Source: Perna viridis
Lineage: Eukaryota
Length of the DNA stretch: 64,000 nucleotides
Reading direction: 5' to 3'
Assembly (NCBI GenBank): GCA_037379345.1
Contig: CM074512.1
Span: forward strand, 11,036,001 to 11,100,000
Part shown: in pieces, positions 1-64,000 of the stretch
Layout of the letters: every line of letters begins with the position of its first letter
How positions within the stretch are numbered: the stretch's first letter is position 1
The notes under the pieces: generated by a model
Told to the model about the DNA's origin: nothing
What the model saw: the letters and a program-made list of their open reading frames with translations, nothing else
The model's database searches: none
Made by a program: the position numbers and the translations under genes

Positions 1-695
1 TAAATAATGAATTTCTAAAAATGTTAAGGGTCGATATCTATAAAAAAAAATGAAAACAGTTTTTTGTTTTTTGCTTTTTGTTTTGCTTAATCTTCATTGA
101 ATGAAAACATAAAAAACATATTTCAGTCTTTCAAAATGCATTCTAATTCTTAATCTTTCAATAATGCTTGATTTCTACAAAATCTTGACTGGTACATGTA
201 TTTACACTCAGTGAGCGATTGATATTTTAATTATTTTTTTTTTATTGAAAATGTACTAAATGAAATAATTTTAGACGTCATGTTATGAAAATAAATGTTA
301 ACTTACACGTGGACCCCTTAACAAACCTTGTACAAGAAAATAGTTACCATTATTCAGTGCATGGCTTTTACTAAGGTAGGTTATTGATCAAGTCTTGTAT
401 GAAATTTATGGAGATACATATTTGGTTGAACACCGAAATTAGTACGTTTTGCTGGAAAAATTCTTTCTAAGCACCAAAATCAAGTCATTTTCAAATGATA
501 GACTCTTGAAATGAAATTAGGTGTACAGGTGAAAATAAAGTGTGTTATGCCTATTGGTAATGTAAATTATAATTCCTCTTCTGAAAAGGAAGATTATCTG
601 CTTGTACAATTTTTTGCTTTAAATCCTATAAATTATGACAAACGCTTTTTTGTGGAGGATAAATCTTACTATTAAGATAAAGAAATAGTGTAATA

Positions 696-1343
696 GTCAG
701 CCTCATATCTTGACTTACACTTAGAAATCGACAGTAAAGGAAAACTATTGACCAAACTTTACGACAAACGTGATGCCTTTTCATTCAGAATTGTCAACTT
801 TCCTTTTCATCTGTGGCAACATCCCTTCGGCTCCTGCGTATGGAGTGTTCATATCACAACTCATACGTTATGCCAGAGCTTGTCGAAACTACGCAGACTT
901 TTTGTATCGCGCTAGAACTCTAACAAATAGGCTTCTGGAACAGGGTTATGTTGCTACAAGATTGAAGTCATCACTACAGAAGTTTTATGGTCGTTTTCAT
1001 GAACTCGTGGATCGTTATGGTGTATCGATCAGCACCATGAAAACTGATTTATTCAACGGGCCATAGTTTTCCTTCCCTCTTTGTCTACCCCGGACTTGAC
1101 TTTTTATGAGCAACTCGGCGGGTATTTCTAGAAAAGCAGAGGACGCTTACCCTAGCGGTGCACCTGGTCCATGCTCCCAGTTTTTAGTGGAGTCCGAGTT
1201 GCTCATTTACTTTTGTTACTTTGTATGTATGATTTTAGTTACTTTATGTTCTTTGTTGTGTATGTCTGTTTTCCATGTCTGGTCTTTGTCCCTGGATTAC
1301 ATTATTTTGATTACCGCTATAACCTTGGTTCCCTTAATTACTC
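696..1343 (+). mobile_element. 5'-truncated Penelope-like retroelement (RT C-terminus/thumb plus 3' UTR)
   Basis: Translates, with one frameshift, to SASYLDLHLEIDSKGKLLTKLYDKRD..F..VNFP..GNIPSAPAYGVFISQLIRYARAC, typical of the Penelope-like element (PLE) RT C-terminus. No GIY-YIG domain follows. Absent from the paralogous site at about 41273. Confidence 0.75.
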
Positions 1344-2172
1344 ATTTATATTAAAATTAAATTTATAAAAAGAACAAAGTATTTCACTTAATATATTAAA
1401 GGAAACAAGGGTTTTAAAATCAATCGGGAAAGAGAAATGAACACTTGTTACTTCATACTACTTTTTTAAAGTTTATATATTTATTAGATGGTAGTTTACA
1501 ATTTTTAATAGCTAATTTTTTTTTATTTAGCAGATATCAAATTATTTACTTACCCAGTTTCGAAAATGTATCAAATCTATCAGACTGAAACCTGACAATA
1601 TTTCAGCAACAAGTCAGTAGAACTATAGATTCATATACTTATTTCTAGTTTAAAAAATAATTTCAAATGCATGCACAGTACATGTATTTTCCAATGTTTT
1701 TTTTTCCAATTTGACAACCATATCAGTATTTCACCAAGATTTGCAGTATTAGTAGATAAAGCTACCATGAAAATGGCATCCGATTCTTTTATTATGGTTT
1801 GCATGAGTTTTTTGATTACGTTTTGTATGAAAAATCTAAGTTTTTCAAAACCTAGAACTTGAGATATTGTTATTTTTATTTCGCAAGCAAGGCAGCGCAT
1901 TTTTGACAAGGGGTTGGTCTAGAAAAAAATGGCAGAATCTTTTCTGTGTGATATTTTGGCTTCTTTATTGCTATATTTTAATGATAAAATTAACAAAGAT
2001 TCGCAGCAGTGTATTTTGCCGATGTAATCGAGGAAATTGAAACGAGTCGATTTTTCAGTGCATCTTCTTGCAGTGAAAAGTATCGCCATTCTGGGATCAT
2101 TGGTCACGTGACAATTGCAGATTGGCGTTCGTTGCCATTTTATTGACTTTGCATTTCAGCTGTTGAGTTCCT

Positions 2173-2970
2173 TTATATCTCACCTGCCAAAAGACCATGG
2201 GAGCTCTTGTCCATCACTATGTGCCCGTCGTCCGTCGTCGTCCGTTAATTTTTTGAAACGTCTTCTCTGAGGAAACTACTTAATGGGATTTTTAATCTGG
2301 CAGAAAGGTCCGTTGACGAATGAATGAGTTGTGGGTCCTGCATTATTTTCCTCCAAATTTTGCATGTCAAACTTTGTAAATCTTCTCGTCTGAAACTACC
2401 AAATGAATTGAAACAAATTTAACATGAATGCTATTTAGAACATCTTTGACTACCTTTCCTTTGGGTTTTTTTTTGCTGGCGAAAAAATGGTTGCTGTTGC
2501 TAAAAGTAGACCATAGGGGAAAAAATGAAGAATGTTTCACATAACTCTAAAACAGTTGGGTTAAGCTCCAGTCTGGCAGGGAATTAAATTTGTGAAGCTA
2601 ATGATGGACTTATGCCGAAATTTTCAGAAAGTTTCGTTGACGGATGAAAAAGTTATGGGTTCTGAAACGGATTTTTTTTAACAGTATTTTGTACTTTCAA
2701 CTTTCAAAAGCTCCTCCTCCTAAACTACTGCTAGAATGTAAAAAAAAACTTGGCATAAATGTACCTTACCATACCCTTAACAATCTTTTTTTTTTTTTTT
2801 TTTTTTGATTTGGCAAAAACCATGGTCAATGTTATTAAAAATAGGCCATATGGGGTCAAATGGATGATTTTTGGAAGTAACTCGTGAAGAAATGACTTGA
2901 ACTAAATTCTGACTTGGTAAAATTAATCAGCGTAGTGAGAACGAACTATGCTGAAATTTTCCATTACCTT
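2173..2970 (+). mobile_element. HINE/pearl-like non-autonomous element (Helentron-associated type); paralogue at about 42280-43050
   Basis: Starts with tctcacctgcc...gagct, then a (cgtc/cgt)n microsatellite and a roughly 325-bp internal repeat (cgttgacgaatgaatgagttgtgggtcctg at about 2311 vs cgttgacggatgaaaagttatgggttctg at about 2635). Right boundary approximate. Confidence 0.5.
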
Positions 2971-3159
2971 TACCAGTTTGGTGTTACTGTTGATGTTTCA
3001 CTTTTATATCTTCCGAATTGTTTGAATATCATTCAATTCAGACTCATATTAGTTAATAAACATTTCATATTGATAGTAATCTACGTGCAATGAAATATTA
3101 AGTATCAAAACTTGTTTATGGTTAGTTCGTGATTGTTATAGTAGTAAAACTACTCCCAG

Positions 3160-3306
3160 TTTTTTGTCCAAATTGTTCATTTACTCTGGTTGCTTTGTAC
3201 GTATTATTTGTTATGTTCTTTGTTGTGTTTGTTTTCCCGTCTGGTCTTAGTCCCTGGATTGCATTCTTTTGATTTCCGTTACAATCTTGGTTCTCTTGAT
3301 TACTCT
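3160..3306 (+). mobile_element. Older 3'-terminal fragment of the same Penelope-like family (also about 43250-43395; a shorter piece at 22536-22598 and 62764-62826)
   Basis: Shares gtctggtct..gtccctggatt..att.ttttgatt.ccg....atcttggttc.cttgattactc with 1277-1343. Confidence 0.6.
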
Positions 3307-3708
3307 TTTCTTTACTCTTATCAACCAACTGATTTTAATCAAAATATGTAGATTTATGCGTATCATTTTCACATAATTAGTTCGAATCCCATGGGCTTAA
3401 TTCGTGAACCTCTGCGCATTGTTTTCATTTCCATATTTATCTGTAATTTAAATATATGTTTTTCTGTATCTAATGTGGTCGGAGTGTATTTTCATTATTT
3501 AATGGACATGTTAGTCTTTTAGTAAGCTTTGTTTGTTTTTGTTTGCATGTTTGTTTTGTTTTGTTTTATTTGCTTTTTTGTTGTTGGTTGACATTTTCAA
3601 AATATTTATTTCTTGTCGTTATATTTGCTGCTTTTACAAGTGGGGTATAGTAAGCACAACAGCTCTTCATTTTCATAATAACATGCACCCCTTTTAAGTC
3701 TGTTTTGC

Positions 3709-3714
3709 TTTATT
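3709..3714 (-). terminator. Candidate polyadenylation signal of LLTP copy 1
   Basis: First minus-strand AATAAA I see after the stop codon (about 220 nt downstream); also present in copy 2. AT-rich context makes this weak evidence. Confidence 0.35.
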
Positions 3715-3931
3715 CTGCATTTTTAGTGTTACCTCTATGAATAGTGTGTTAGCTATAAGAGACTGGACACATAAGTTGGGTTTGGAGAGAAACAACAATG
3801 TTAGTTTTTTTTCTGCTCTACTTGTTTAATTATGTATAAAATCTAATAAAACCGTCAACAATGCAAAAAAAATTAAAACAAATCAAATGTCAATTACAGT
3901 TTGTTTCAATGTCCATTTTAGAATTAGAAAG

Positions 3932-4640
3932 TTAACGACATTTTTCTTCGACTTGCCAAGCATTTCCCAACGCAAATGCGTCAGATGTAATTTGGTGGTT
4001 GGGCATTAGCATGTCATCATAACGTTCGTGATTTAGGGTACCGAGGAGTCCTCCAGTTTTACCGAAGTACCATTTGCTTAGATCAATGTCTATCTTATCA
4101 ACATTGTCATCAGTTGAGATTTGGAATCCGTTTCCTTCAACAAACACCTTCCCTTCGTCAGCGAAAACTGTAAAATCTGGCGATTTGTAAGGTAATTTTG
4201 TCAAGGCTCCATCAATCCTTACCTGTAATATACAGCAAACAAAGCTAAGGTGAGGACAGATTTATAAAAAAAATATATTTGTCTTAGATATTAAATTGGA
4301 ATCATATATCAAGCAAAGAAAGGACAAAGAATGTTTAATTACTAGATTTCACTAAATTGTCATATCGTATAAGAAATTGTGAAAGACATTCTCTACAGCT
4401 AAGTCTATGATTAAAAGAATTTCGTGTAAAAATAGCTTACCTTCCCATCAGGTAATAGTTGAACGTTTTGTCTGTGAGCTGTTACAATCAACTTTTTCTT
4501 TTGTCTTGCAATGAAATTCAGGATCATGCTGAAATTTCCATCAATGTAATCTTTTGCAAGTACATAACTACATCGTCCACTAAAGTCATACTCTTGTCCA
4601 TCAAATGTGGTAAATCGGGCACCATCGATTGAGGCATGTC
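3932..4640 (-). CDS. Last two exons of copy 1: von Willebrand factor type D (VWD) domain
   Basis: GHASIDGARFTTFDGQEYDFSGRCSYVLAKDY and WYFGKTGGLLGTLNHERYDDM...NAWQV are typical of the LLTP C-terminal VWD; stop TAA at 3934-3932. Confidence 0.88.
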
Positions 4641-7600
4641 CTAAAACCAATAAGAAATGGAGTAACAATAAAAAGAGAACGGATATGGTAACACGAAATA
4701 AATGCCCTGGCGTATAACCTAAATACGAAGAAGTAAATACTTTCCGAGATCTCCAAAAGGTCTTCAAAGTAAGCTCTGAAAGGGCACGAAAACAAACATA
4801 ATAAAATCCATGATAACAAATCGAAGACACTTCTAAAAAGTAAAATTTTCAAGTAAAATAACAACTCAAAGAAAATGACTGTTTTCCACCTACTCCATAG
4901 TCAGGGAGTAAATTACAAGTTATCTTTATATCTAAAAATACAAATATTGTGTGGTGTTTAATAGTAAAAACATATAACTAGTTCAATGTACGAACATGAT
5001 AGAACTATCCAAACCAAAATTTACATTTCACAGTATACATACACACTTCAAAAAGAAAGTAAGTAAACAACTGACCTTCCCAGCTTAAATGAGGTATGTA
5101 GTCCTCAAGAGAACCCAGCTTCACGTCGGGGATATTTGGAATTCTTGGCAGATACTTCCGTAGAGAAATATCAGATACAGATGTCAGGGATTTGACATCT
5201 ACAGGAAGATAAAGATCGATTTCTATTTTTCCATTAGCTATATCGTACATGATGATTTTAGATTTGAGGAGATTGGCGAGTATGTCTTTGATCATGGTAG
5301 CCTCTTTAGTGGCGTCTTTTTTAACTTCCTCAACAGCCTTGTTAACAAGTGCGTTCAGGTTTTCCTCAAATTCCCAGTATTTATAAGCTGAAGAACCCTA
5401 TAAATTAAGGATTAAAAATACAAGTGTATTAGAGAGTATATGAAGTATGTAGATGAAAATATTATGTACTTGATATTTTTCCTTATGATCCAATACCCCT
5501 CTTCCAATTTGATGTAGAATGGTGTAAGGCACAGCCATGATACGTTTCCTCATAATAATGTCAAATTCCGTACAAAGATATAACCGTCTTCTTTCAATGT
5601 TTTTTTTCCCTCTTCATCATATCATACTTCGCGTTCGCATCTTAGAGTTATTTGAAGGCAATTTAAAAAGGGAGTCAACATTTCAATATATTTACCATGT
5701 TATAAACTGGAGTAGGAAGTGTGTTAATAAGGCCTCTGTTTATGTTTTCTCTAACGTTGTATATAGCAGACGTGTACTGGTTTGCAATATTATTCATATG
5801 GTCTTCCATGTTCATATTTTGAAGTTTTTTCGTGTAAGGTTGCAACCTTTGAACGTAAAGCGCTGTGTTTACTTTTCCAATCATTCCTTCAAAAGACAAA
5901 AAACTACAGCTATAAAAAAATTCTAATACTAACAATCAATTAAAAAGCAGTTGATCACGTAAAAACTTTCTCAAAAGATTTGTTTAACAAATGGAATCTG
6001 ATCTTTGTAAGTTTAATTCCCGCTGGTATACCTATAGTAGATTCCGCGTTATGAAGAAATGTGTCTTAAATTTACGTAAACTCTTGTAGTACCTTGAATT
6101 TTATTGACAGTATTGTAATTAATGCCATTCAACATTTGTCTAGATGAACCATACAACTCGGAAGAGTAGTCTCCAAATCTCTAAAATATAAAAAAATATT
6201 TTTATTGCAATTTTCATTTACGTTGTATTTGATTTAAATGATTTAATACAGTAGGTTTACAAAATGTGTCATTTTCATCATGCATTATATTGATAATAGT
6301 CAGTTTACTATTACCCGTGCGGTCCATTTGAACATAACCTATTTGCAGGTTTTTAAAGTACACCATGTTAACGGATTATTTCTCTATGGACAGAAAAAAG
6401 TATAACAGTCATTTCTAAGTTGTTAAGATTTGTACATACGACTTCTGAACATCTCTTACCTGTTGTAGTCCTTGTATACTGTTAATATATTCATCAAGTC
6501 TGTTTTTCATTTGGCAACTTCTCCATGATTCCAACATTTTATGTTTTGTCTCACTTTAAAACATTGAAAACATAATTAACATAATGCTAAAAAAAGAAAA
6601 GATAGAAATTAATTATATAATTGATGAAATGCACTAAAATCATTTTATTTCAGGGGTAAGTTGAATGTTTTTATAATTCTTACTTTATATGATACCAAAC
6701 TGCTATTTGTAACTTTATAATATATCATACCTTCCTTTTGTCATGGCTGTTTGTAGACTGTCAGAAACATCTCTTAAATAATATGCGTTTCTATCTCTCA
6801 AGGAGATAATATCGGACATGATTTCATGAGCAGCTTGGGTGTATGGTTTAATACTTTCTTTACAGGCTGCTCGGATGAGCTGTTTTTTGTAATTGATTTC
6901 TCTTCTAATTTCATCGTGGCTGATTTTCAACGATCTAGATGATCTTATAAGGTAATCCTCTGTTCTTCTCTTTAAAACATCCTGTATGAAGTATGAAATT
7001 TACTCTTTTCACAGTTAAATATATATTTTTCTGTATTCTCAAAGAACTGAATATTCGTGAAGAATTATAAATATAATGAATATCATCTCTAGTCTAAGTG
7101 TGTGAAACAGATGAAAACAAAATATAGATCCTATTTAATCGCAGTTTGTTTTTTAAAATTATTATTATTAATTGTAATGTTTTACCTTAAGGTCTGTTAG
7201 AAGAGTTGGACGCCAGTTAACACGGGTATGTAGTATTCTAGATGTTTTTAGTCGAAGGTTCACTAAACTGTCGACCATTTTCCTGTCATTATCATTTCTG
7301 TATAGTTCAGCTAATAATCCTTTAACATCATTAAACTCTGTCTTCACATGAAGTGTATTCTTAGGGTTATCTGTCAGAAACAAATACCAGTAATTACATA
7401 AATGCTAAAATTACATTTTAAATTGCCCAGTATGAATATCGAACACCATGTAATGGCAATCTGAAATAGTTCTAAACAATTTATGTATCGGAAAGATAAT
7501 ACGATTTGAGTTAAACAAAGGTGAAACTAATATGGACATGAAGCATAATTTACCAATGTCATAGTTCATGTTGAAGTCCAAACTAACATCTTCTGGATCA

Positions 7601-10600
7601 ACTGTTAGTTCTGTATTGATTGGTTTCGAATCATCATATAAGTTCTTGAAAGACAGTCGATAAGGTTTGGTATCAAATGATGCCTCCATTGACATGGATT
7701 TTACTGGAGATCTAACCTGAATGTGAAAACAATTATTTCTAAGCTTTATTAAACACCATTTCAGAAAGTAAAGTTTCATTATATGGCAAGTTTTATAATA
7801 TATCAAAAACTGTAGTGATCCAACGAAAAATTTGTTTAAACAAATGAAGTTAATTCTATACAAGCATAAAAAATAAATTAAAAAAATTGAAAATTTACCT
7901 CGATTTAATTGTTGATTCATTTTCGGTAAAAGACGACTTTATAGTAAAAAAAAGTGAAAGCCAATCTGTATTAATTATGTGCACTTGTATGCGTAAAGGA
8001 AAGTACGTGTTCGATGATGGGAATGTACCTTTAGGTTAAGTTGCCTTCTGATTTTATCAATTTCTGTCATCAAAGCAATGTTCATTGTCTGTCGTTTTGC
8101 AGTTAAATATTTGATGTCAATATCAGCGGCCAGTTTGTCACTTCCCTTTGTTATCTGAGCCTGTGTCTGAAAATCAACTGTGGTGTATGGGTGGCTAATT
8201 CCAAGCTGTAGTTTATACTGATCACCACGGCCAGAGATATCTTCAAGTTTAGAACTAAGCGTTAGAGTTTTGCGTGAATCTGTGGAATATTTGAAAGCTG
8301 TATGTCCGTCATATATAACATTTCCACTGTTGACTAGCATTCTTGTGTCAAACTGTACAGACTGGAAAAAAATTAAATTAACTTTAAAAAAAATATATAG
8401 AAAAAACTTTAAAAAAATTAATGATGAATTCGTTTAATAAAGGATGACATGCGTTAAATAATCTAACTGAAACTATAGTTTTTGTCCGTAAATATATATG
8501 CTTTCAAGGTTATAGTTTCAAAATATAAGTATAATTTACATACATTCAATGTTAAAGCCATGATTTAAGAATTATAGTCTACTACCATCCAAGAATGAAT
8601 ACGTTATAGATAACCATACCTCTCCAAGACTTGGCAATTCCAGTGCCAAACTGACTTCATTGCCGTCACCTCTTTTCTTGTCTATTTTCTTGACAACAAA
8701 GCGCTTATTTTGATCTCTTTCTACATCCCAAGAAAATGACGTTTCAAAAGTGTCCAAACCATAAGAACTTCTTTTGAAACGGGATGCTTCGATTTTCCTT
8801 GACGGGATGATCAATGTGACTTTTTCCGTGTTTGACCTGTAGTCAAATTCCAGTCCATACGTCTCTCTGTCATCTTTCAAGAAATGCAGTGCTACTTGGT
8901 TGTAATCACTTCTTTTTTTGGAACTTGCCCGTATTTCATATATTTTTCCAACACAGTTGCCTTTGTAACTTATAACTTGTGTATTGTCAGACCAATCTTC
9001 GTTGTATGTCATATCAAGTCTACATTGGCTATCACGTTCAAGTTTGTTCCAGTTGACAAGAATATGTGATTTCGGACTAAATATATTCTGTATTTCAAAT
9101 TGCATTGGTCGTGGTTCATTAATGCCAACCTTTAAATGAATTTCTTTACCTTGTTGTCTTCCTTCAATCTCAATATCATACACAGTATTTTGGTTGATCT
9201 TCATATTGGCTAAAGCTACAATGATGTCACGGTTTTTTGGCATGTCTATTTTGAATTTACCGTCAAGGTTGCGGAGTGCATCACATGGGGAAGATAGCAA
9301 GAATGTGACTTCCGTTTCATATATTGAAGCATCAAATGTAATACCTTTTGGCGAATTAAAGAATCCATCTGCATGTACAGTTAAAACATCCCGGCTTCTA
9401 TCGATATTCATGGACAACCGGATATCTTTAATTCTCTGAATGCCGGATTGTATCCGTGCTAAACCCTGAATGCTGTTTTTAGTCTTTTTAAAATTGGTCT
9501 CGACGTCAACCTCTGGAATAGCAGATCCTTGCAAGTTAAAGCGGAGGTTATTTGGGTCATTAATAGATGAAGTGATTTGATGTCGTTCGTATCCTGTAAA
9601 TGGAGTTTCGATATTAGCATTTAAAGAGGTAGGAGTCATTTCGCCAGTCAGAATGATCCTATCACTTCCACGGGCAATATTGCTTTCCACAATCACATTT
9701 TGACCATCGATGTTAAGTTTATAGAACGCAGAGTATCTATTTTTAGGTGTAACTATGAATGCATCGACTAATTTCTTATTCATTTTAAGCTCTCCGTTCA
9801 GTAATGGCTTATTGTCCTCTAATGAAAAGTACATTGCAGATTTAAGGTTGTCATCTCTATAGTCATGGCTGTATCTGCAGAGGACATGTGGAGCTGTTCT
9901 TGAAGGAATCAGTAAATCTGCATTCAGATAAATATCTGTAAGTTGATTAAACCTCAATGTTACTTTTCCTTCAAATTTATTGTCTGGTGCATATTCAATG
10001 TGTCCCGATGTTGTAAACGATCGCAGGGTTCCAGCATGTTCAAGATTCCCTCTGATATTATGAAATGGTGTTTGAAGTCCGAATGATCCTGAAATAGTTG
10101 GCTTGACATGAAAAGATGCACTTGCTTTTATTTCTTTTTCATCCAATTTTGCAAGGAGTGATGTTCTGAAATTTGATATTTCCCCATCATGTTCTACTTT
10201 AAGTTGTGAAATTCTGGTAGTTCCTGCAATTTTAGACGAGATTTTACTATCGATGGACAATGACGAACCTCGTAGATTGACTGTAGTTTCTTCCTTTATT
10301 TCGTTCATATTTCCTACAGATGCTTTTGTATTTGAAGCAAACGACTTCGTGTCAAAACGGATATCGTATTCCATATTGATATCTTCTAGCATCGGTGTTT
10401 CCAGAAGCATACTTCCTTTCATAGATTGGTATCTAAATTCATGATTAGCTACTCCTCTCACCTTGTTTTTCCCATAACCAATTGATGACTCAACTTTAAA
10501 CTGGTTAAGTCTTCCATCTCCGCTTACAATAACTTCAAAGTCTTTGGTGAATGGTGTTTTGACACAAAGTTCAAACAGGAGACCGTCCTTTGATTCAACT

Positions 10601-13600
10601 TTACTGTTAATCTGTGCTTTGTATTTTCCACTTTGTATCTCCCATTTACCGAAAAGCATAGACTCATTTTTTATATAAGTGGCTTTTGCGGAATTTGTTT
10701 CGAACCCAATTATTGGAGTCTGAATTGTAAGCTCAAGCCCTCTGTTAAGATTGAAAGAAACGTCGGAAGAAACAGCCTTACGGTTGTATGTCAGCAGTGA
10801 AAAGGATCTGAAATTATGTAGATCACCCGAGTGTTTCATGCTTATCGACAATTCATGCTGCATTGCACCATTGTAAGATATTTCGGCTCGCCCATTAAAG
10901 TTCATGATCTCAGCATTTTGTTTAAGGACGACAGTTATGTCATTGGTGCTGGGCAAATTCAGTTTGAGTTTTCCATCAATTCCATTTGTAAAGTCAAGTT
11001 TCAAGTCGACTGACATTTCCTGATCGTTCACCGAGACAAGTCCCACAGAGGAGAAGTCCTTCTGGAAACCAGAAATGGAGAATTTTGCTTTAATACTATA
11101 TTGCTGTTTTCCAGCATATGATGTTGTAAGTTGTGATTCAAAGTTCTTCAATTCACCATGATGCTGGAGAGATATTGTTATATCTTCAGTAAAAGGTGAC
11201 TTGAGATTAGCCTGAACATCAATGTTTTTACTTGTATCAGCAAAAATCTCCGAAGATATTGTTTTGTCATTGTAAGTCACTTTTCCCTCCAGTGTAAACT
11301 TCCTTAGTGTACCTTTTAGTTCAAAATTCGTTGTCAATGAGTGTTGCATTTTACCAGAGTATTCCAGCTGACCACGAGAGGAGAAATCTTTCAATGTACC
11401 TTCGGTAGTAACTTCAAGTCGTAAGTCGGAATACTTCGGTGTCCTAAGAACAAAAGCAATATCCATTTTTGATAGTGTGTCAACATCTAAACTCAACGAT
11501 GTTATCTTATTGTTGAACTTAAAGTTGCCTTTGGTTGTAAACTTTCTCAAATTTCCTTCATGTTTAAATGTCACAAGAATTTCATGCTTATTCTCTTTAA
11601 AAATTAATTCTGCTCTAGATTGCAAGTCCCTTGAAAAACCTGGATGATCAACAACAAGCTGAATGTCTGACCACACGGGTGTTTTCAAAGTTGTCTTCCC
11701 ACTTAGTCCAGAGGTTGTGTCAACATCAAGAGACAATGAAGACTGTTTGTTGTTGTAGTTTATTGTACCTAAAATATGAAACTTATCTAGAGTTCCATCA
11801 AGTCTGAAGGTTACCAATAAGTCATGCTGTTTTGTGCCACTGTATGTAACTTCGGCTTTTGATCGTATATTTCTACTGTTTCCTTGGTGCTCGAAGGAAA
11901 TAATGATATCATTGGTAAACGGGGTTTCGATGCGACCATTTAATTTTATTCCGTTTGTCATATCCGATAATACTGCTACTGAAACTTTTTGTTTGTTATA
12001 TTGGCCGTTTCCAGCGATGTCAAATTTTTTTAAAGACCCGGTGCTTTGAATCAAAAGACCAAAGTCATGCTGTTTTGCTCCGCTATAAGAAATATCTGCA
12101 CTGCTTTTGAATTTCTTTAGTGAACCTGAATGTTCAAATGATATTTCAATGTCACTGGTAAATGGTGTTCTAAGTATCCCTCGTCCTTTTACATCACGAA
12201 TGGCATCGAATTCTATCTCAATGGAGAACCGTTTTTTGTTATATGCTACTGAACCAGATGTCCTAAAATTTTTATGGTCACCTATATGTTCAAATAAAAA
12301 CTCAACGGAATGTTGTATTCTGCCGCTGTACGTTAAATCGCCATTTGTATGAAAATTGAGTAAATCTCCGTTGAATTCTCCGTTTGCAATCAGGTCATCA
12401 GTAAAAGGAGTTTTTAAGACAACTTTTCCACTATATCCGTTGGATCTTTCAAGTGCTGCCTCGAGAGATATTTTTTTTCCATTGTACAATCCTTCAACAA
12501 AAGCACGCTGTTTACGTAACTGAACGACAACGTTTATTTCATGCTGTTGTTTTCCATTGTATATTATTTCCCCATGGCTTATAAAGTCATTCAGATCTCC
12601 TTGATGGGAGATTGACATCCTTATATCTTTCGTGTTTGGTGTTTGTAGTGTCAAAGTAAGAATGATGTCTCTGGTAGTGTCCAATATAATGTTCAAGGAT
12701 GCTGACTTGCTGTTGTGTGCTGCTGATGCAGACAATTTGAATTTTCTTAAATCTCCCTCAAGTTTGAAGGCTGACGATAAATAATTTCTGGATCTTCCAT
12801 AGCTAAGATGGGCGCTGTTTGTAAAGTCAAATAAGTTTCCTCGGTGTTCTACGACAATTTCAATGTCATGGAAAAACGTTGATTTTAATGTAACAGTACT
12901 TTGCACGCCGTTAGTAATATCAAACATGACGTCGCTAGTTACTTTCTGTCTATTGTATTCAGCATTTGCTTTTGATGAAAACTTTTTGATATTACCGGTA
13001 TGTTCCAATTCTACTAACATTTTGTGTTGTTTCCGTCCACTGTATGTTATATCACCCGTTGTTCTGAATCCATACCGCCCTTTTCTTGTGTGGATGAGTT
13101 CGAGTGACATTGGCAGAGAAATTGGTGTTTCTAATTGTCCTGTCATTTCAATATTTCCGAGGAGTCCTTCGCTTGCTCTTACTTTACTTGAAGCGGACAC
13201 TTTGTTTTTATTGTATTCGCCATTTGCCGACATTCTCCAAGATTTAAGGTTACCTTCAAGATTAAATGATATTGCAAATTCATGCAGTTTCTGTCCATCA
13301 AATGAAATGTAGGATTTTGATGTCATTCTGAGCATGGAACCACTTGAGTCAGAACTGAATGATATGTCCCTTGTAAATGGACTTTTTATGTAACCGCTGA
13401 CTTGTAAGTTTTCTGGCCTCATATCAACTGAAAACTGAGCTGATGCTGATTTGTATCCGTACTTGATTTCTCCATTAGACAGAAATTTCTTTAAAGACCC
13501 AACATGGTTTACTTTCAATGATAAATCTTTTGTGTAAGGTGTTTTGAGGTTGGCATTTAAATCAATACCGTTAAGCGAAGAAAATTGAACATTTCCACTT

Positions 13601-16600
13601 CCTGTCATGTCATCTATGTTAATGTAAGCACTGGTTTGGAAGTTTTGTCTTTGACCTCTATGATTTAATGACATTCTTCCGGACTGTAATATTCTGAAAG
13701 GAGATTTTAGAGTCATTTCAACGGAGGCATCGTTCTCAAAGTCTATATTCATCATCATTTCTCCACTCTCAGTCCCGAGGCTGCATTTGAATGTAGACGC
13801 AAATCTATTCCAGTTTCCTGTAGTTTCCATTGATGCGGTCAGGTCTTGGGTATATTTTGATCTGAAAGACAACTCTCCTTTCATTGTTGGTTGTTTCGTT
13901 AGTGTTAGTTTTCCATTTACTAATGTCTCTCTTCCATACATGGCTACAATTTGACTTTCATGAGAAATCTCGTCCTGTAAAAATGAAACTTTTATAGGCC
14001 TGTAATTTGGTGTGACAACCGTTAATTTTCCTTCAACTGGACCAAGTGTTGTAAAAGATACATCTATTTGGCTTCTACTCTTTTGGTACAAGGTTTCGAA
14101 TCTTGAGACAAAGTTGTTTGAAGTTCCAGAATGGGACAATTTAGCAGTCATATCTTCCATTGTCTTAAAAGGTGTCTTTACATTGACTGAAGCTTGTAGT
14201 CCAGATTCTAAATTGAGGGAAGTTACAAGGCTAATTGTATTTGAATCTGAATAGGTGATTGTACCTTTTGTCTCTAAGGTCAATTTGTCTGCAATATGGC
14301 TTAGCTGTGCCTTCAAATTACGGTAACCTCTGAAAGGGGTTTGAAGACTACCAGATACATGGACTGGAGACGATTTAAATAGAAGATCACCAATAATAGT
14401 ATCCTTATTCTTTGACATTTCAATATGGCATTTGAAATCTTCAATCTTTCCATCGTGAGTGATTAAAGCCTTTATAGCTTCGTAGCCTTTATGTGGTGTC
14501 CTGATGATCATTTCTGCTGAAACAATTGGGTTCAATTTTGATTTAATATTTGCTGTCCAAATATTTTTACCGACTTTAACTTCTGTTTGGCATTTGAAAT
14601 TTCTAACATCCCCTTCATGAGATATGCGGCTTGATATCTTTCTAAGATTTCTGAATGGTGTTGAAATTGATATTTCAATGTCAAGGTTTTTCACAAAGTT
14701 GAAAGACAGTTCGCCGTCAATTTCTTGCTTCTTTCCCCATTCAGCTTTTGTCTTTGTTCTAAAATTTGATAATCCACCTTTATGAGAGACAGAAAAGGCA
14801 ATATCATCCATCCATGGAGATGACAGCTTAATGGATCCTTTTATTCTTTTTCCAGATGTTCCATCGAAATCAAGTTTTATAGGTTTCCTTTGACCGTAGT
14901 TTATCATTGCAGCAGATTTTAAATCTTTCTTATTCCTTAAGTGCGAGAAGGAGGCAGATATGTCATTCATTGACGGTGATTTAATGTCAATCGACCCCTG
15001 AATCTTCTTCCCATTTGTGAATTTTACATCCAAAGAGTGTTTTTCTTTTTTAGTTAGCTGTAACTCTGCTCCAGATGAGAAACGTTCCCACGACCCTTTA
15101 TGACCTATTCGTAAAAAAATAGGATCGTCGTCAGGAAGGTTCAACTTTGCACTTATACTGTGATCATTTTGGAATTCAGTTTTCAGTTCGGACGAATAAA
15201 CTATTCCCTTTGGGTACTCAATCTTTAGTTTTGTAATATAGCCCTCTGTAGTCGCCTTGTTCGATGCAGATGCGGTAAAACGTCTAAGCCGTTCAAATGG
15301 TGTCACAATGCTGAGGTCAGCATCTAATGTCTTGTCAACCAACAAAATCCTTGAAGTAAATCCAATCACTCTTCTGGGAAGGTATTCAAGCTTAATGTCT
15401 GTCCTTGTCTTTTCATTCTCTGGTCGGTTGGAAAAAGTAATTTCACTATAGGGTATTTGATGGAAAGGTGATTCAAGTCGAACATTTCCAGAAATCCCAC
15501 CTATTCTGTTCAGGGTTGACATAATCCTTATGTTTCCGAAAAAAGGCTGCATTTCAATGGAAGCTGAAGAAGTCATAGACTTTATGTCACCTTTAAATTC
15601 TATTTCGGTGTTAAAACGTTTGAAGCTTTCTGAAGGTGTTGAGACAGTTAGCGAAACGTATTTTGTGATGCCAGTCTTTAATTTTCCCTCAGTTGCCATG
15701 ATCTCTCTGTCATGATACAAAAAGCGACCAGTCGCTATCAACTCCCCATCTTGAGTTTTCAGGTGAGACTCCGTTGTGAAAACATTTTTACTGTCTTTAC
15801 TCATTGTTACAATTGTATCCAAACTTCCATAGCTGTGTGAGTGACTCACTGATATTTGCCCAGCTGAAGATGGTGTTAATCCTTTCACAGTGTATTTAGC
15901 AAAAGCTTCTCTCCATTTCAGATTGTGCCTTCCTTTGACTTCTGCATTATAAATGTTCTTGTTCAAGTTGAGACTAATGACTGATGACATGTCATTAAGA
16001 GTGTTTTTGTGTTCCCATTTTGCAATGTATTGCCTCTTCCTTATACCGATTAAAACATTTCCACTTTGTTGAACCATAAGACCTGCTCTGTCGTGTGTCA
16101 ATCGTCCTTCGTAATTGTATTTTTTGCCATTGAGATCAAGTGATAAGCTGTTTTTCATGGTGTTGTCCTTGTGCTGGTGGCTTACGGCAACAGAGACACT
16201 TCTTACAGAAGGAATATTAGACTTCACTCCCAGATGACCTCGGTATACATCGTTTTCCTTCTTAGCAGATCCATGAAATTGTATTGACTTTTCAGCGGTC
16301 TGAATTTTCACAAGAGATTTTATCTCGTTTGTAACATCATGGGATAATTCTAAAGAAGTTGATTGGAAACTCTTAAATGGAGTTTTCAGGTTCATTGTTG
16401 CATGTATACTGTGAAAACTTATTGGTCTTTGTAAAACCAGCATATATGAAACCCGGTTGTCAGGTTTCCAACTGACTTCAAAGTTAGTTTCATACTGGCT
16501 AGTTGCTGAGACATGATCGAGGTCGATTTTTACATATTGCAATGGTTTGTATACTGAATTGACAGTCAAGCTGCATTGTGTCTTTTCGTTCTTCTGTATA

Positions 16601-19600
16601 AAAGAACCATCAAGAGAAAGTTGTTTTGCACCATTGGTCACCAGATCAAAATGGGCGCTATCGACGTTTCTGTTCATGTCCATCTTACTGTTTTGAAAAG
16701 GTGTCTTAATTCTCATAAAAGCACTTAAATCTTTCTTGCTCCTGACATCTACTTGGGTATCAATAAGGACTTGTTTAGACTTGTCATTGCTTACATCCCA
16801 TTGAATATCAAACAAACTGAAGTAAGATGAACCTTTTTTCTTGGCTTCTACGTGCCCTTTGACACGTCTAGATGGAACGGTGAAATCTCCAGATAGTCGT
16901 AGGAGTACAGATTTTTTATATTGAGTGTTTATTTCTGCTAGGTAGTCATTGTTCAGTTGTGAGCGAATTCTGAAGTTTCTTGGGTCAAGACTGATCATTC
17001 CTTCAACATGAACGGGATCCCTGCCGTCCATTTTGACGTCAGTACTGACGTCATATTCGTCGTTTCCAATTTTCATTTCACTTACAATCTTACTTTTATG
17101 ACCAGCAATGATTGCAGTTAATTCGTTGCTGTACCGTTTGTTATTTTTCTGTTCCATGTTATTACTAATAGAAAAGTCTTTTTCATTCCATTTTAAATTA
17201 GCTTCTCCGATATAGGACAAGAGTTTTCTTGACTTGTCTTTTAGTTTTAATGTTGCAGATGCTGATTTCTTTTTACCATAGACGACTCCTATATTGCTTT
17301 CAAGATTTTTAGGAGTGTGTCTGTGACCACCTTTGATCTTAAGATCTACTCCCTACAAAATGAATTGACACATTTTACTTTGCAGATCACGATGAAAAAT
17401 TTAAGCCAATTACCAGATTCCTTTTAACTTTTCCATTTAATATTGAAATATTAAAAGTAACTAAGATTGCCTAATCGGGAGATTAGTTGCGATGAAATAT
17501 TTTATTGATGACGTTTAGTCAATTCTTTGATTCTTTTCTCAACTTTTTCCGAAAAAAAAGCTCGAATAAAACATTTTCTTATGTATACTGTTTGTGAATA
17601 TTACACTCAATCAATTACCATAGCCAAGTGTTTAATATCAGCAGTGACGTCCAGGTCTGATTTCTTCCATCCAAGTTCATGACGTACTAAAGATGACACA
17701 ATAATTCTCTTATTTTCATCTTTTTTCTTTGCTCCGTATTTCAGATCAAAGTCGACTTTAGAAAGTCTTCCTTTGTTACTCATATCGGTTGAAAAAGACA
17801 CGTCATAGTCACTGTTCCTTTTGAATGTGATTTGTCTATAATAATATAGTAAGTTACAGTTAGTCCTAGTAATTAGGTTCTTACACTGGTTTCTACAGAA
17901 TATTCGTTTTAAAAGAATGGTAAAAATGTATGAAAGGGTTTTTAACGGTGGGGACGGCTGGGGTACAATGGATCGAATGGAAACTCGATAAATGTAGGCA
18001 GGGAAAATCTAAACATTTAAAAAAAATGTTTACAAGTATTAGAACATTTTGATTTGACAGTAGTGGGTTTGTTGAGCGACAACGAATAGGATGTGTTTCA
18101 TTTTCTATGTTAAATACTAATATTAACAATTGAAACCAATGTACTTACTTCCTAAAGTATGACAAATAATTAAGGTGGCATATATATGTCTGCCGCAAAA
18201 AAAAACAGTCATTTATGGAAAAGTCAAATATTGTAACTTAGTATTGAAATTATGAAGGTCATATAAAATATACTTAGAAGAAACATGACCACTTAGTACC
18301 TGAGAGTAATTTTAAATAGACAAACTTAAGAGATTTTTTACTTACCCATTCCCGTTTACTGACCAGACACTTTTGGTAAACCGGTAGCTAACTTTACTGT
18401 TGCCAGTGATTCTGTCTCGGCTGACCTTAGGAATAACGTAGTCCATGTTTACTCTCGAAATCAATGAGGACTTCTGGAGAACGAAGTTTGTATTGCCTTT
18501 CAGTCTAAGCACCGGAGTAGTAACATCCACTTTAGACTGGTACCTTGTACCAGACTTTTTCACAGATCTGACAATTTTTGCTGTAATAAAGGTATGTTGT
18601 TTTTAACATTGAATCCAGATATCTTTGATTTTGTTGGTTGTCTAAGCGGATCCATTCTACAAGTTAAGATTACAAAGGGCAAGTATAAAAGAAGAGTCCC
18701 ACTCTTTAACATTACCTTTAGGAAGAGTAATCAAGGGAACCAAGGTTCTAGTGGTAATCAAAAGAATGTAATCGAGGGACAAAGACCAGACATGAAAAAC
18801 AGACATACACAACAAAAAACATAATGTAACTAAAATGATACATACAAAGTAGCAAAAGCAAATGAGCAACTCGGACTCCACTAAAAATATTGAATTTTAA
18901 TTTTAGGAAGTGAATTTTAATATTGTTTTTGTTTTCATTATTCCACAGCAATATTAAATTAAAAATTTAATCGTAGTTAAATCATAATCTAAAATACTTA
19001 ATCTTTAAGAAATATATTTAAAAAATATATAAAATTATTTGTCTTAACTTACTATATAGTTTGATTTTCTGATCTAAGAGTCTGTCTACAATAAGATCAA
19101 CTAAGATCAGCGATCCAGTTTTGTATTCCAAAGATCCTCCAAATGCTACCTTTTCTTCTTTTGGGGTTCGTACAGAAAGGAATGGCATGAATTTTATGGC
19201 TTTTTTGGTTTGTGTTTTCTGATACCTGGTTTCGAAACTGTAGTCTTTCCCGGGTTCAAAAGAGATAGAAGTCTTAATCGACTGCATTGCCTTCTTTGAA
19301 ATCAGGCTCACTGAAATATCAAATATAAACATGGGAAACTGACGGAGATATTACTTTACTACTAGGTAGTGTGAATTAAAGTTTGTGTTGTCATATTATG
19401 TCTATTTAATTTTATACTGTTTATTGTGAAGGGTTATTCAATTGGCACTTTTCTGCTTGCAGTAACATTTAAATGGGAAAAGAACTATATGATTCCCTTT
19501 ACTTCTGTCCGTCAAATTATCAATCTTACAATTTTACCTTTAGTGTGGATTGGTTGTTTAGATAAACCACTTAGGGTAATCTCGCCATCAAAGTTTTTAC

Positions 19601-22600
19601 CAGCAACAAATTCCACCTTACTACTGAGTTTAATGTTCTCCGTGTTAGGTACAATAATTTCTACATATGGATTGTATGTGAATAGTTGTCCTTTCCTGGA
19701 TTTAATCCATTCCCCAGTGATGGAATATTCGTTTTCGTTGTCAATTACGATTCTTCCAGTCAGTTGCTTCTGTTTACCATCACCTACAAGGGCCCCTGTG
19801 AAATAAACNNNNNNNNNNNNNNNNNNNNNNNNNNNNNNNNNNNNNNNNNNNNNNNNNNNNNNNNNNNNNNNNNNNNNNNNNNNNNNNNNNNNNNNNNNNN
19901 NNNNNNNNNNNNNNNNNNNNNNNNNNNNNNNNNNNNNNNCTTTGTTGAATAAAGAGTTGTATTATTAAATAAGATCAAGTACAATAATATAAATTTGAAT
20001 TTTCAAGCTTAAGTGTAAAATATTCGGCAGTTTTTTTCTGTACCTCTAACCGAAGCTTGTTTCCATGGTGATATTAATGTGACTTCAATTACTGGATCTG
20101 GTCTAAACAAAACATCAAAAATCATCTGACGATTGACCTTCGTAGATCTTGGTGTGTTGAAAGCTGCTCTGATTCTTGATTCACCTTTTGACTAAAATAA
20201 AACAATATAAATAATGTTTGATTAAATACTAGTTAACAAAGTCAAATATTCTAATTTAAATGTGATAGTTTGATTTTATTAAAATGGTAACAAGAGACTA
20301 TTTTATCGTAAAAAATATGAATACATGAGTCTACCTTGACAAGTTTGTATTCCAAGTTATAGCTGGTGTGAGTGTCACGTTTATGGAGAGTTATCCCGGC
20401 ATTGATTGGTCCAGTCAATGGGAAGTATGGCGCGTCAGCTTTTAGTGAAGCATTAGGATATTGAATTTCAGCACATAGTTCAAGTCCTGTTATCTTGGAA
20501 AGTTTGTCACCTGAACAGACTTTCTTTGTCTGCCTATTCTTTGTTATCATTTTCTGTTCTCGCTCCACTTCGCGATTAACAGTGAAAAAAGCAGTTCTGT
20601 AAAGTAAATAAAAGATACAAAGACAGACGAATAAAATCCATAGAATATTGTATTATATCGGCGTTAATGCACCAAACATGGAAATATAATTCCTGAGCAC
20701 TAAACAAAACAATAAAAGTCATCTTCATCTTATGATAATATTACTTCAATACAATTGGAAATCAAAAGATATTTTTAGAAAGTTTCAGTGATAACATACT
20801 TGACGTTAAAAACTTCAACTTTGTCGAAAGGTGTTTTCAGCTGTCCACTTAGGATTTTTCCCTCATGCAATTCAATCTGTCCTTCAACTGAAGAAACGGA
20901 GTGCATTGTTGAAACCATTTTCATTCCACTTTTAGTGACGAAGGCATCAATACTCATCATGCTGTTGATTTGGACAGAACCACTAGAATATAAAATATTG
21001 ACCACCATTTATTGTTTTGATACTATACTGGAACATATGTTTTACGGTTAATATAGCTGTTGAATGGTGCATAGTAAAGTTGAATTTCAAGTTCGATTCA
21101 ATTAAAAACTCTAGTGACATATCACATAACCTTTGAAAGGAAAATAATTTTGTCTAATTTATTAACTTTGCCTTAATAGAGATGCATACTTGACTCCTTA
21201 CCTTGGTTTCAATGACCCTTCAATAGACAGACTTGGTGTCTTGGTTGTCAGTCTGCGGATGTCGAATTTACCAGATGCCGTTAGATCAATAGTAGCTGAT
21301 CCTTCAATTGTCAAATTGAGTGGTAGACCAGCAATAGTTGGAATGATCATACTACTGTCCATAAACATGAAGTTCTGTGTAAAAGTATAGTCCTTCCTGT
21401 TGGCTAGAGCATTAACAATGTCCATAATATTAATAGATTTTCCATTCGTTATGTCATCAAGTCCGGCCAGTCTGGTGTACATTAGTTCATTTCCAAATAC
21501 TCTCAAGTAGATTTCCCCCTTTAATGCATCCATTTCAGAACCATACTACAACAAATTTATTACAGACATATCATATGGGACTAAAATTGAAATTTCAAAA
21601 TAATAAAATGCATTTAAGATAAGGAATATAAAAATCAAAATATCAGTCACTTTTACATTGTTATGTTTTTAATATATCTAAATAATTGACGCATTTTTAT
21701 GATAGGTAGAAAGAAAAGATACAATGATACCTGTTTATTAATAGATTCCATTTTTCTGTCGCTTATTCCGCGAATTGACTGCTTTGAAACGTCCTTCATA
21801 TCGTCTGACCGGAAGTTTCCATTTGGTCCGAAGTAGGATTCTAAGAAGTACTCTAAACCTTCAATTCGTCCACCTATCTCTAGAAGATTGACTGAGTGTC
21901 CGAAGAGGTCAAAAGTTATGTTTGTCATGGCAGATCTTGGCAAGAATGACTTTGAAGACCAGATTACATTACTATCAATAGACGCCCCTGCATTAAGCTT
22001 TTCCAAAAACAAGGAACCTTCATAATTTCTGGAATATTTCAGTTTTTCTAGATCAAAATGCTTCTTAAGTTCCCTGTCATTAATTATGCGTTTGATTTCC
22101 TGTTTGAGGGGATTAGAGGTCTCTGCCAGATTAGTAAGATGTGACCATACAAAAGATCCGACTTGGTTCACCTCTTCTCTTTCCAACAGATATCGGACTC
22201 TAGAAAGTACAATGTCGGACGGACATTTCATGATAGCAAGGTAAGCAGCAATTCTTAGCTCAGAGTCTTCATCTCTGTTTCTAACCAACGCCATAATGTC
22301 ATCACGCTGTAAAATAACAAAGTTCTCTTAATCGTTAAGATAACGTGATCATATAGAAAAATTGTGAACCACATAACCTTCTAGCTGTAAAATTAAATTA
22401 ACACACTTTTAATATGGGATTAAAACTGAAGTTTCTTTTATCAAAATAATAAAATGCATTTAAGATAAAAATCAAAATACCAAATACTTCTACAGTTTTT
22501 ATGTAATGATTTTTTACATATATCTAAATAATTGACCTGGTCTGGACCAAGTCCCTGGATTACAATTATTTGATTTACGCTTGAATCTTGGTTCCCTTTA

Positions 22601-25600
22601 GTAATCTTTAGACTATACAATTACCAGTTTGTTGACCATTTAACACTTAGCAAGTATTTCTTTTTTTTATACTTACCTCGACAGAACATGGCATACGCCT
22701 GAAAGCTTGGATGGCTGCTAAACGAATCTCCGTTGGATTGTCTTTCCTCGACATGCACTTGGTAATTGAGCTGACAGCGTTCTGGACATAACCAGCATTA
22801 CCAAGGGATTTCAGACTCATAAGAACCTGTAATTGTAAATGCAAGAGTACATTATAATTGGCAATAGAAGTAGAGATTATAGTACTTGAAAAATTCACGG
22901 AAAATGCCATCTTCCCAATGTCAGGGCTGCTGTGTCCACTTGTGTTCGTTGGAATGTTACATTGAGAGGATAGAAAAGTGCAAGTGTTCAGAACTTGAGT
23001 GAATAATTCCTTTTTAATATTACAATACAAATCATTGTCGTAATTTATTGTTTACCTTGTTGGTGTTGTCTTTGTCAACATAGCATCCAACTCCGATTTT
23101 ATTTTCAATAGCAGAGACCATTGATACAATGTCAATGTCATTCTCGCAAGATTCCCTTCTACAGTAGGAATGGATAAGTGACGATATACCAAGCATCGCC
23201 TTGTCGTTACCTTCAGATGACAAAAGAGGCTGAAAATGTAAAGATAATGGTTATTATGATACACGAGAATACGAGAATACCGTATTCCATAATGCTTTGT
23301 TAAATTAGGTGGATATCAAACTTTTGCATTCTGAGCAACTTCAATGATTATATTCACATTAATTTAGCTTTAATTTTAAGAATCTATTTAGATGAACATT
23401 TGATTACTTACTTTGACTTCAATGAGCATGTCTTTGGTGGGATCTTTGATGAATGCCAGTGTTGTTAACCACATGTTAGCTTCAATTCCTGTCACTTCCT
23501 TATTCCCAATAAGTGTTGCGATCATTCTCAGTGACGCTTGTGTTCCTAACATTGGGATGGCGTCCAGGAAAAATTTCCTTTAAAGTTAACAAAACATAAT
23601 CAATCCACTTTCCGCAATAACAACAGATTGAGATGTTGTTTAAAAATTCAAACAAATAGGCAAGCTTACTAATATAGTTGTTCAATGTACAGTTCTAGTC
23701 ACCATATCTATCCTGTTTAATACTTACTCTACTCTTTTCTGGTTCGATTTACAGAAACTAGCCCCCTTGACGATTCTGAATACTTGTTCTAGATCAGTAC
23801 TGTCTAATGCCTTCATCAGTCGTACCAGGCTTACAAATAGTTTTGGTGTATCTGGCTTCACACTGTCGGAAGTCGATGAACAGACCTCTCTCAATTGTCT
23901 GATGACGTCATCTTTACTTCCTCTATTCCCATTCGAATGAGCAAATATCAGAGGTTGGCGTTCTTCAATAGGAACTGTCAAGAAAAAAAATAAAAATATT
24001 CAGTCAGCTTTTTCTTTTGGAAATACCGATTTATCGCATTACTTTCTTTTGTGAATGTGGTTCAAAATAAAACTAAAAAGGAAGTTTAGAATGATACAGC
24101 AGCCATATTCTACTGTAATTTACCTTGATCGGCTGAAGATGATCGCTCAGTCAAGTATTTCAATGTCTGGGTCGTTTTTGTGACAGCACCGCTTGAGTCA
24201 CGTGAGAATGGTCTTAACACATGCTCCTCTACACATACACTAGTCTGTATGATGCCTGCTTTACTTATGTCCTGTGTACATTCATGGCTACCTTTCACCA
24301 GAGGCAACGACTGGATTTCCTGTTGAATAAAATCAATCATTTGTATCTTTGATTTTACTTTAAAAAAAAAACGTTTTGATTGTTTTATTCGTTTAAATAT
24401 ATTCTAGTGCTTGAAATACATTAATTTTAATGAGCAGAATTGAAGAAATTAAACAATTCAATTAAAAAAAAATGTTTATTATACCACCAAGTGATCAAAG
24501 ATGAACAAGATCAGATACGTAAAGCACTTACAGATTGGACCCTGTAAGGAGTGCCTTGCATCAGAGTGTTGTAGCCGTTTCTTTTCACACAACCAAGAAG
24601 GTTTTTACTCTTCTTGATAGTTGTGGTGTACCATCCATTATTGACCAGTTTGTATTCGGCACTACATTCTCCAGCAACGTCGGTCTGAAAACACCAAACA
24701 TCAATTAATAATACAATCTGCACTGTGAAACAAGTTTAAACAGTCATCCAATTAACATAAGTCCTGAAATAATTAGTCCTACGATCAAGCGGTGACTTAG
24801 GCATAACTGATGAATGTCTTTTCACTTTCTATCTCTGTAAACCTTTCTCATGAGTAAAATTACTGAAGTCTGTGATAAATGAGGTTACTGAAAGATTTCA
24901 TTTCATACCATTTCTTTATTAATACTGGACATTCAATTTAAAATAAATCTAAGAATCATCTGATGCTATAAACATTACGCCATTCAATAAGGTTATAACA
25001 TATATAAACTTTGGTATTTGACCCACCTCCATTATGGTTTGGTCTGTTTTGAGATCATCCATGGAGTTCTGGAGAGCCGACAGGATACCACGCTTGACGT
25101 TGAGTACCCATGTCTTCTCTTGCTTAGAGGTACAAAGTTCAGCCACTACACCATCTTGAAATGAAAACGCCAGGGGTAATGCTTCAAGACTCCTCTTGAA
25201 TTCACCAGTTGAATCGGCGTCAATTTGGTTTTTTGGTGCATTCTGGTCGGTCTCATGTAGACGAACATCTTTGAGCTAATAAACCAAAAGGAATATAATT
25301 CTATACTGGGCAAGAATAGAATGTTTGCGCATTTGTATTATTCTTTAAAGAAATTGATATTTTAAATTCATTTTAGTACAAAGTTAAAACGGTGACCAAG
25401 GCAGATAATTCTGGAAACTTATCTTTTTGTTCCGCCTTCTTTCGACGTTTCAAGCTATGAAACTTTACATTTGACTGTGTAGAATAGTGTAGATTGAATA
25501 TAAAAAAGACTATTAATGGTTGTTAATTTACTTAATCAACAAATCATTCCCCTAAGTTGAGCGCTATTATTTACCCTCATGCTGAATTCACATTTAGACA

Positions 25601-26355
25601 AAACGTTGATGTTGACTTTAGTTGTCAGTTTGAATCCGGCTTTGTCCTCGGCTGCCCCTTGCATTGTAGTGTCAATGTCAGCAGTGTAGTCATATTCGTA
25701 GGTCGTTCCTGGTTTGTATCCAAATTTCTGTGTTCCTGTTTTTTACCAAACAAATTCCTTGACAAGTCATTCGGTTTCGTTTATTAAGCGACGAGGGGAC
25801 ACAAATCATTCAGAAAAGTGTTTGAAGGTTAATGGTTTTGTTCTAAGTAATAATTATTATTATTGTTATTGTAATCATTTTTTATCATTTCTCTTGTTAA
25901 AATATAAACGAGTCATCATTTATCGTTATACGTTACCTACCTGTACAACGTGTTGAGCATCTTTCTGAGTTAATAATAGGTCCTAAAATTATACAAAATT
26001 AAATGAATTTTCTTTGATTATTTAGCTGTATTCACAATTTTTACTTCTGAAGAAAAAATAGCGTATCCCGTTACAACAAAAACAAATATGGTAATACACT
26101 ACAAAATATTTTATGAATATGTTAGTGCAACCTCTCCATTTTCGGGGACTTAACACTTTCATTTTGTATTGTTAAAATAAAATATTGTCATAAAACAAAT
26201 ACACGACACAACACGACAACATAATGGGTTGCATTATAGTGGCAAAACAATTACTTTCTAACCGCACTTTTGTGAGTAACTGATACCTAGAAAAACAACT
26301 TACCCGCCAATGTTGAAAACACAAAAGTCAATAACAATAAAAATTTGAGCTCCAT
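3932..26355 (-). CDS. Large lipid transfer protein (apolipophorin/apoB-like lipoprotein precursor), copy 1; 30 coding exons, about 4,970 aa
   Basis: Hand-built GT-AG exons, all phases compatible: 26355-26304, 25982-25941, 25735-25575, 25275-25027, 24684-24532, 24319-24124, 23974-23728, 23577-23412, 23229-23056, 22826-22677, 22306-21731, 21545-21202, 20982-20800, 20596-20335, 20191-20044, 19795-19538, 19310-19053, 18580-18346, 17835-17619, 17352-8620, 8361-8029, 7716-7554, 7370-7186, 6981-6731, 6553-6460, 6180-6093, 5886-5696, 5397-5076, 4640-4441, 4222-3932 (sum 14,922 nt including stop). Signal peptide MELKFLLLLTFVFSTLAG. LLTP motifs YKPGTTYEYDY, WVLNVKRGILSALQ, ETDVAGEC, LKSLGNAG, ELRIAAYLAIMKC, NQVGSFVWSHL, FLPRSA, NLLEIGGRIEGLE. 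C-terminal VWD. Confidence 0.9.
8620..17352 (-). CDS. Giant internal exon 20 of copy 1 (8,733 nt, 2,911 codons): amphipathic beta-strand repeat region
   Basis: Acceptor ttttgtag|GGA at 17352 and donor GAG|gtatgg at 8620; phase 0-0; contains the 2,882-aa track ORF. Alternating hydrophobic/polar residues and recurring (L/I)x(T/S)PF and HxGxLxxF motifs. Confidence 0.92.
18725..18887 (-). mobile_element. 3'-terminal fragment of the Penelope-like element in an LLTP intron (also at about 58945-59107)
   Basis: Near-identical to the reverse complement of 1181-1343 (tttttagtggagtccgagttgctcat...cttggttcccttgattactc). Confidence 0.8.
19809..19939. other. Run of 131 N inside LLTP intron 15 (copy 1)
   Basis: Seen directly in the sequence. 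Confidence 0.95.
21202..26355 (-). CDS. Exons 1-12 of copy 1: signal peptide plus Vitellogenin_N (LPD_N) lipid-binding module and start of the following beta-sheet region
   Basis: Family-diagnostic motifs WVLNVKRGILSALQ (exon 4), TDVAGECSAEY (exon 5), FLDAIPMLGT (exon 8), LKSLGNAG/EIRLAAIQAFRR (exon 10), NQVGSFVWSHL and FLPRSA (exon 11), YLRVFGNEL and PTIAGLPLNL (exon 12). Confidence 0.9.
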
Positions 26356-26384
26356 AATGGAGCCTGGTAGTTATGTTGCTCGCA

Positions 26385-26424
26385 GTTTTCTGAAGATGAC
26401 TGTGGATACTGGTCGATTTATATA
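26385..26424 (-). promoter_or_regulatory. Candidate core promoter of LLTP copy 1 (TATA box plus Inr-like site)
   Basis: Minus-strand TATATAAA at 26424-26417, about 60 nt upstream of the ATG; TCATCTT/TCAGAA Inr-like sequences about 27-33 nt downstream of it. Confidence 0.6.
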
Positions 26425-26796
26425 ATACTTGAAAGTACAAAGTGGCATTGCTATTTTTGTATTGTGACCCGTAATTAACGCTGTCATTACTAGGACTTTG
26501 TAACAATGTCATCTGTGATGTATCTTTTATCTTTTGATATTAACGCAATCAGCATATGAAATCATATGGTCGTTGTACTTTTTAGTTTTTGTGGGTAATG
26601 ATAACTTTCTGTAGTATATCTGGGACTTCATTTTTATTGCGCAATGTTGATTGGACCCGTTACAAATTCTATTTTTTCATGTGTTAATTTTTTTAATGTA
26701 TGTACTTTATTTTTTGTAGCAGTCTTCATGAATATAAGACAAGTAATGATTCAAAAACTGACTCAATTACTTTTGTTTCTTATTCAATTTGTCAAT

Positions 26797-27555
26797 GAGT
26801 TATCAAGGGAACCAAAATTATATCGGAAAGCCAGGGATAAATACCAGACATTGAAAACAGATACACAGAACAAAGAATATAAAATGATCAAAATAATACG
26901 TACAAAGCAACAAAGGTAAATGAGCACTCCACTATAAAATGGGAGCATGGACCAGGTGCACTGGTAGGGTAAGCGTCTTCTGCTTTTCTATAAACACCCA
27001 CTGAGTTGCACATAAAAATTCAAGTCCATTGTAGACGAAAGGGTAAGAATAACTATGACACGTTGAACAGATTTGTTCTCGTGGTGCAGATAGATACACT
27101 GTAACGATGCACGAGTGCATAATGACCATCATAAAAATTCTGACATAAGGTATGAGTAGTGATATGAAAACGACATACGCTGGTGCTGAAGGGATATTGC
27201 AACAGACGAAAGGAAAGTTGACAATACGGAATGAAAAGTCATCGCGTTTAACGAATAGTGTGATCAATAGTTTTCCTTTACCATCGCTGGCTACGTGTAG
27301 GACAAGATACGAGACTGAGTGCACAGTGTCTGTAGTATCCTTTAACTCAAGTTCTTTGGGGGTAAATGCTATGTATAAAATCCACGAAACTAGGATTGTT
27401 TAACGATAATATGTCATCTATATAGCGGATATGGAGATTTAAGGATCTAGCTAAACGATGTTCCTTTCTTTTGAATCAGATTAGTTATAAAGACAGCTTC
27501 ACAAATGTGAAGGAAATGGTCAGGGAGTAAAGGAGCACATTTTGTTCCCATTGAA
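26797..27555 (-). mobile_element. Decayed Penelope-like retroelement of the same family (RT core to 3' UTR)
   Basis: Frameshifted MGTKCAPLLPDHFL (RT motif 4), IRYIDDILSLNNP (catalytic YIDD, about 27412-27429) and KRDDFSFRIVNFPFVCCNIPSAPAY; 3' UTR matches 1130-1343. Confidence 0.75.
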
Positions 27556-28169
27556 TGCGATGCTTTGGTGAAAAATGGACAAATCGTATTCCTTCCGTTG
27601 TACAGCCAAAATCTGTGCAATTACAACGAAGGTCAATGAGTAATTTGCATAAAATATAAATGTCGTATTACATGGTGTTGATTAACCACGTGCGATTAAC
27701 AGTAATCACCCCAAAAATTCCGATATATATTAATTAATTCTTCAGTTGTTTGTATACTTTGAATATATTAATATATGTTTTCATACAAAAATGTGGACCT
27801 GCGTAAAAAAAGTTGAATTGATTTACTCATTGACCCTCCAAACTTTACTGAACTATTTTCCTTTGCGTATTGCGATTGGTTATTTTAGCAATGACAGACA
27901 CGGTCGCGTGCATTTCTTGTCAAAGCTGTCTGTCATACAAAACAACGAAAACGGAAGAACTGCATATCTGTATCTAGGTGTACCGTCTTTTTTTTTTAGT
28001 AACAACGATATATACTGTTTTTTGAGGCGGGATTTTAACTGAACAAGTATCGTGGTAGGACTGACAATCTCCATTGACAGCTGTGAGTATAGAAGTTTAA
28101 AGTTTTGAAAGAGGTATGGTGGTACTTGTTGCAGATCCAGCTATGTCAATCAGTCGTTGTACTTTTGAG

Positions 28170-28910
28170 ACAACTAAAGGCTCTAAAGAGCCTGAAGCGC
28201 TCACCTGGTTCGGTAAGCAGCATTCTATTTTTGTAAAAGCGACTATGTTTTTTTTTCATGGCTAAACAGATTTACATTAATATTTAACCACAGATATATC
28301 TCATCATGCTGAACATTTTATCTTATGTCAAGATTTGGCTAAACTTAAATGTTTTGGAGAAAATTTATAGGCGAAAAACTTTTGTCTGACCACTATGTTC
28401 TGTTGTTAGTAACAGCGGCCATGTTCTTGGATGGATGAAAAATACCCACTTCTATTCTATGCAAAACACTCTAATGAACATTCATACCAAGTTTGGTTCT
28501 TATTTTGTCTGGTATTGTCAGAGGAAAAGATTTTTGAAAGAAATAACATAAACATAGCGAAAGAACGTCGAAAAAAGGCAATAACTCCAACATGGCTGAA
28601 CAGATTTACACTAAACAGTGACAACTGATAGATCTCATCATTCTGGTAACTTTTACCCTATGTCAGATTTTGATCAAACCTAATGATTTTGGTGATGTGT
28701 GCGAAAAACTTCTGTCTAATCCCTATGTTCTATTTTCAATAACGACGGCTATATTTTTCAATGGATAAACGATCCCCACGTCTGTCCATGCAAAATACCC
28801 TAAAAAACATTCATATCTAATTTGGTTCAAGTTTTGAAAAATTGATAACGACGACGACGGACGCCAAGTGATGGCAATAGCTAACATGGCCGTTCGTACC
28901 AGGTAAGCTA
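28170..28910 (-). mobile_element. HINE/pearl-like non-autonomous element
   Basis: Terminal hairpin ggctct-aa-agagcc plus gctcacctgg at the left; a roughly 334-bp internal repeat (catggct.aacagatttaca at about 28257 and about 28591); gacgacgacggacg microsatellite and ccaggtaagcta at the right end. Confidence 0.55.
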
Positions 28911-30799
28911 GAATTATATAGATTTTGTAGGAAATCAGCACATTAATAGTGTTGTTGTTTTTGATTGGGTTTATTTAAAAGATTTTTTTCTCCATAATAC
29001 AGAAATATATACAAAAAATGACTATACAACTATATTTATATCGTTGGTTTGATGAGATTTTCTGCAGCTTGTATCACCTCTACCATTGGCAGTGTCTAAA
29101 TTCCAAGTGACTTATAGTACTTTTAAATATCTTATTGCTTATAACAGATTGCTAGTTCCACTAAAATATATGGAATGGGGCATTAACGGAATTAACGGAA
29201 CAAACATGAGCTTAGTATGGATGAGGAACCCTCCACTAAAACGAATTAACAAATTGGAAAAGAACTTCAATTTGTTTTTAATTTTAGGTCAAAGGACCTG
29301 TTCGTTGTGTTCGCTAGTTTCTCGTTGTCGTGAGTTGAGTCTGCTAAAAGAATGATTGTAACACTTTAAAGATTCGTTTTCATTTTTTGAAGTATAAGGA
29401 TACTTTCTGTATCTTTTTTCGATATAAAAATACATGAACGTGAAGGGGGCATTTTCGTTGTTTCACTGATGGAATAATTCGTCACTTTTTACATGTTCTG
29501 TTAGTTATTTTCAGTGTTTTTATTTGAAAAATCGAAATTATGAAAACTCATTTATTTGATCATGGTTATCTACAGAGCATTCATGATAGTATTAGAGTCT
29601 TGCTATGTGAAAAAAAAAGACTACCAACTCTGGGATAACATTTAATGACTCTGATTAAAGTTAAATTATAATTATGCATTGCCTACCCACACGTGTTTGG
29701 TTAGAAAATGTCGATTTAAAGGATTTTAAGAAATCTAGAAACCAATAAAATATACATCTGTTTTGCATCTTTATCAGTCTATTTGGCTCACCATGATGTC
29801 TGTGGAACCATAACCTGATTGAAGTCTTAATGAATTTGCAATCACTTATGTTTGTAAGTTTCTTATATGGAAGATTTGAAACCACTATCTCAAGAGAGTC
29901 AAGTATCAGTTTAACACCTTAGGAACCCCACAGTCGAGTTCTAACAGCAAGACTTAGACATGAGAGGTGAGGATTGCTTCCATTGATTTATCCACCAGAA
30001 ATTGACAAAACTAATCCTTGTCATTTGAGAGCTTAACCTCAAATTCGGATGCAGTAGTCATCTCATTACAAACATATACATTACAAATCGGATTATTTTT
30101 CCTTTAAGAATATAGATTTATCATAACTTTTAAAATTTCCATAAAATCATACTAAACGATTGTGATAGAGTCAGTTTTTGAACTAATTATACTTATTTCA
30201 TAAGAACTTATATATATGTATGTTTTTCTTTCTGATTTCTGATAACTATGAAAAGTTCCCAGAGGCTCAGATATGCGTGCGCAACTTCCAGATTTTGATA
30301 TGCCTTTTGAAATACAAAAACATGACAAGTTCAAAAAGATAATAAGATGATTTGGCACTTTAATGGGACAACAAAGTCAATCAAATTGAAAAAAAAAGAT
30401 TCCTTGTTTAAAAATGGAAGACGGGGAATGGGCATGATCGACTTGGATATATATTTCCAGAGTAAACAAAACACTTAAATACCGTATCATAAATGAACCG
30501 ATTGATAGTTGGACACAAAAAACTAGACATAAAATATGGCGACCGAAATATACTTGGGAAGTGTACGGATTTAGCCAATATCAACTTGTTACAAAAAATA
30601 TGTTACCGCTTTTTTATCGGAAAGCGCTACGATCGTGGACGAACTTTGTTTTTATTACAATCGGATCCGTATCAAGAGAGGATGTCCTAAAACAAAGGTT
30701 ATTTGGATAATAAATAAGGGTTATAACAAAATTACCGAACACTAATCCGATTAAAAATCAAGTCAAGTCCAAAATAAAGCTTGCAAAAATAAAATATTA

Positions 30800-31270
30800 C
30801 CCCAGGTAGCACGAACCTTTTTCGAAACATTTTATTTAAAGTCTATTGGTAGTTTGCTAAAACATTTTCAGCAGAACATTTTAAAATCGTTTTTAAAACA
30901 TGTTGATTTTTTTCAAAATGTTTTGATAACGTTTTTGAAACATTTTACCGTTTAAGTTTGAAAAGGTTTTCAGAACTGTTTATTGAAATATTGTTTAAAG
31001 GTTTAAATAACATGTCATTGTAATGTTTTTGGATCTGTTTTTAAAACATTATTTGGAGATGTTATAAAAATGTTTCCTATATGTTACGAAAAAATATTTT
31101 CTGATAATGTTTTTATTACATTCCTTTGAATCATTTCCAGATATGGTTTTAGTAGGTTTTCTGAAATGTTCATTGAATAGTTGTAGAAATGTAAGAAGAA
31201 CATTTTAATAATTATTTTTTAAAAACGTTTTAAAACGAATTTAGAAAATGTTTCTAAACTTTTTTAAATA
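30800..31270. repeat. Degenerate array of short palindromic AAAAYRTTTT motifs starting at CCCCAGGTAGCAC; probable DNA-transposon end with subterminal repeats
   Basis: Many aaacatttt/aaatgtttt/aaacgtttt units at roughly 20-30 bp spacing; no matching opposite end seen. Confidence 0.4.
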
Positions 31271-33426
31271 ACATATAAAAAAAATTCATAAATATCAAAT
31301 ATGGAATAAGAAATAAATAGGCAATGAAATTGAAATTTTGATAATGTAGCACTATAAGACAATAGAGGCTATATATAATTAAATTCATTATTTAAAAATT
31401 TCATAAATTGACAAGAATATTATACACATGCATTATACATGTACATGTAATACTAGTCTTCTTAATTTGTCATGCATATTTGATTTACAATTGATTCATC
31501 CCAATTTACTGTTTCTTGACTTTCAATTAACCAACAGCGATGATATATAGATGATTGCATCTCCATGGAAATATTAAGATAATAGTGTAAATGGAAGGCC
31601 ACGTGCTGCTATTAAAATAGGTTATAGTAAATCTTTGCCAGTGTGTGTACTATCTTACACACGTGTGCAAAGAGCACACACTATTTTGAAGACTTTTTAA
31701 AGAACTGGATCTGTCCAACAAGATATAAGTATAATGCTTTGTAATTAGATAGTTAAAAACTTTATGCCAAAGTACTTTGAATTAATACTAGTCTGTGTAA
31801 CCTTGTTAACAGAGCTGGTCAATTACTCATTTTACAATTTCCCAGTCACTAGACAACATTGCACTGTGAAAACAAACACTCAAGCGATTTCTGATTTTGT
31901 ACCGCTCCGGAAAATTTACGTGTTTCTGCGTTTCAGGTTTTGTATAATATTGATTCAATTGCATGTCCGGAACACAGTGACAAAGTTAACATGTCAAAAT
32001 TTATATCAAACAATTAGGTGTTGACCCCGCACGGAGTAAGTTTTTAACTTTTAATTATTTTCTAATGATAGATAAATGACTCAGTGAATTAATTGATAAG
32101 TTTATATTGCCGTACTTTGTGTAAATGGGTATATTTTGAGCGTCACAAAAAATGTCCTAGATATTAACCCGGTCACTAGTTTTGCCAATGTTTATATTCA
32201 AACTTTACGTTAATTCCTGACCAAACTTGGTACTTTTTAATTATATGTCAAAGACAAGAGAATGATGTTTCGATAAAACAGATCAAAAATATATTTGTTG
32301 TAATAAAGAGTGGTCATTTTTTTTTTCAGACGAACGAGACAAATGTAAAAAATTATTACTTACAGGGCTTGTGAGGACATGCTTAATTCAGTTAATTTTT
32401 TTTTCTCTTAATGACAACATTTATATTCGTTTCGGCGATAAACTTCATCGGCATGTTGTAGGAATTCCGAAGGACTACAACTTGATCATTTACTGTATTG
32501 TACTGAAACTCAGTTTATGGCCAAAGATCCTTTTAAATCTGATTTGATAAACATTTTATTTGTCCTTTCCTGGATTTGGATGTTTCCATTTCACAAGGTA
32601 AAATCGAAACTAAAGTTCAAATATTTGAACGAATGAAAGCTTTCGTTTTCGATATTCCTTGGTGACCTGCATGTGCTATTCTCACAACTTGGGGAGTGTC
32701 TTGCATATGCATATGCGGTCGATCCTTTTGTGACAGAATAGCTCCAAGTCCAACTGGACTTCCATCAACCAAAATGTCCATGTCAAGTTCCGGATCATAG
32801 TTTGTCATTACGCATTTCGGTTTCACTAGACAGTTCTTGTTTGAGATTTTCGAACGATTGTTGACGCTCTTTGGTCCACTCCCAAGTAGTGTCTTGGAGA
32901 GTCAATCAACGTAGTGGTTCACATATTTCTGCAGAATTCCTAATGAACCGGGACGAATAATTAGTCATACCCAACAGACTTCGCATTTCGGAAATGTTTG
33001 TTGGCGTTTGTGCGTCTTTCACAGCTTGCACCATTTTTCGGATCTGCAGAAATGCCTTCTTTTGAGAATACGATTCCAAAGAATGCGATCCTGTTTCTGT
33101 TAAATTCACATTTGACTTTATTTACGGTTAATCCGTTTTGCTCTAAAGCTTTCATTGTCGCACCTAAAGCTTCGTCATGTTCTTGTTGTGTTTTCCCATA
33201 CACAATTATGTCATCAGATATGTTTTTTGCATTTGACACGTTGTGGATTACGCCACAAACTGTTTCTTGAAATATTTCGGAAGCTGACGATATTCCAAAA
33301 TTTAGTCTCTTGGATCTGAAGAGTCCTAAATGAGTAATGAATCTGGTTATATAATGTGAAGTTTCTTTTACCTCTACCTGATGATAGCCCGATCTAAAAT
33401 CTAGTTTGCTGAAATCGGAAGCTCGT

Positions 33427-34816
33427 TGTCACGCCGCCGCTGGCTAGTGTGTATCTCCTGATAGCGCATTAACACTACCAGGGTGACTGCACATCATGTT
33501 TTACTCTAGTTACTAGTGTTGGTGCCGAATGTATTATTTGTGGGTTCTATAGGCACCTAGCTAGGATATCATGTGTACATATATATATATAACAAGTGTG
33601 AATACATAAGGTATATTTTATAATTACTTTATCATTTCATGGACCGCACACAGCAACACACAATTAATATTATGTACCAGATTTGGTGCTTAAAGCGGAA
33701 ACATGCGACACCAGCTCCAAGCTTGGTGCAACAAAATGTGGTGCCATGAACCAAGCTTGGTGCGTGGCCGCAAAAGATAAAAGTTCCGAAATTTAACTAC
33801 GGTAAATAACATAATTCCATAAAATATTCGATTCTGTAGGTATGCCATTGGTATTAAACTTTAAACAGCATTTTCTACAATAAACTTAGCAACCGTAAAC
33901 GTTTTAGTCAAAAGTGCACCAGAAACGGTGCTTGGTGTTACTACCGAACATGTATGAATAAAGTACTCAACCAGTGCTTATATTCAATACGAAGGAATAA
34001 CTAATCTATAAATGGCGTAAATAATGAATAATAATTACCATCGCGACTGCGGAAGTAAGATGAGCTTGCGACATTCTGAAACGTTAAAATAATAGAGAAA
34101 ATCAGGAAAACAAGACTTGACTGTTTTAAAGCATCAGAAAAAGTGACACCGAGTGACGTAATTTTCACACTGACGTCATAAAAATATTGACCAATCAGAA
34201 AAATATAACGTCGAAAAACGTCCGGGCAAAAGCATGTAAAAACAATGGAGATCGGCTGCCGTGTATTTTTCGATATAACCATGAATACATTATTATATCA
34301 ACATGTCATAAAATACCAAGAATATACAACAAATCCTTCGTATAACAGGTAATAACGCGTTCTATAAATATTCAATTTAATACATATTTACAGTTAAAAA
34401 TAACAACAGAAGCTTCTCACCTAGTGCCGAAAAAGTTGAAATAAAAACTCATCATGAAAATAACAACAGGGTTTACATAACAAAGGTTGTTAATAAATTC
34501 CTTTAAACCCGTGATATCTATATAGTCTTGTGAAATAAGACTTATTTTCCTACAACACAAAGTAAACAATAACGGTAAACAAATTTGCATATTATGATTT
34601 CCGGTTTACATTGCCAATACACAATGTACTTTTACCATGCGAATGTCAACAATGACTCGTAAAACAGGAGTCTTAATACAATATTTTGAGAATTTCTTAA
34701 ATGGAATGAATAATGCACAAGCACTAGTACTTTAACAATGATATGATCAACAATGTTTCACCTAATAAATTAACAAACAAGGCAATGCATACGATAAGAG
34801 ACTGGCTGGCACAACA
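33427..34816 (+). mobile_element. 1.39-kb non-coding insertion splitting the Gypsy RT; solo-LTR-like
   Basis: Interrupts LPTIEEIIH | ASDFSKLDF; termini TGTCACGCC...GGCACAACA (TG..CA, imperfect inverted repeat); AATAAA about 50 bp before the end; no clean TSD. Confidence 0.55.
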
Positions 34817-36417
34817 CTGTGTATAATTTCTTCGATCGTTGGTAATAGATGTCGCTTTATTCGCTTCACGCATGTCTTAGCACAAACGAATCTCATCTAG
34901 GTTCTTTTCTGGGCAGGGTCACAATAGGCGAGACCCATGGACTTGGAGTATTACCCACTCTCTCTATTATATTTTGGTCTAGAAGTTTATTAATTTTCTT
35001 TTCAGCTTTTGGACTAAGGTGGAAAGGCGTTCGCCTATCTCTTTGAGCGATTGGTTGAACATCTGTGTCAATATGGAGTTTTACCTGACCTCCATTATAC
35101 TTCCCTAATTTCATCTTTTAATACATTTGGATATTTTAGTTCGGTGTTCATTTTGTACACTTGTCGATAATTTTCACTAGTCCCAACTGTGTCGCTGTTG
35201 TGTATCCATTCAATGCACCATGTCCTCCTTCTACGACATAGAATGTGTGTACGTCATATTGATGTTTTGTTTCGATTTCAACTACGCATGTCCCGTGAAT
35301 TTTTAGTGGTTTGTCTCCGCCATAAGGTAGCAGTTTAGTGTTGCTTTTCTTTTACTTTGGGGACCCAATGTTTTTATAGGTTTTGTCATCAAGGATATTT
35401 ACTGTCTCGCCAATATCGATCATCATTTTGCATGTTTTTGTGTTTAATTTTACAGATATTGTTTGAGATTTTTTAATGGCACATACTATAGGAGCTTCTT
35501 TAATAGTAAATAAATACTCTTCGTCTGACGATGACTAATAATTTGTCTCTGTGTGTGGATCACCAGTTTCAGTTTGTATTTCATTTATACGTCGCCTTCT
35601 TGGATAAGTTCGCTTCCTCTGTTTATTTCTAAAAACTTTTGCGTAGTGATTTGGTTTATTGCAGGCATTACAACTTTGACCTTTGACCGGACATGGCCCA
35701 TATCTATGTGGAAATATGCCGCCACAGTTTCTGCACCCGCTTGATCTTGGTTGTCTCTGTGTATGTGCAGGTTGACAATTACTAGCCTGAGCCTGTGTAG
35801 ATTGTTTATAATTTGTTTGGTTTTTTTTTTTTTTTTTGTTTTCTCGCAGGCGTTATTTTATTTATGGATTGTCTCTCCATTTCTGTTGCTTGTGCATCAG
35901 AAAATTCTAGTGTTCTAATGTTCTCCCGAGCGTCAAAATGTGATTTAATGTTTTGTATGGGTCACGGAGCGCCCTTCTGCTTAGACGACTAGAATTGACG
36001 TTTTGGATGACCTGGAATAGAATTTCCTTGTCTATATTTTGGAATTCACATGTCTTGGCAAGTTTTCTCAATTCGATTACGAATTCATCTAACGACTGGT
36101 CCTCGTTTTGTTTGTATGAGCGGAATTTATACACCTCCATTTGGACAATTTTCTCAGGTACAAAATATGTTTTTAATATTTATTTTATTTCATCATATGT
36201 CGCCTTTTCAGCATCGTATATGTCGTATGCTGTTTTGCCAGCATAGTGAAGATGTAGGGCTTTTTTACGGTATTCATTGTCAATTTTAAGGATAACAAAG
36301 AGGTTCTCGAGTCTATCGACCTATCGTTCCAATCCAATTTGACTTGTCACTCTCATAATCGAATGAGGGGAAATGTGATAGATATCCGGCCATTGTGTTT
36401 TGTTACTTCATTGTTTA

Positions 36418-36428
36418 CCTCGTCGCCA
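36418..36428 (-). other. Primer-binding site TGGCGACGAGG (complementary to the 3' end of tRNA-Ser(GCU))
   Basis: Lies 1 nt after the LTR-terminal CA and about 25 nt before the gag ATG; animal tRNA-Ser(GCU) ends in CCUCGUCG-CCA. Confidence 0.7.
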
Positions 36429-36429
36429 T

Positions 36430-36583
36430 TGTGATGATTTTGGTGGTATTGAAGAGACAATGGAGTGTTGACACCTTTATTCAGGAACCATGTGTTTCCT
36501 TTTCATATACAAAAACAAATCCGGACCATAAATACAGATTGTGTACCAAGATAGATAACTCTTAATCATTTGAGGTTATTACA
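36430..36583 (-). repeat. 5' LTR (about 154 bp) of the Gypsy element
   Basis: Minus strand TGTAATAA...AATAAA...ATCATCACA, immediately followed by the primer-binding site. Confidence 0.6.
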
Positions 36584-37616
36584 TTTCCTTCACTTTCTTA
36601 GGCTAAGAATTTCAAAATTAATCATTATTATGTAATTTTAAAAATGTAACAATATAGCATATAAAATCGAACAGACTCTTACTTAATTATCAAACGTAAC
36701 ATTATCACCTTCATATACCTAATGATAATACCAAAGTAGTTGCTACAGTTTCCCCCCGTAGTCAGTAGATTGTATTTATTTGCTTCTTTTGTGGGTTTTT
36801 GTCTTTAAAAAGAAATATCAAACTGGAAGGTGTGCACGCAAATCTGAGCGTGTGGAAATTTTTCATAGTTATCTCTCATTGGTTTTCGGGTCGCCCTAGT
36901 AACATTTTTTGCCATTTTAAAACACCCTCACGATCAAGAATCACCTGTAACAACAACGCAAAAATATTTGTATCTTGAATACTGTAATCCGAGTTTTCCT
37001 GGCAACTCCAAACACGACGGCGTCCTCCATTCACGGCGACAAAATGTTTTGAAAATACAGGAGAGCGAAAGTGCAAGGGAGAAAATGTTTGGCACTTAGA
37101 ATTCCCACTGTTAAGATATCTCAGTAAAGCAACTTATATGGAAGCCAAGGACAAGTTTCTAAAATTCTAGTAGGCATTCTATTATATCTTGATTCATTAG
37201 AAGGCAAAACATTGTTTACATATTTGTTTTGTTAATCTAATCATCGCGCAATATTATATATAGAACGCGGCCTGTCCGATAGGTTTAATTGTTATTTTTG
37301 TACTTATAGACCAACTTTACAACTTAATTATAAATCAAATCCCGAGTGAGTAATAATAACGTGGAACTTATATAACGATTTTGTTTTTTTTTTTTTTTTT
37401 CGTTTTTTTTTACATTCGGGCAAAACAAATGTGGCAGGAAATAACGAGACCACTCATACGGTGTAAAATGTTGTGTACTGTGGATAGATAGATAAATAGA
37501 TTTATTTGATTAAATATCAACATATGCAAGCATAGTGAAGCACATTAACATATCACAGACTTATGATATATACATATTTGATTAAAAGTTAAAAGACTTT
37601 TTTAATCATACATTTT

Positions 37617-38123
37617 TCCCCGTGCAGGTCCGAGTGACAAAAGAATAAGCCTGCAGCAGCGCTAAGCTTATCGTAAAAGGCGACTAAATAGTGCTCAGAA
37701 ACCTAGCCGGGGGCAACAGAGCAACTGGGATGTGTGCCCCAGGTGGTGGAATGGGGTACCCCTGGCATGTTACATGCTAGGGATGTCAGGCTATAATACG
37801 GAAAACCTGACCGCAAACCATAGTGGTGCACCGTGTTGGGAAAGATGCCACGTTCCTCGCACGTTAAAGAACCCTGCTGTGGTATTCGATAGGAGTAGGA
37901 ACCTTTGCGCTCCGCCACAGGAGGCTAAATTGCCCGACCTTACCCATCCCTCCCTTTTTCTAGTGGCAATCAAAATTTGTCGACCCTACTGTCCTTGTGT
38001 CCCTTCCCGTTTTTCATTTCATCATCATTTCATGTTCATTTTATCATCCGTTTCATGTTCATCGTCTGAATATAGCTGAAATATTGCTGCTCGGACGTTA
38101 AACCCCAACAATCAATCAATCAA
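37617..38123 (+). mobile_element. Intact 507-bp non-autonomous non-LTR retroposon (SINE-like) with (CAAT)n tail
   Basis: Perfect 14-bp TSD TAATCATACATTTT at 37603-37616 and 38124-38137; GC-rich island in AT-rich DNA; LINE-type 3' end ctgaaatattgctg...gacgttaaac...(caat)n. Confidence 0.88.
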
Positions 38124-39174
38124 TAATCATACATTTTAAATATGATAATGATAATTATACAGAAAATCTTTTTAAATAATTGTAATAATGACTAAAATAG
38201 CTAAACAAAAATGTTAATATCAAATCGGGATAACCCATGAAAGCCATATATTTTATTTCCAATGGGGTCCCAGTATGTCATACATCTTACTCAACTAAAT
38301 AAACAGTAAATAAATTATCTTATGACTTAGACAGGTTATAGAAATATATCAATACCTAATACAATTAATTTGATCTAATTTTTTTCTACTAAATATTCCT
38401 TAACATTGTTTTTGAACCATTAATATATTTTTTTCAAATGATTTGGTAGTGAATTCCAATCAATAATATCATTATAAATGAATGTCATTTTTTGTTGAAA
38501 TTTGATCGTTGGTACCCAAATTTTAAACTCACTTGACCGTGAAAAGTACTGATGACAATCTCTGACTTTAGTAAAGTTATCCTTCATATAAGGTGTACTT
38601 TTATTATAAAATGTTTTTTTTTCAATTTGATATAATTTTGATTGCAGTTTTCGTAAATCAGATACCCCATGTTGTTATCTTTAGTATCTTTTGTCAGTCC
38701 ATAACAACCGTGTGAACTGACTTCTTTCCTTTTTCTACCTTTCATATAAGATAGTACCGTTTCTTTTGTTCCCTAAGATCCGACCCACCGACTGATTTTT
38801 TTATCATTACTAGTTACGCTAGCTTGGTCAATGACGTAAAAATCGATTTGTTCATTTAAATGTCAATTATTGGTGATTATTTCATATCAGTGAAAAATCA
38901 GTAATATCAATTGGATAAAACCTTTTCACGTGGTATTAATTAATCTGCAGTAAAACGTTTAAGCAGTCAATACCATGATATGATAATACTAACGGGAATT
39001 ATCATATCGTGGAAATAACCGATTACGAGTTTAGAGTTATTCCAACGCATTCGTGATCAAGCAGTTGTCAATGTAAATATGGCGAGCTGCAAGTCTGCTC
39101 CAGGCGCAGAAACACGATTTGGATCGCTTTCTGAAACAAACAAATCAAGGATATGGTTCCTCAATGAAATAAAC

Positions 39175-39359
39175 ATAATAGTTGTTGATAAACTGGTCAA
39201 AATCGTGATATTTAGACTGCCCGTAGGGCAGTGGTATTGACAGTGACAGCGATAATGACCTCGCCTGCTGCTCGGTCATTATCGCTGTTTTAGTCGATAC
39301 TACTGTCCTGTGGGCAGTATAAATATCACGATATTGAACAGTTTATCAACAACTATTAT
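39175..39359. repeat. 185-bp near-perfect palindrome (MITE/foldback-like)
   Basis: Arms of about 86 bp, ataatagttgttgataaactg...acagcgataatgacc and ggtcattatcgctgt...cagtttatcaacaactattat, around a 13-nt loop. Confidence 0.85.
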
Positions 39360-42300
39360 ATTATTGTGAACTGCTGATCATGTGTTATAAGTGGTAATTC
39401 ATGTCCATGTGAAAGAATAGGTACCCTTTTACCTCTGAAGTGCCTGTACCAAATTAGGACCATTGCGGTATGTGCTGCTCGGGTGGTGTAATATCTATTT
39501 TGCCAGATTTATTTTGGACTTTACGAGATTATAAATTGGATTAGTGTTCGGTAATTTTTTTGTTACAATTATATATGTATTGTATCTAATTGTGTTTTTC
39601 AACTATTTATATTTTGATGTCACGTTTTGTATGATAGCGTTATAACCAAACATGTGTTAGGGCACATGTCATGGATTTATTTATAATGAAGTCTTATCAA
39701 TTAATATTTTTGATATTATTAAATCTAAGGGCGTAGCAGAACAAATAATTTTTATTGGTATTGCATGTCGTACCTAAAGTTCTTGTCCAAAACTAAGAAA
39801 GAAAAGAAAATAAAAAAATACAGACTATTTTTTTTTCTAAAATTTGCATGTTGAACATGCCCCAGACTCCTCAGCAATGCGTCCTTCCCGCAGTACCAAT
39901 CGAGATTTCGGTGCTACGCATCTAATAAAATGGGAAATAATTAAACATAGGTACTTTAATTTTTAATAAGCGTAATTTTAACTAAATATTTTTACCGTAT
40001 TTACTCTTTTTTTAATTGTGATAGTCATGAATGGATATTGCATGTCAGGAATGTCATCTTGATCAATAAAATTGGAATACTAACTCTTTAATTTATAGTT
40101 ATTTTTTGGAAGTACCATTTAAATATCTCCAGAAACAGTGGCTCCCACATAGTTGATTTACGATCTTCGATGACGGAGTAACCTCCATTTCCATGGATGG
40201 ACATTATTTTAGCTATACCGGACGTGGATGTGTTTACACGGTACGGACCGAGATCACATTTAGTGTCACTTGCAGCCAAACACCAAAGTACCTCCGTGAC
40301 CCCGAAATCCCATGATCCAATCTGCATTTATCTATGAGCAGATAACTCCAAATCTTAGCGCATTAAATACCGCGCGAAATTTGTCAGTCTCGTATGCCTC
40401 AGAAAATCATTTGTAGTATTAATAATTTCATAACTTAAACGGTTATTTCAAATAAATTTATGATTGGAATGGTTGATGTTTATTTACATTTTTTTGGAGT
40501 GAATTCTTTGGACCAATAAGCGATGAGATCAAAATGAAATTTCCCTCTCGGAAAACGGGATTTCCCTTGTTTACTTTATTACCCAATGAAAAAGCTGGCA
40601 GATTCGCATTAACATGTCATAATTAAAGATAGAGGGGTTTTCTCTGTAGATTGACCAATGATCTTTGCCCATCTTAGGGGAGTAACTGTTTCAAAGTTGG
40701 GATCGATCACCGTTTCTTTGCAAATTTCTGAGACCACCCAAATGACATGTACTCGTCGCTGTCAGTGACAAATTCAAGCGCCAACTCGCCGAAATTCTTG
40801 TTGATATGTACTTGATACGAACAATAAATAGTTAAATTGGGACAACAACGTAATAAAAATAAAACAAGGAACATGTACTGAATGAAATTATTTTAGATGT
40901 AATGTTATGAAAAGAAATGTTAACTTACACATGTACCCCTTAACAAACCTTGTACAAGAAAATAGTTATCATTATTCAGTGCATGGCTTTTGCTAAGGTA
41001 GGTTATTGATCAAGTCTTGTGCGTGGAATTTATGGAGATACATATTTGGCTGAACACCGAAGTAAGTTTTGCTGAAAAAAAATTCTTTCTAAACACCAAA
41101 ATCAAGTCATATTCAAATGATTGCCTTCTGTTAATGTAAATTATAGTTCCTGTTCTAAAAAGGAAGATGATCTGCTGGTACAAGTTTTTGCTTTAAATCC
41201 TATAAATTATGACAAAACGATTTTTTTTTGTGGAGGATAAATCTTACTATTTAGATATAGAAATAGTGTAATATTTTACATTAAATTAAATTTATAAGAA
41301 GAACAAGGTATTTTCACTCAATATATTAAAGGAAGCAAGGGTTTTTATTATCTTAAAAAATCACTGGGGAAAGAGAAATTAACACTTGTTAATTCATACT
41401 ACTTTATTAAAGTTTATATATTTATTAGATGGTAGTTCACCAATTCTTAATAGCTAAATTTATTTTTTTTAACAGATAGAAAATTATTTACTTACCCAGT
41501 TTCGAAAATGTATCAAATCTTTCAGACTGAAACCTGACAATATTTCAGCAACAAGTCAGTAGAACTATAGATTCAGATACTTATTTCTAGTTTTCAAAAA
41601 TATTTCAAATAAATGCACAGTACATGTATTTTCCAAATTTCTTTTTATTATGACAATGATTGAAACCTTAGACACATGACATTGTATATCATATAGTGAG
41701 GGCGCTCTATTTTCTTTCAAGGCTCATTCAGCCATGGACATTTGATACTTACTACTGACAGATCTTTTCCCGATTAATTGTTGCCAGACAAAATTTATAC
41801 GGAATACATTTTAATTTTTTTGTTCTAAATTCTGGGAACTCATTGAATTTGACAACCATACCAAGATTTGAGTATTAGTAGGTAAAGATACCAGGAAAAT
41901 GGCATCGATTCTTTTATTATGGTTTGCATGAGTTCTTTGATTACGATTTCTTGTATGAAAAATCTTAAGTGTTTCAAAATCTAGAACTTGAGATATCGTT
42001 ATTTTTATTTCGCAAGGCGGCGAATTTTTGACAAGGGGTTCGTCTGGAAAAAGCTCACAGAATCTCATCTGTGAGATATTTTGGCTTCTTTATTGAAATA
42101 TTTTAATGATGAAATGAATAAAGATTCGCAGCAGTGTATTTTGCCGATGTAATCGATGAAATTGAAACGAGTCGATTTTTCAGTGCATTTGCCTCAGTGA
42201 AAAGTATCGTCATTCTAGGATCATTTGTCACGTGACATTTGCATTTTATTGACTTCGCATTTCAGCTGTTGAGTTCCTTTTTTAGCCCACCTACCGAAAG

Positions 42301-44147
42301 GCCATGGGAGCTATTGCCATCACTATGTGCCCGTCGTCCGTCGTCCGTTTACTTTTTCAAACATCTTCTCCTCTGAAACTACTTAATAGGATTTTTCATC
42401 TGGCAGAAAGATCCGTTGACGAATAAATGAGTAGTGGGTTCTGCAATTTTTTTCCTCCAAATTTTGCATGTATAACTTTTAAAGATTTTCTCGTCTGAAA
42501 CTACCAAATGGATTGAAACAAATTTAACAAGAATGCTATTTAGATCATCTTTGACTATATATGCTTTGGGGTTTTTTGCTTGCGAAAAACATGGCTGCTG
42601 TTGCTAAAAGTAGACCATAGGGGTCAAAATATAGAATGTTGCACATAACTCTAAAACAGTTAGTTAAGCTCAAATCTGGCAGGGAGTAAAATTGTTCAAA
42701 CTGATGACGGACTTATGCCTAAATTTTTAGAAAGTATCGTTGACGGATGAATGAGTTATGGGTCCTGAAATGGATTTTTTTTTACAGATATTTGTATTTG
42801 CAACTTTGAAAAGCTCCTCCTCCTAAACTGCTACTAGATTGTAACAAAACTTGGCATAAATGTACCTTACGATATCCTTAACAATCTATGTGTTTTTTTT
42901 TGCAAAAACCATGGCCAATGTTATTAAAAATAGGCCATAGGGGATCAAATGGTTGATTTTTAGAAATAACTCGTAAAGAAATGGGTTGAGCTAAATTCTG
43001 ACTTGGTAAAATTAATCGGCGTAGTGAGAACGAACCATGCTGAAGATTTCCATTACCTTGACCATTTTGGTGTTACTGTTGATGTTTCATTTTTATATCT
43101 TCCGAATTGTTTGAATATCATTCAATTAAGACTCATATTAGTTAATAAACATTTCATATTGATAGTAATCTACGTGCAATAAAATATTAAGTATCAAAAC
43201 TTGTTTATGGTTAGTTCGTGGTTGTTATAGTAGTAAAACTACTCCCAGTTTTTTGTCCAAATTGCTCATTTACTCTGGTTGCTTTGTACGTATTATTTGT
43301 TATGTTCTTTGTTGTGTTTGTTTTCCCGTCTGGTCTTAGTCCCTGGATTGCATTCTTTTGATTTCTGTTACAATCTTGGTTCTCTTGATTACTCTTTTCA
43401 TTATCAACCAACTGATTTTAATCAAAATATGTAGATTTATGCGTATCATTTTCACATAATTAGTTCGAATCCCATGGGCTTAATTTGTGAACCTCTGCGC
43501 ATTGTTTTCATTTCCATATTTATCTGTAATTTAAATATATATTTTCCTGTATCTAATGTGGTCTTATTAAATAAAAATTGCTCGATCGGAAGAAAGCAAA
43601 ATTTTAAATTAACAAAATGTCTTTCACGTATTACCTAACACCTGATGCAATATTTACATATCGGTGCTTGTATATACGTAAGACGGAGTGTATTTTCATT
43701 ATTTAATGGACATGTTAGTCTTTTAGTAAGCTTTGTTTGTTTTTGTTTGTATGTTTGTTTTGTTTTGTTTTATTTGCTTTTTTGTTGTTGGTTGACATTT
43801 TCAAAATATTTATTTCTTGTCGTCATATTTTCTGCTTTTACAAGTGGGGTATAGTAAGCACAACAGCTCTTCATTTTCATAATAACATGCACCCCTTTTA
43901 AGTCTGTTTTGCTTTATTCTGCATTTTTTGTTCTTACATTAGTGTTACCTCTATGAATAGTGTGTTAGCTATAAGAGACTGGACACATAAGTTGGGTTTG
44001 GAGAGAAACAACAATGTTAGTTTTTTTTCTGCTCTAATTGTTTAATTATGTATAAAATCTAATAAAACCGTCAACAATGCAAAACAAATTAAAACAAATC
44101 AAATGTCAATTACAGTTTGTTTCAATGTCCATTTTAGAATTAGACAG

Positions 44148-47100
44148 TTAACGACATTTTTCTTCGACTTGCCAAGCATTTCCCAACGCAAATGCGTCCG
44201 ATGTAATTTGGTGGTTGGGCATTAGCATGTCATCATAACGTTCGTGATTTAGGGTACCGAGGAGTCCTCCAGTTTTACCGAAGTACCATTTGCTTAGATC
44301 AATGTCTATCTTATCAACATTGTCATCAGTTGAGATTTGGAATCCGTTTCCTTCAACAAAAACCTTCCCTTCGTCAGCGAAAACTGCAAAATCTGGCGAT
44401 TTGTAAGGTAATTTTGTCAAGGCTCCATCAATCCTTACCTGTAATATACAGCAAACAAAGCTAAGGTAAGGACAGATTTATTAAAAAAAATATATTTGTC
44501 TTAGATATTAAATTGGAATCATATATCAAGCAAAGAAAGGACAAAGAATGTTTAATAACTAGATTTCACTAAATTGTCATATCGTATAAGAAACTGTGAA
44601 AGACATTCTCTACAGCTAAGTCTATAATTAAAAGAATTTCGTGTAAAAATAGCTTACCTTCCCACCAGGTAATAGTTGAACGTTTTCTCTGTGAGCTGTT
44701 ACAATCAACTTTTTCTTTTGTCTTGCAATGAAATTCAGGATCATGCTGAAATTTCCATCAACGTAATCTTTTGCAAGTACATAACTACATCGTCCACTAA
44801 AGTCATACTCTTGTCCATCAAATGTGGTAAATCGGGCACCATCGATTGAGGCATGTCCTAAAACCAATAAGAAATGGAGTAACAATAAAAAGAGAACGGA
44901 TATGGTAACACGAAACAAATGCCCTAGCGTATAACCTAAATACGAAGAAGTAAATACTTTCCGAGATCTCCAAAAGGTCTTCAAAGTAAGCTCTGAAAGG
45001 GCACGAAAACAAACATAATAAAATCCATGATAACAAATCTAAAAAGTAAAATTTTCTAGTAAAATAACAACTCAAAGAAAATGACTGTTTTCCACCTACT
45101 CCATAGTCAGGGAGTAAATTACAAGTTATCTTTATATCTAAAAATACAAATATTGTGTGGTGTTTAATAGTAAAAACATATAACTAGTTCAATGTACGAA
45201 CATGATAGAACTATCCAAACCAAAATTTACATTTCACAGTATACATACACACTTCAAAAAGAAAGTAAGTAAACAACTGACCTTCCCAGCTTAAATGAGG
45301 TATGTAGTCCTCAAGAGAACCCAGCTTCACGTTGGGGATATTTGGAATTCTTGGCAGATACTTCCGTAGAGAAATATCAGATACAGATGTCAGGGATTTG
45401 ACATCTACAGGAAGATAAAGATCGATTTCTATTTTTCCATTAGCTATATCGTACATGATGATTTTAGATTTGAGGAGATTGGCGAGTATGTCTTTGATCA
45501 TGGTAGCTTCTTTAGTGGCGTCTTTTTTTACTTCCTCAACAGCCTTGTTAACAAGTGCTTTCAGGTTTTCCTCAAATTCCCAGTATTTATAAGCTGAAGA
45601 ACCCTATAAATTAAGGATTAAAAATACAAGTGTATTAGATAGTATATGAAGTATGTAGATGAAAATATTATGTACTTGATATTTTTCCTTATGATCCAAT
45701 ACCCCTCTTCCAATTTGATGTAGAATGGTGTAAGGCACAGCCATGATACGTTTCCTCATAATAATGTCAAATTCCGTACAAAGATATAACCGTCTTCTTT
45801 CATTGTTTTTTTCCCCTCTTCATCATATCATACTTCGCGTTCGCATCTTAGAGTTATTTGAAGGCAATTTAAAAAGGGAGTCTACATTTCAATATATTTA
45901 CCATGTTATAAACTGGAGTAGGAAGTGTGTTAATAAGGCCTCTGTTTATGTCTCCTCTAACGTTGTATATAGCAGACGTGTACTGGTTTGCAATATTATT
46001 CATATGGTCTTCCATGTTCATATTTTGAAGTTTTTTCGTGTAAGGTTGCAACCTTTGAACGTAAAGCGCTGTGTTTACTTTTCCAATCATTCCTTCAAAA
46101 GACAAAAAAATACAGCTATAAAAAAATTCTAATACTAACAATCAAATAAAAAGCAGTTGATCACGTAAAAACTTTCTCAAAAGATTTGTTTAACAAATGG
46201 AATCTGATCTTTGTAAGTTTAATTCCCGCTGGTATACCTATAGTAGATTCCGCGTTATAAAGAAATGTGTCTAAAATTTACGTAAACTCTTGTAGTACCT
46301 TGAATTTTATTGACAGTATTGTAATTAATGCCATTCAACATTTGTCTAGATGAACCATACAACTCGGAAGAGTAGTCTCCAAGTCTCTAAAATATAAAAA
46401 AAAATATTTTTATTGCAATTTTTATTTACGTTGTATTTGATTTAAATGATTTAATACAGTAGGTTTACAAAATATGTCATTTTCATCATGCATTATATTG
46501 ATAATAGTCAGTTTACTATTACCCGTGCGGTCCATTTGAACATAACCTATTTGCAAGTTTTTAAAGTACACCATGTTAACGGATTATTTCTCTATGGACA
46601 GAAAAAAGTATAACAGTCATTTCTAAATTGTTAAGATTTGTACATACGACTTCTGAACATCTCTTACCTGTTGTAGTCCTTGTATACTGTTAATATATTC
46701 ATCAAGTCTGTTTTTCATTTGGCAACTTCTCCATGATTCCAACATTTTATGTTTTGTCTCACTTTAAAACAATGAAAACATAATTAACATGATGCTAAAA
46801 AAAGAAAAGATAGAAATTAATTATATAATAGGAATTTTGTCTTTGATGAAATGCACTAAATTTTTTTTAATTCAGGGGTAAGTTGAATGTTTTTATAATT
46901 CGTACTTTATATGATACCAAACTGCTATTTGTAACTTTATAATGTATCATACCTTCCTTTTGTCATGGCTGTTTGTAGACTGTCAGAAACATCTCTTAGA
47001 TAATATGCGTTTCTATCTCTCAAAGAGATAATATCGGACATGATTTCATCAGCAGCTTGGGTGTATGGTTTAATACTTTCTATACAGGCTGCTCGGATGA

Positions 47101-50100
47101 GCTGTTTTTTGTAATTGATTTCTCTTCTAATTTCATCGTGGCTGATTTTCAACGATCTAGATGATCTTATAAGGTAATCCTCTGTTCTTCTCTTTAAAAC
47201 ATCCTGTATGAAGTATGAAATTTACTCTTTTCACAGTTAAATATATATTTTTTGTATTCTCAAAGAACTGAATATTCGTGAAGAATTATAAATATAATGA
47301 ATATCATCTCTAGTCTAAGTGTGTGAAACAGATGAAAACAAAATATAGATCCTATTTAATCGCAGTTTGTTTTTTTTAATTATTATTATTAATTGTTATG
47401 TTTTACCTTAAGGTCTGTTAGAAGAGTTGGACGCCAGTTAACACGGGTATGGAGTATTCTAGATGTTTTTAGTCGAAGGTTCACTAAACTGTCGACCATT
47501 TTCCTGTCATTATCATTTCTGTATAGTTCAGCTAATAATCCTTTAACATCATTAAACTCTGCCTTCACATGAAGTGTATTCTTAGGGTTATCTGTCAGAA
47601 ACAAATACCAGTAATTACATAAATGCTAAAATCACATTTTAAATTGCCCAGTATGAATATCAAACACCATGTAATGGCAATCTGAAATAGTTCTAAACAA
47701 TTTATGTATCGGAAAGATAATACGATTTGAGTTAAACAAAGGTGAAACTAATATGGACATGAAGCATAATTTACCAATGTCATAGTTCATGTTGAAGTCC
47801 AAACTAGCATCTTCTGGATCAACTGTTAGTTCTGTATTGATTGGTTTCGAATCATCATATAAGTTCTTGAAAGACAGTCGATAAGGTTTGGTATCAAATG
47901 ATGCCTCCATTGACATGGATTTTACTGGAGATCTAACCTAAATGTGAAAACAATTATTTCTAAGCTTTATTAAACACCATTCCAGAAAGTAAAGTTTCAT
48001 TATATGGCAAGTTTTATAATATATCAAAAACTGTAGTGATCCAACGAAAAATTTGTTTAAACAAATGAAGTTAATTCTATACAAGCATAAAAAATAAATT
48101 GAAAAAATTGAAAATTTACCTCGACTTAATTGTTGATTCATTTTCGGTAAAAGACGACTTTATAGTAAAAAAAAAGTGAAAGTCAATCTGTATTAATTAT
48201 GTGCACTTGTATACGTAAAGGAAAGTACGTGTTCGATGATGGGAATGTACCTTTAGGTTAAGTTGCCTTCTGATTTTATCAATTTCTGTCATCAAAGCAA
48301 TGTTCTTTGTCTGTCGTTTTGCAGTTAAATATTTGATGTCAATATCAGCGGCCAGTTTGTCACTTCCCTTTGTTATCTGAGCCTGTGTCTGAAAATCAAC
48401 TGTGGTGTATGGGTGGCTAATTCCAAGCTGTAGTTTATACTGATCACCACGGCCAGAGATATCTTCAAGTTTAGAACTAAGCGTTAGAGTTTTGCGTGAA
48501 TCTGTGGAATATTTGAAAGCTGTATGTCCGTCATATATAACATTTCCACTGTTGACTAGCATTCTTGTGTCAAACTGTACAGACTGGAAAAAAATTAAAT
48601 TAACTTTAAAAAAAATATATAGAAAAAACTTTAAAAAAATTAATGATGAATTCGTTTAATAAAGGATGACATGCGTTAAATAATCTAACTGAAACTATAG
48701 TTTTTGTCCGTAAATATATATGCTTTCAAGGTTATAGTTTCAAAATATAAGTATAACTTACATACATTCAATGTTAAAGCCATGATTTAAGAATTATAGT
48801 CTACTACCATCCAAGAATGAATACGTTAGATAACCATACCTCTCCAAGACTTGGCAATTCCAGTGCCAAACTGACTTCATTGCCGTCACCTCTTTTCTTG
48901 TCTATTTTCTTGACAACAAAGCGCTTATTTTGATCTCTTTCTACATCCCAAGAAAATGACGTTTCAAAAGTGTCCAAACCATAAGAACTTCTTTTGAAAC
49001 GGGATGCTTCGATTTTTCTTGACGGGATGATCAATGTGACTTTTTCCGTGTTTGACCTGTAGTCAAATTCCAGTCCATACGTCTCTCTGTCATCTTTCAA
49101 GAAATGCAGTGCTACTTGGTTGTTATCACTTCTTTTTTTGGAACTTGCTCGTATTTCATATATTTTTCCAACACAGTTGCCTTTGTAACTTATAACTTGT
49201 GTATTGTCAGACCAATCTTCGTTGTATGTCATATCAAGTCTACATTGGCTATCACGTTCAAGTTTGTTCCAGTTGACAAGAATATGTGATTTCGGACTAA
49301 ATATATTCTGTATTTCAAATTGCATTGGTCGTGGTTCATTAATGCCAACCTTTAAATGAATTTCTTTACCTTGTTGTCTTCCTTCAATCTCAATATCATA
49401 CACAGTATTTTGGTTGATCTTCATATTGGCTAAAGCTACAATGATGTCACGGTTTTTTGGCATGTCTATTTTGAATTTACCGTCAAGGTTGCGGAGTGCA
49501 TCACATGGGGAAGATAGCAAGAATGTGACTTCCGTTTCATATATTGAAGCATCAAATGTAATACCTTTTGGCGAATTAAAGAATCCATCTGCATGTACAG
49601 TTAAAACATCCCGGCTTCTATCGATATTCATGGACAACCGGATATCTTTAATTCTCTGAATGCCGGATTGTATCCGTGCTAAACCCTGAATGCTGTTTTT
49701 AGTCTTTTTAAAATTGGTCTCGACGTCAACCTCTGGAATAGCAGATCCTTGCAAGTTAAAGCGGAGGTTATTTGGGTCATTAATAGATGAAGTGATTTGA
49801 TGTCGTTCGTATCCTGTAAATGGAGTTTCGATATTAGCATTTAAAGAGGTAGGAGTCATTTCGCCAGTCAGAATGATCCTATCACTTCCACGGGCAATAT
49901 TGCTTTCCACAATCACATTTTGACCATCGATGTTAAGTTTATAGAACGCAGAGTATCTATTTTTAGGTGTAACTATGAATGCATCGACTAATTTCTTATT
50001 CATTTTAAGCTCTCCGTTCAGTAATGGCTTATTGTCCTCTAATGAAAAGTACATTGCAGATTTAAGGTTGTCATCTCTATAGTCATGGCTGTATCTGCAG

Positions 50101-53100
50101 AGGACATGTGGAGCTGTTCTTGAAGGAATCAGTAAATCTGCATTCAGATAAATATCTGTAAGTTGATTAAACCTCAATGTTACTTTTCCTTCAAATTTAT
50201 TGTCTGGTGCATATTCAATGTGTCCCGATGTTGTAAACGATCGCAGGGTTCCAGCATGTTCAAGATTCCCTCTGATATTATGAAATGGTGTTTGAAGTCC
50301 GAATGATCCTGAAATAGTTGGCTTGACATGAAAAGATGCACTTGCTTTTATTTCTTTTTCATCCAATTTTGCAAGGAGTGATGTTCTGAAATTTGATATT
50401 TCCCCATCATGTTCTACTTTAAGTTGTGAAATTCTGGTAGTTCCTGCAATTTTAGACGAGATTTTACTATCGATGGACAATGACGAACCTCGTAGATTGA
50501 CTGTAGTTTCTTCCTTTATTTCGTTCATATTTCCTACAGATGCTTTTGTATTTGAAGCAAACGACTTCGTGTCAAAACGGATATCGTATTCCATATTGAT
50601 ATCTTCTAGCATCGGTGTTTCCAGAAGCATACTTCCTTTCATAGATTGGTATCTAAATTCATGATTAGCTACTCCTCTCACCTTGTTTTTCCCATAACCA
50701 ATTGATGACTCAACTTTAAACTGGTTAAGTCTTCCATCTCCGCTTACAATAACTTCAAAGTCTTTGGTGAATGGTGTTTTGACACAAAGTTCAAACAGGA
50801 GACCGTCCTTTGATTCAACTTTACTGTTAATCTGTGCTTTGTATTTTCCACTTTGTATCTCCCATTTACCGAAAAGCATAGACTCATTTTTTATATAAGT
50901 GGCTTTTGCGGAATTTGTTTCGAACCCAGTTATTGGAGTCTGAATTGTAAGCTCAAGCCCTCTGTTAAGATTGAAAGAAACGTCGGAAGAAACAGCCTTA
51001 CGGTTGTATGTCAGCAGTGAAAAGGATCTGAAATTATGTAGATCACCCGAGTGTTTCATGCTTATCGACAATTCATGCTGCATTGCACCATTGTAAGATA
51101 TTTCGGCTCGCCCATCAAAGTTCATGATCTCAGCATTTTGTTTAAGGACGACAGTTATGTCATTGGTGCTGGGCAAATTCAGTTTAAGTTTTCCATCAAT
51201 TCCATTTGTAAAGTCAAGTTTCAAGTCGACTGACATTTCCTGATCGTTCACCGAGACAAGTCCCACAGAGGAGAAGTCCTTCTGGAAACCAGAAATGGAG
51301 AATTTGGCTTTAATACTATATTGCTGTTTTCCAGCATATGATGTTGTAAGTTGTGATTCAAAGTTCTTCAATTCACCATGATGCTGGAGAGATATTGTTA
51401 TATCTTCAGTAAAAGGTGACTTGAGATTAGCCTGAACATCAATGTTTTTACTTGTATCAGCAAAAATCTCCGAAGATATTGTTTTGTCATTGTAAGTCGC
51501 TTTTCCCTCCAGTGTAAACTTCCTTAGTGTACCTTTTAGTTTAAAATTCGCTGTCAATGAGTGTTGTATTTTACCAGAGTATTCCAGCTGACCACGAGAG
51601 GAGAAATCTTTCAATGTACCTTCGGTAGTAACTTCAAGTCGTAAGTCGGAATACTTCGGTGTCCTAAGAACAAAAGCAATATCCATTTTTGATAGTGTGT
51701 CAACATCTAAACTCAACGATGTTATCTTATTGTTGAACTTAAAGTTGCCTTTGGTTGTAAACTTTCTCAAATTTCCTTCATGTTTAAATGTCACAAGAAT
51801 TTCATGCTTATTCTCTTTAAAAATTAATTCTGCTCTAGATTGCAAGTCCCTTGAAAAACCTGGATGATCAACAACAAGCTGAATGTCTGACCACACGGGT
51901 GTTTTCAAAGTTGTCTTCCCACTTAGTCCAGAGGTTGTGTCAACATCAAGAGACAATGAAGACTGTTTGTTGTTGTAGTTTATTGTACCTAAACTATGAA
52001 ACTTATCTAGAGTTCCATCAAGTCTGAAGGTTACCAATAAGTCATGCTGTTTTGTGCCACTGTATGTAACTTCGGCTTTTGATCGTATATTTCTACTGTT
52101 TCCTTGGTGCTCGAAGGAAATAATTATATCATTGGTAAACGGGGTTTCGATGCGACCATTTAATTTTATTCCGTTTGTCATATCCGATAATACTGCTACT
52201 GAAACTTTTTGTTTGTTATATTGGCCGTTTCCAGCGATGTCAAATTTTTTTAAAGACCCAGTGCTTTGAATCAAAAGACCAAAGTCATGCTGTTTTGCTC
52301 CGCTATAAGAAATATCTGCACTGCTTTTGAATTTCTTTAGTGAACCTGAATGTTCAAATGATATTTCAATGTCACTGGTAAATGGTGTTCTAAGTATCCC
52401 TCGTCCTTTTACATCACGAATGGCATCGAATTCTATCTCAATGGAGAACCGTTTTTTGTTATATGCTACTGAACCAGATGTCCTAAAATTTTTATGGTCA
52501 CCTATATGTTCAAATAAAAACTCAACGGAATGTTGTATTCTGCCGCTGTACGTTAAATCGCCATTTGTATGAAAATTGAGTGAATCTCCGTTGAATTCTC
52601 CGTTTGCAATCAGGTCATCAGTAAAAGGAGTTTTTAAGACAACTTTTCCACTATATCCGTTGGATCTTTCAAGTGCTGCCTCGAGAGATATTTTTTTTCC
52701 ATTGTACAATCCTTCAACAAAAGCACGCTGTTTACGTAACTGAACGACAACGTTTATTTCATGCTGTTGTCTTCCATTGTATATTATTTCCCCATGGCTT
52801 ATAAAGTCATTCAGATCTCCTTGATGGGAGATGGACATCGTTATATCTTTCGTGTTTGGTGTTTGTAGTGTCAAAGTAAGAATGATGTCTCTGGTAGTGT
52901 CCAATTTAATGTTCAAGGATGCCGACTTGCTATTGTGTGCTGCTGATGCAGACAATTTGAATTTTCTTAAATCTCCCTCAAGTTTGAAGGCTGACGATAA
53001 ATAATTTCTGGATCTTCCATAGCTAAGATGGGCGCTGTTTGTAAAGTCAAATAAGTTTCCTCGGTGTTCTACGACAATTTCAATGTCATGGAAAAACGTT

Positions 53101-56100
53101 GATTTTAATGTAACAGTACTTTGCACGCCGTTAGTAATATCAAACATGACGTCGCCAGTTACTTTCTGTCTATTGTATTCAGCATTTGCTTTTGATGAAA
53201 ACATTTTGATATTACCGGTATGTTCCAATTCTACTAACATTTTGTGTTGTTTCCGTCCACTGTATGTTATATCACCCGTTGTTCTGAATCCATACCGCCC
53301 TTTTCTTGTGTGGATGAGTTCGAGTGACATTGGCAGAGAAATTGGTGTTTCTAATTGTCCTGTCATTTCAATATTTCCGAGGAGTCCTTCGCTTGCTCTT
53401 ACTTTACTTGAAGCGGACACTTTGTTTTTATTGTATTCGCCATTTGCCGACATTCTCCAAGATTTAAGGTTACCTTCAAGATTAAATGATATTGCAAATT
53501 CATGCAGTTTCTGTCCATCAAATGAAATGTAGGATTTTGATGTCATTCTGAGCATGGAACCACTTGAGTCAGAACTGAATGATATGTCCCTTGTAAATGG
53601 ACTTTTTATGTAACCACTGACTTGTAAGTTTTCTGGCCTCATATCAACTGAAAACTGAGCTGATGCTGATTTGTATCCGTACTTGATTTCTCCATTAGAC
53701 AGAAATTTCTTTAAAGTCCCAACATGGTTTACTTTCAATGATAAATCTTTTGTGTAAGGTGTTTTGAGGTTGGCATTTAAATCAATACCGTTAAGCGAAG
53801 AAAATTGAACATTTCCACTTCCTGTCATGTCATCTATGTTAATGTAAGCACTGGTTTGGAAGTTTTGTCTTTGACCTCTATGATTAAATGACATTCTTCC
53901 GGACTGTAATATTCTGAAAGGAGATTTTAGAGTCATTTCAACGGAGGCATCGTTCTCAAAGTCTATATTCATCATCATTTCTCCACTCTCAGTCCCGAGG
54001 CTGCATTTGAATGTAGACGCAAATCTATTCCATTTTCCTGTAGTTTCCATTGATGCGGTCAGGTCTTGGGTATATTTTGATCTGAAAGACAACTCTCCTT
54101 TCATTGTTGGTTGTTTCGTTAGTGTTAGTTTTCCATTTACTAATGTCTCTCGTCCATACATGGCTACAATTTGACTTTCATGAGAAATCTCGTCCTGTAA
54201 AAATGAAACTTTTATAGGCCTGTAATTTGGTGTGACAACCGTTAATTTTCCTTCAACTGGACCAAGTGTTGTAAAAGATACATCTATTTGGCTTCTACTC
54301 TTTTGGTACAAGGTTTCGAATCTTGAGACAAAGTTGTTTGAAGTTCCAGAATGGGACAATTTAGCAGTCATATCTTCCATTGTCTTAAAAGGTGTCTTTA
54401 CATTGACTGAAGCTTGTAGTCCAGATTCTAAATTGAGGGAAGTTACAAGGCTAATTGTATTTGAATCTGAATAGGTGATTGTACCTTTTGTCTCTAAGGT
54501 CAATTTGTCTGCAATATGGCTTAGCTGTGCCTTCAAATTACGGTAACCTCTGAAAGGGGTTTGAAGACTACCAGATACATGGACTGGAGACGATTTAAAT
54601 AGAAGATCACCAATAATAGTATCCTTATTCTTTGACATTTCAATATGGCATTTGAAATCTTCAATCTTTCCATCGTGAGTGATTAAAGCCTTTATAGCTT
54701 CGTAGCCTTTATGTGGTGTCCTGATGATCATTTCTGCTGAAACAATTGGGTTCAATTTTGATTTAATATTTGCTGTCCAAATATTTTTACCGACTTTAAC
54801 TTCTGTTTGGCATTTGAAATTTCTAACATCCCCTTCATGAGATATGCGGCTTGATATCTTTCTAAGATTTCTGAATGGTGTTGAAATTGATATTTCAATG
54901 TCAAGGTTTTTCACAAAGTTGAAAGACAGTTCGCCGTCAATTTCTTGCTTCTTTCCCCATTCAGCTTTTGTCTTTGTTCTAAAATTTGATAATCCACCTT
55001 TATGAGAGACAGAAAAGGCAATATCATCCATCCATGGAGATGACAGCTTAATGGATCCTTTTATTCTTTTTCCAGATGTTCCATCGAAATCAAATTTTAT
55101 AGGTTTCCTTTGACCGTAGTTTATCATTGCAGCAGATTTTAAATCTTTCTTATTCCTTAAGTGCGAGAAGGAGGCAGATATGTCATTCATTGACGGTGAT
55201 TTAATGTCAATCGACCCCTGAATCTTCTTCCCATTTGTGAATTTTACATCCAAAGAGTGTTTTTCTTTTTTAGTTAGCTGTAACTCTGCTCCAGATGAGA
55301 AACGTTCCCACGACCCTTTATGACCTATTCGTAAAAAAATAGGATCGTCGTCAGGAAGGTTCAACTTTGCACTTATACTGTGATCATTTTGGAATTCAGT
55401 TTTCAGTTCGGACGAATAAACTTTTCCCTTTGGGTACTCAATCTTTAGTTTTGTAATATAGCCCTCTGTAGTCGCCTTGTTCGATGCAGATGCGGTAAAA
55501 CGTCTAAGCCGTTCAAATGGTGTCACAATGCTGAGGTCAGCATCTAATGTCTTGTCAACCAACAAAATCCTTGAAGTAAATCCAATCACTCTTCTGGGAA
55601 GGTATTCAAGCTTAATGTCTGTCCTTGTCTTTTCATTCTCTGGTCGGTTGGAAAAAGTAATTTCACTATAGGGTATTTGATGGAAAGGTGATTCAAGTCG
55701 AACATTTCCAGAAATCCCACCTATTCTGTTCAGGGTTGACATAATCCTTATGTTTCCGAAAAAAGGCTGCATTTCAATGGAAGCTGAAGAAGTCATAGAC
55801 TTTATGTCACCTTTAAATTCTATTTCGGTGTTAAAACGTTTGAAGCTTTCTGAAGGTGTTGAGACAGTTAGCGAAACGTATTTTGTGATGCCAGTCTTTA
55901 ATTTTCCCTCAGTTGCCATGATCTCTCTGTCTTGATACAAAAAGCGACCAGTCGCTATCAACTCCCCATCTTGAGTTTTCAGGTGAGACTCCGTTGTGAA
56001 AACATTTTTACTGTCTTTACTCATTGTTACAATTGTATCCAAACTTCCATAGCTGTGTGAGTGACTCACTGATATTTGCCCAGCTGAAGATGGCGTTAAT

Positions 56101-59100
56101 CCTTTCACGGTGTATTTAGCAAAAGCTTCTCTCCATTTCAGATTGTGCCTTCCTTTGACTTCTGCATTATAAATGTTCTTGTTCAAGTTGAGACTAATGA
56201 CTGATGACATGTCATTAAGAGTGTTTTTGTGTTCCCATTTTGCAATGTATTGCCTCTTCCTTATACCGATTAAAACATTTCCACTTTGTTGAACCATAAG
56301 ACCTGCTCTGTCGTGTGTCAATCGTCCTTCGTAATTGTATTTCTTGCCATTGAGATCAAGTGATAAGCTGTTTTTCATGGTGTTGTCCTTGTGCTGGTGG
56401 CTTACGGCAACAGAGACACTTCTTACAGAAGGAATATTAGACTTCACTCCCAGATGACCTCGGTATACATCGTTATCCTTCTTAGCAGATCCATGAAATT
56501 GTATTGACTTTTCAGCGGTCTGAATTTTCACAAGAGATTTTATCTCGTTTGTAACATCATGGGATAATTCTAAAGAAGTTGATTGGAAACTCTTAAATGG
56601 AGTTTTCAGGTTCATTGTTGCATGTATACTGTGAAAACTTATTGGTCTTTGTAAAACCAGCATATATGAAACCCGGTTGTCAGGTTTCCAACTGACTTCA
56701 AAGTTAGTTTCATACTGGCTAGTTGCTGAGACATGATCGAGGTCGATTTTTACATATTGCAATGGTTTGTATACTGAATTGACAGTCAAGCTGCATTGTG
56801 TCTTTTCGTTCTTCTGTATAAAAGAACCATCAAGAGAAAGTTGTTTTGCACCATTGGTCACCAGATCAAAATGGGCGCTATCGACTTTTCTGTTCATGTC
56901 CATCTTACTGTTTTGAAAAGGTGTCTTAATTCTCATAAAAGCACTTAAATCTTTCTTGCTCCTGACATCTACTTGGGTATCAATAAGGACTTGTTTAGAC
57001 TTGTCATTGCTTACATCCCATTGAATATCAAACAAACTGAAGTAAGATGAACCTTTTTTCTTGGCTTCTACGTGCCCTTTGACACGTCTAGATGGAACGG
57101 TGAAATCTCCAGATAGTCGTAGGAGTACAGATTTTTTATATTGAGTGTTTATTTCTGCTAGGTAGTCATTGTTCAGTTGTGAGCGAATTCTGAAGTTTCT
57201 TGGGTCAAGACTGATCATTCCTTCAACATGAACGGGATCCCTGCCGTCCATTTTGACGTCAGTACTGACGTCATATTCGTCGTTTCCAATTTTCATTTCA
57301 CTTACAATCTTACTTTTATGACCAGCAATGATTGCAGTTAATTCGTTGCTGTACCGTTTGTTATTTTTCTGTTCCATGTTATTACTAATAGAAAAGTCTT
57401 TTTCATTCCATTTTAAATTAGCTTCTCCGATATAGGACAAGAGTTTTCTTGACTTGTCTTTTAGTTTTAATGTTGCAGATGCTGATTTCTTTTTACCATA
57501 GACGACTCCTATATTGCTTTCAAGATTTTTAGGAGTGTGTCTGTGACCACCTTTGATCTTAAGATCTACTCCCTACAAAATGAATTGACACATTTTACTT
57601 TGCAGATCACGATGAAAAATTTAAGCCAATTACCAGATTCCTTTTAACTTTTCCATTTAATTTTGAAATATTAAAAGTAACTAAGATTGCCTAATCGGGA
57701 GATTAGTTGCGATGAAATATTTTATTGATGACGTTTAGTCAATTCTTTGATTCTTTTCTCAACTTTTTCCGAAAAAAAAAGCTCGAATAAAACATTTTCT
57801 TATGTATACTGTTTGTGAATATTACACTCAATCAATTACCATAGCCAAGTGTTTAATATCAGCAGTGACGTCCAGGTCTGATTTCTTCCATCCAAGTTCA
57901 TGACGTACTAAAGATGACACAATAATTCTCTTATTTTCATCTTTTTTCTTTGCTCCGTATTTCAGATCAAAGTCGACTTTAGAAAGTCTTCCTTTGTTAC
58001 TCATATCGGTTGAAAAAGACACGTCATAGTCACTGTTCCTTTTGAATGTGATTTGTCTATAATAATATAGTAAGTTACAGTTAGTCCTAGTAATTAGGTT
58101 CTTACACTGGTTTCTACAGAATATTCGTTTTAAAAGAATGGTAAAAATGTATGAAAGGGTTTTTAACGGTGGGGACGGCTGGGGTACAGTGGATCGAATG
58201 GAAACTCGATAAATGTAGGTAGGGAAAATCTAAACATTTAAAAAAAATGTTTACAAGTATTAGAACATTTTGATTTGACAGTAGTGGGTTTGTTGAGCGA
58301 CAACGAATAGGATGTGTTTCATTTTCTATGTTAAATACTAATATTAACAATTGAAACCAATGTACTTACTTCCTAAAGTATGACAAATAATTAAGGTGGC
58401 ATATATATGTCTGCCGCAAAAAAAACAGTCATTTATGGAAAAGTCAAATATTGTAACTTAGTATTGAAATTATGAAGGTCATATAAAATATACTTAGAAG
58501 AAACATGACCACTTAGTACCTGAGAGTAATTTTAAATAGACAAACTTAAGAGATTTTTTACTTACCCATTCCCGTTTACTGACCAGACACTTTTGGTAAA
58601 CCGGTAGCTAACTTTACTGTTGCCAGTGATTCTGTCTCGGCTGACCTTAGGAATAACGTAGTCCATGTTTACTCTCGAAATCAATGAGGACTTCTGGAGA
58701 ACGAAGTTTGTATTGCCTTTCAGTCTAAGCACCGGAGTAGTAACATCCACTTTAGACTGGTACCTTGTACCAGACTTTTTCACAGATCTGACAATTTTTG
58801 CTGTAATAAAGGTATGTTGTTTTTAACATTGAATCCAGATATCTTTGATTTTGTTGGTTGTCTAAGCGGATCCATTCTACAAGTTAAGATTACAAAGGGC
58901 AAGTATAAAAGAAGAGTCCCACTCTTTAACATTACCTTTAGGAAGAGTAATCAAGGGAACCAAGGTTCTAGTGGTAATCAAAAGAATGTAATCGAGGGAC
59001 AAAGACCAGACATGAAAAACAGACATACACAACAAAAAACATAATGTAACTAAAATGATACATACAAAGTAGCAAAAGCAAATGAGCAACTCGGACTCCA

Positions 59101-62100
59101 CTAAAAATATTGAATTTTAATTTTAGGAAGTGAATTTTAATATTGTTTTTGTTTTCATTATTCCACAGCAATATTAAATTAAAAATTTAATCGTAGTTAA
59201 ATCATAATCTAAAATACTTAATCTTTAAGAAATATATTTAAAAAATATATAAAATTATTTGTCTTAACTTACTATATAGTTTGATTTTCTGATCTAAGAG
59301 TCTGTCTACAATAAGATCAACTAAGATCAGCGATCCAGTTTTGTATTCCAAAGATCCTCCAAATGCTACCTTTTCTTCTTTTGGGGTTCGTACAGAAAGG
59401 AATGGCATGAATTTTATGGCTTTTTTGGTTTCTGTTTTCTGATATCTGGTTTCGAAACTGTAGTCTTTCCCGGGTTCAAAAGAGATAGAAGTCTTAATCG
59501 ACTGCATTGCCTTCTTTGAAATCAGGCTCACTGAAATATCAAATATAAACATGGGAAACTGACGGAGATATTACTTTACTACTAGGTAGTGTGAATTAAA
59601 GTTTATGTTGTCATATTATGTCTATTTAATTTTATACTGTTTATTGTGAAGGGTTATTCAATTGGCACTTTTCTGCTTGCAGTAACATTTAAATGGGAAA
59701 AGAACTATATGATTCCCTTTACTTCTGTCCGTCAAATTATCAATCTTTCAATTTTACCTTTAGTGTGGATTGGTTGTTTAGATAAACCACTTAGGGTAAT
59801 CTCGCCATCAAAGTTTTTACCAGCAACAAATTCCACCTTACTACTGAGTTTAATGTTCTCCGTGTTAGGTACAATAATTTCTACATATGGATTGTATGTG
59901 AATAGTTGTCCTTTCCTGGATTTAATCCATTCCCCAGTGATGGAATATTCGTTTTCGTTGTCAATTACGATTCTTCCAGTCAGTTGCTTCTGTTTACCAT
60001 CACCTACAAGGGCCCCTGTGAAATAAACNNNNNNNNNNNNNNNNNNNNNNNNNNNNNNNNNNNNNNNNNNNNNNNNNNNNNNNNNNNNNNNNNNNNNNNN
60101 NNNNNNNNNNNNNNNNNNNNNNNNNNNNNNNNNNNNNNNNNNNNNNNNNNNNNNNNNNNNNNNNNNNTGTTTGTTGAATAAAGAGTTGTATTATTAATTA
60201 AGATCAAGTAAAATAATATAAATTTGAATTTTCAAGCTTAAGTGTAAAATATTCGGCAGTTTTCTTCTGTACCTCTAATCGAAGCTTGTTTCCATGGTGA
60301 TATTAATGTGACTTCAATTACTGGATCTGGTCTGAACAAAACATCAAAAATCATCTGACGATTGACCTTCGTAGATCTTGGTGTGTTGAAAGCTGCTCTG
60401 ATTCTTGATTCACCCTTTGACTAAAATAAAACAATATAAACAATGTTTGATTAAATACTAGTTAAAAAGTCAAATATTCTAATTTAAATGTGATAGTTTG
60501 ATTATATTAAAATGGTAACAAGAAACTATTTAATCGTAAAAATATGAATACATGAGTTTACCTTGACAAGTTTGTATTCCAAGTTATAGCTAGCGTGAGT
60601 GTCACGTTTATGGAGAGTTATCCCGGCACTGATAGGTCCAGTCAATGGGAAGTATGGCGCGTCAGCTTTTAGTGAAGCATTAGGATATTGAATTTCAGCA
60701 CATAGTTCAAGTCCTGTTATCTTGGAAAGTTTGTCACCTGAACAGACTTTCTTTGTCTGCCTATTCTTTGTTATCATTTTCTGCTCTCGTTCCACTTCGC
60801 GATTAACAGTGAAAAAAGCAGTTCTGTAAAGTAAATAAAAAATACACAGACGGACGAATAAAATTCATAGAATATTGTATTATATCGGCGTTAAAGCACC
60901 AAAAATGGAAATATATTTCCTGAGCAATAAACAAAACAGTAAAAGTCATCTTCATCTTATGATAATATTACTTCAATACAATTGGAAATCAAAAGATATT
61001 TTTAGAAAGTTTCAGTGCTAACATACTTGACGTTAAAAACTTCAACTTTGTCGAAAGGTGTTTTCAGCTGTGCACTTAGGATTTTTCCCTCATGTAATTC
61101 AATCTGTCCTTCAACTGAAGAAACGGAGTGCATTGTTGAAACCATTTTCATTCCACTTTTAGTGACGAAGGCATCAATACTCATCATGCTGTTGATTTGG
61201 ACAGAACCACTAGAATATAAAATATTGATCAGCATTTATTGTTTTGATACTATACTGGAACATATGTTTTACGGTTAATATAGCTGTTGAATGGAGCATA
61301 GTAAAGTTGAATTTCAAGTTCGATACAATTAAAACCTCTTGTGAAATATCACATAACCTTTGAAAGGAAAATAATTTTGTCTAATTTATTAACTTTGCCT
61401 TAATAGAGATGCATACTTGACTCCTTACCTTGGTTTCAATGACCCTTCAATAGACAGACTTGGTGTCTTGGTTGTCAGTCTGCGGATGTCGAATTTACCA
61501 GATGCCGTTAGATCAATAGTAGCTGATCCTTCAATTGTCAAATTGAGTGGTAGACCAGCAATAGTTGGAATGATCATACTACTGTCCATAAACATGAAGT
61601 TCTGTGTAAAAGTATAGTCCTTCCTGTTGGCTAGAGCATTAACAATGTCCATAATATTAATAGATTTTCCATTCGTTATGTCATCAAGTCCGGCCAGTCT
61701 GGTGTACATTAGTTCATTTCCAAATACTCTCAAGTAGATTTCCCCCTTTAATGCATCCATTTCAGAACCATACTACAACAAATTTATTACAGACATATCA
61801 TATGGGACTAAAATTGAAATTTCAAAATAATAAAATGCATTAAAGATAAGGAATATAAAAATCAAAATATTAGTCACTTTTACAGTTGTAATGTTTTTAA
61901 TATATATAAATAACTGACGCATTTTTATGATAGGTAGAAAGAAAAAATACAGTGATACCTGTTTATTAATAGATTCCATTTTTCTGTCGCTAATTCCGCG
62001 AATTGACTGCTTTGAAACGTCCTTCATATCGTCTGACCGGAAGTATCCATTTGGTCCGAAGTAGGATTCTAAGAAGTACTCTAAACCTTCAATTCGTCCA

Positions 62101-64000
62101 CCTATCTCTAGAAGATTGACTGAGTGTCCGAAGAGGTCAAAAGTTATGTTTGTCATGGCAGATCTTGGCAAAAATGACTTTGAAGACCAGATTACATTAC
62201 TATCAATAGACGCCCCTGTATTAAGCTTTTCCAAAAATAAGGAACCTTCATAATTTCTGGAATATTTCAGTTTTTCTAGATCAAAATGCTTTTTAAGTTC
62301 CCTGTCATTAATTATGCGTTTGATTTCCTGTTTGAGAGGATTGGAGGTCTCTGCCAAATTAGTAAGATGTGACCATACAAAAGATCCGACTTGGTTCACC
62401 TCTTCTGTTTCCAACAGATATCGGACTCTAGAAAGTACAATGTCGGACGGACATTTCATGATAGCAAGGTAAGCAGCAATTCTTAGCTCAGAGTCTTCAT
62501 CTCTGTTTCTAACCAACGCCATAATGTCATCACGCTGTAAAATAACAAAGTTCTCTTAATCGTTAAGATAACGTGATCATATAGAAAATTTGTGAACCAT
62601 ATAACCTTCTAGCTGTAAAATTAAATTAACACACTTTTAATATGGGATTAAAACTGAAGTTTCTTTTATCAAAATAATAAAATGCATTTAAGATAAAAAT
62701 CAAAATACCAAATACTTCTACAGTTTTTATGTAATGATTTTTTATATATATCTAAATAATTGACCTGGTCTGGACCAAGTCCCTGGATTACAATTATTTG
62801 ATTTACGCTTGAATCTTGGTTCCCTTTAGTACTATTTAGACTATACAATTACCAGTTTGTTGACCATTTAACACTTAGCAAGTATTTCTTTTTTTTATAC
62901 TCACCTCGACAGAACATGGCATACGCCTGAAAGCTTGGATGGCTGCTAAACGAATCTCCGTTGGATTGTCTTTCCTCGACATGCACTTGGTAATTGAGCT
63001 GACAGCGTTCTGGACATAACCAGCATTACCAAGGGATTTCAGACTCATAAGAACCTGTAATTGTAAATGCAAGAGTACATTATAATTGGCAATAGAAGTA
63101 GAGATTATAGTACTTGAAAAATTCACGGAAAATGCCATCTTCCCAATGTCAGGGCTGCTGTGTCCACTTGTGTTCGTTGGAATGTTACATTGAGAGGATA
63201 GAAAAGTGCAAGTGTTCAGAACTTGAGTGAATAATTCCTTTTTAATATTACAATACAAATCATTGTCGTAATTTATTGTTTACCTTGTTGGTGTTGTCTT
63301 TGTCAACATAGCATCCAACTCCGATTTTATTTTCAATAGCAGAGACCATTGATACAATGTCAATGTCATTCTCGCAAGATTCCCTTCTACAGTAGGAATG
63401 GATAAGTGACGATATACCAAGCATCGCCTTGTCGTTACCTTCAGATGACAAAAGAGGCTGAAAATGTAAAGATAATGGTTATTATGATACACGAGAATAC
63501 GAGAATACCGTATTCCATAATGCTTTGTTAAATTAGGTGGATACCAAACTTTTGCATTCTGAGCAACTTCAATGATTATATTCACATTAATTTAGCTTTA
63601 ATTTTAAGAATCTATTTAGATGAACATTTGATTACTTACTTTGACTTCAATGAGCATGTCTTTGGTGGGATCTTTGATGAATGCCAGTGTTGTTAACCAC
63701 ATGTTAGCTTCAATTCCTGTCACTTCCTTATTCCCAATAAGTGTTGCGATCATTCTCAGTGACGCTTGTGTTCCTAACATTGGGATGGCGTCCAGGAAAA
63801 ATTTCCTTTAAAGTTAACAAAACATAATCAATCCACTTTCCGCAATAACAACAGATTGAGATGTTGTTTTAGAAATTCAAACAAATAGGCAAGCTTACTA
63901 ATATAGTTGTTCAATGTACAATTCTAGTCACCATATCTATCCTTTTTAATACTTACTCTACTCTTTTCTGGTTCGATTTACAGAAACTAGCCCCCTTGAC
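44148..64000 (-). CDS. LLTP copy 2, exons 7 (partial) to 30; 5' end lies beyond the window
   Basis: Collinear near-identical copy offset by about 40,220 bp: last exon 44438-44148, giant exon 57572-48840, exon 11 62534-61959. The splice sites I checked remain GT-AG and I saw no in-exon stops or frameshifts. Confidence 0.88.
48840..57572 (-). CDS. Giant exon of copy 2 (8,733 nt)
   Basis: Same length and splice sites as 8620-17352; about 22 amino-acid differences counted from the two track translations. Confidence 0.9.
60029..60167. other. Run of about 139 N at the same intronic position in copy 2
   Basis: Seen directly; same left flank gtgaaataaac. Confidence 0.95.

Follow-up and report, generated by a model that had tools for sequence, protein, structure and literature searches.

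A giant exon encoding a predicted amphipathic beta-sheet in an APO-family lipoprotein gene of the mussel Perna viridis

Introduction

What does a single 8.7-kb exon contribute to a mussel apolipoprotein, and can it form a lipid-wrapping belt of the apoB100 type? The apoB100 beta-belt was solved only in 2024. The gene studied here is already known in its existence, size and VWD domain, and none of these is new; in the literature searched we found no paper extending the apoB100 beta-belt to invertebrates, and a repeat-built belt of variable length was not found in print. We analyzed a 64,000-nucleotide stretch of Perna viridis contig CM074512.1 (the window), for which a preliminary description had proposed an apoB-sized LLTP that retains a VWD domain and a giant exon that could encode a beta-belt.

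Results

Gene model of copy 1

The window carries two near-identical tandem copies of the gene. Spliced alignment against the M. edulis ortholog gave 30 exons and 4,973 aa for copy 1 on the minus strand (Table 1). Exon 20 comprises 8,733 nt (2,911 stop-free codons) with AG upstream, GT downstream and phase 0-0, and accounts for 58.5% of the copy 1 CDS; the remaining 29 exons are 42-576 nt long. These values agree with the protein of about 5,000 aa, the 58% CDS share in an 8.7-kb exon and the sizes of the 29 other exons described previously. A TATA-like box lies ~65 nt upstream of exon 1, and exons 16 and 17 are each 258 nt long in phase 1-1.

Pfam analysis of the window exons detected LPD_N, DUF1943, DUF1081 and VWD, with no profile above cutoff on the giant exon. 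The exon was correctly placed between LPD_N and VWD, but the beta region is larger than the exon, beginning ~370 aa earlier and ending ~230 aa later, and a ~315-aa helical stretch separates it from VWD. Conservation of the final strands (exons 21-23) reaches insect apoLTP-like proteins.

Table 1. Positions of the gene features in the window (position 1 is its first letter)
Feature	Position	Strand
Copy 1 exon 1: start codon, signal-peptide-like hydrophobic N-terminus (judged by eye)	26304..26355	-
Copy 1 exons 2-11: LPD_N / Vitellogenin_N (PF01347), start of open beta-sheet (PF09172, DUF1943)	21731..25982	-
Copy 1 exons 12-15: remainder of PF09172, DUF1081 (PF06448, exon 14)	20044..21545	-
Copy 1 exons 16-19: first part of beta-meander, aa ~1035-1357	17619..19795	-
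Copy 1 exon 20: giant exon, aa 1358-4268, predicted amphipathic beta-meander	8620..17352	-
Exon 20, degenerate ~54-aa (four-strand) repeat block, aa ~1975-2672	13408..15501	-
Exon 20, eleven tandem ~81-aa (six-strand) repeats, aa 2672-3559	10747..13410	-
Copy 1 exons 21-23: end strands of beta-meander, aa 4269-4495	7186..8361	-
Copy 1 exons 24-28: amphipathic-helix-type region, aa ~4496-4810	5076..6981	-
Copy 1 exons 29-30: VWD (PF00094) and stop codon	3932..4640	-
Copy 2 whole gene: 30 exons, 4,973 aa	66657..44148 (44148..64000 inside window)	-
Copy 2 giant exon: open frame of 8,733 nt with 36 differences relative to copy 1	48840..57572	-

Transcription and splicing of the giant exon

The gene is real and expressed. 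Raw reads of three RNA runs covered every bin of exon 20 on the sense strand without a break, and the gene took about 0.2, 0.03 and 0.15% of the reads examined. The splice joints at the exon ends were detected by 564, 71 and 415 reads (8361/8620) and by 148, 7 and 115 reads (17351/17618); no internal or skipping joint was listed within exon 20 in any of the three runs. The proposed retention of the whole exon was thus supported by continuous depth and by joints at the exon ends alone, on short reads each unable to span all 8.7 kb. The boundaries of exons 1-18 and 22-30 rest on homology, except where loose-end reads were detected at 8027 and 17836.

It is very hard to believe on these data that exon 20 arose from faulty annotation and that its open frame is really interrupted by introns or skipped. 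The spliced aligner was able to fit GT-AG introns within exon 20, and the annotated M. californianus model (P0001) has a shorter middle. Against this stand the unbroken read depth, the open frame maintained in copy 2, in three copies of paralog A and in paralog B, and the M. edulis ortholog, alignable over the entire giant exon at 41%. Two aligner-placed introns within exon 20 were considered spurious and merged into one exon, because the RNA reads have none there; those inside the giant exons of the paralogs were rejected on the open frame only. No apoB48-type editing site was evident among the 40 of 65 difference rows listed.

Family membership

PF01347 was detected above cutoff on copy 1 exons 4, 10 and 11, and the M. 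edulis ortholog (P0009) has the whole domain (E 2.8e-96). The predicted protein thus has the N-terminal LPD_N / Vitellogenin_N domain of the LLTP superfamily. PF06448 (DUF1081), reported to be specific to APO sequences (PMC1783640), was found on exon 14 (E 4.6e-10, 40.3 bits against a cutoff of 25), which on profile evidence assigns the protein to the APO family. Vitellogenins have LPD_N-DUF1943-VWD without DUF1081 and are typically 1,600-2,400 aa long (PMC1783640, PMC10799875); with DUF1081 and 4,973 aa the mussel protein is not of this type. The best solved-structure match of the M. edulis ortholog was human apoB100, residues 46-1017 (E 2.5e-49), against E 1.3e-26 for lamprey lipovitellin.

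Trees for the N-terminal domain were rooted on apoB, with vitellogenin and MTP outgroups absent. The mussel protein fell among bivalve/mollusc Apo proteins (SH-aLRT 87.7 for the lophotrochozoan-type clade), and the arthropod apoLp/apoLTP/dLp-like proteins form the sister group (96.9 at the joint node). FastTree used 72 of 138 proteins aligned, of which 71 were kept, and IQ-TREE used 44; P0001 was left out (over half gaps). The sisters of the mussel protein are the M. edulis protein P0009 (4,988 aa) and the M. trossulus 'apolipophorins-like' protein P0010 (4,958 aa), with FastTree support of 1.0. They share with it the same four Pfam domains, a similar length and the order LPD_N-DUF1943-DUF1081-long middle-VWD; judged from sequence, the gene is an ortholog of the Mytilus 'apolipophorin-like' genes. 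The mollusc Apo clade, including Biomphalaria BgApo1, has been described (PMC10799875), and no structural or biochemical description of the Mytilus and Biomphalaria Apo proteins was found in the literature searched.

The supposed rarity of an apoB-sized LLTP with VWD did not survive this comparison. Of 94 length-selected relatives with the N-terminal domain and VWD, 71 are at least 4,000 aa long. Crab dLp/HDL-BGBP has 4,831 aa and other relatives 4,100-7,000 aa, and both the crab protein and the mollusc Apo clade have been described in the literature. Measured between two homologous anchors, the span ranges from about 1,560 to 4,970 residues in 78 proteins. ApoB scale with VWD is the usual design in the invertebrate APO family, and insect apolipophorin is the short exception.

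Predicted fold of the beta region

The beta-type hydrophobic moment of the exon 20 protein exceeded that of shuffled sequence in every 150-aa block, consistent with the nearly continuous beta strands described previously for this exon. The predicted sheet extends beyond exon 20, from aa ~986 to ~4495 (~3,510 residues, ~260 ten-residue strands), with no helical inserts. We modelled two segments with AF2. The 323-aa model (MSA of 6 rows) has 24 strands with pLDDT 88 and pTM 0.57, and the 927-aa model (MSA of 17 rows) has 69 strands with pLDDT 79, pTM 0.37 and zero helices of at least four residues; at these pTM values the global shape and curvature are not fixed by AF2.

In both models the strands follow one another in an unbroken antiparallel beta-meander that is apolar on one side. 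With the faces of each strand assigned from its sequence and not from coordinates, the apolar face contains 57-59% large apolar and 3-4% charged residues, and the opposite face 11-12% apolar and 42-44% charged. None of 200 shuffles reached the observed face contrast of 3.4-3.5 (shuffle maximum 2.5 and 2.0).

In Foldseek, ranks 1-3 for the 927-aa model were human apoB100 (E 1.3e-10 to 5.6e-9), with rmsd of 16-50 A for the apoB100 matches; the 323-aa model had no match at E<=0.001. A wide search with the 323-aa model detected the lipovitellin lipid-binding sheet (Z 10.5, rmsd 4.2 A, 123 aligned), the only match below 10 A rmsd among the 50 listed. By VIA-align, outer-membrane barrels and other beta-meanders rank equal to or above apoB, so the apoB match reflects topology, not function. 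The amphipathic beta-belt region proposed previously is in line with these predictions, both in the one-sided sheet and in the best Foldseek match of the 927-aa model. As a lead only, the ESM Atlas gave unnamed or 'VWFD-containing' eukaryote clusters (0.86-0.91), of low recognition value.

Repeats inside the giant exon and its paralogs

The exon 20 protein shows an autocorrelation peak at lag 81 (z 8.5), and the ~81-aa unit is present in 11 full units. Both the ~81-aa and the ~54-aa repeats are multiples of a ~27-aa hairpin. In the window exon they are detectable only by protein periodicity, motif spacing and HMM: Tandem Repeats Finder detected no long DNA repeat in exon 20, and blastp self-comparison of its protein listed no off-diagonal match. 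Paralog A has DNA-level 246-nt repeats of 82% identity. Together the two protein repeats and the paralog A repeats bear out the proposed exon-internal repeat expansion. The corresponding exon in the same-genome paralogs has 1,889 and 3,442 codons. Runs of the ~81-aa unit (8-12 full units) were detected in mytilid proteins only; other molluscs have mostly shorter matches, with 0-2 full units.

The second tandem copy

Copy 2 differs from copy 1 by 56 aa in the protein. The window ends within its exon 7, leaving exons 1-6 and the greater part of exon 7 outside; the start codon is at window-equivalent 66657. The preliminary description did not mention this copy.

The transcripts carry the letters of copy 2 (48840-57572), not those of the flagged copy 1. 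The RNA comparison covered 34 of the 36 exon differences, which are those present in the read table. In run X23 the copy-2 letter was found at all 34 sites in at least 98.5% of reads, and in all three RNA runs at 19 of the 34. The sequence common to both copies extends only some hundreds of bases upstream of the start codon. We lean towards the explanation that copy 2 makes the protein, copy 1 being either a tandem duplicate that is silent or dispensable or one allelic haplotype entered twice in the assembly. The frame of copy 1 is, however, completely open, its splice sites are intact and a TATA-like box is present, and in run X20 copy-1 letters reach 42-58% at 15 of the 34 sites and therefore segregate in transcripts. 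Three observations argue against a pure assembly artefact: introns 1-4 of the copies differ by 6.5-11.6%, against 0-5% elsewhere; a decayed third fragment adjoins; and paralog A is present in three tandem copies, which two alleles cannot explain. A non-working copy 1 is compatible with the beta-belt explanation and concerns only which copy acts.

Discussion

Comparison with known lipoproteins

Human apoB100 resembles the mussel protein in its homologous N-terminal domain, long amphipathic beta-meander and C-terminal helical region. Both genes have one giant exon, in human APOB exon 26 of 7,572 nt (PMC3640928), and the apoB belt has 1,774 residues, 120 strands, 61 nm and nine interrupting inserts (PMC11839476). 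The mussel beta region is predicted to have about twice as many strands as this belt, with recognisable repeats and without the helical block: there are no helical blocks from aa ~1000 to ~4500, whereas apoB (P0050) has one mid-chain. A continuous amphipathic beta-belt like that of apoB is predicted for the mussel protein; the lack of VWD and the helix-interrupted belt of vertebrate apoB are not features of the mussel protein, which has VWD.

Crustacean dLp/HDL-BGBP forms a large discoidal particle by EM. It is like the mussel protein in size class and in its very long unbroken beta-type region, seen in P0075, which corresponds to dLp in length, domains and furin sites; the crab (Scylla) precursor has 4,831 aa (PMC8416765). 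P0075 differs in having neither a Pfam VWD nor a helical tail, and belongs to a separate clade. Furin cleavage of dLp at two conserved sites (~2,990 and ~4,100) releases HDL-BGBP, whereas the R-x-K/R-R sites of the mussel protein are at 2045 and 4215 and both are missing from the M. edulis ortholog; by these motifs the two-furin-site arrangement is not that of the mussel protein.

Insect apoLp-II/I and apoLTP, from the sister clade, share the order LPD_N-DUF1943-DUF1081-beta region-helices-VWD. Their beta region is shorter, about 2,150-2,200 aa in apoLTP-like proteins and still less in apoLp, against ~3,510 in mussel. A furin consensus just C-terminal to LPD_N, which gives subunits II and I, is present in insect proteins P0128 (at 721) and P0047 (at 786 and 815) and not in P0102. 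The mussel protein has no R-x-K/R-R before aa 2045 and P0009 has none anywhere; it could still be cleaved at a non-consensus site.

Proposed function

Taking the domains, repeats and predicted sheet together, we consider it quite likely that the gene encodes an APO-branch apolipoprotein whose repeat-built giant exon forms most of a lipid-wrapping beta-sheet, as in apoB100. The ~260 strands are predicted to form a single sheet with an apolar and a charged face. By analogy with apoB and the insect homologues, the LPD_N/DUF1943/DUF1081 head would start, together with MTP, to take up lipid in the ER, the sheet would wrap the lipid, the protein would be secreted as a bulk lipid carrier, and the helical tail and VWD would be left for surface coverage or binding. 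The weakest step concerns the particle: a belt closing once would enclose a ring with a diameter of about 41 nm, and a phospholipid-rich disc appears more likely than an LDL-type core because the large helical inserts of apoB are absent. For the same reason 'disc- or ring-like' suits the mussel protein better than 'LDL-like'.

Insect LTP, a close relative, catalyses lipid transfer and has a head-and-tail shape (PMC4486166), so ring closure is not a necessary consequence of a long sheet. The mussel protein could accordingly be a low-lipid catalyst that shuttles lipid between particles and cells, with the sheet curled up as a long groove or tail and no closed belt. It has the domain order of the apoLTP-like proteins, with which its final strands align; LTP by EM has a spherical head and a hinged tail (PMC4486166), and AF2 leaves the curvature of the mussel sheet free. 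We regard this as unlikely. The sister group of the mollusc clade is the arthropod APO proteins as a whole and not apoLTP in particular; the mussel transcript reaches high abundance in two of the three runs, in contrast to Drosophila LTP, a minor lipid carrier of low abundance (PMC3406001); and bridge-like lipid transfer proteins (VPS13/ATG2 type, repeating beta-groove) were absent from the 50 matches listed per fold search.

A role mainly as yolk precursor for oocyte uptake and storage, like decapod apolipocrustacein, seems improbable. Decapods have recruited APO-family proteins as yolk protein (PMC1783640), snail ovotestis contains BgApo1 peptides (PMC10799875), and the mussel protein has VWD. 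The Biomphalaria Apo genes, however, have their highest expression in the digestive gland, and a primary yolk function was considered unlikely for them (PMC10799875), and DUF1081 sets the mussel protein apart from vitellogenins (PMC1783640).

If the preferred belt reading is true, the particle would be unusually large for a fat particle. The gene likely encodes the scaffold of bulk lipid transport in mussel blood, and probably of carotenoid and lipophilic-pollutant transport too. A bolder idea, which we offer tentatively, is that invertebrate APO-family proteins have insert-free belts whose length is tuned by gain of hairpin repeats in the giant exon and serves as a ruler for lipoprotein circumference, the apoB100 belt being a shortened, insert-decorated descendant of this same repeat-built sheet. 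If so, the mussel protein would bound a ~40-nm lipid disc, its paralogs particles of ~29 and ~47 nm, and abalone proteins with spans of ~1,560 residues particles of about 18 nm. The gene family offers a natural belt-length series, three lengths within one genome, so belt length can be tested directly against lipoprotein size; the locus is also an example of the growth of a giant exon by in-frame hairpin repeats.

Gene structure, transcription and tandem copies

Spliced alignment of the Mytilus edulis ortholog (P0009, 4,988 aa) to the window gave a gene of 30 exons and 4,973 aa, all introns being GT-AG. The giant exon occupies 58.5% of the CDS and the remaining exons are 42-576 nt; its size, codon count, phase and CDS share and the range of the other exons match the preliminary description exactly. 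Two introns placed by the aligner inside the giant exon were spurious and were removed from the gene model.

Raw reads of three RNA-seq runs, from at most two studies, were mapped on window positions 7950-17900. Sense depth per bin within the giant exon was 176-616, 18-81 and 164-439, climbing smoothly to the exon 3' end and dropping only in the two bins that hold introns. The joints listed in the three runs were the two flanking introns only, and no internal or exon-skipping joint in the giant exon was found in this interval above the listing threshold. The exon is spliced whole, as had been proposed, on the evidence of short reads, which do not prove its span in a single molecule.

Features of the window and of related loci in the same genome
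Feature	Location	Description
Stop-to-stop frame, copy 1	window 17352..8575, minus strand	2,926 codons
Giant exon, copy 1	window 17352..8620, minus strand	AG acceptor at 17352, GT donor after 8620; 8,733 nt, 2,911 codons, phase 0-0
Exons 16 and 17	window 19053-19795	each 258 nt, phase 1-1
Copy 2 (L001)	window 44148-64000; G000:C2:11080148-11102657	complete second gene
L004	G000:C2 ~11028700-11032800	decayed third gene fragment, outside the window on its left, ~3,200-7,300 bases from base 1
Paralog A (L006-L018)	G000:C2:6.30-6.43 Mb	three tandem copies, 97-99% identical; giant exon 10,326 nt, 3,442 codons
Paralog B (L019-L024)	G000:C1:34.27-34.32 Mb	more distant; giant exon 5,667 nt, 1,889 codons, same position; longer helical tail
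Open frame in spacer	window 32964-33428, minus strand	155 codons
Short dispersed repeat	window 1181-1343, 18725-18887, 26794-27142, 58945-59107	copies 78-97% identical, both orientations

The gene is present twice in the window, 40.2 kb apart, and a DNA search of the same genome returned exactly these two places. Frames are open in both copies, which differ at 36 of 8,733 giant-exon bases (22 non-synonymous) and 56 of 4,973 amino acids. The read table covers 34 of the 36 exon difference sites: run X23 carried the copy-2 letter at every one of the 34, this letter was common to the three runs at 19, and run X20 was near 50:50 at the other 15. Since the letters favour copy 2, the reads look like copy-2 alleles, the flagged copy 1 being probably silent or absent in the animals sampled.

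The copies diverge by 6.5-11.6% in introns 1-4 and by 0-5% in the remaining introns. The fragment L004 matches the 3' part of the giant exon at ~83% identity and carries stops, deletions and remnants of 3' exons. The intron 1-4 divergence, this third fragment and a paralog with three tandem copies suggest that copy 2 probably is a true tandem duplicate, not an assembled allele, and was homogenised with copy 1 by gene conversion. Identity between the copies peaks mid-gene and declines to both ends, which suggests that gene conversion has acted between the tandem paralogs. The open frame in the 10-kb spacer separating the copies resembles a reverse-transcriptase fragment of a retroelement. The short dispersed repeat lies within intron 17 of both copies and again where the shared sequence of copy 1 ends upstream.

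Repeat architecture of the beta region

On the exons of the window itself, Pfam detected LPD_N, DUF1943, DUF1081 (in exon 14) and VWD (in exons 29-30). Hydrophobic-moment profiles have beta periodicity at aa ~986-4495, exceeding the giant exon by ~600 aa, followed by ~315 helical residues and the VWD. Copies of a turn motif of the L-x-T/S-P-F type are spaced by 53-56 and 81 or multiples, and autocorrelation is maximal at lag 81 (z 8.5). An iterated HMM resolved aa 2672-3557 into 11 full ~81-aa units, with partial (~54-aa) matches on either side. The ~54-aa unit has four strands and the ~81-aa unit six, and the longer looks like the shorter with one hairpin doubled.

In the same-genome paralogs flanking intron positions and phases are kept and neighbouring exon sizes are near-identical. 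The paralog A giant exon contains internal 246-nt DNA repeats of 82-83% identity, pointing to recent in-exon duplication; together with the window exon's own units, these repeats bear out the proposed exon-internal expansion. Exons 16 and 17, just upstream of the giant exon, are equal in size and phase and weakly similar to each other, and whole-exon duplication may thus be a further route of belt growth.

Five unnamed database ORFs (P0002, P0003, P0004, P0006, P0007; 2,724-4,625 aa; profile E 1.6e-45 to 2e-4) stop at the homologous 3' end of the giant exon and continue with Val-Ser or Val-Arg, as expected of reading into a GT donor. This shared boundary suggests that the giant exon is probably widespread and larger in some other organisms; P0003 would imply an exon of ~13.8 kb. 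The human APOB exon 26 is 7,572 nt (PMC3640928).

Predicted structure of the beta region

An AF2 model of four 81-aa units, built from a 6-row alignment of non-overlapping repeats of the window gene and paralog A, has 24 strands (pLDDT 88, pTM 0.57), and a longer model of aa 1975-2901 (17-row alignment) has 69 (pLDDT 79, pTM 0.37). Both have ~13.4 residues per strand, and alternate positions in the modelled repeats are strongly one-sided. The proposed amphipathic one-sided sheet is thus reproduced as a prediction. The three top Foldseek matches of the long model were human apoB100 entries 9ea7, 9e9r and 9bde (E 1.3e-10 to 5.6e-9, rmsd 45-50 A); the short model had no match at E<=0.001. Among the matches listed by VIA-align were mostly outer-membrane barrels (rmsd ~15-26 A), lipovitellin chain B (Z 10.5, rmsd 4.2 A) and apoB fragments (Z 8-11, rmsd 16-43 A). 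In our reading, the models show a single open meander without breaks and not a stack of sandwiches, with global curvature left free.

Values of 13.45 residues and 0.49 nm per strand predict a sheet of ~260 strands and ~128 nm, whereas the human apoB100 belt has 120 strands and 61 nm (PMC11839476). If closed once, the mussel sheet would form a ring of ~41 nm.

Family placement

The best PDB sequence match of the M. edulis ortholog is the apoB100 N-terminal domain, and DUF1081 is described as a mark of the APO family (PMC1783640). In trees built from the N-terminal ~1,000 aa and rooted on apoB, without a vitellogenin or MTP outgroup, the window protein falls beside its Mytilus orthologs in a clade of molluscs, whose sister group is formed by arthropod apoLp-, apoLTP- and dLp-like proteins (labels from database names, dLp from length and furin sites). 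Mollusc Apos were previously found to form a clade, BgApo1 (3,607 aa) peaking in the digestive gland (PMC10799875). The vertebrate proteins P0105-P0129 (PF21013 LOC400499), VWD-bearing beta-rich LLTPs, are nearer invertebrate Apo proteins than apoB is in these trees, and possibly represent an overlooked vertebrate belt protein.

The protein set (n=138) comprised 135 search matches, the window protein and two paralog models. The N-terminal domain and VWD occur together in 94 (median 4,330 aa); 71 of these have at least 4,000 aa and 21 at least 4,973 aa, window protein and paralog A included, counts that show commonness, not family share, as the searches took long proteins only. An apoB-scale LLTP keeping a VWD is therefore not unusual, contrary to the earlier suggestion: crab dLp/HDL-BGBP has 4,831 aa (PMC8416765), and the contrast with the 3,300-aa insect apolipophorin had used the family's short member. 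The DUF1081-to-last-strands span, measurable in 78 of 138 proteins, is 1,557-4,974 aa, the window protein (3,510) being long, not extreme. Neither the gene nor its size class is new. We came across no account of an invertebrate belt built from repeats in the literature searched, most subscription journals lying outside it. Amphipathic beta clusters were reportedly predicted earlier in insect apolipophorins, which may cover part of this idea.

Proposed function

We consider a secreted lipoprotein scaffold the likely function. By analogy with apoB and apoLpp, the head domain would load lipid, which the predicted belt would surround, and the helical tail and VWD may serve as surface cover or in binding. 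A sheet of ten-residue strands has roughly the width of a bilayer core, and the mussel protein is without the face-covering inserts of apoB; these two features speak for a phospholipid disc rather than an LDL-type core, the weakest step of the mechanism. That belt length acts as a ruler setting lipoprotein circumference is a tentative idea, somewhat doubtful at present.

An LTP-like transfer catalyst, the sheet serving as tail or groove, is the main alternative to the scaffold, though an unlikely one; LTP has a head-and-tail shape (PMC4486166), and Drosophila apoLTP is a transfer protein of the apoB family (PMC3406001). A yolk role is more improbable still.
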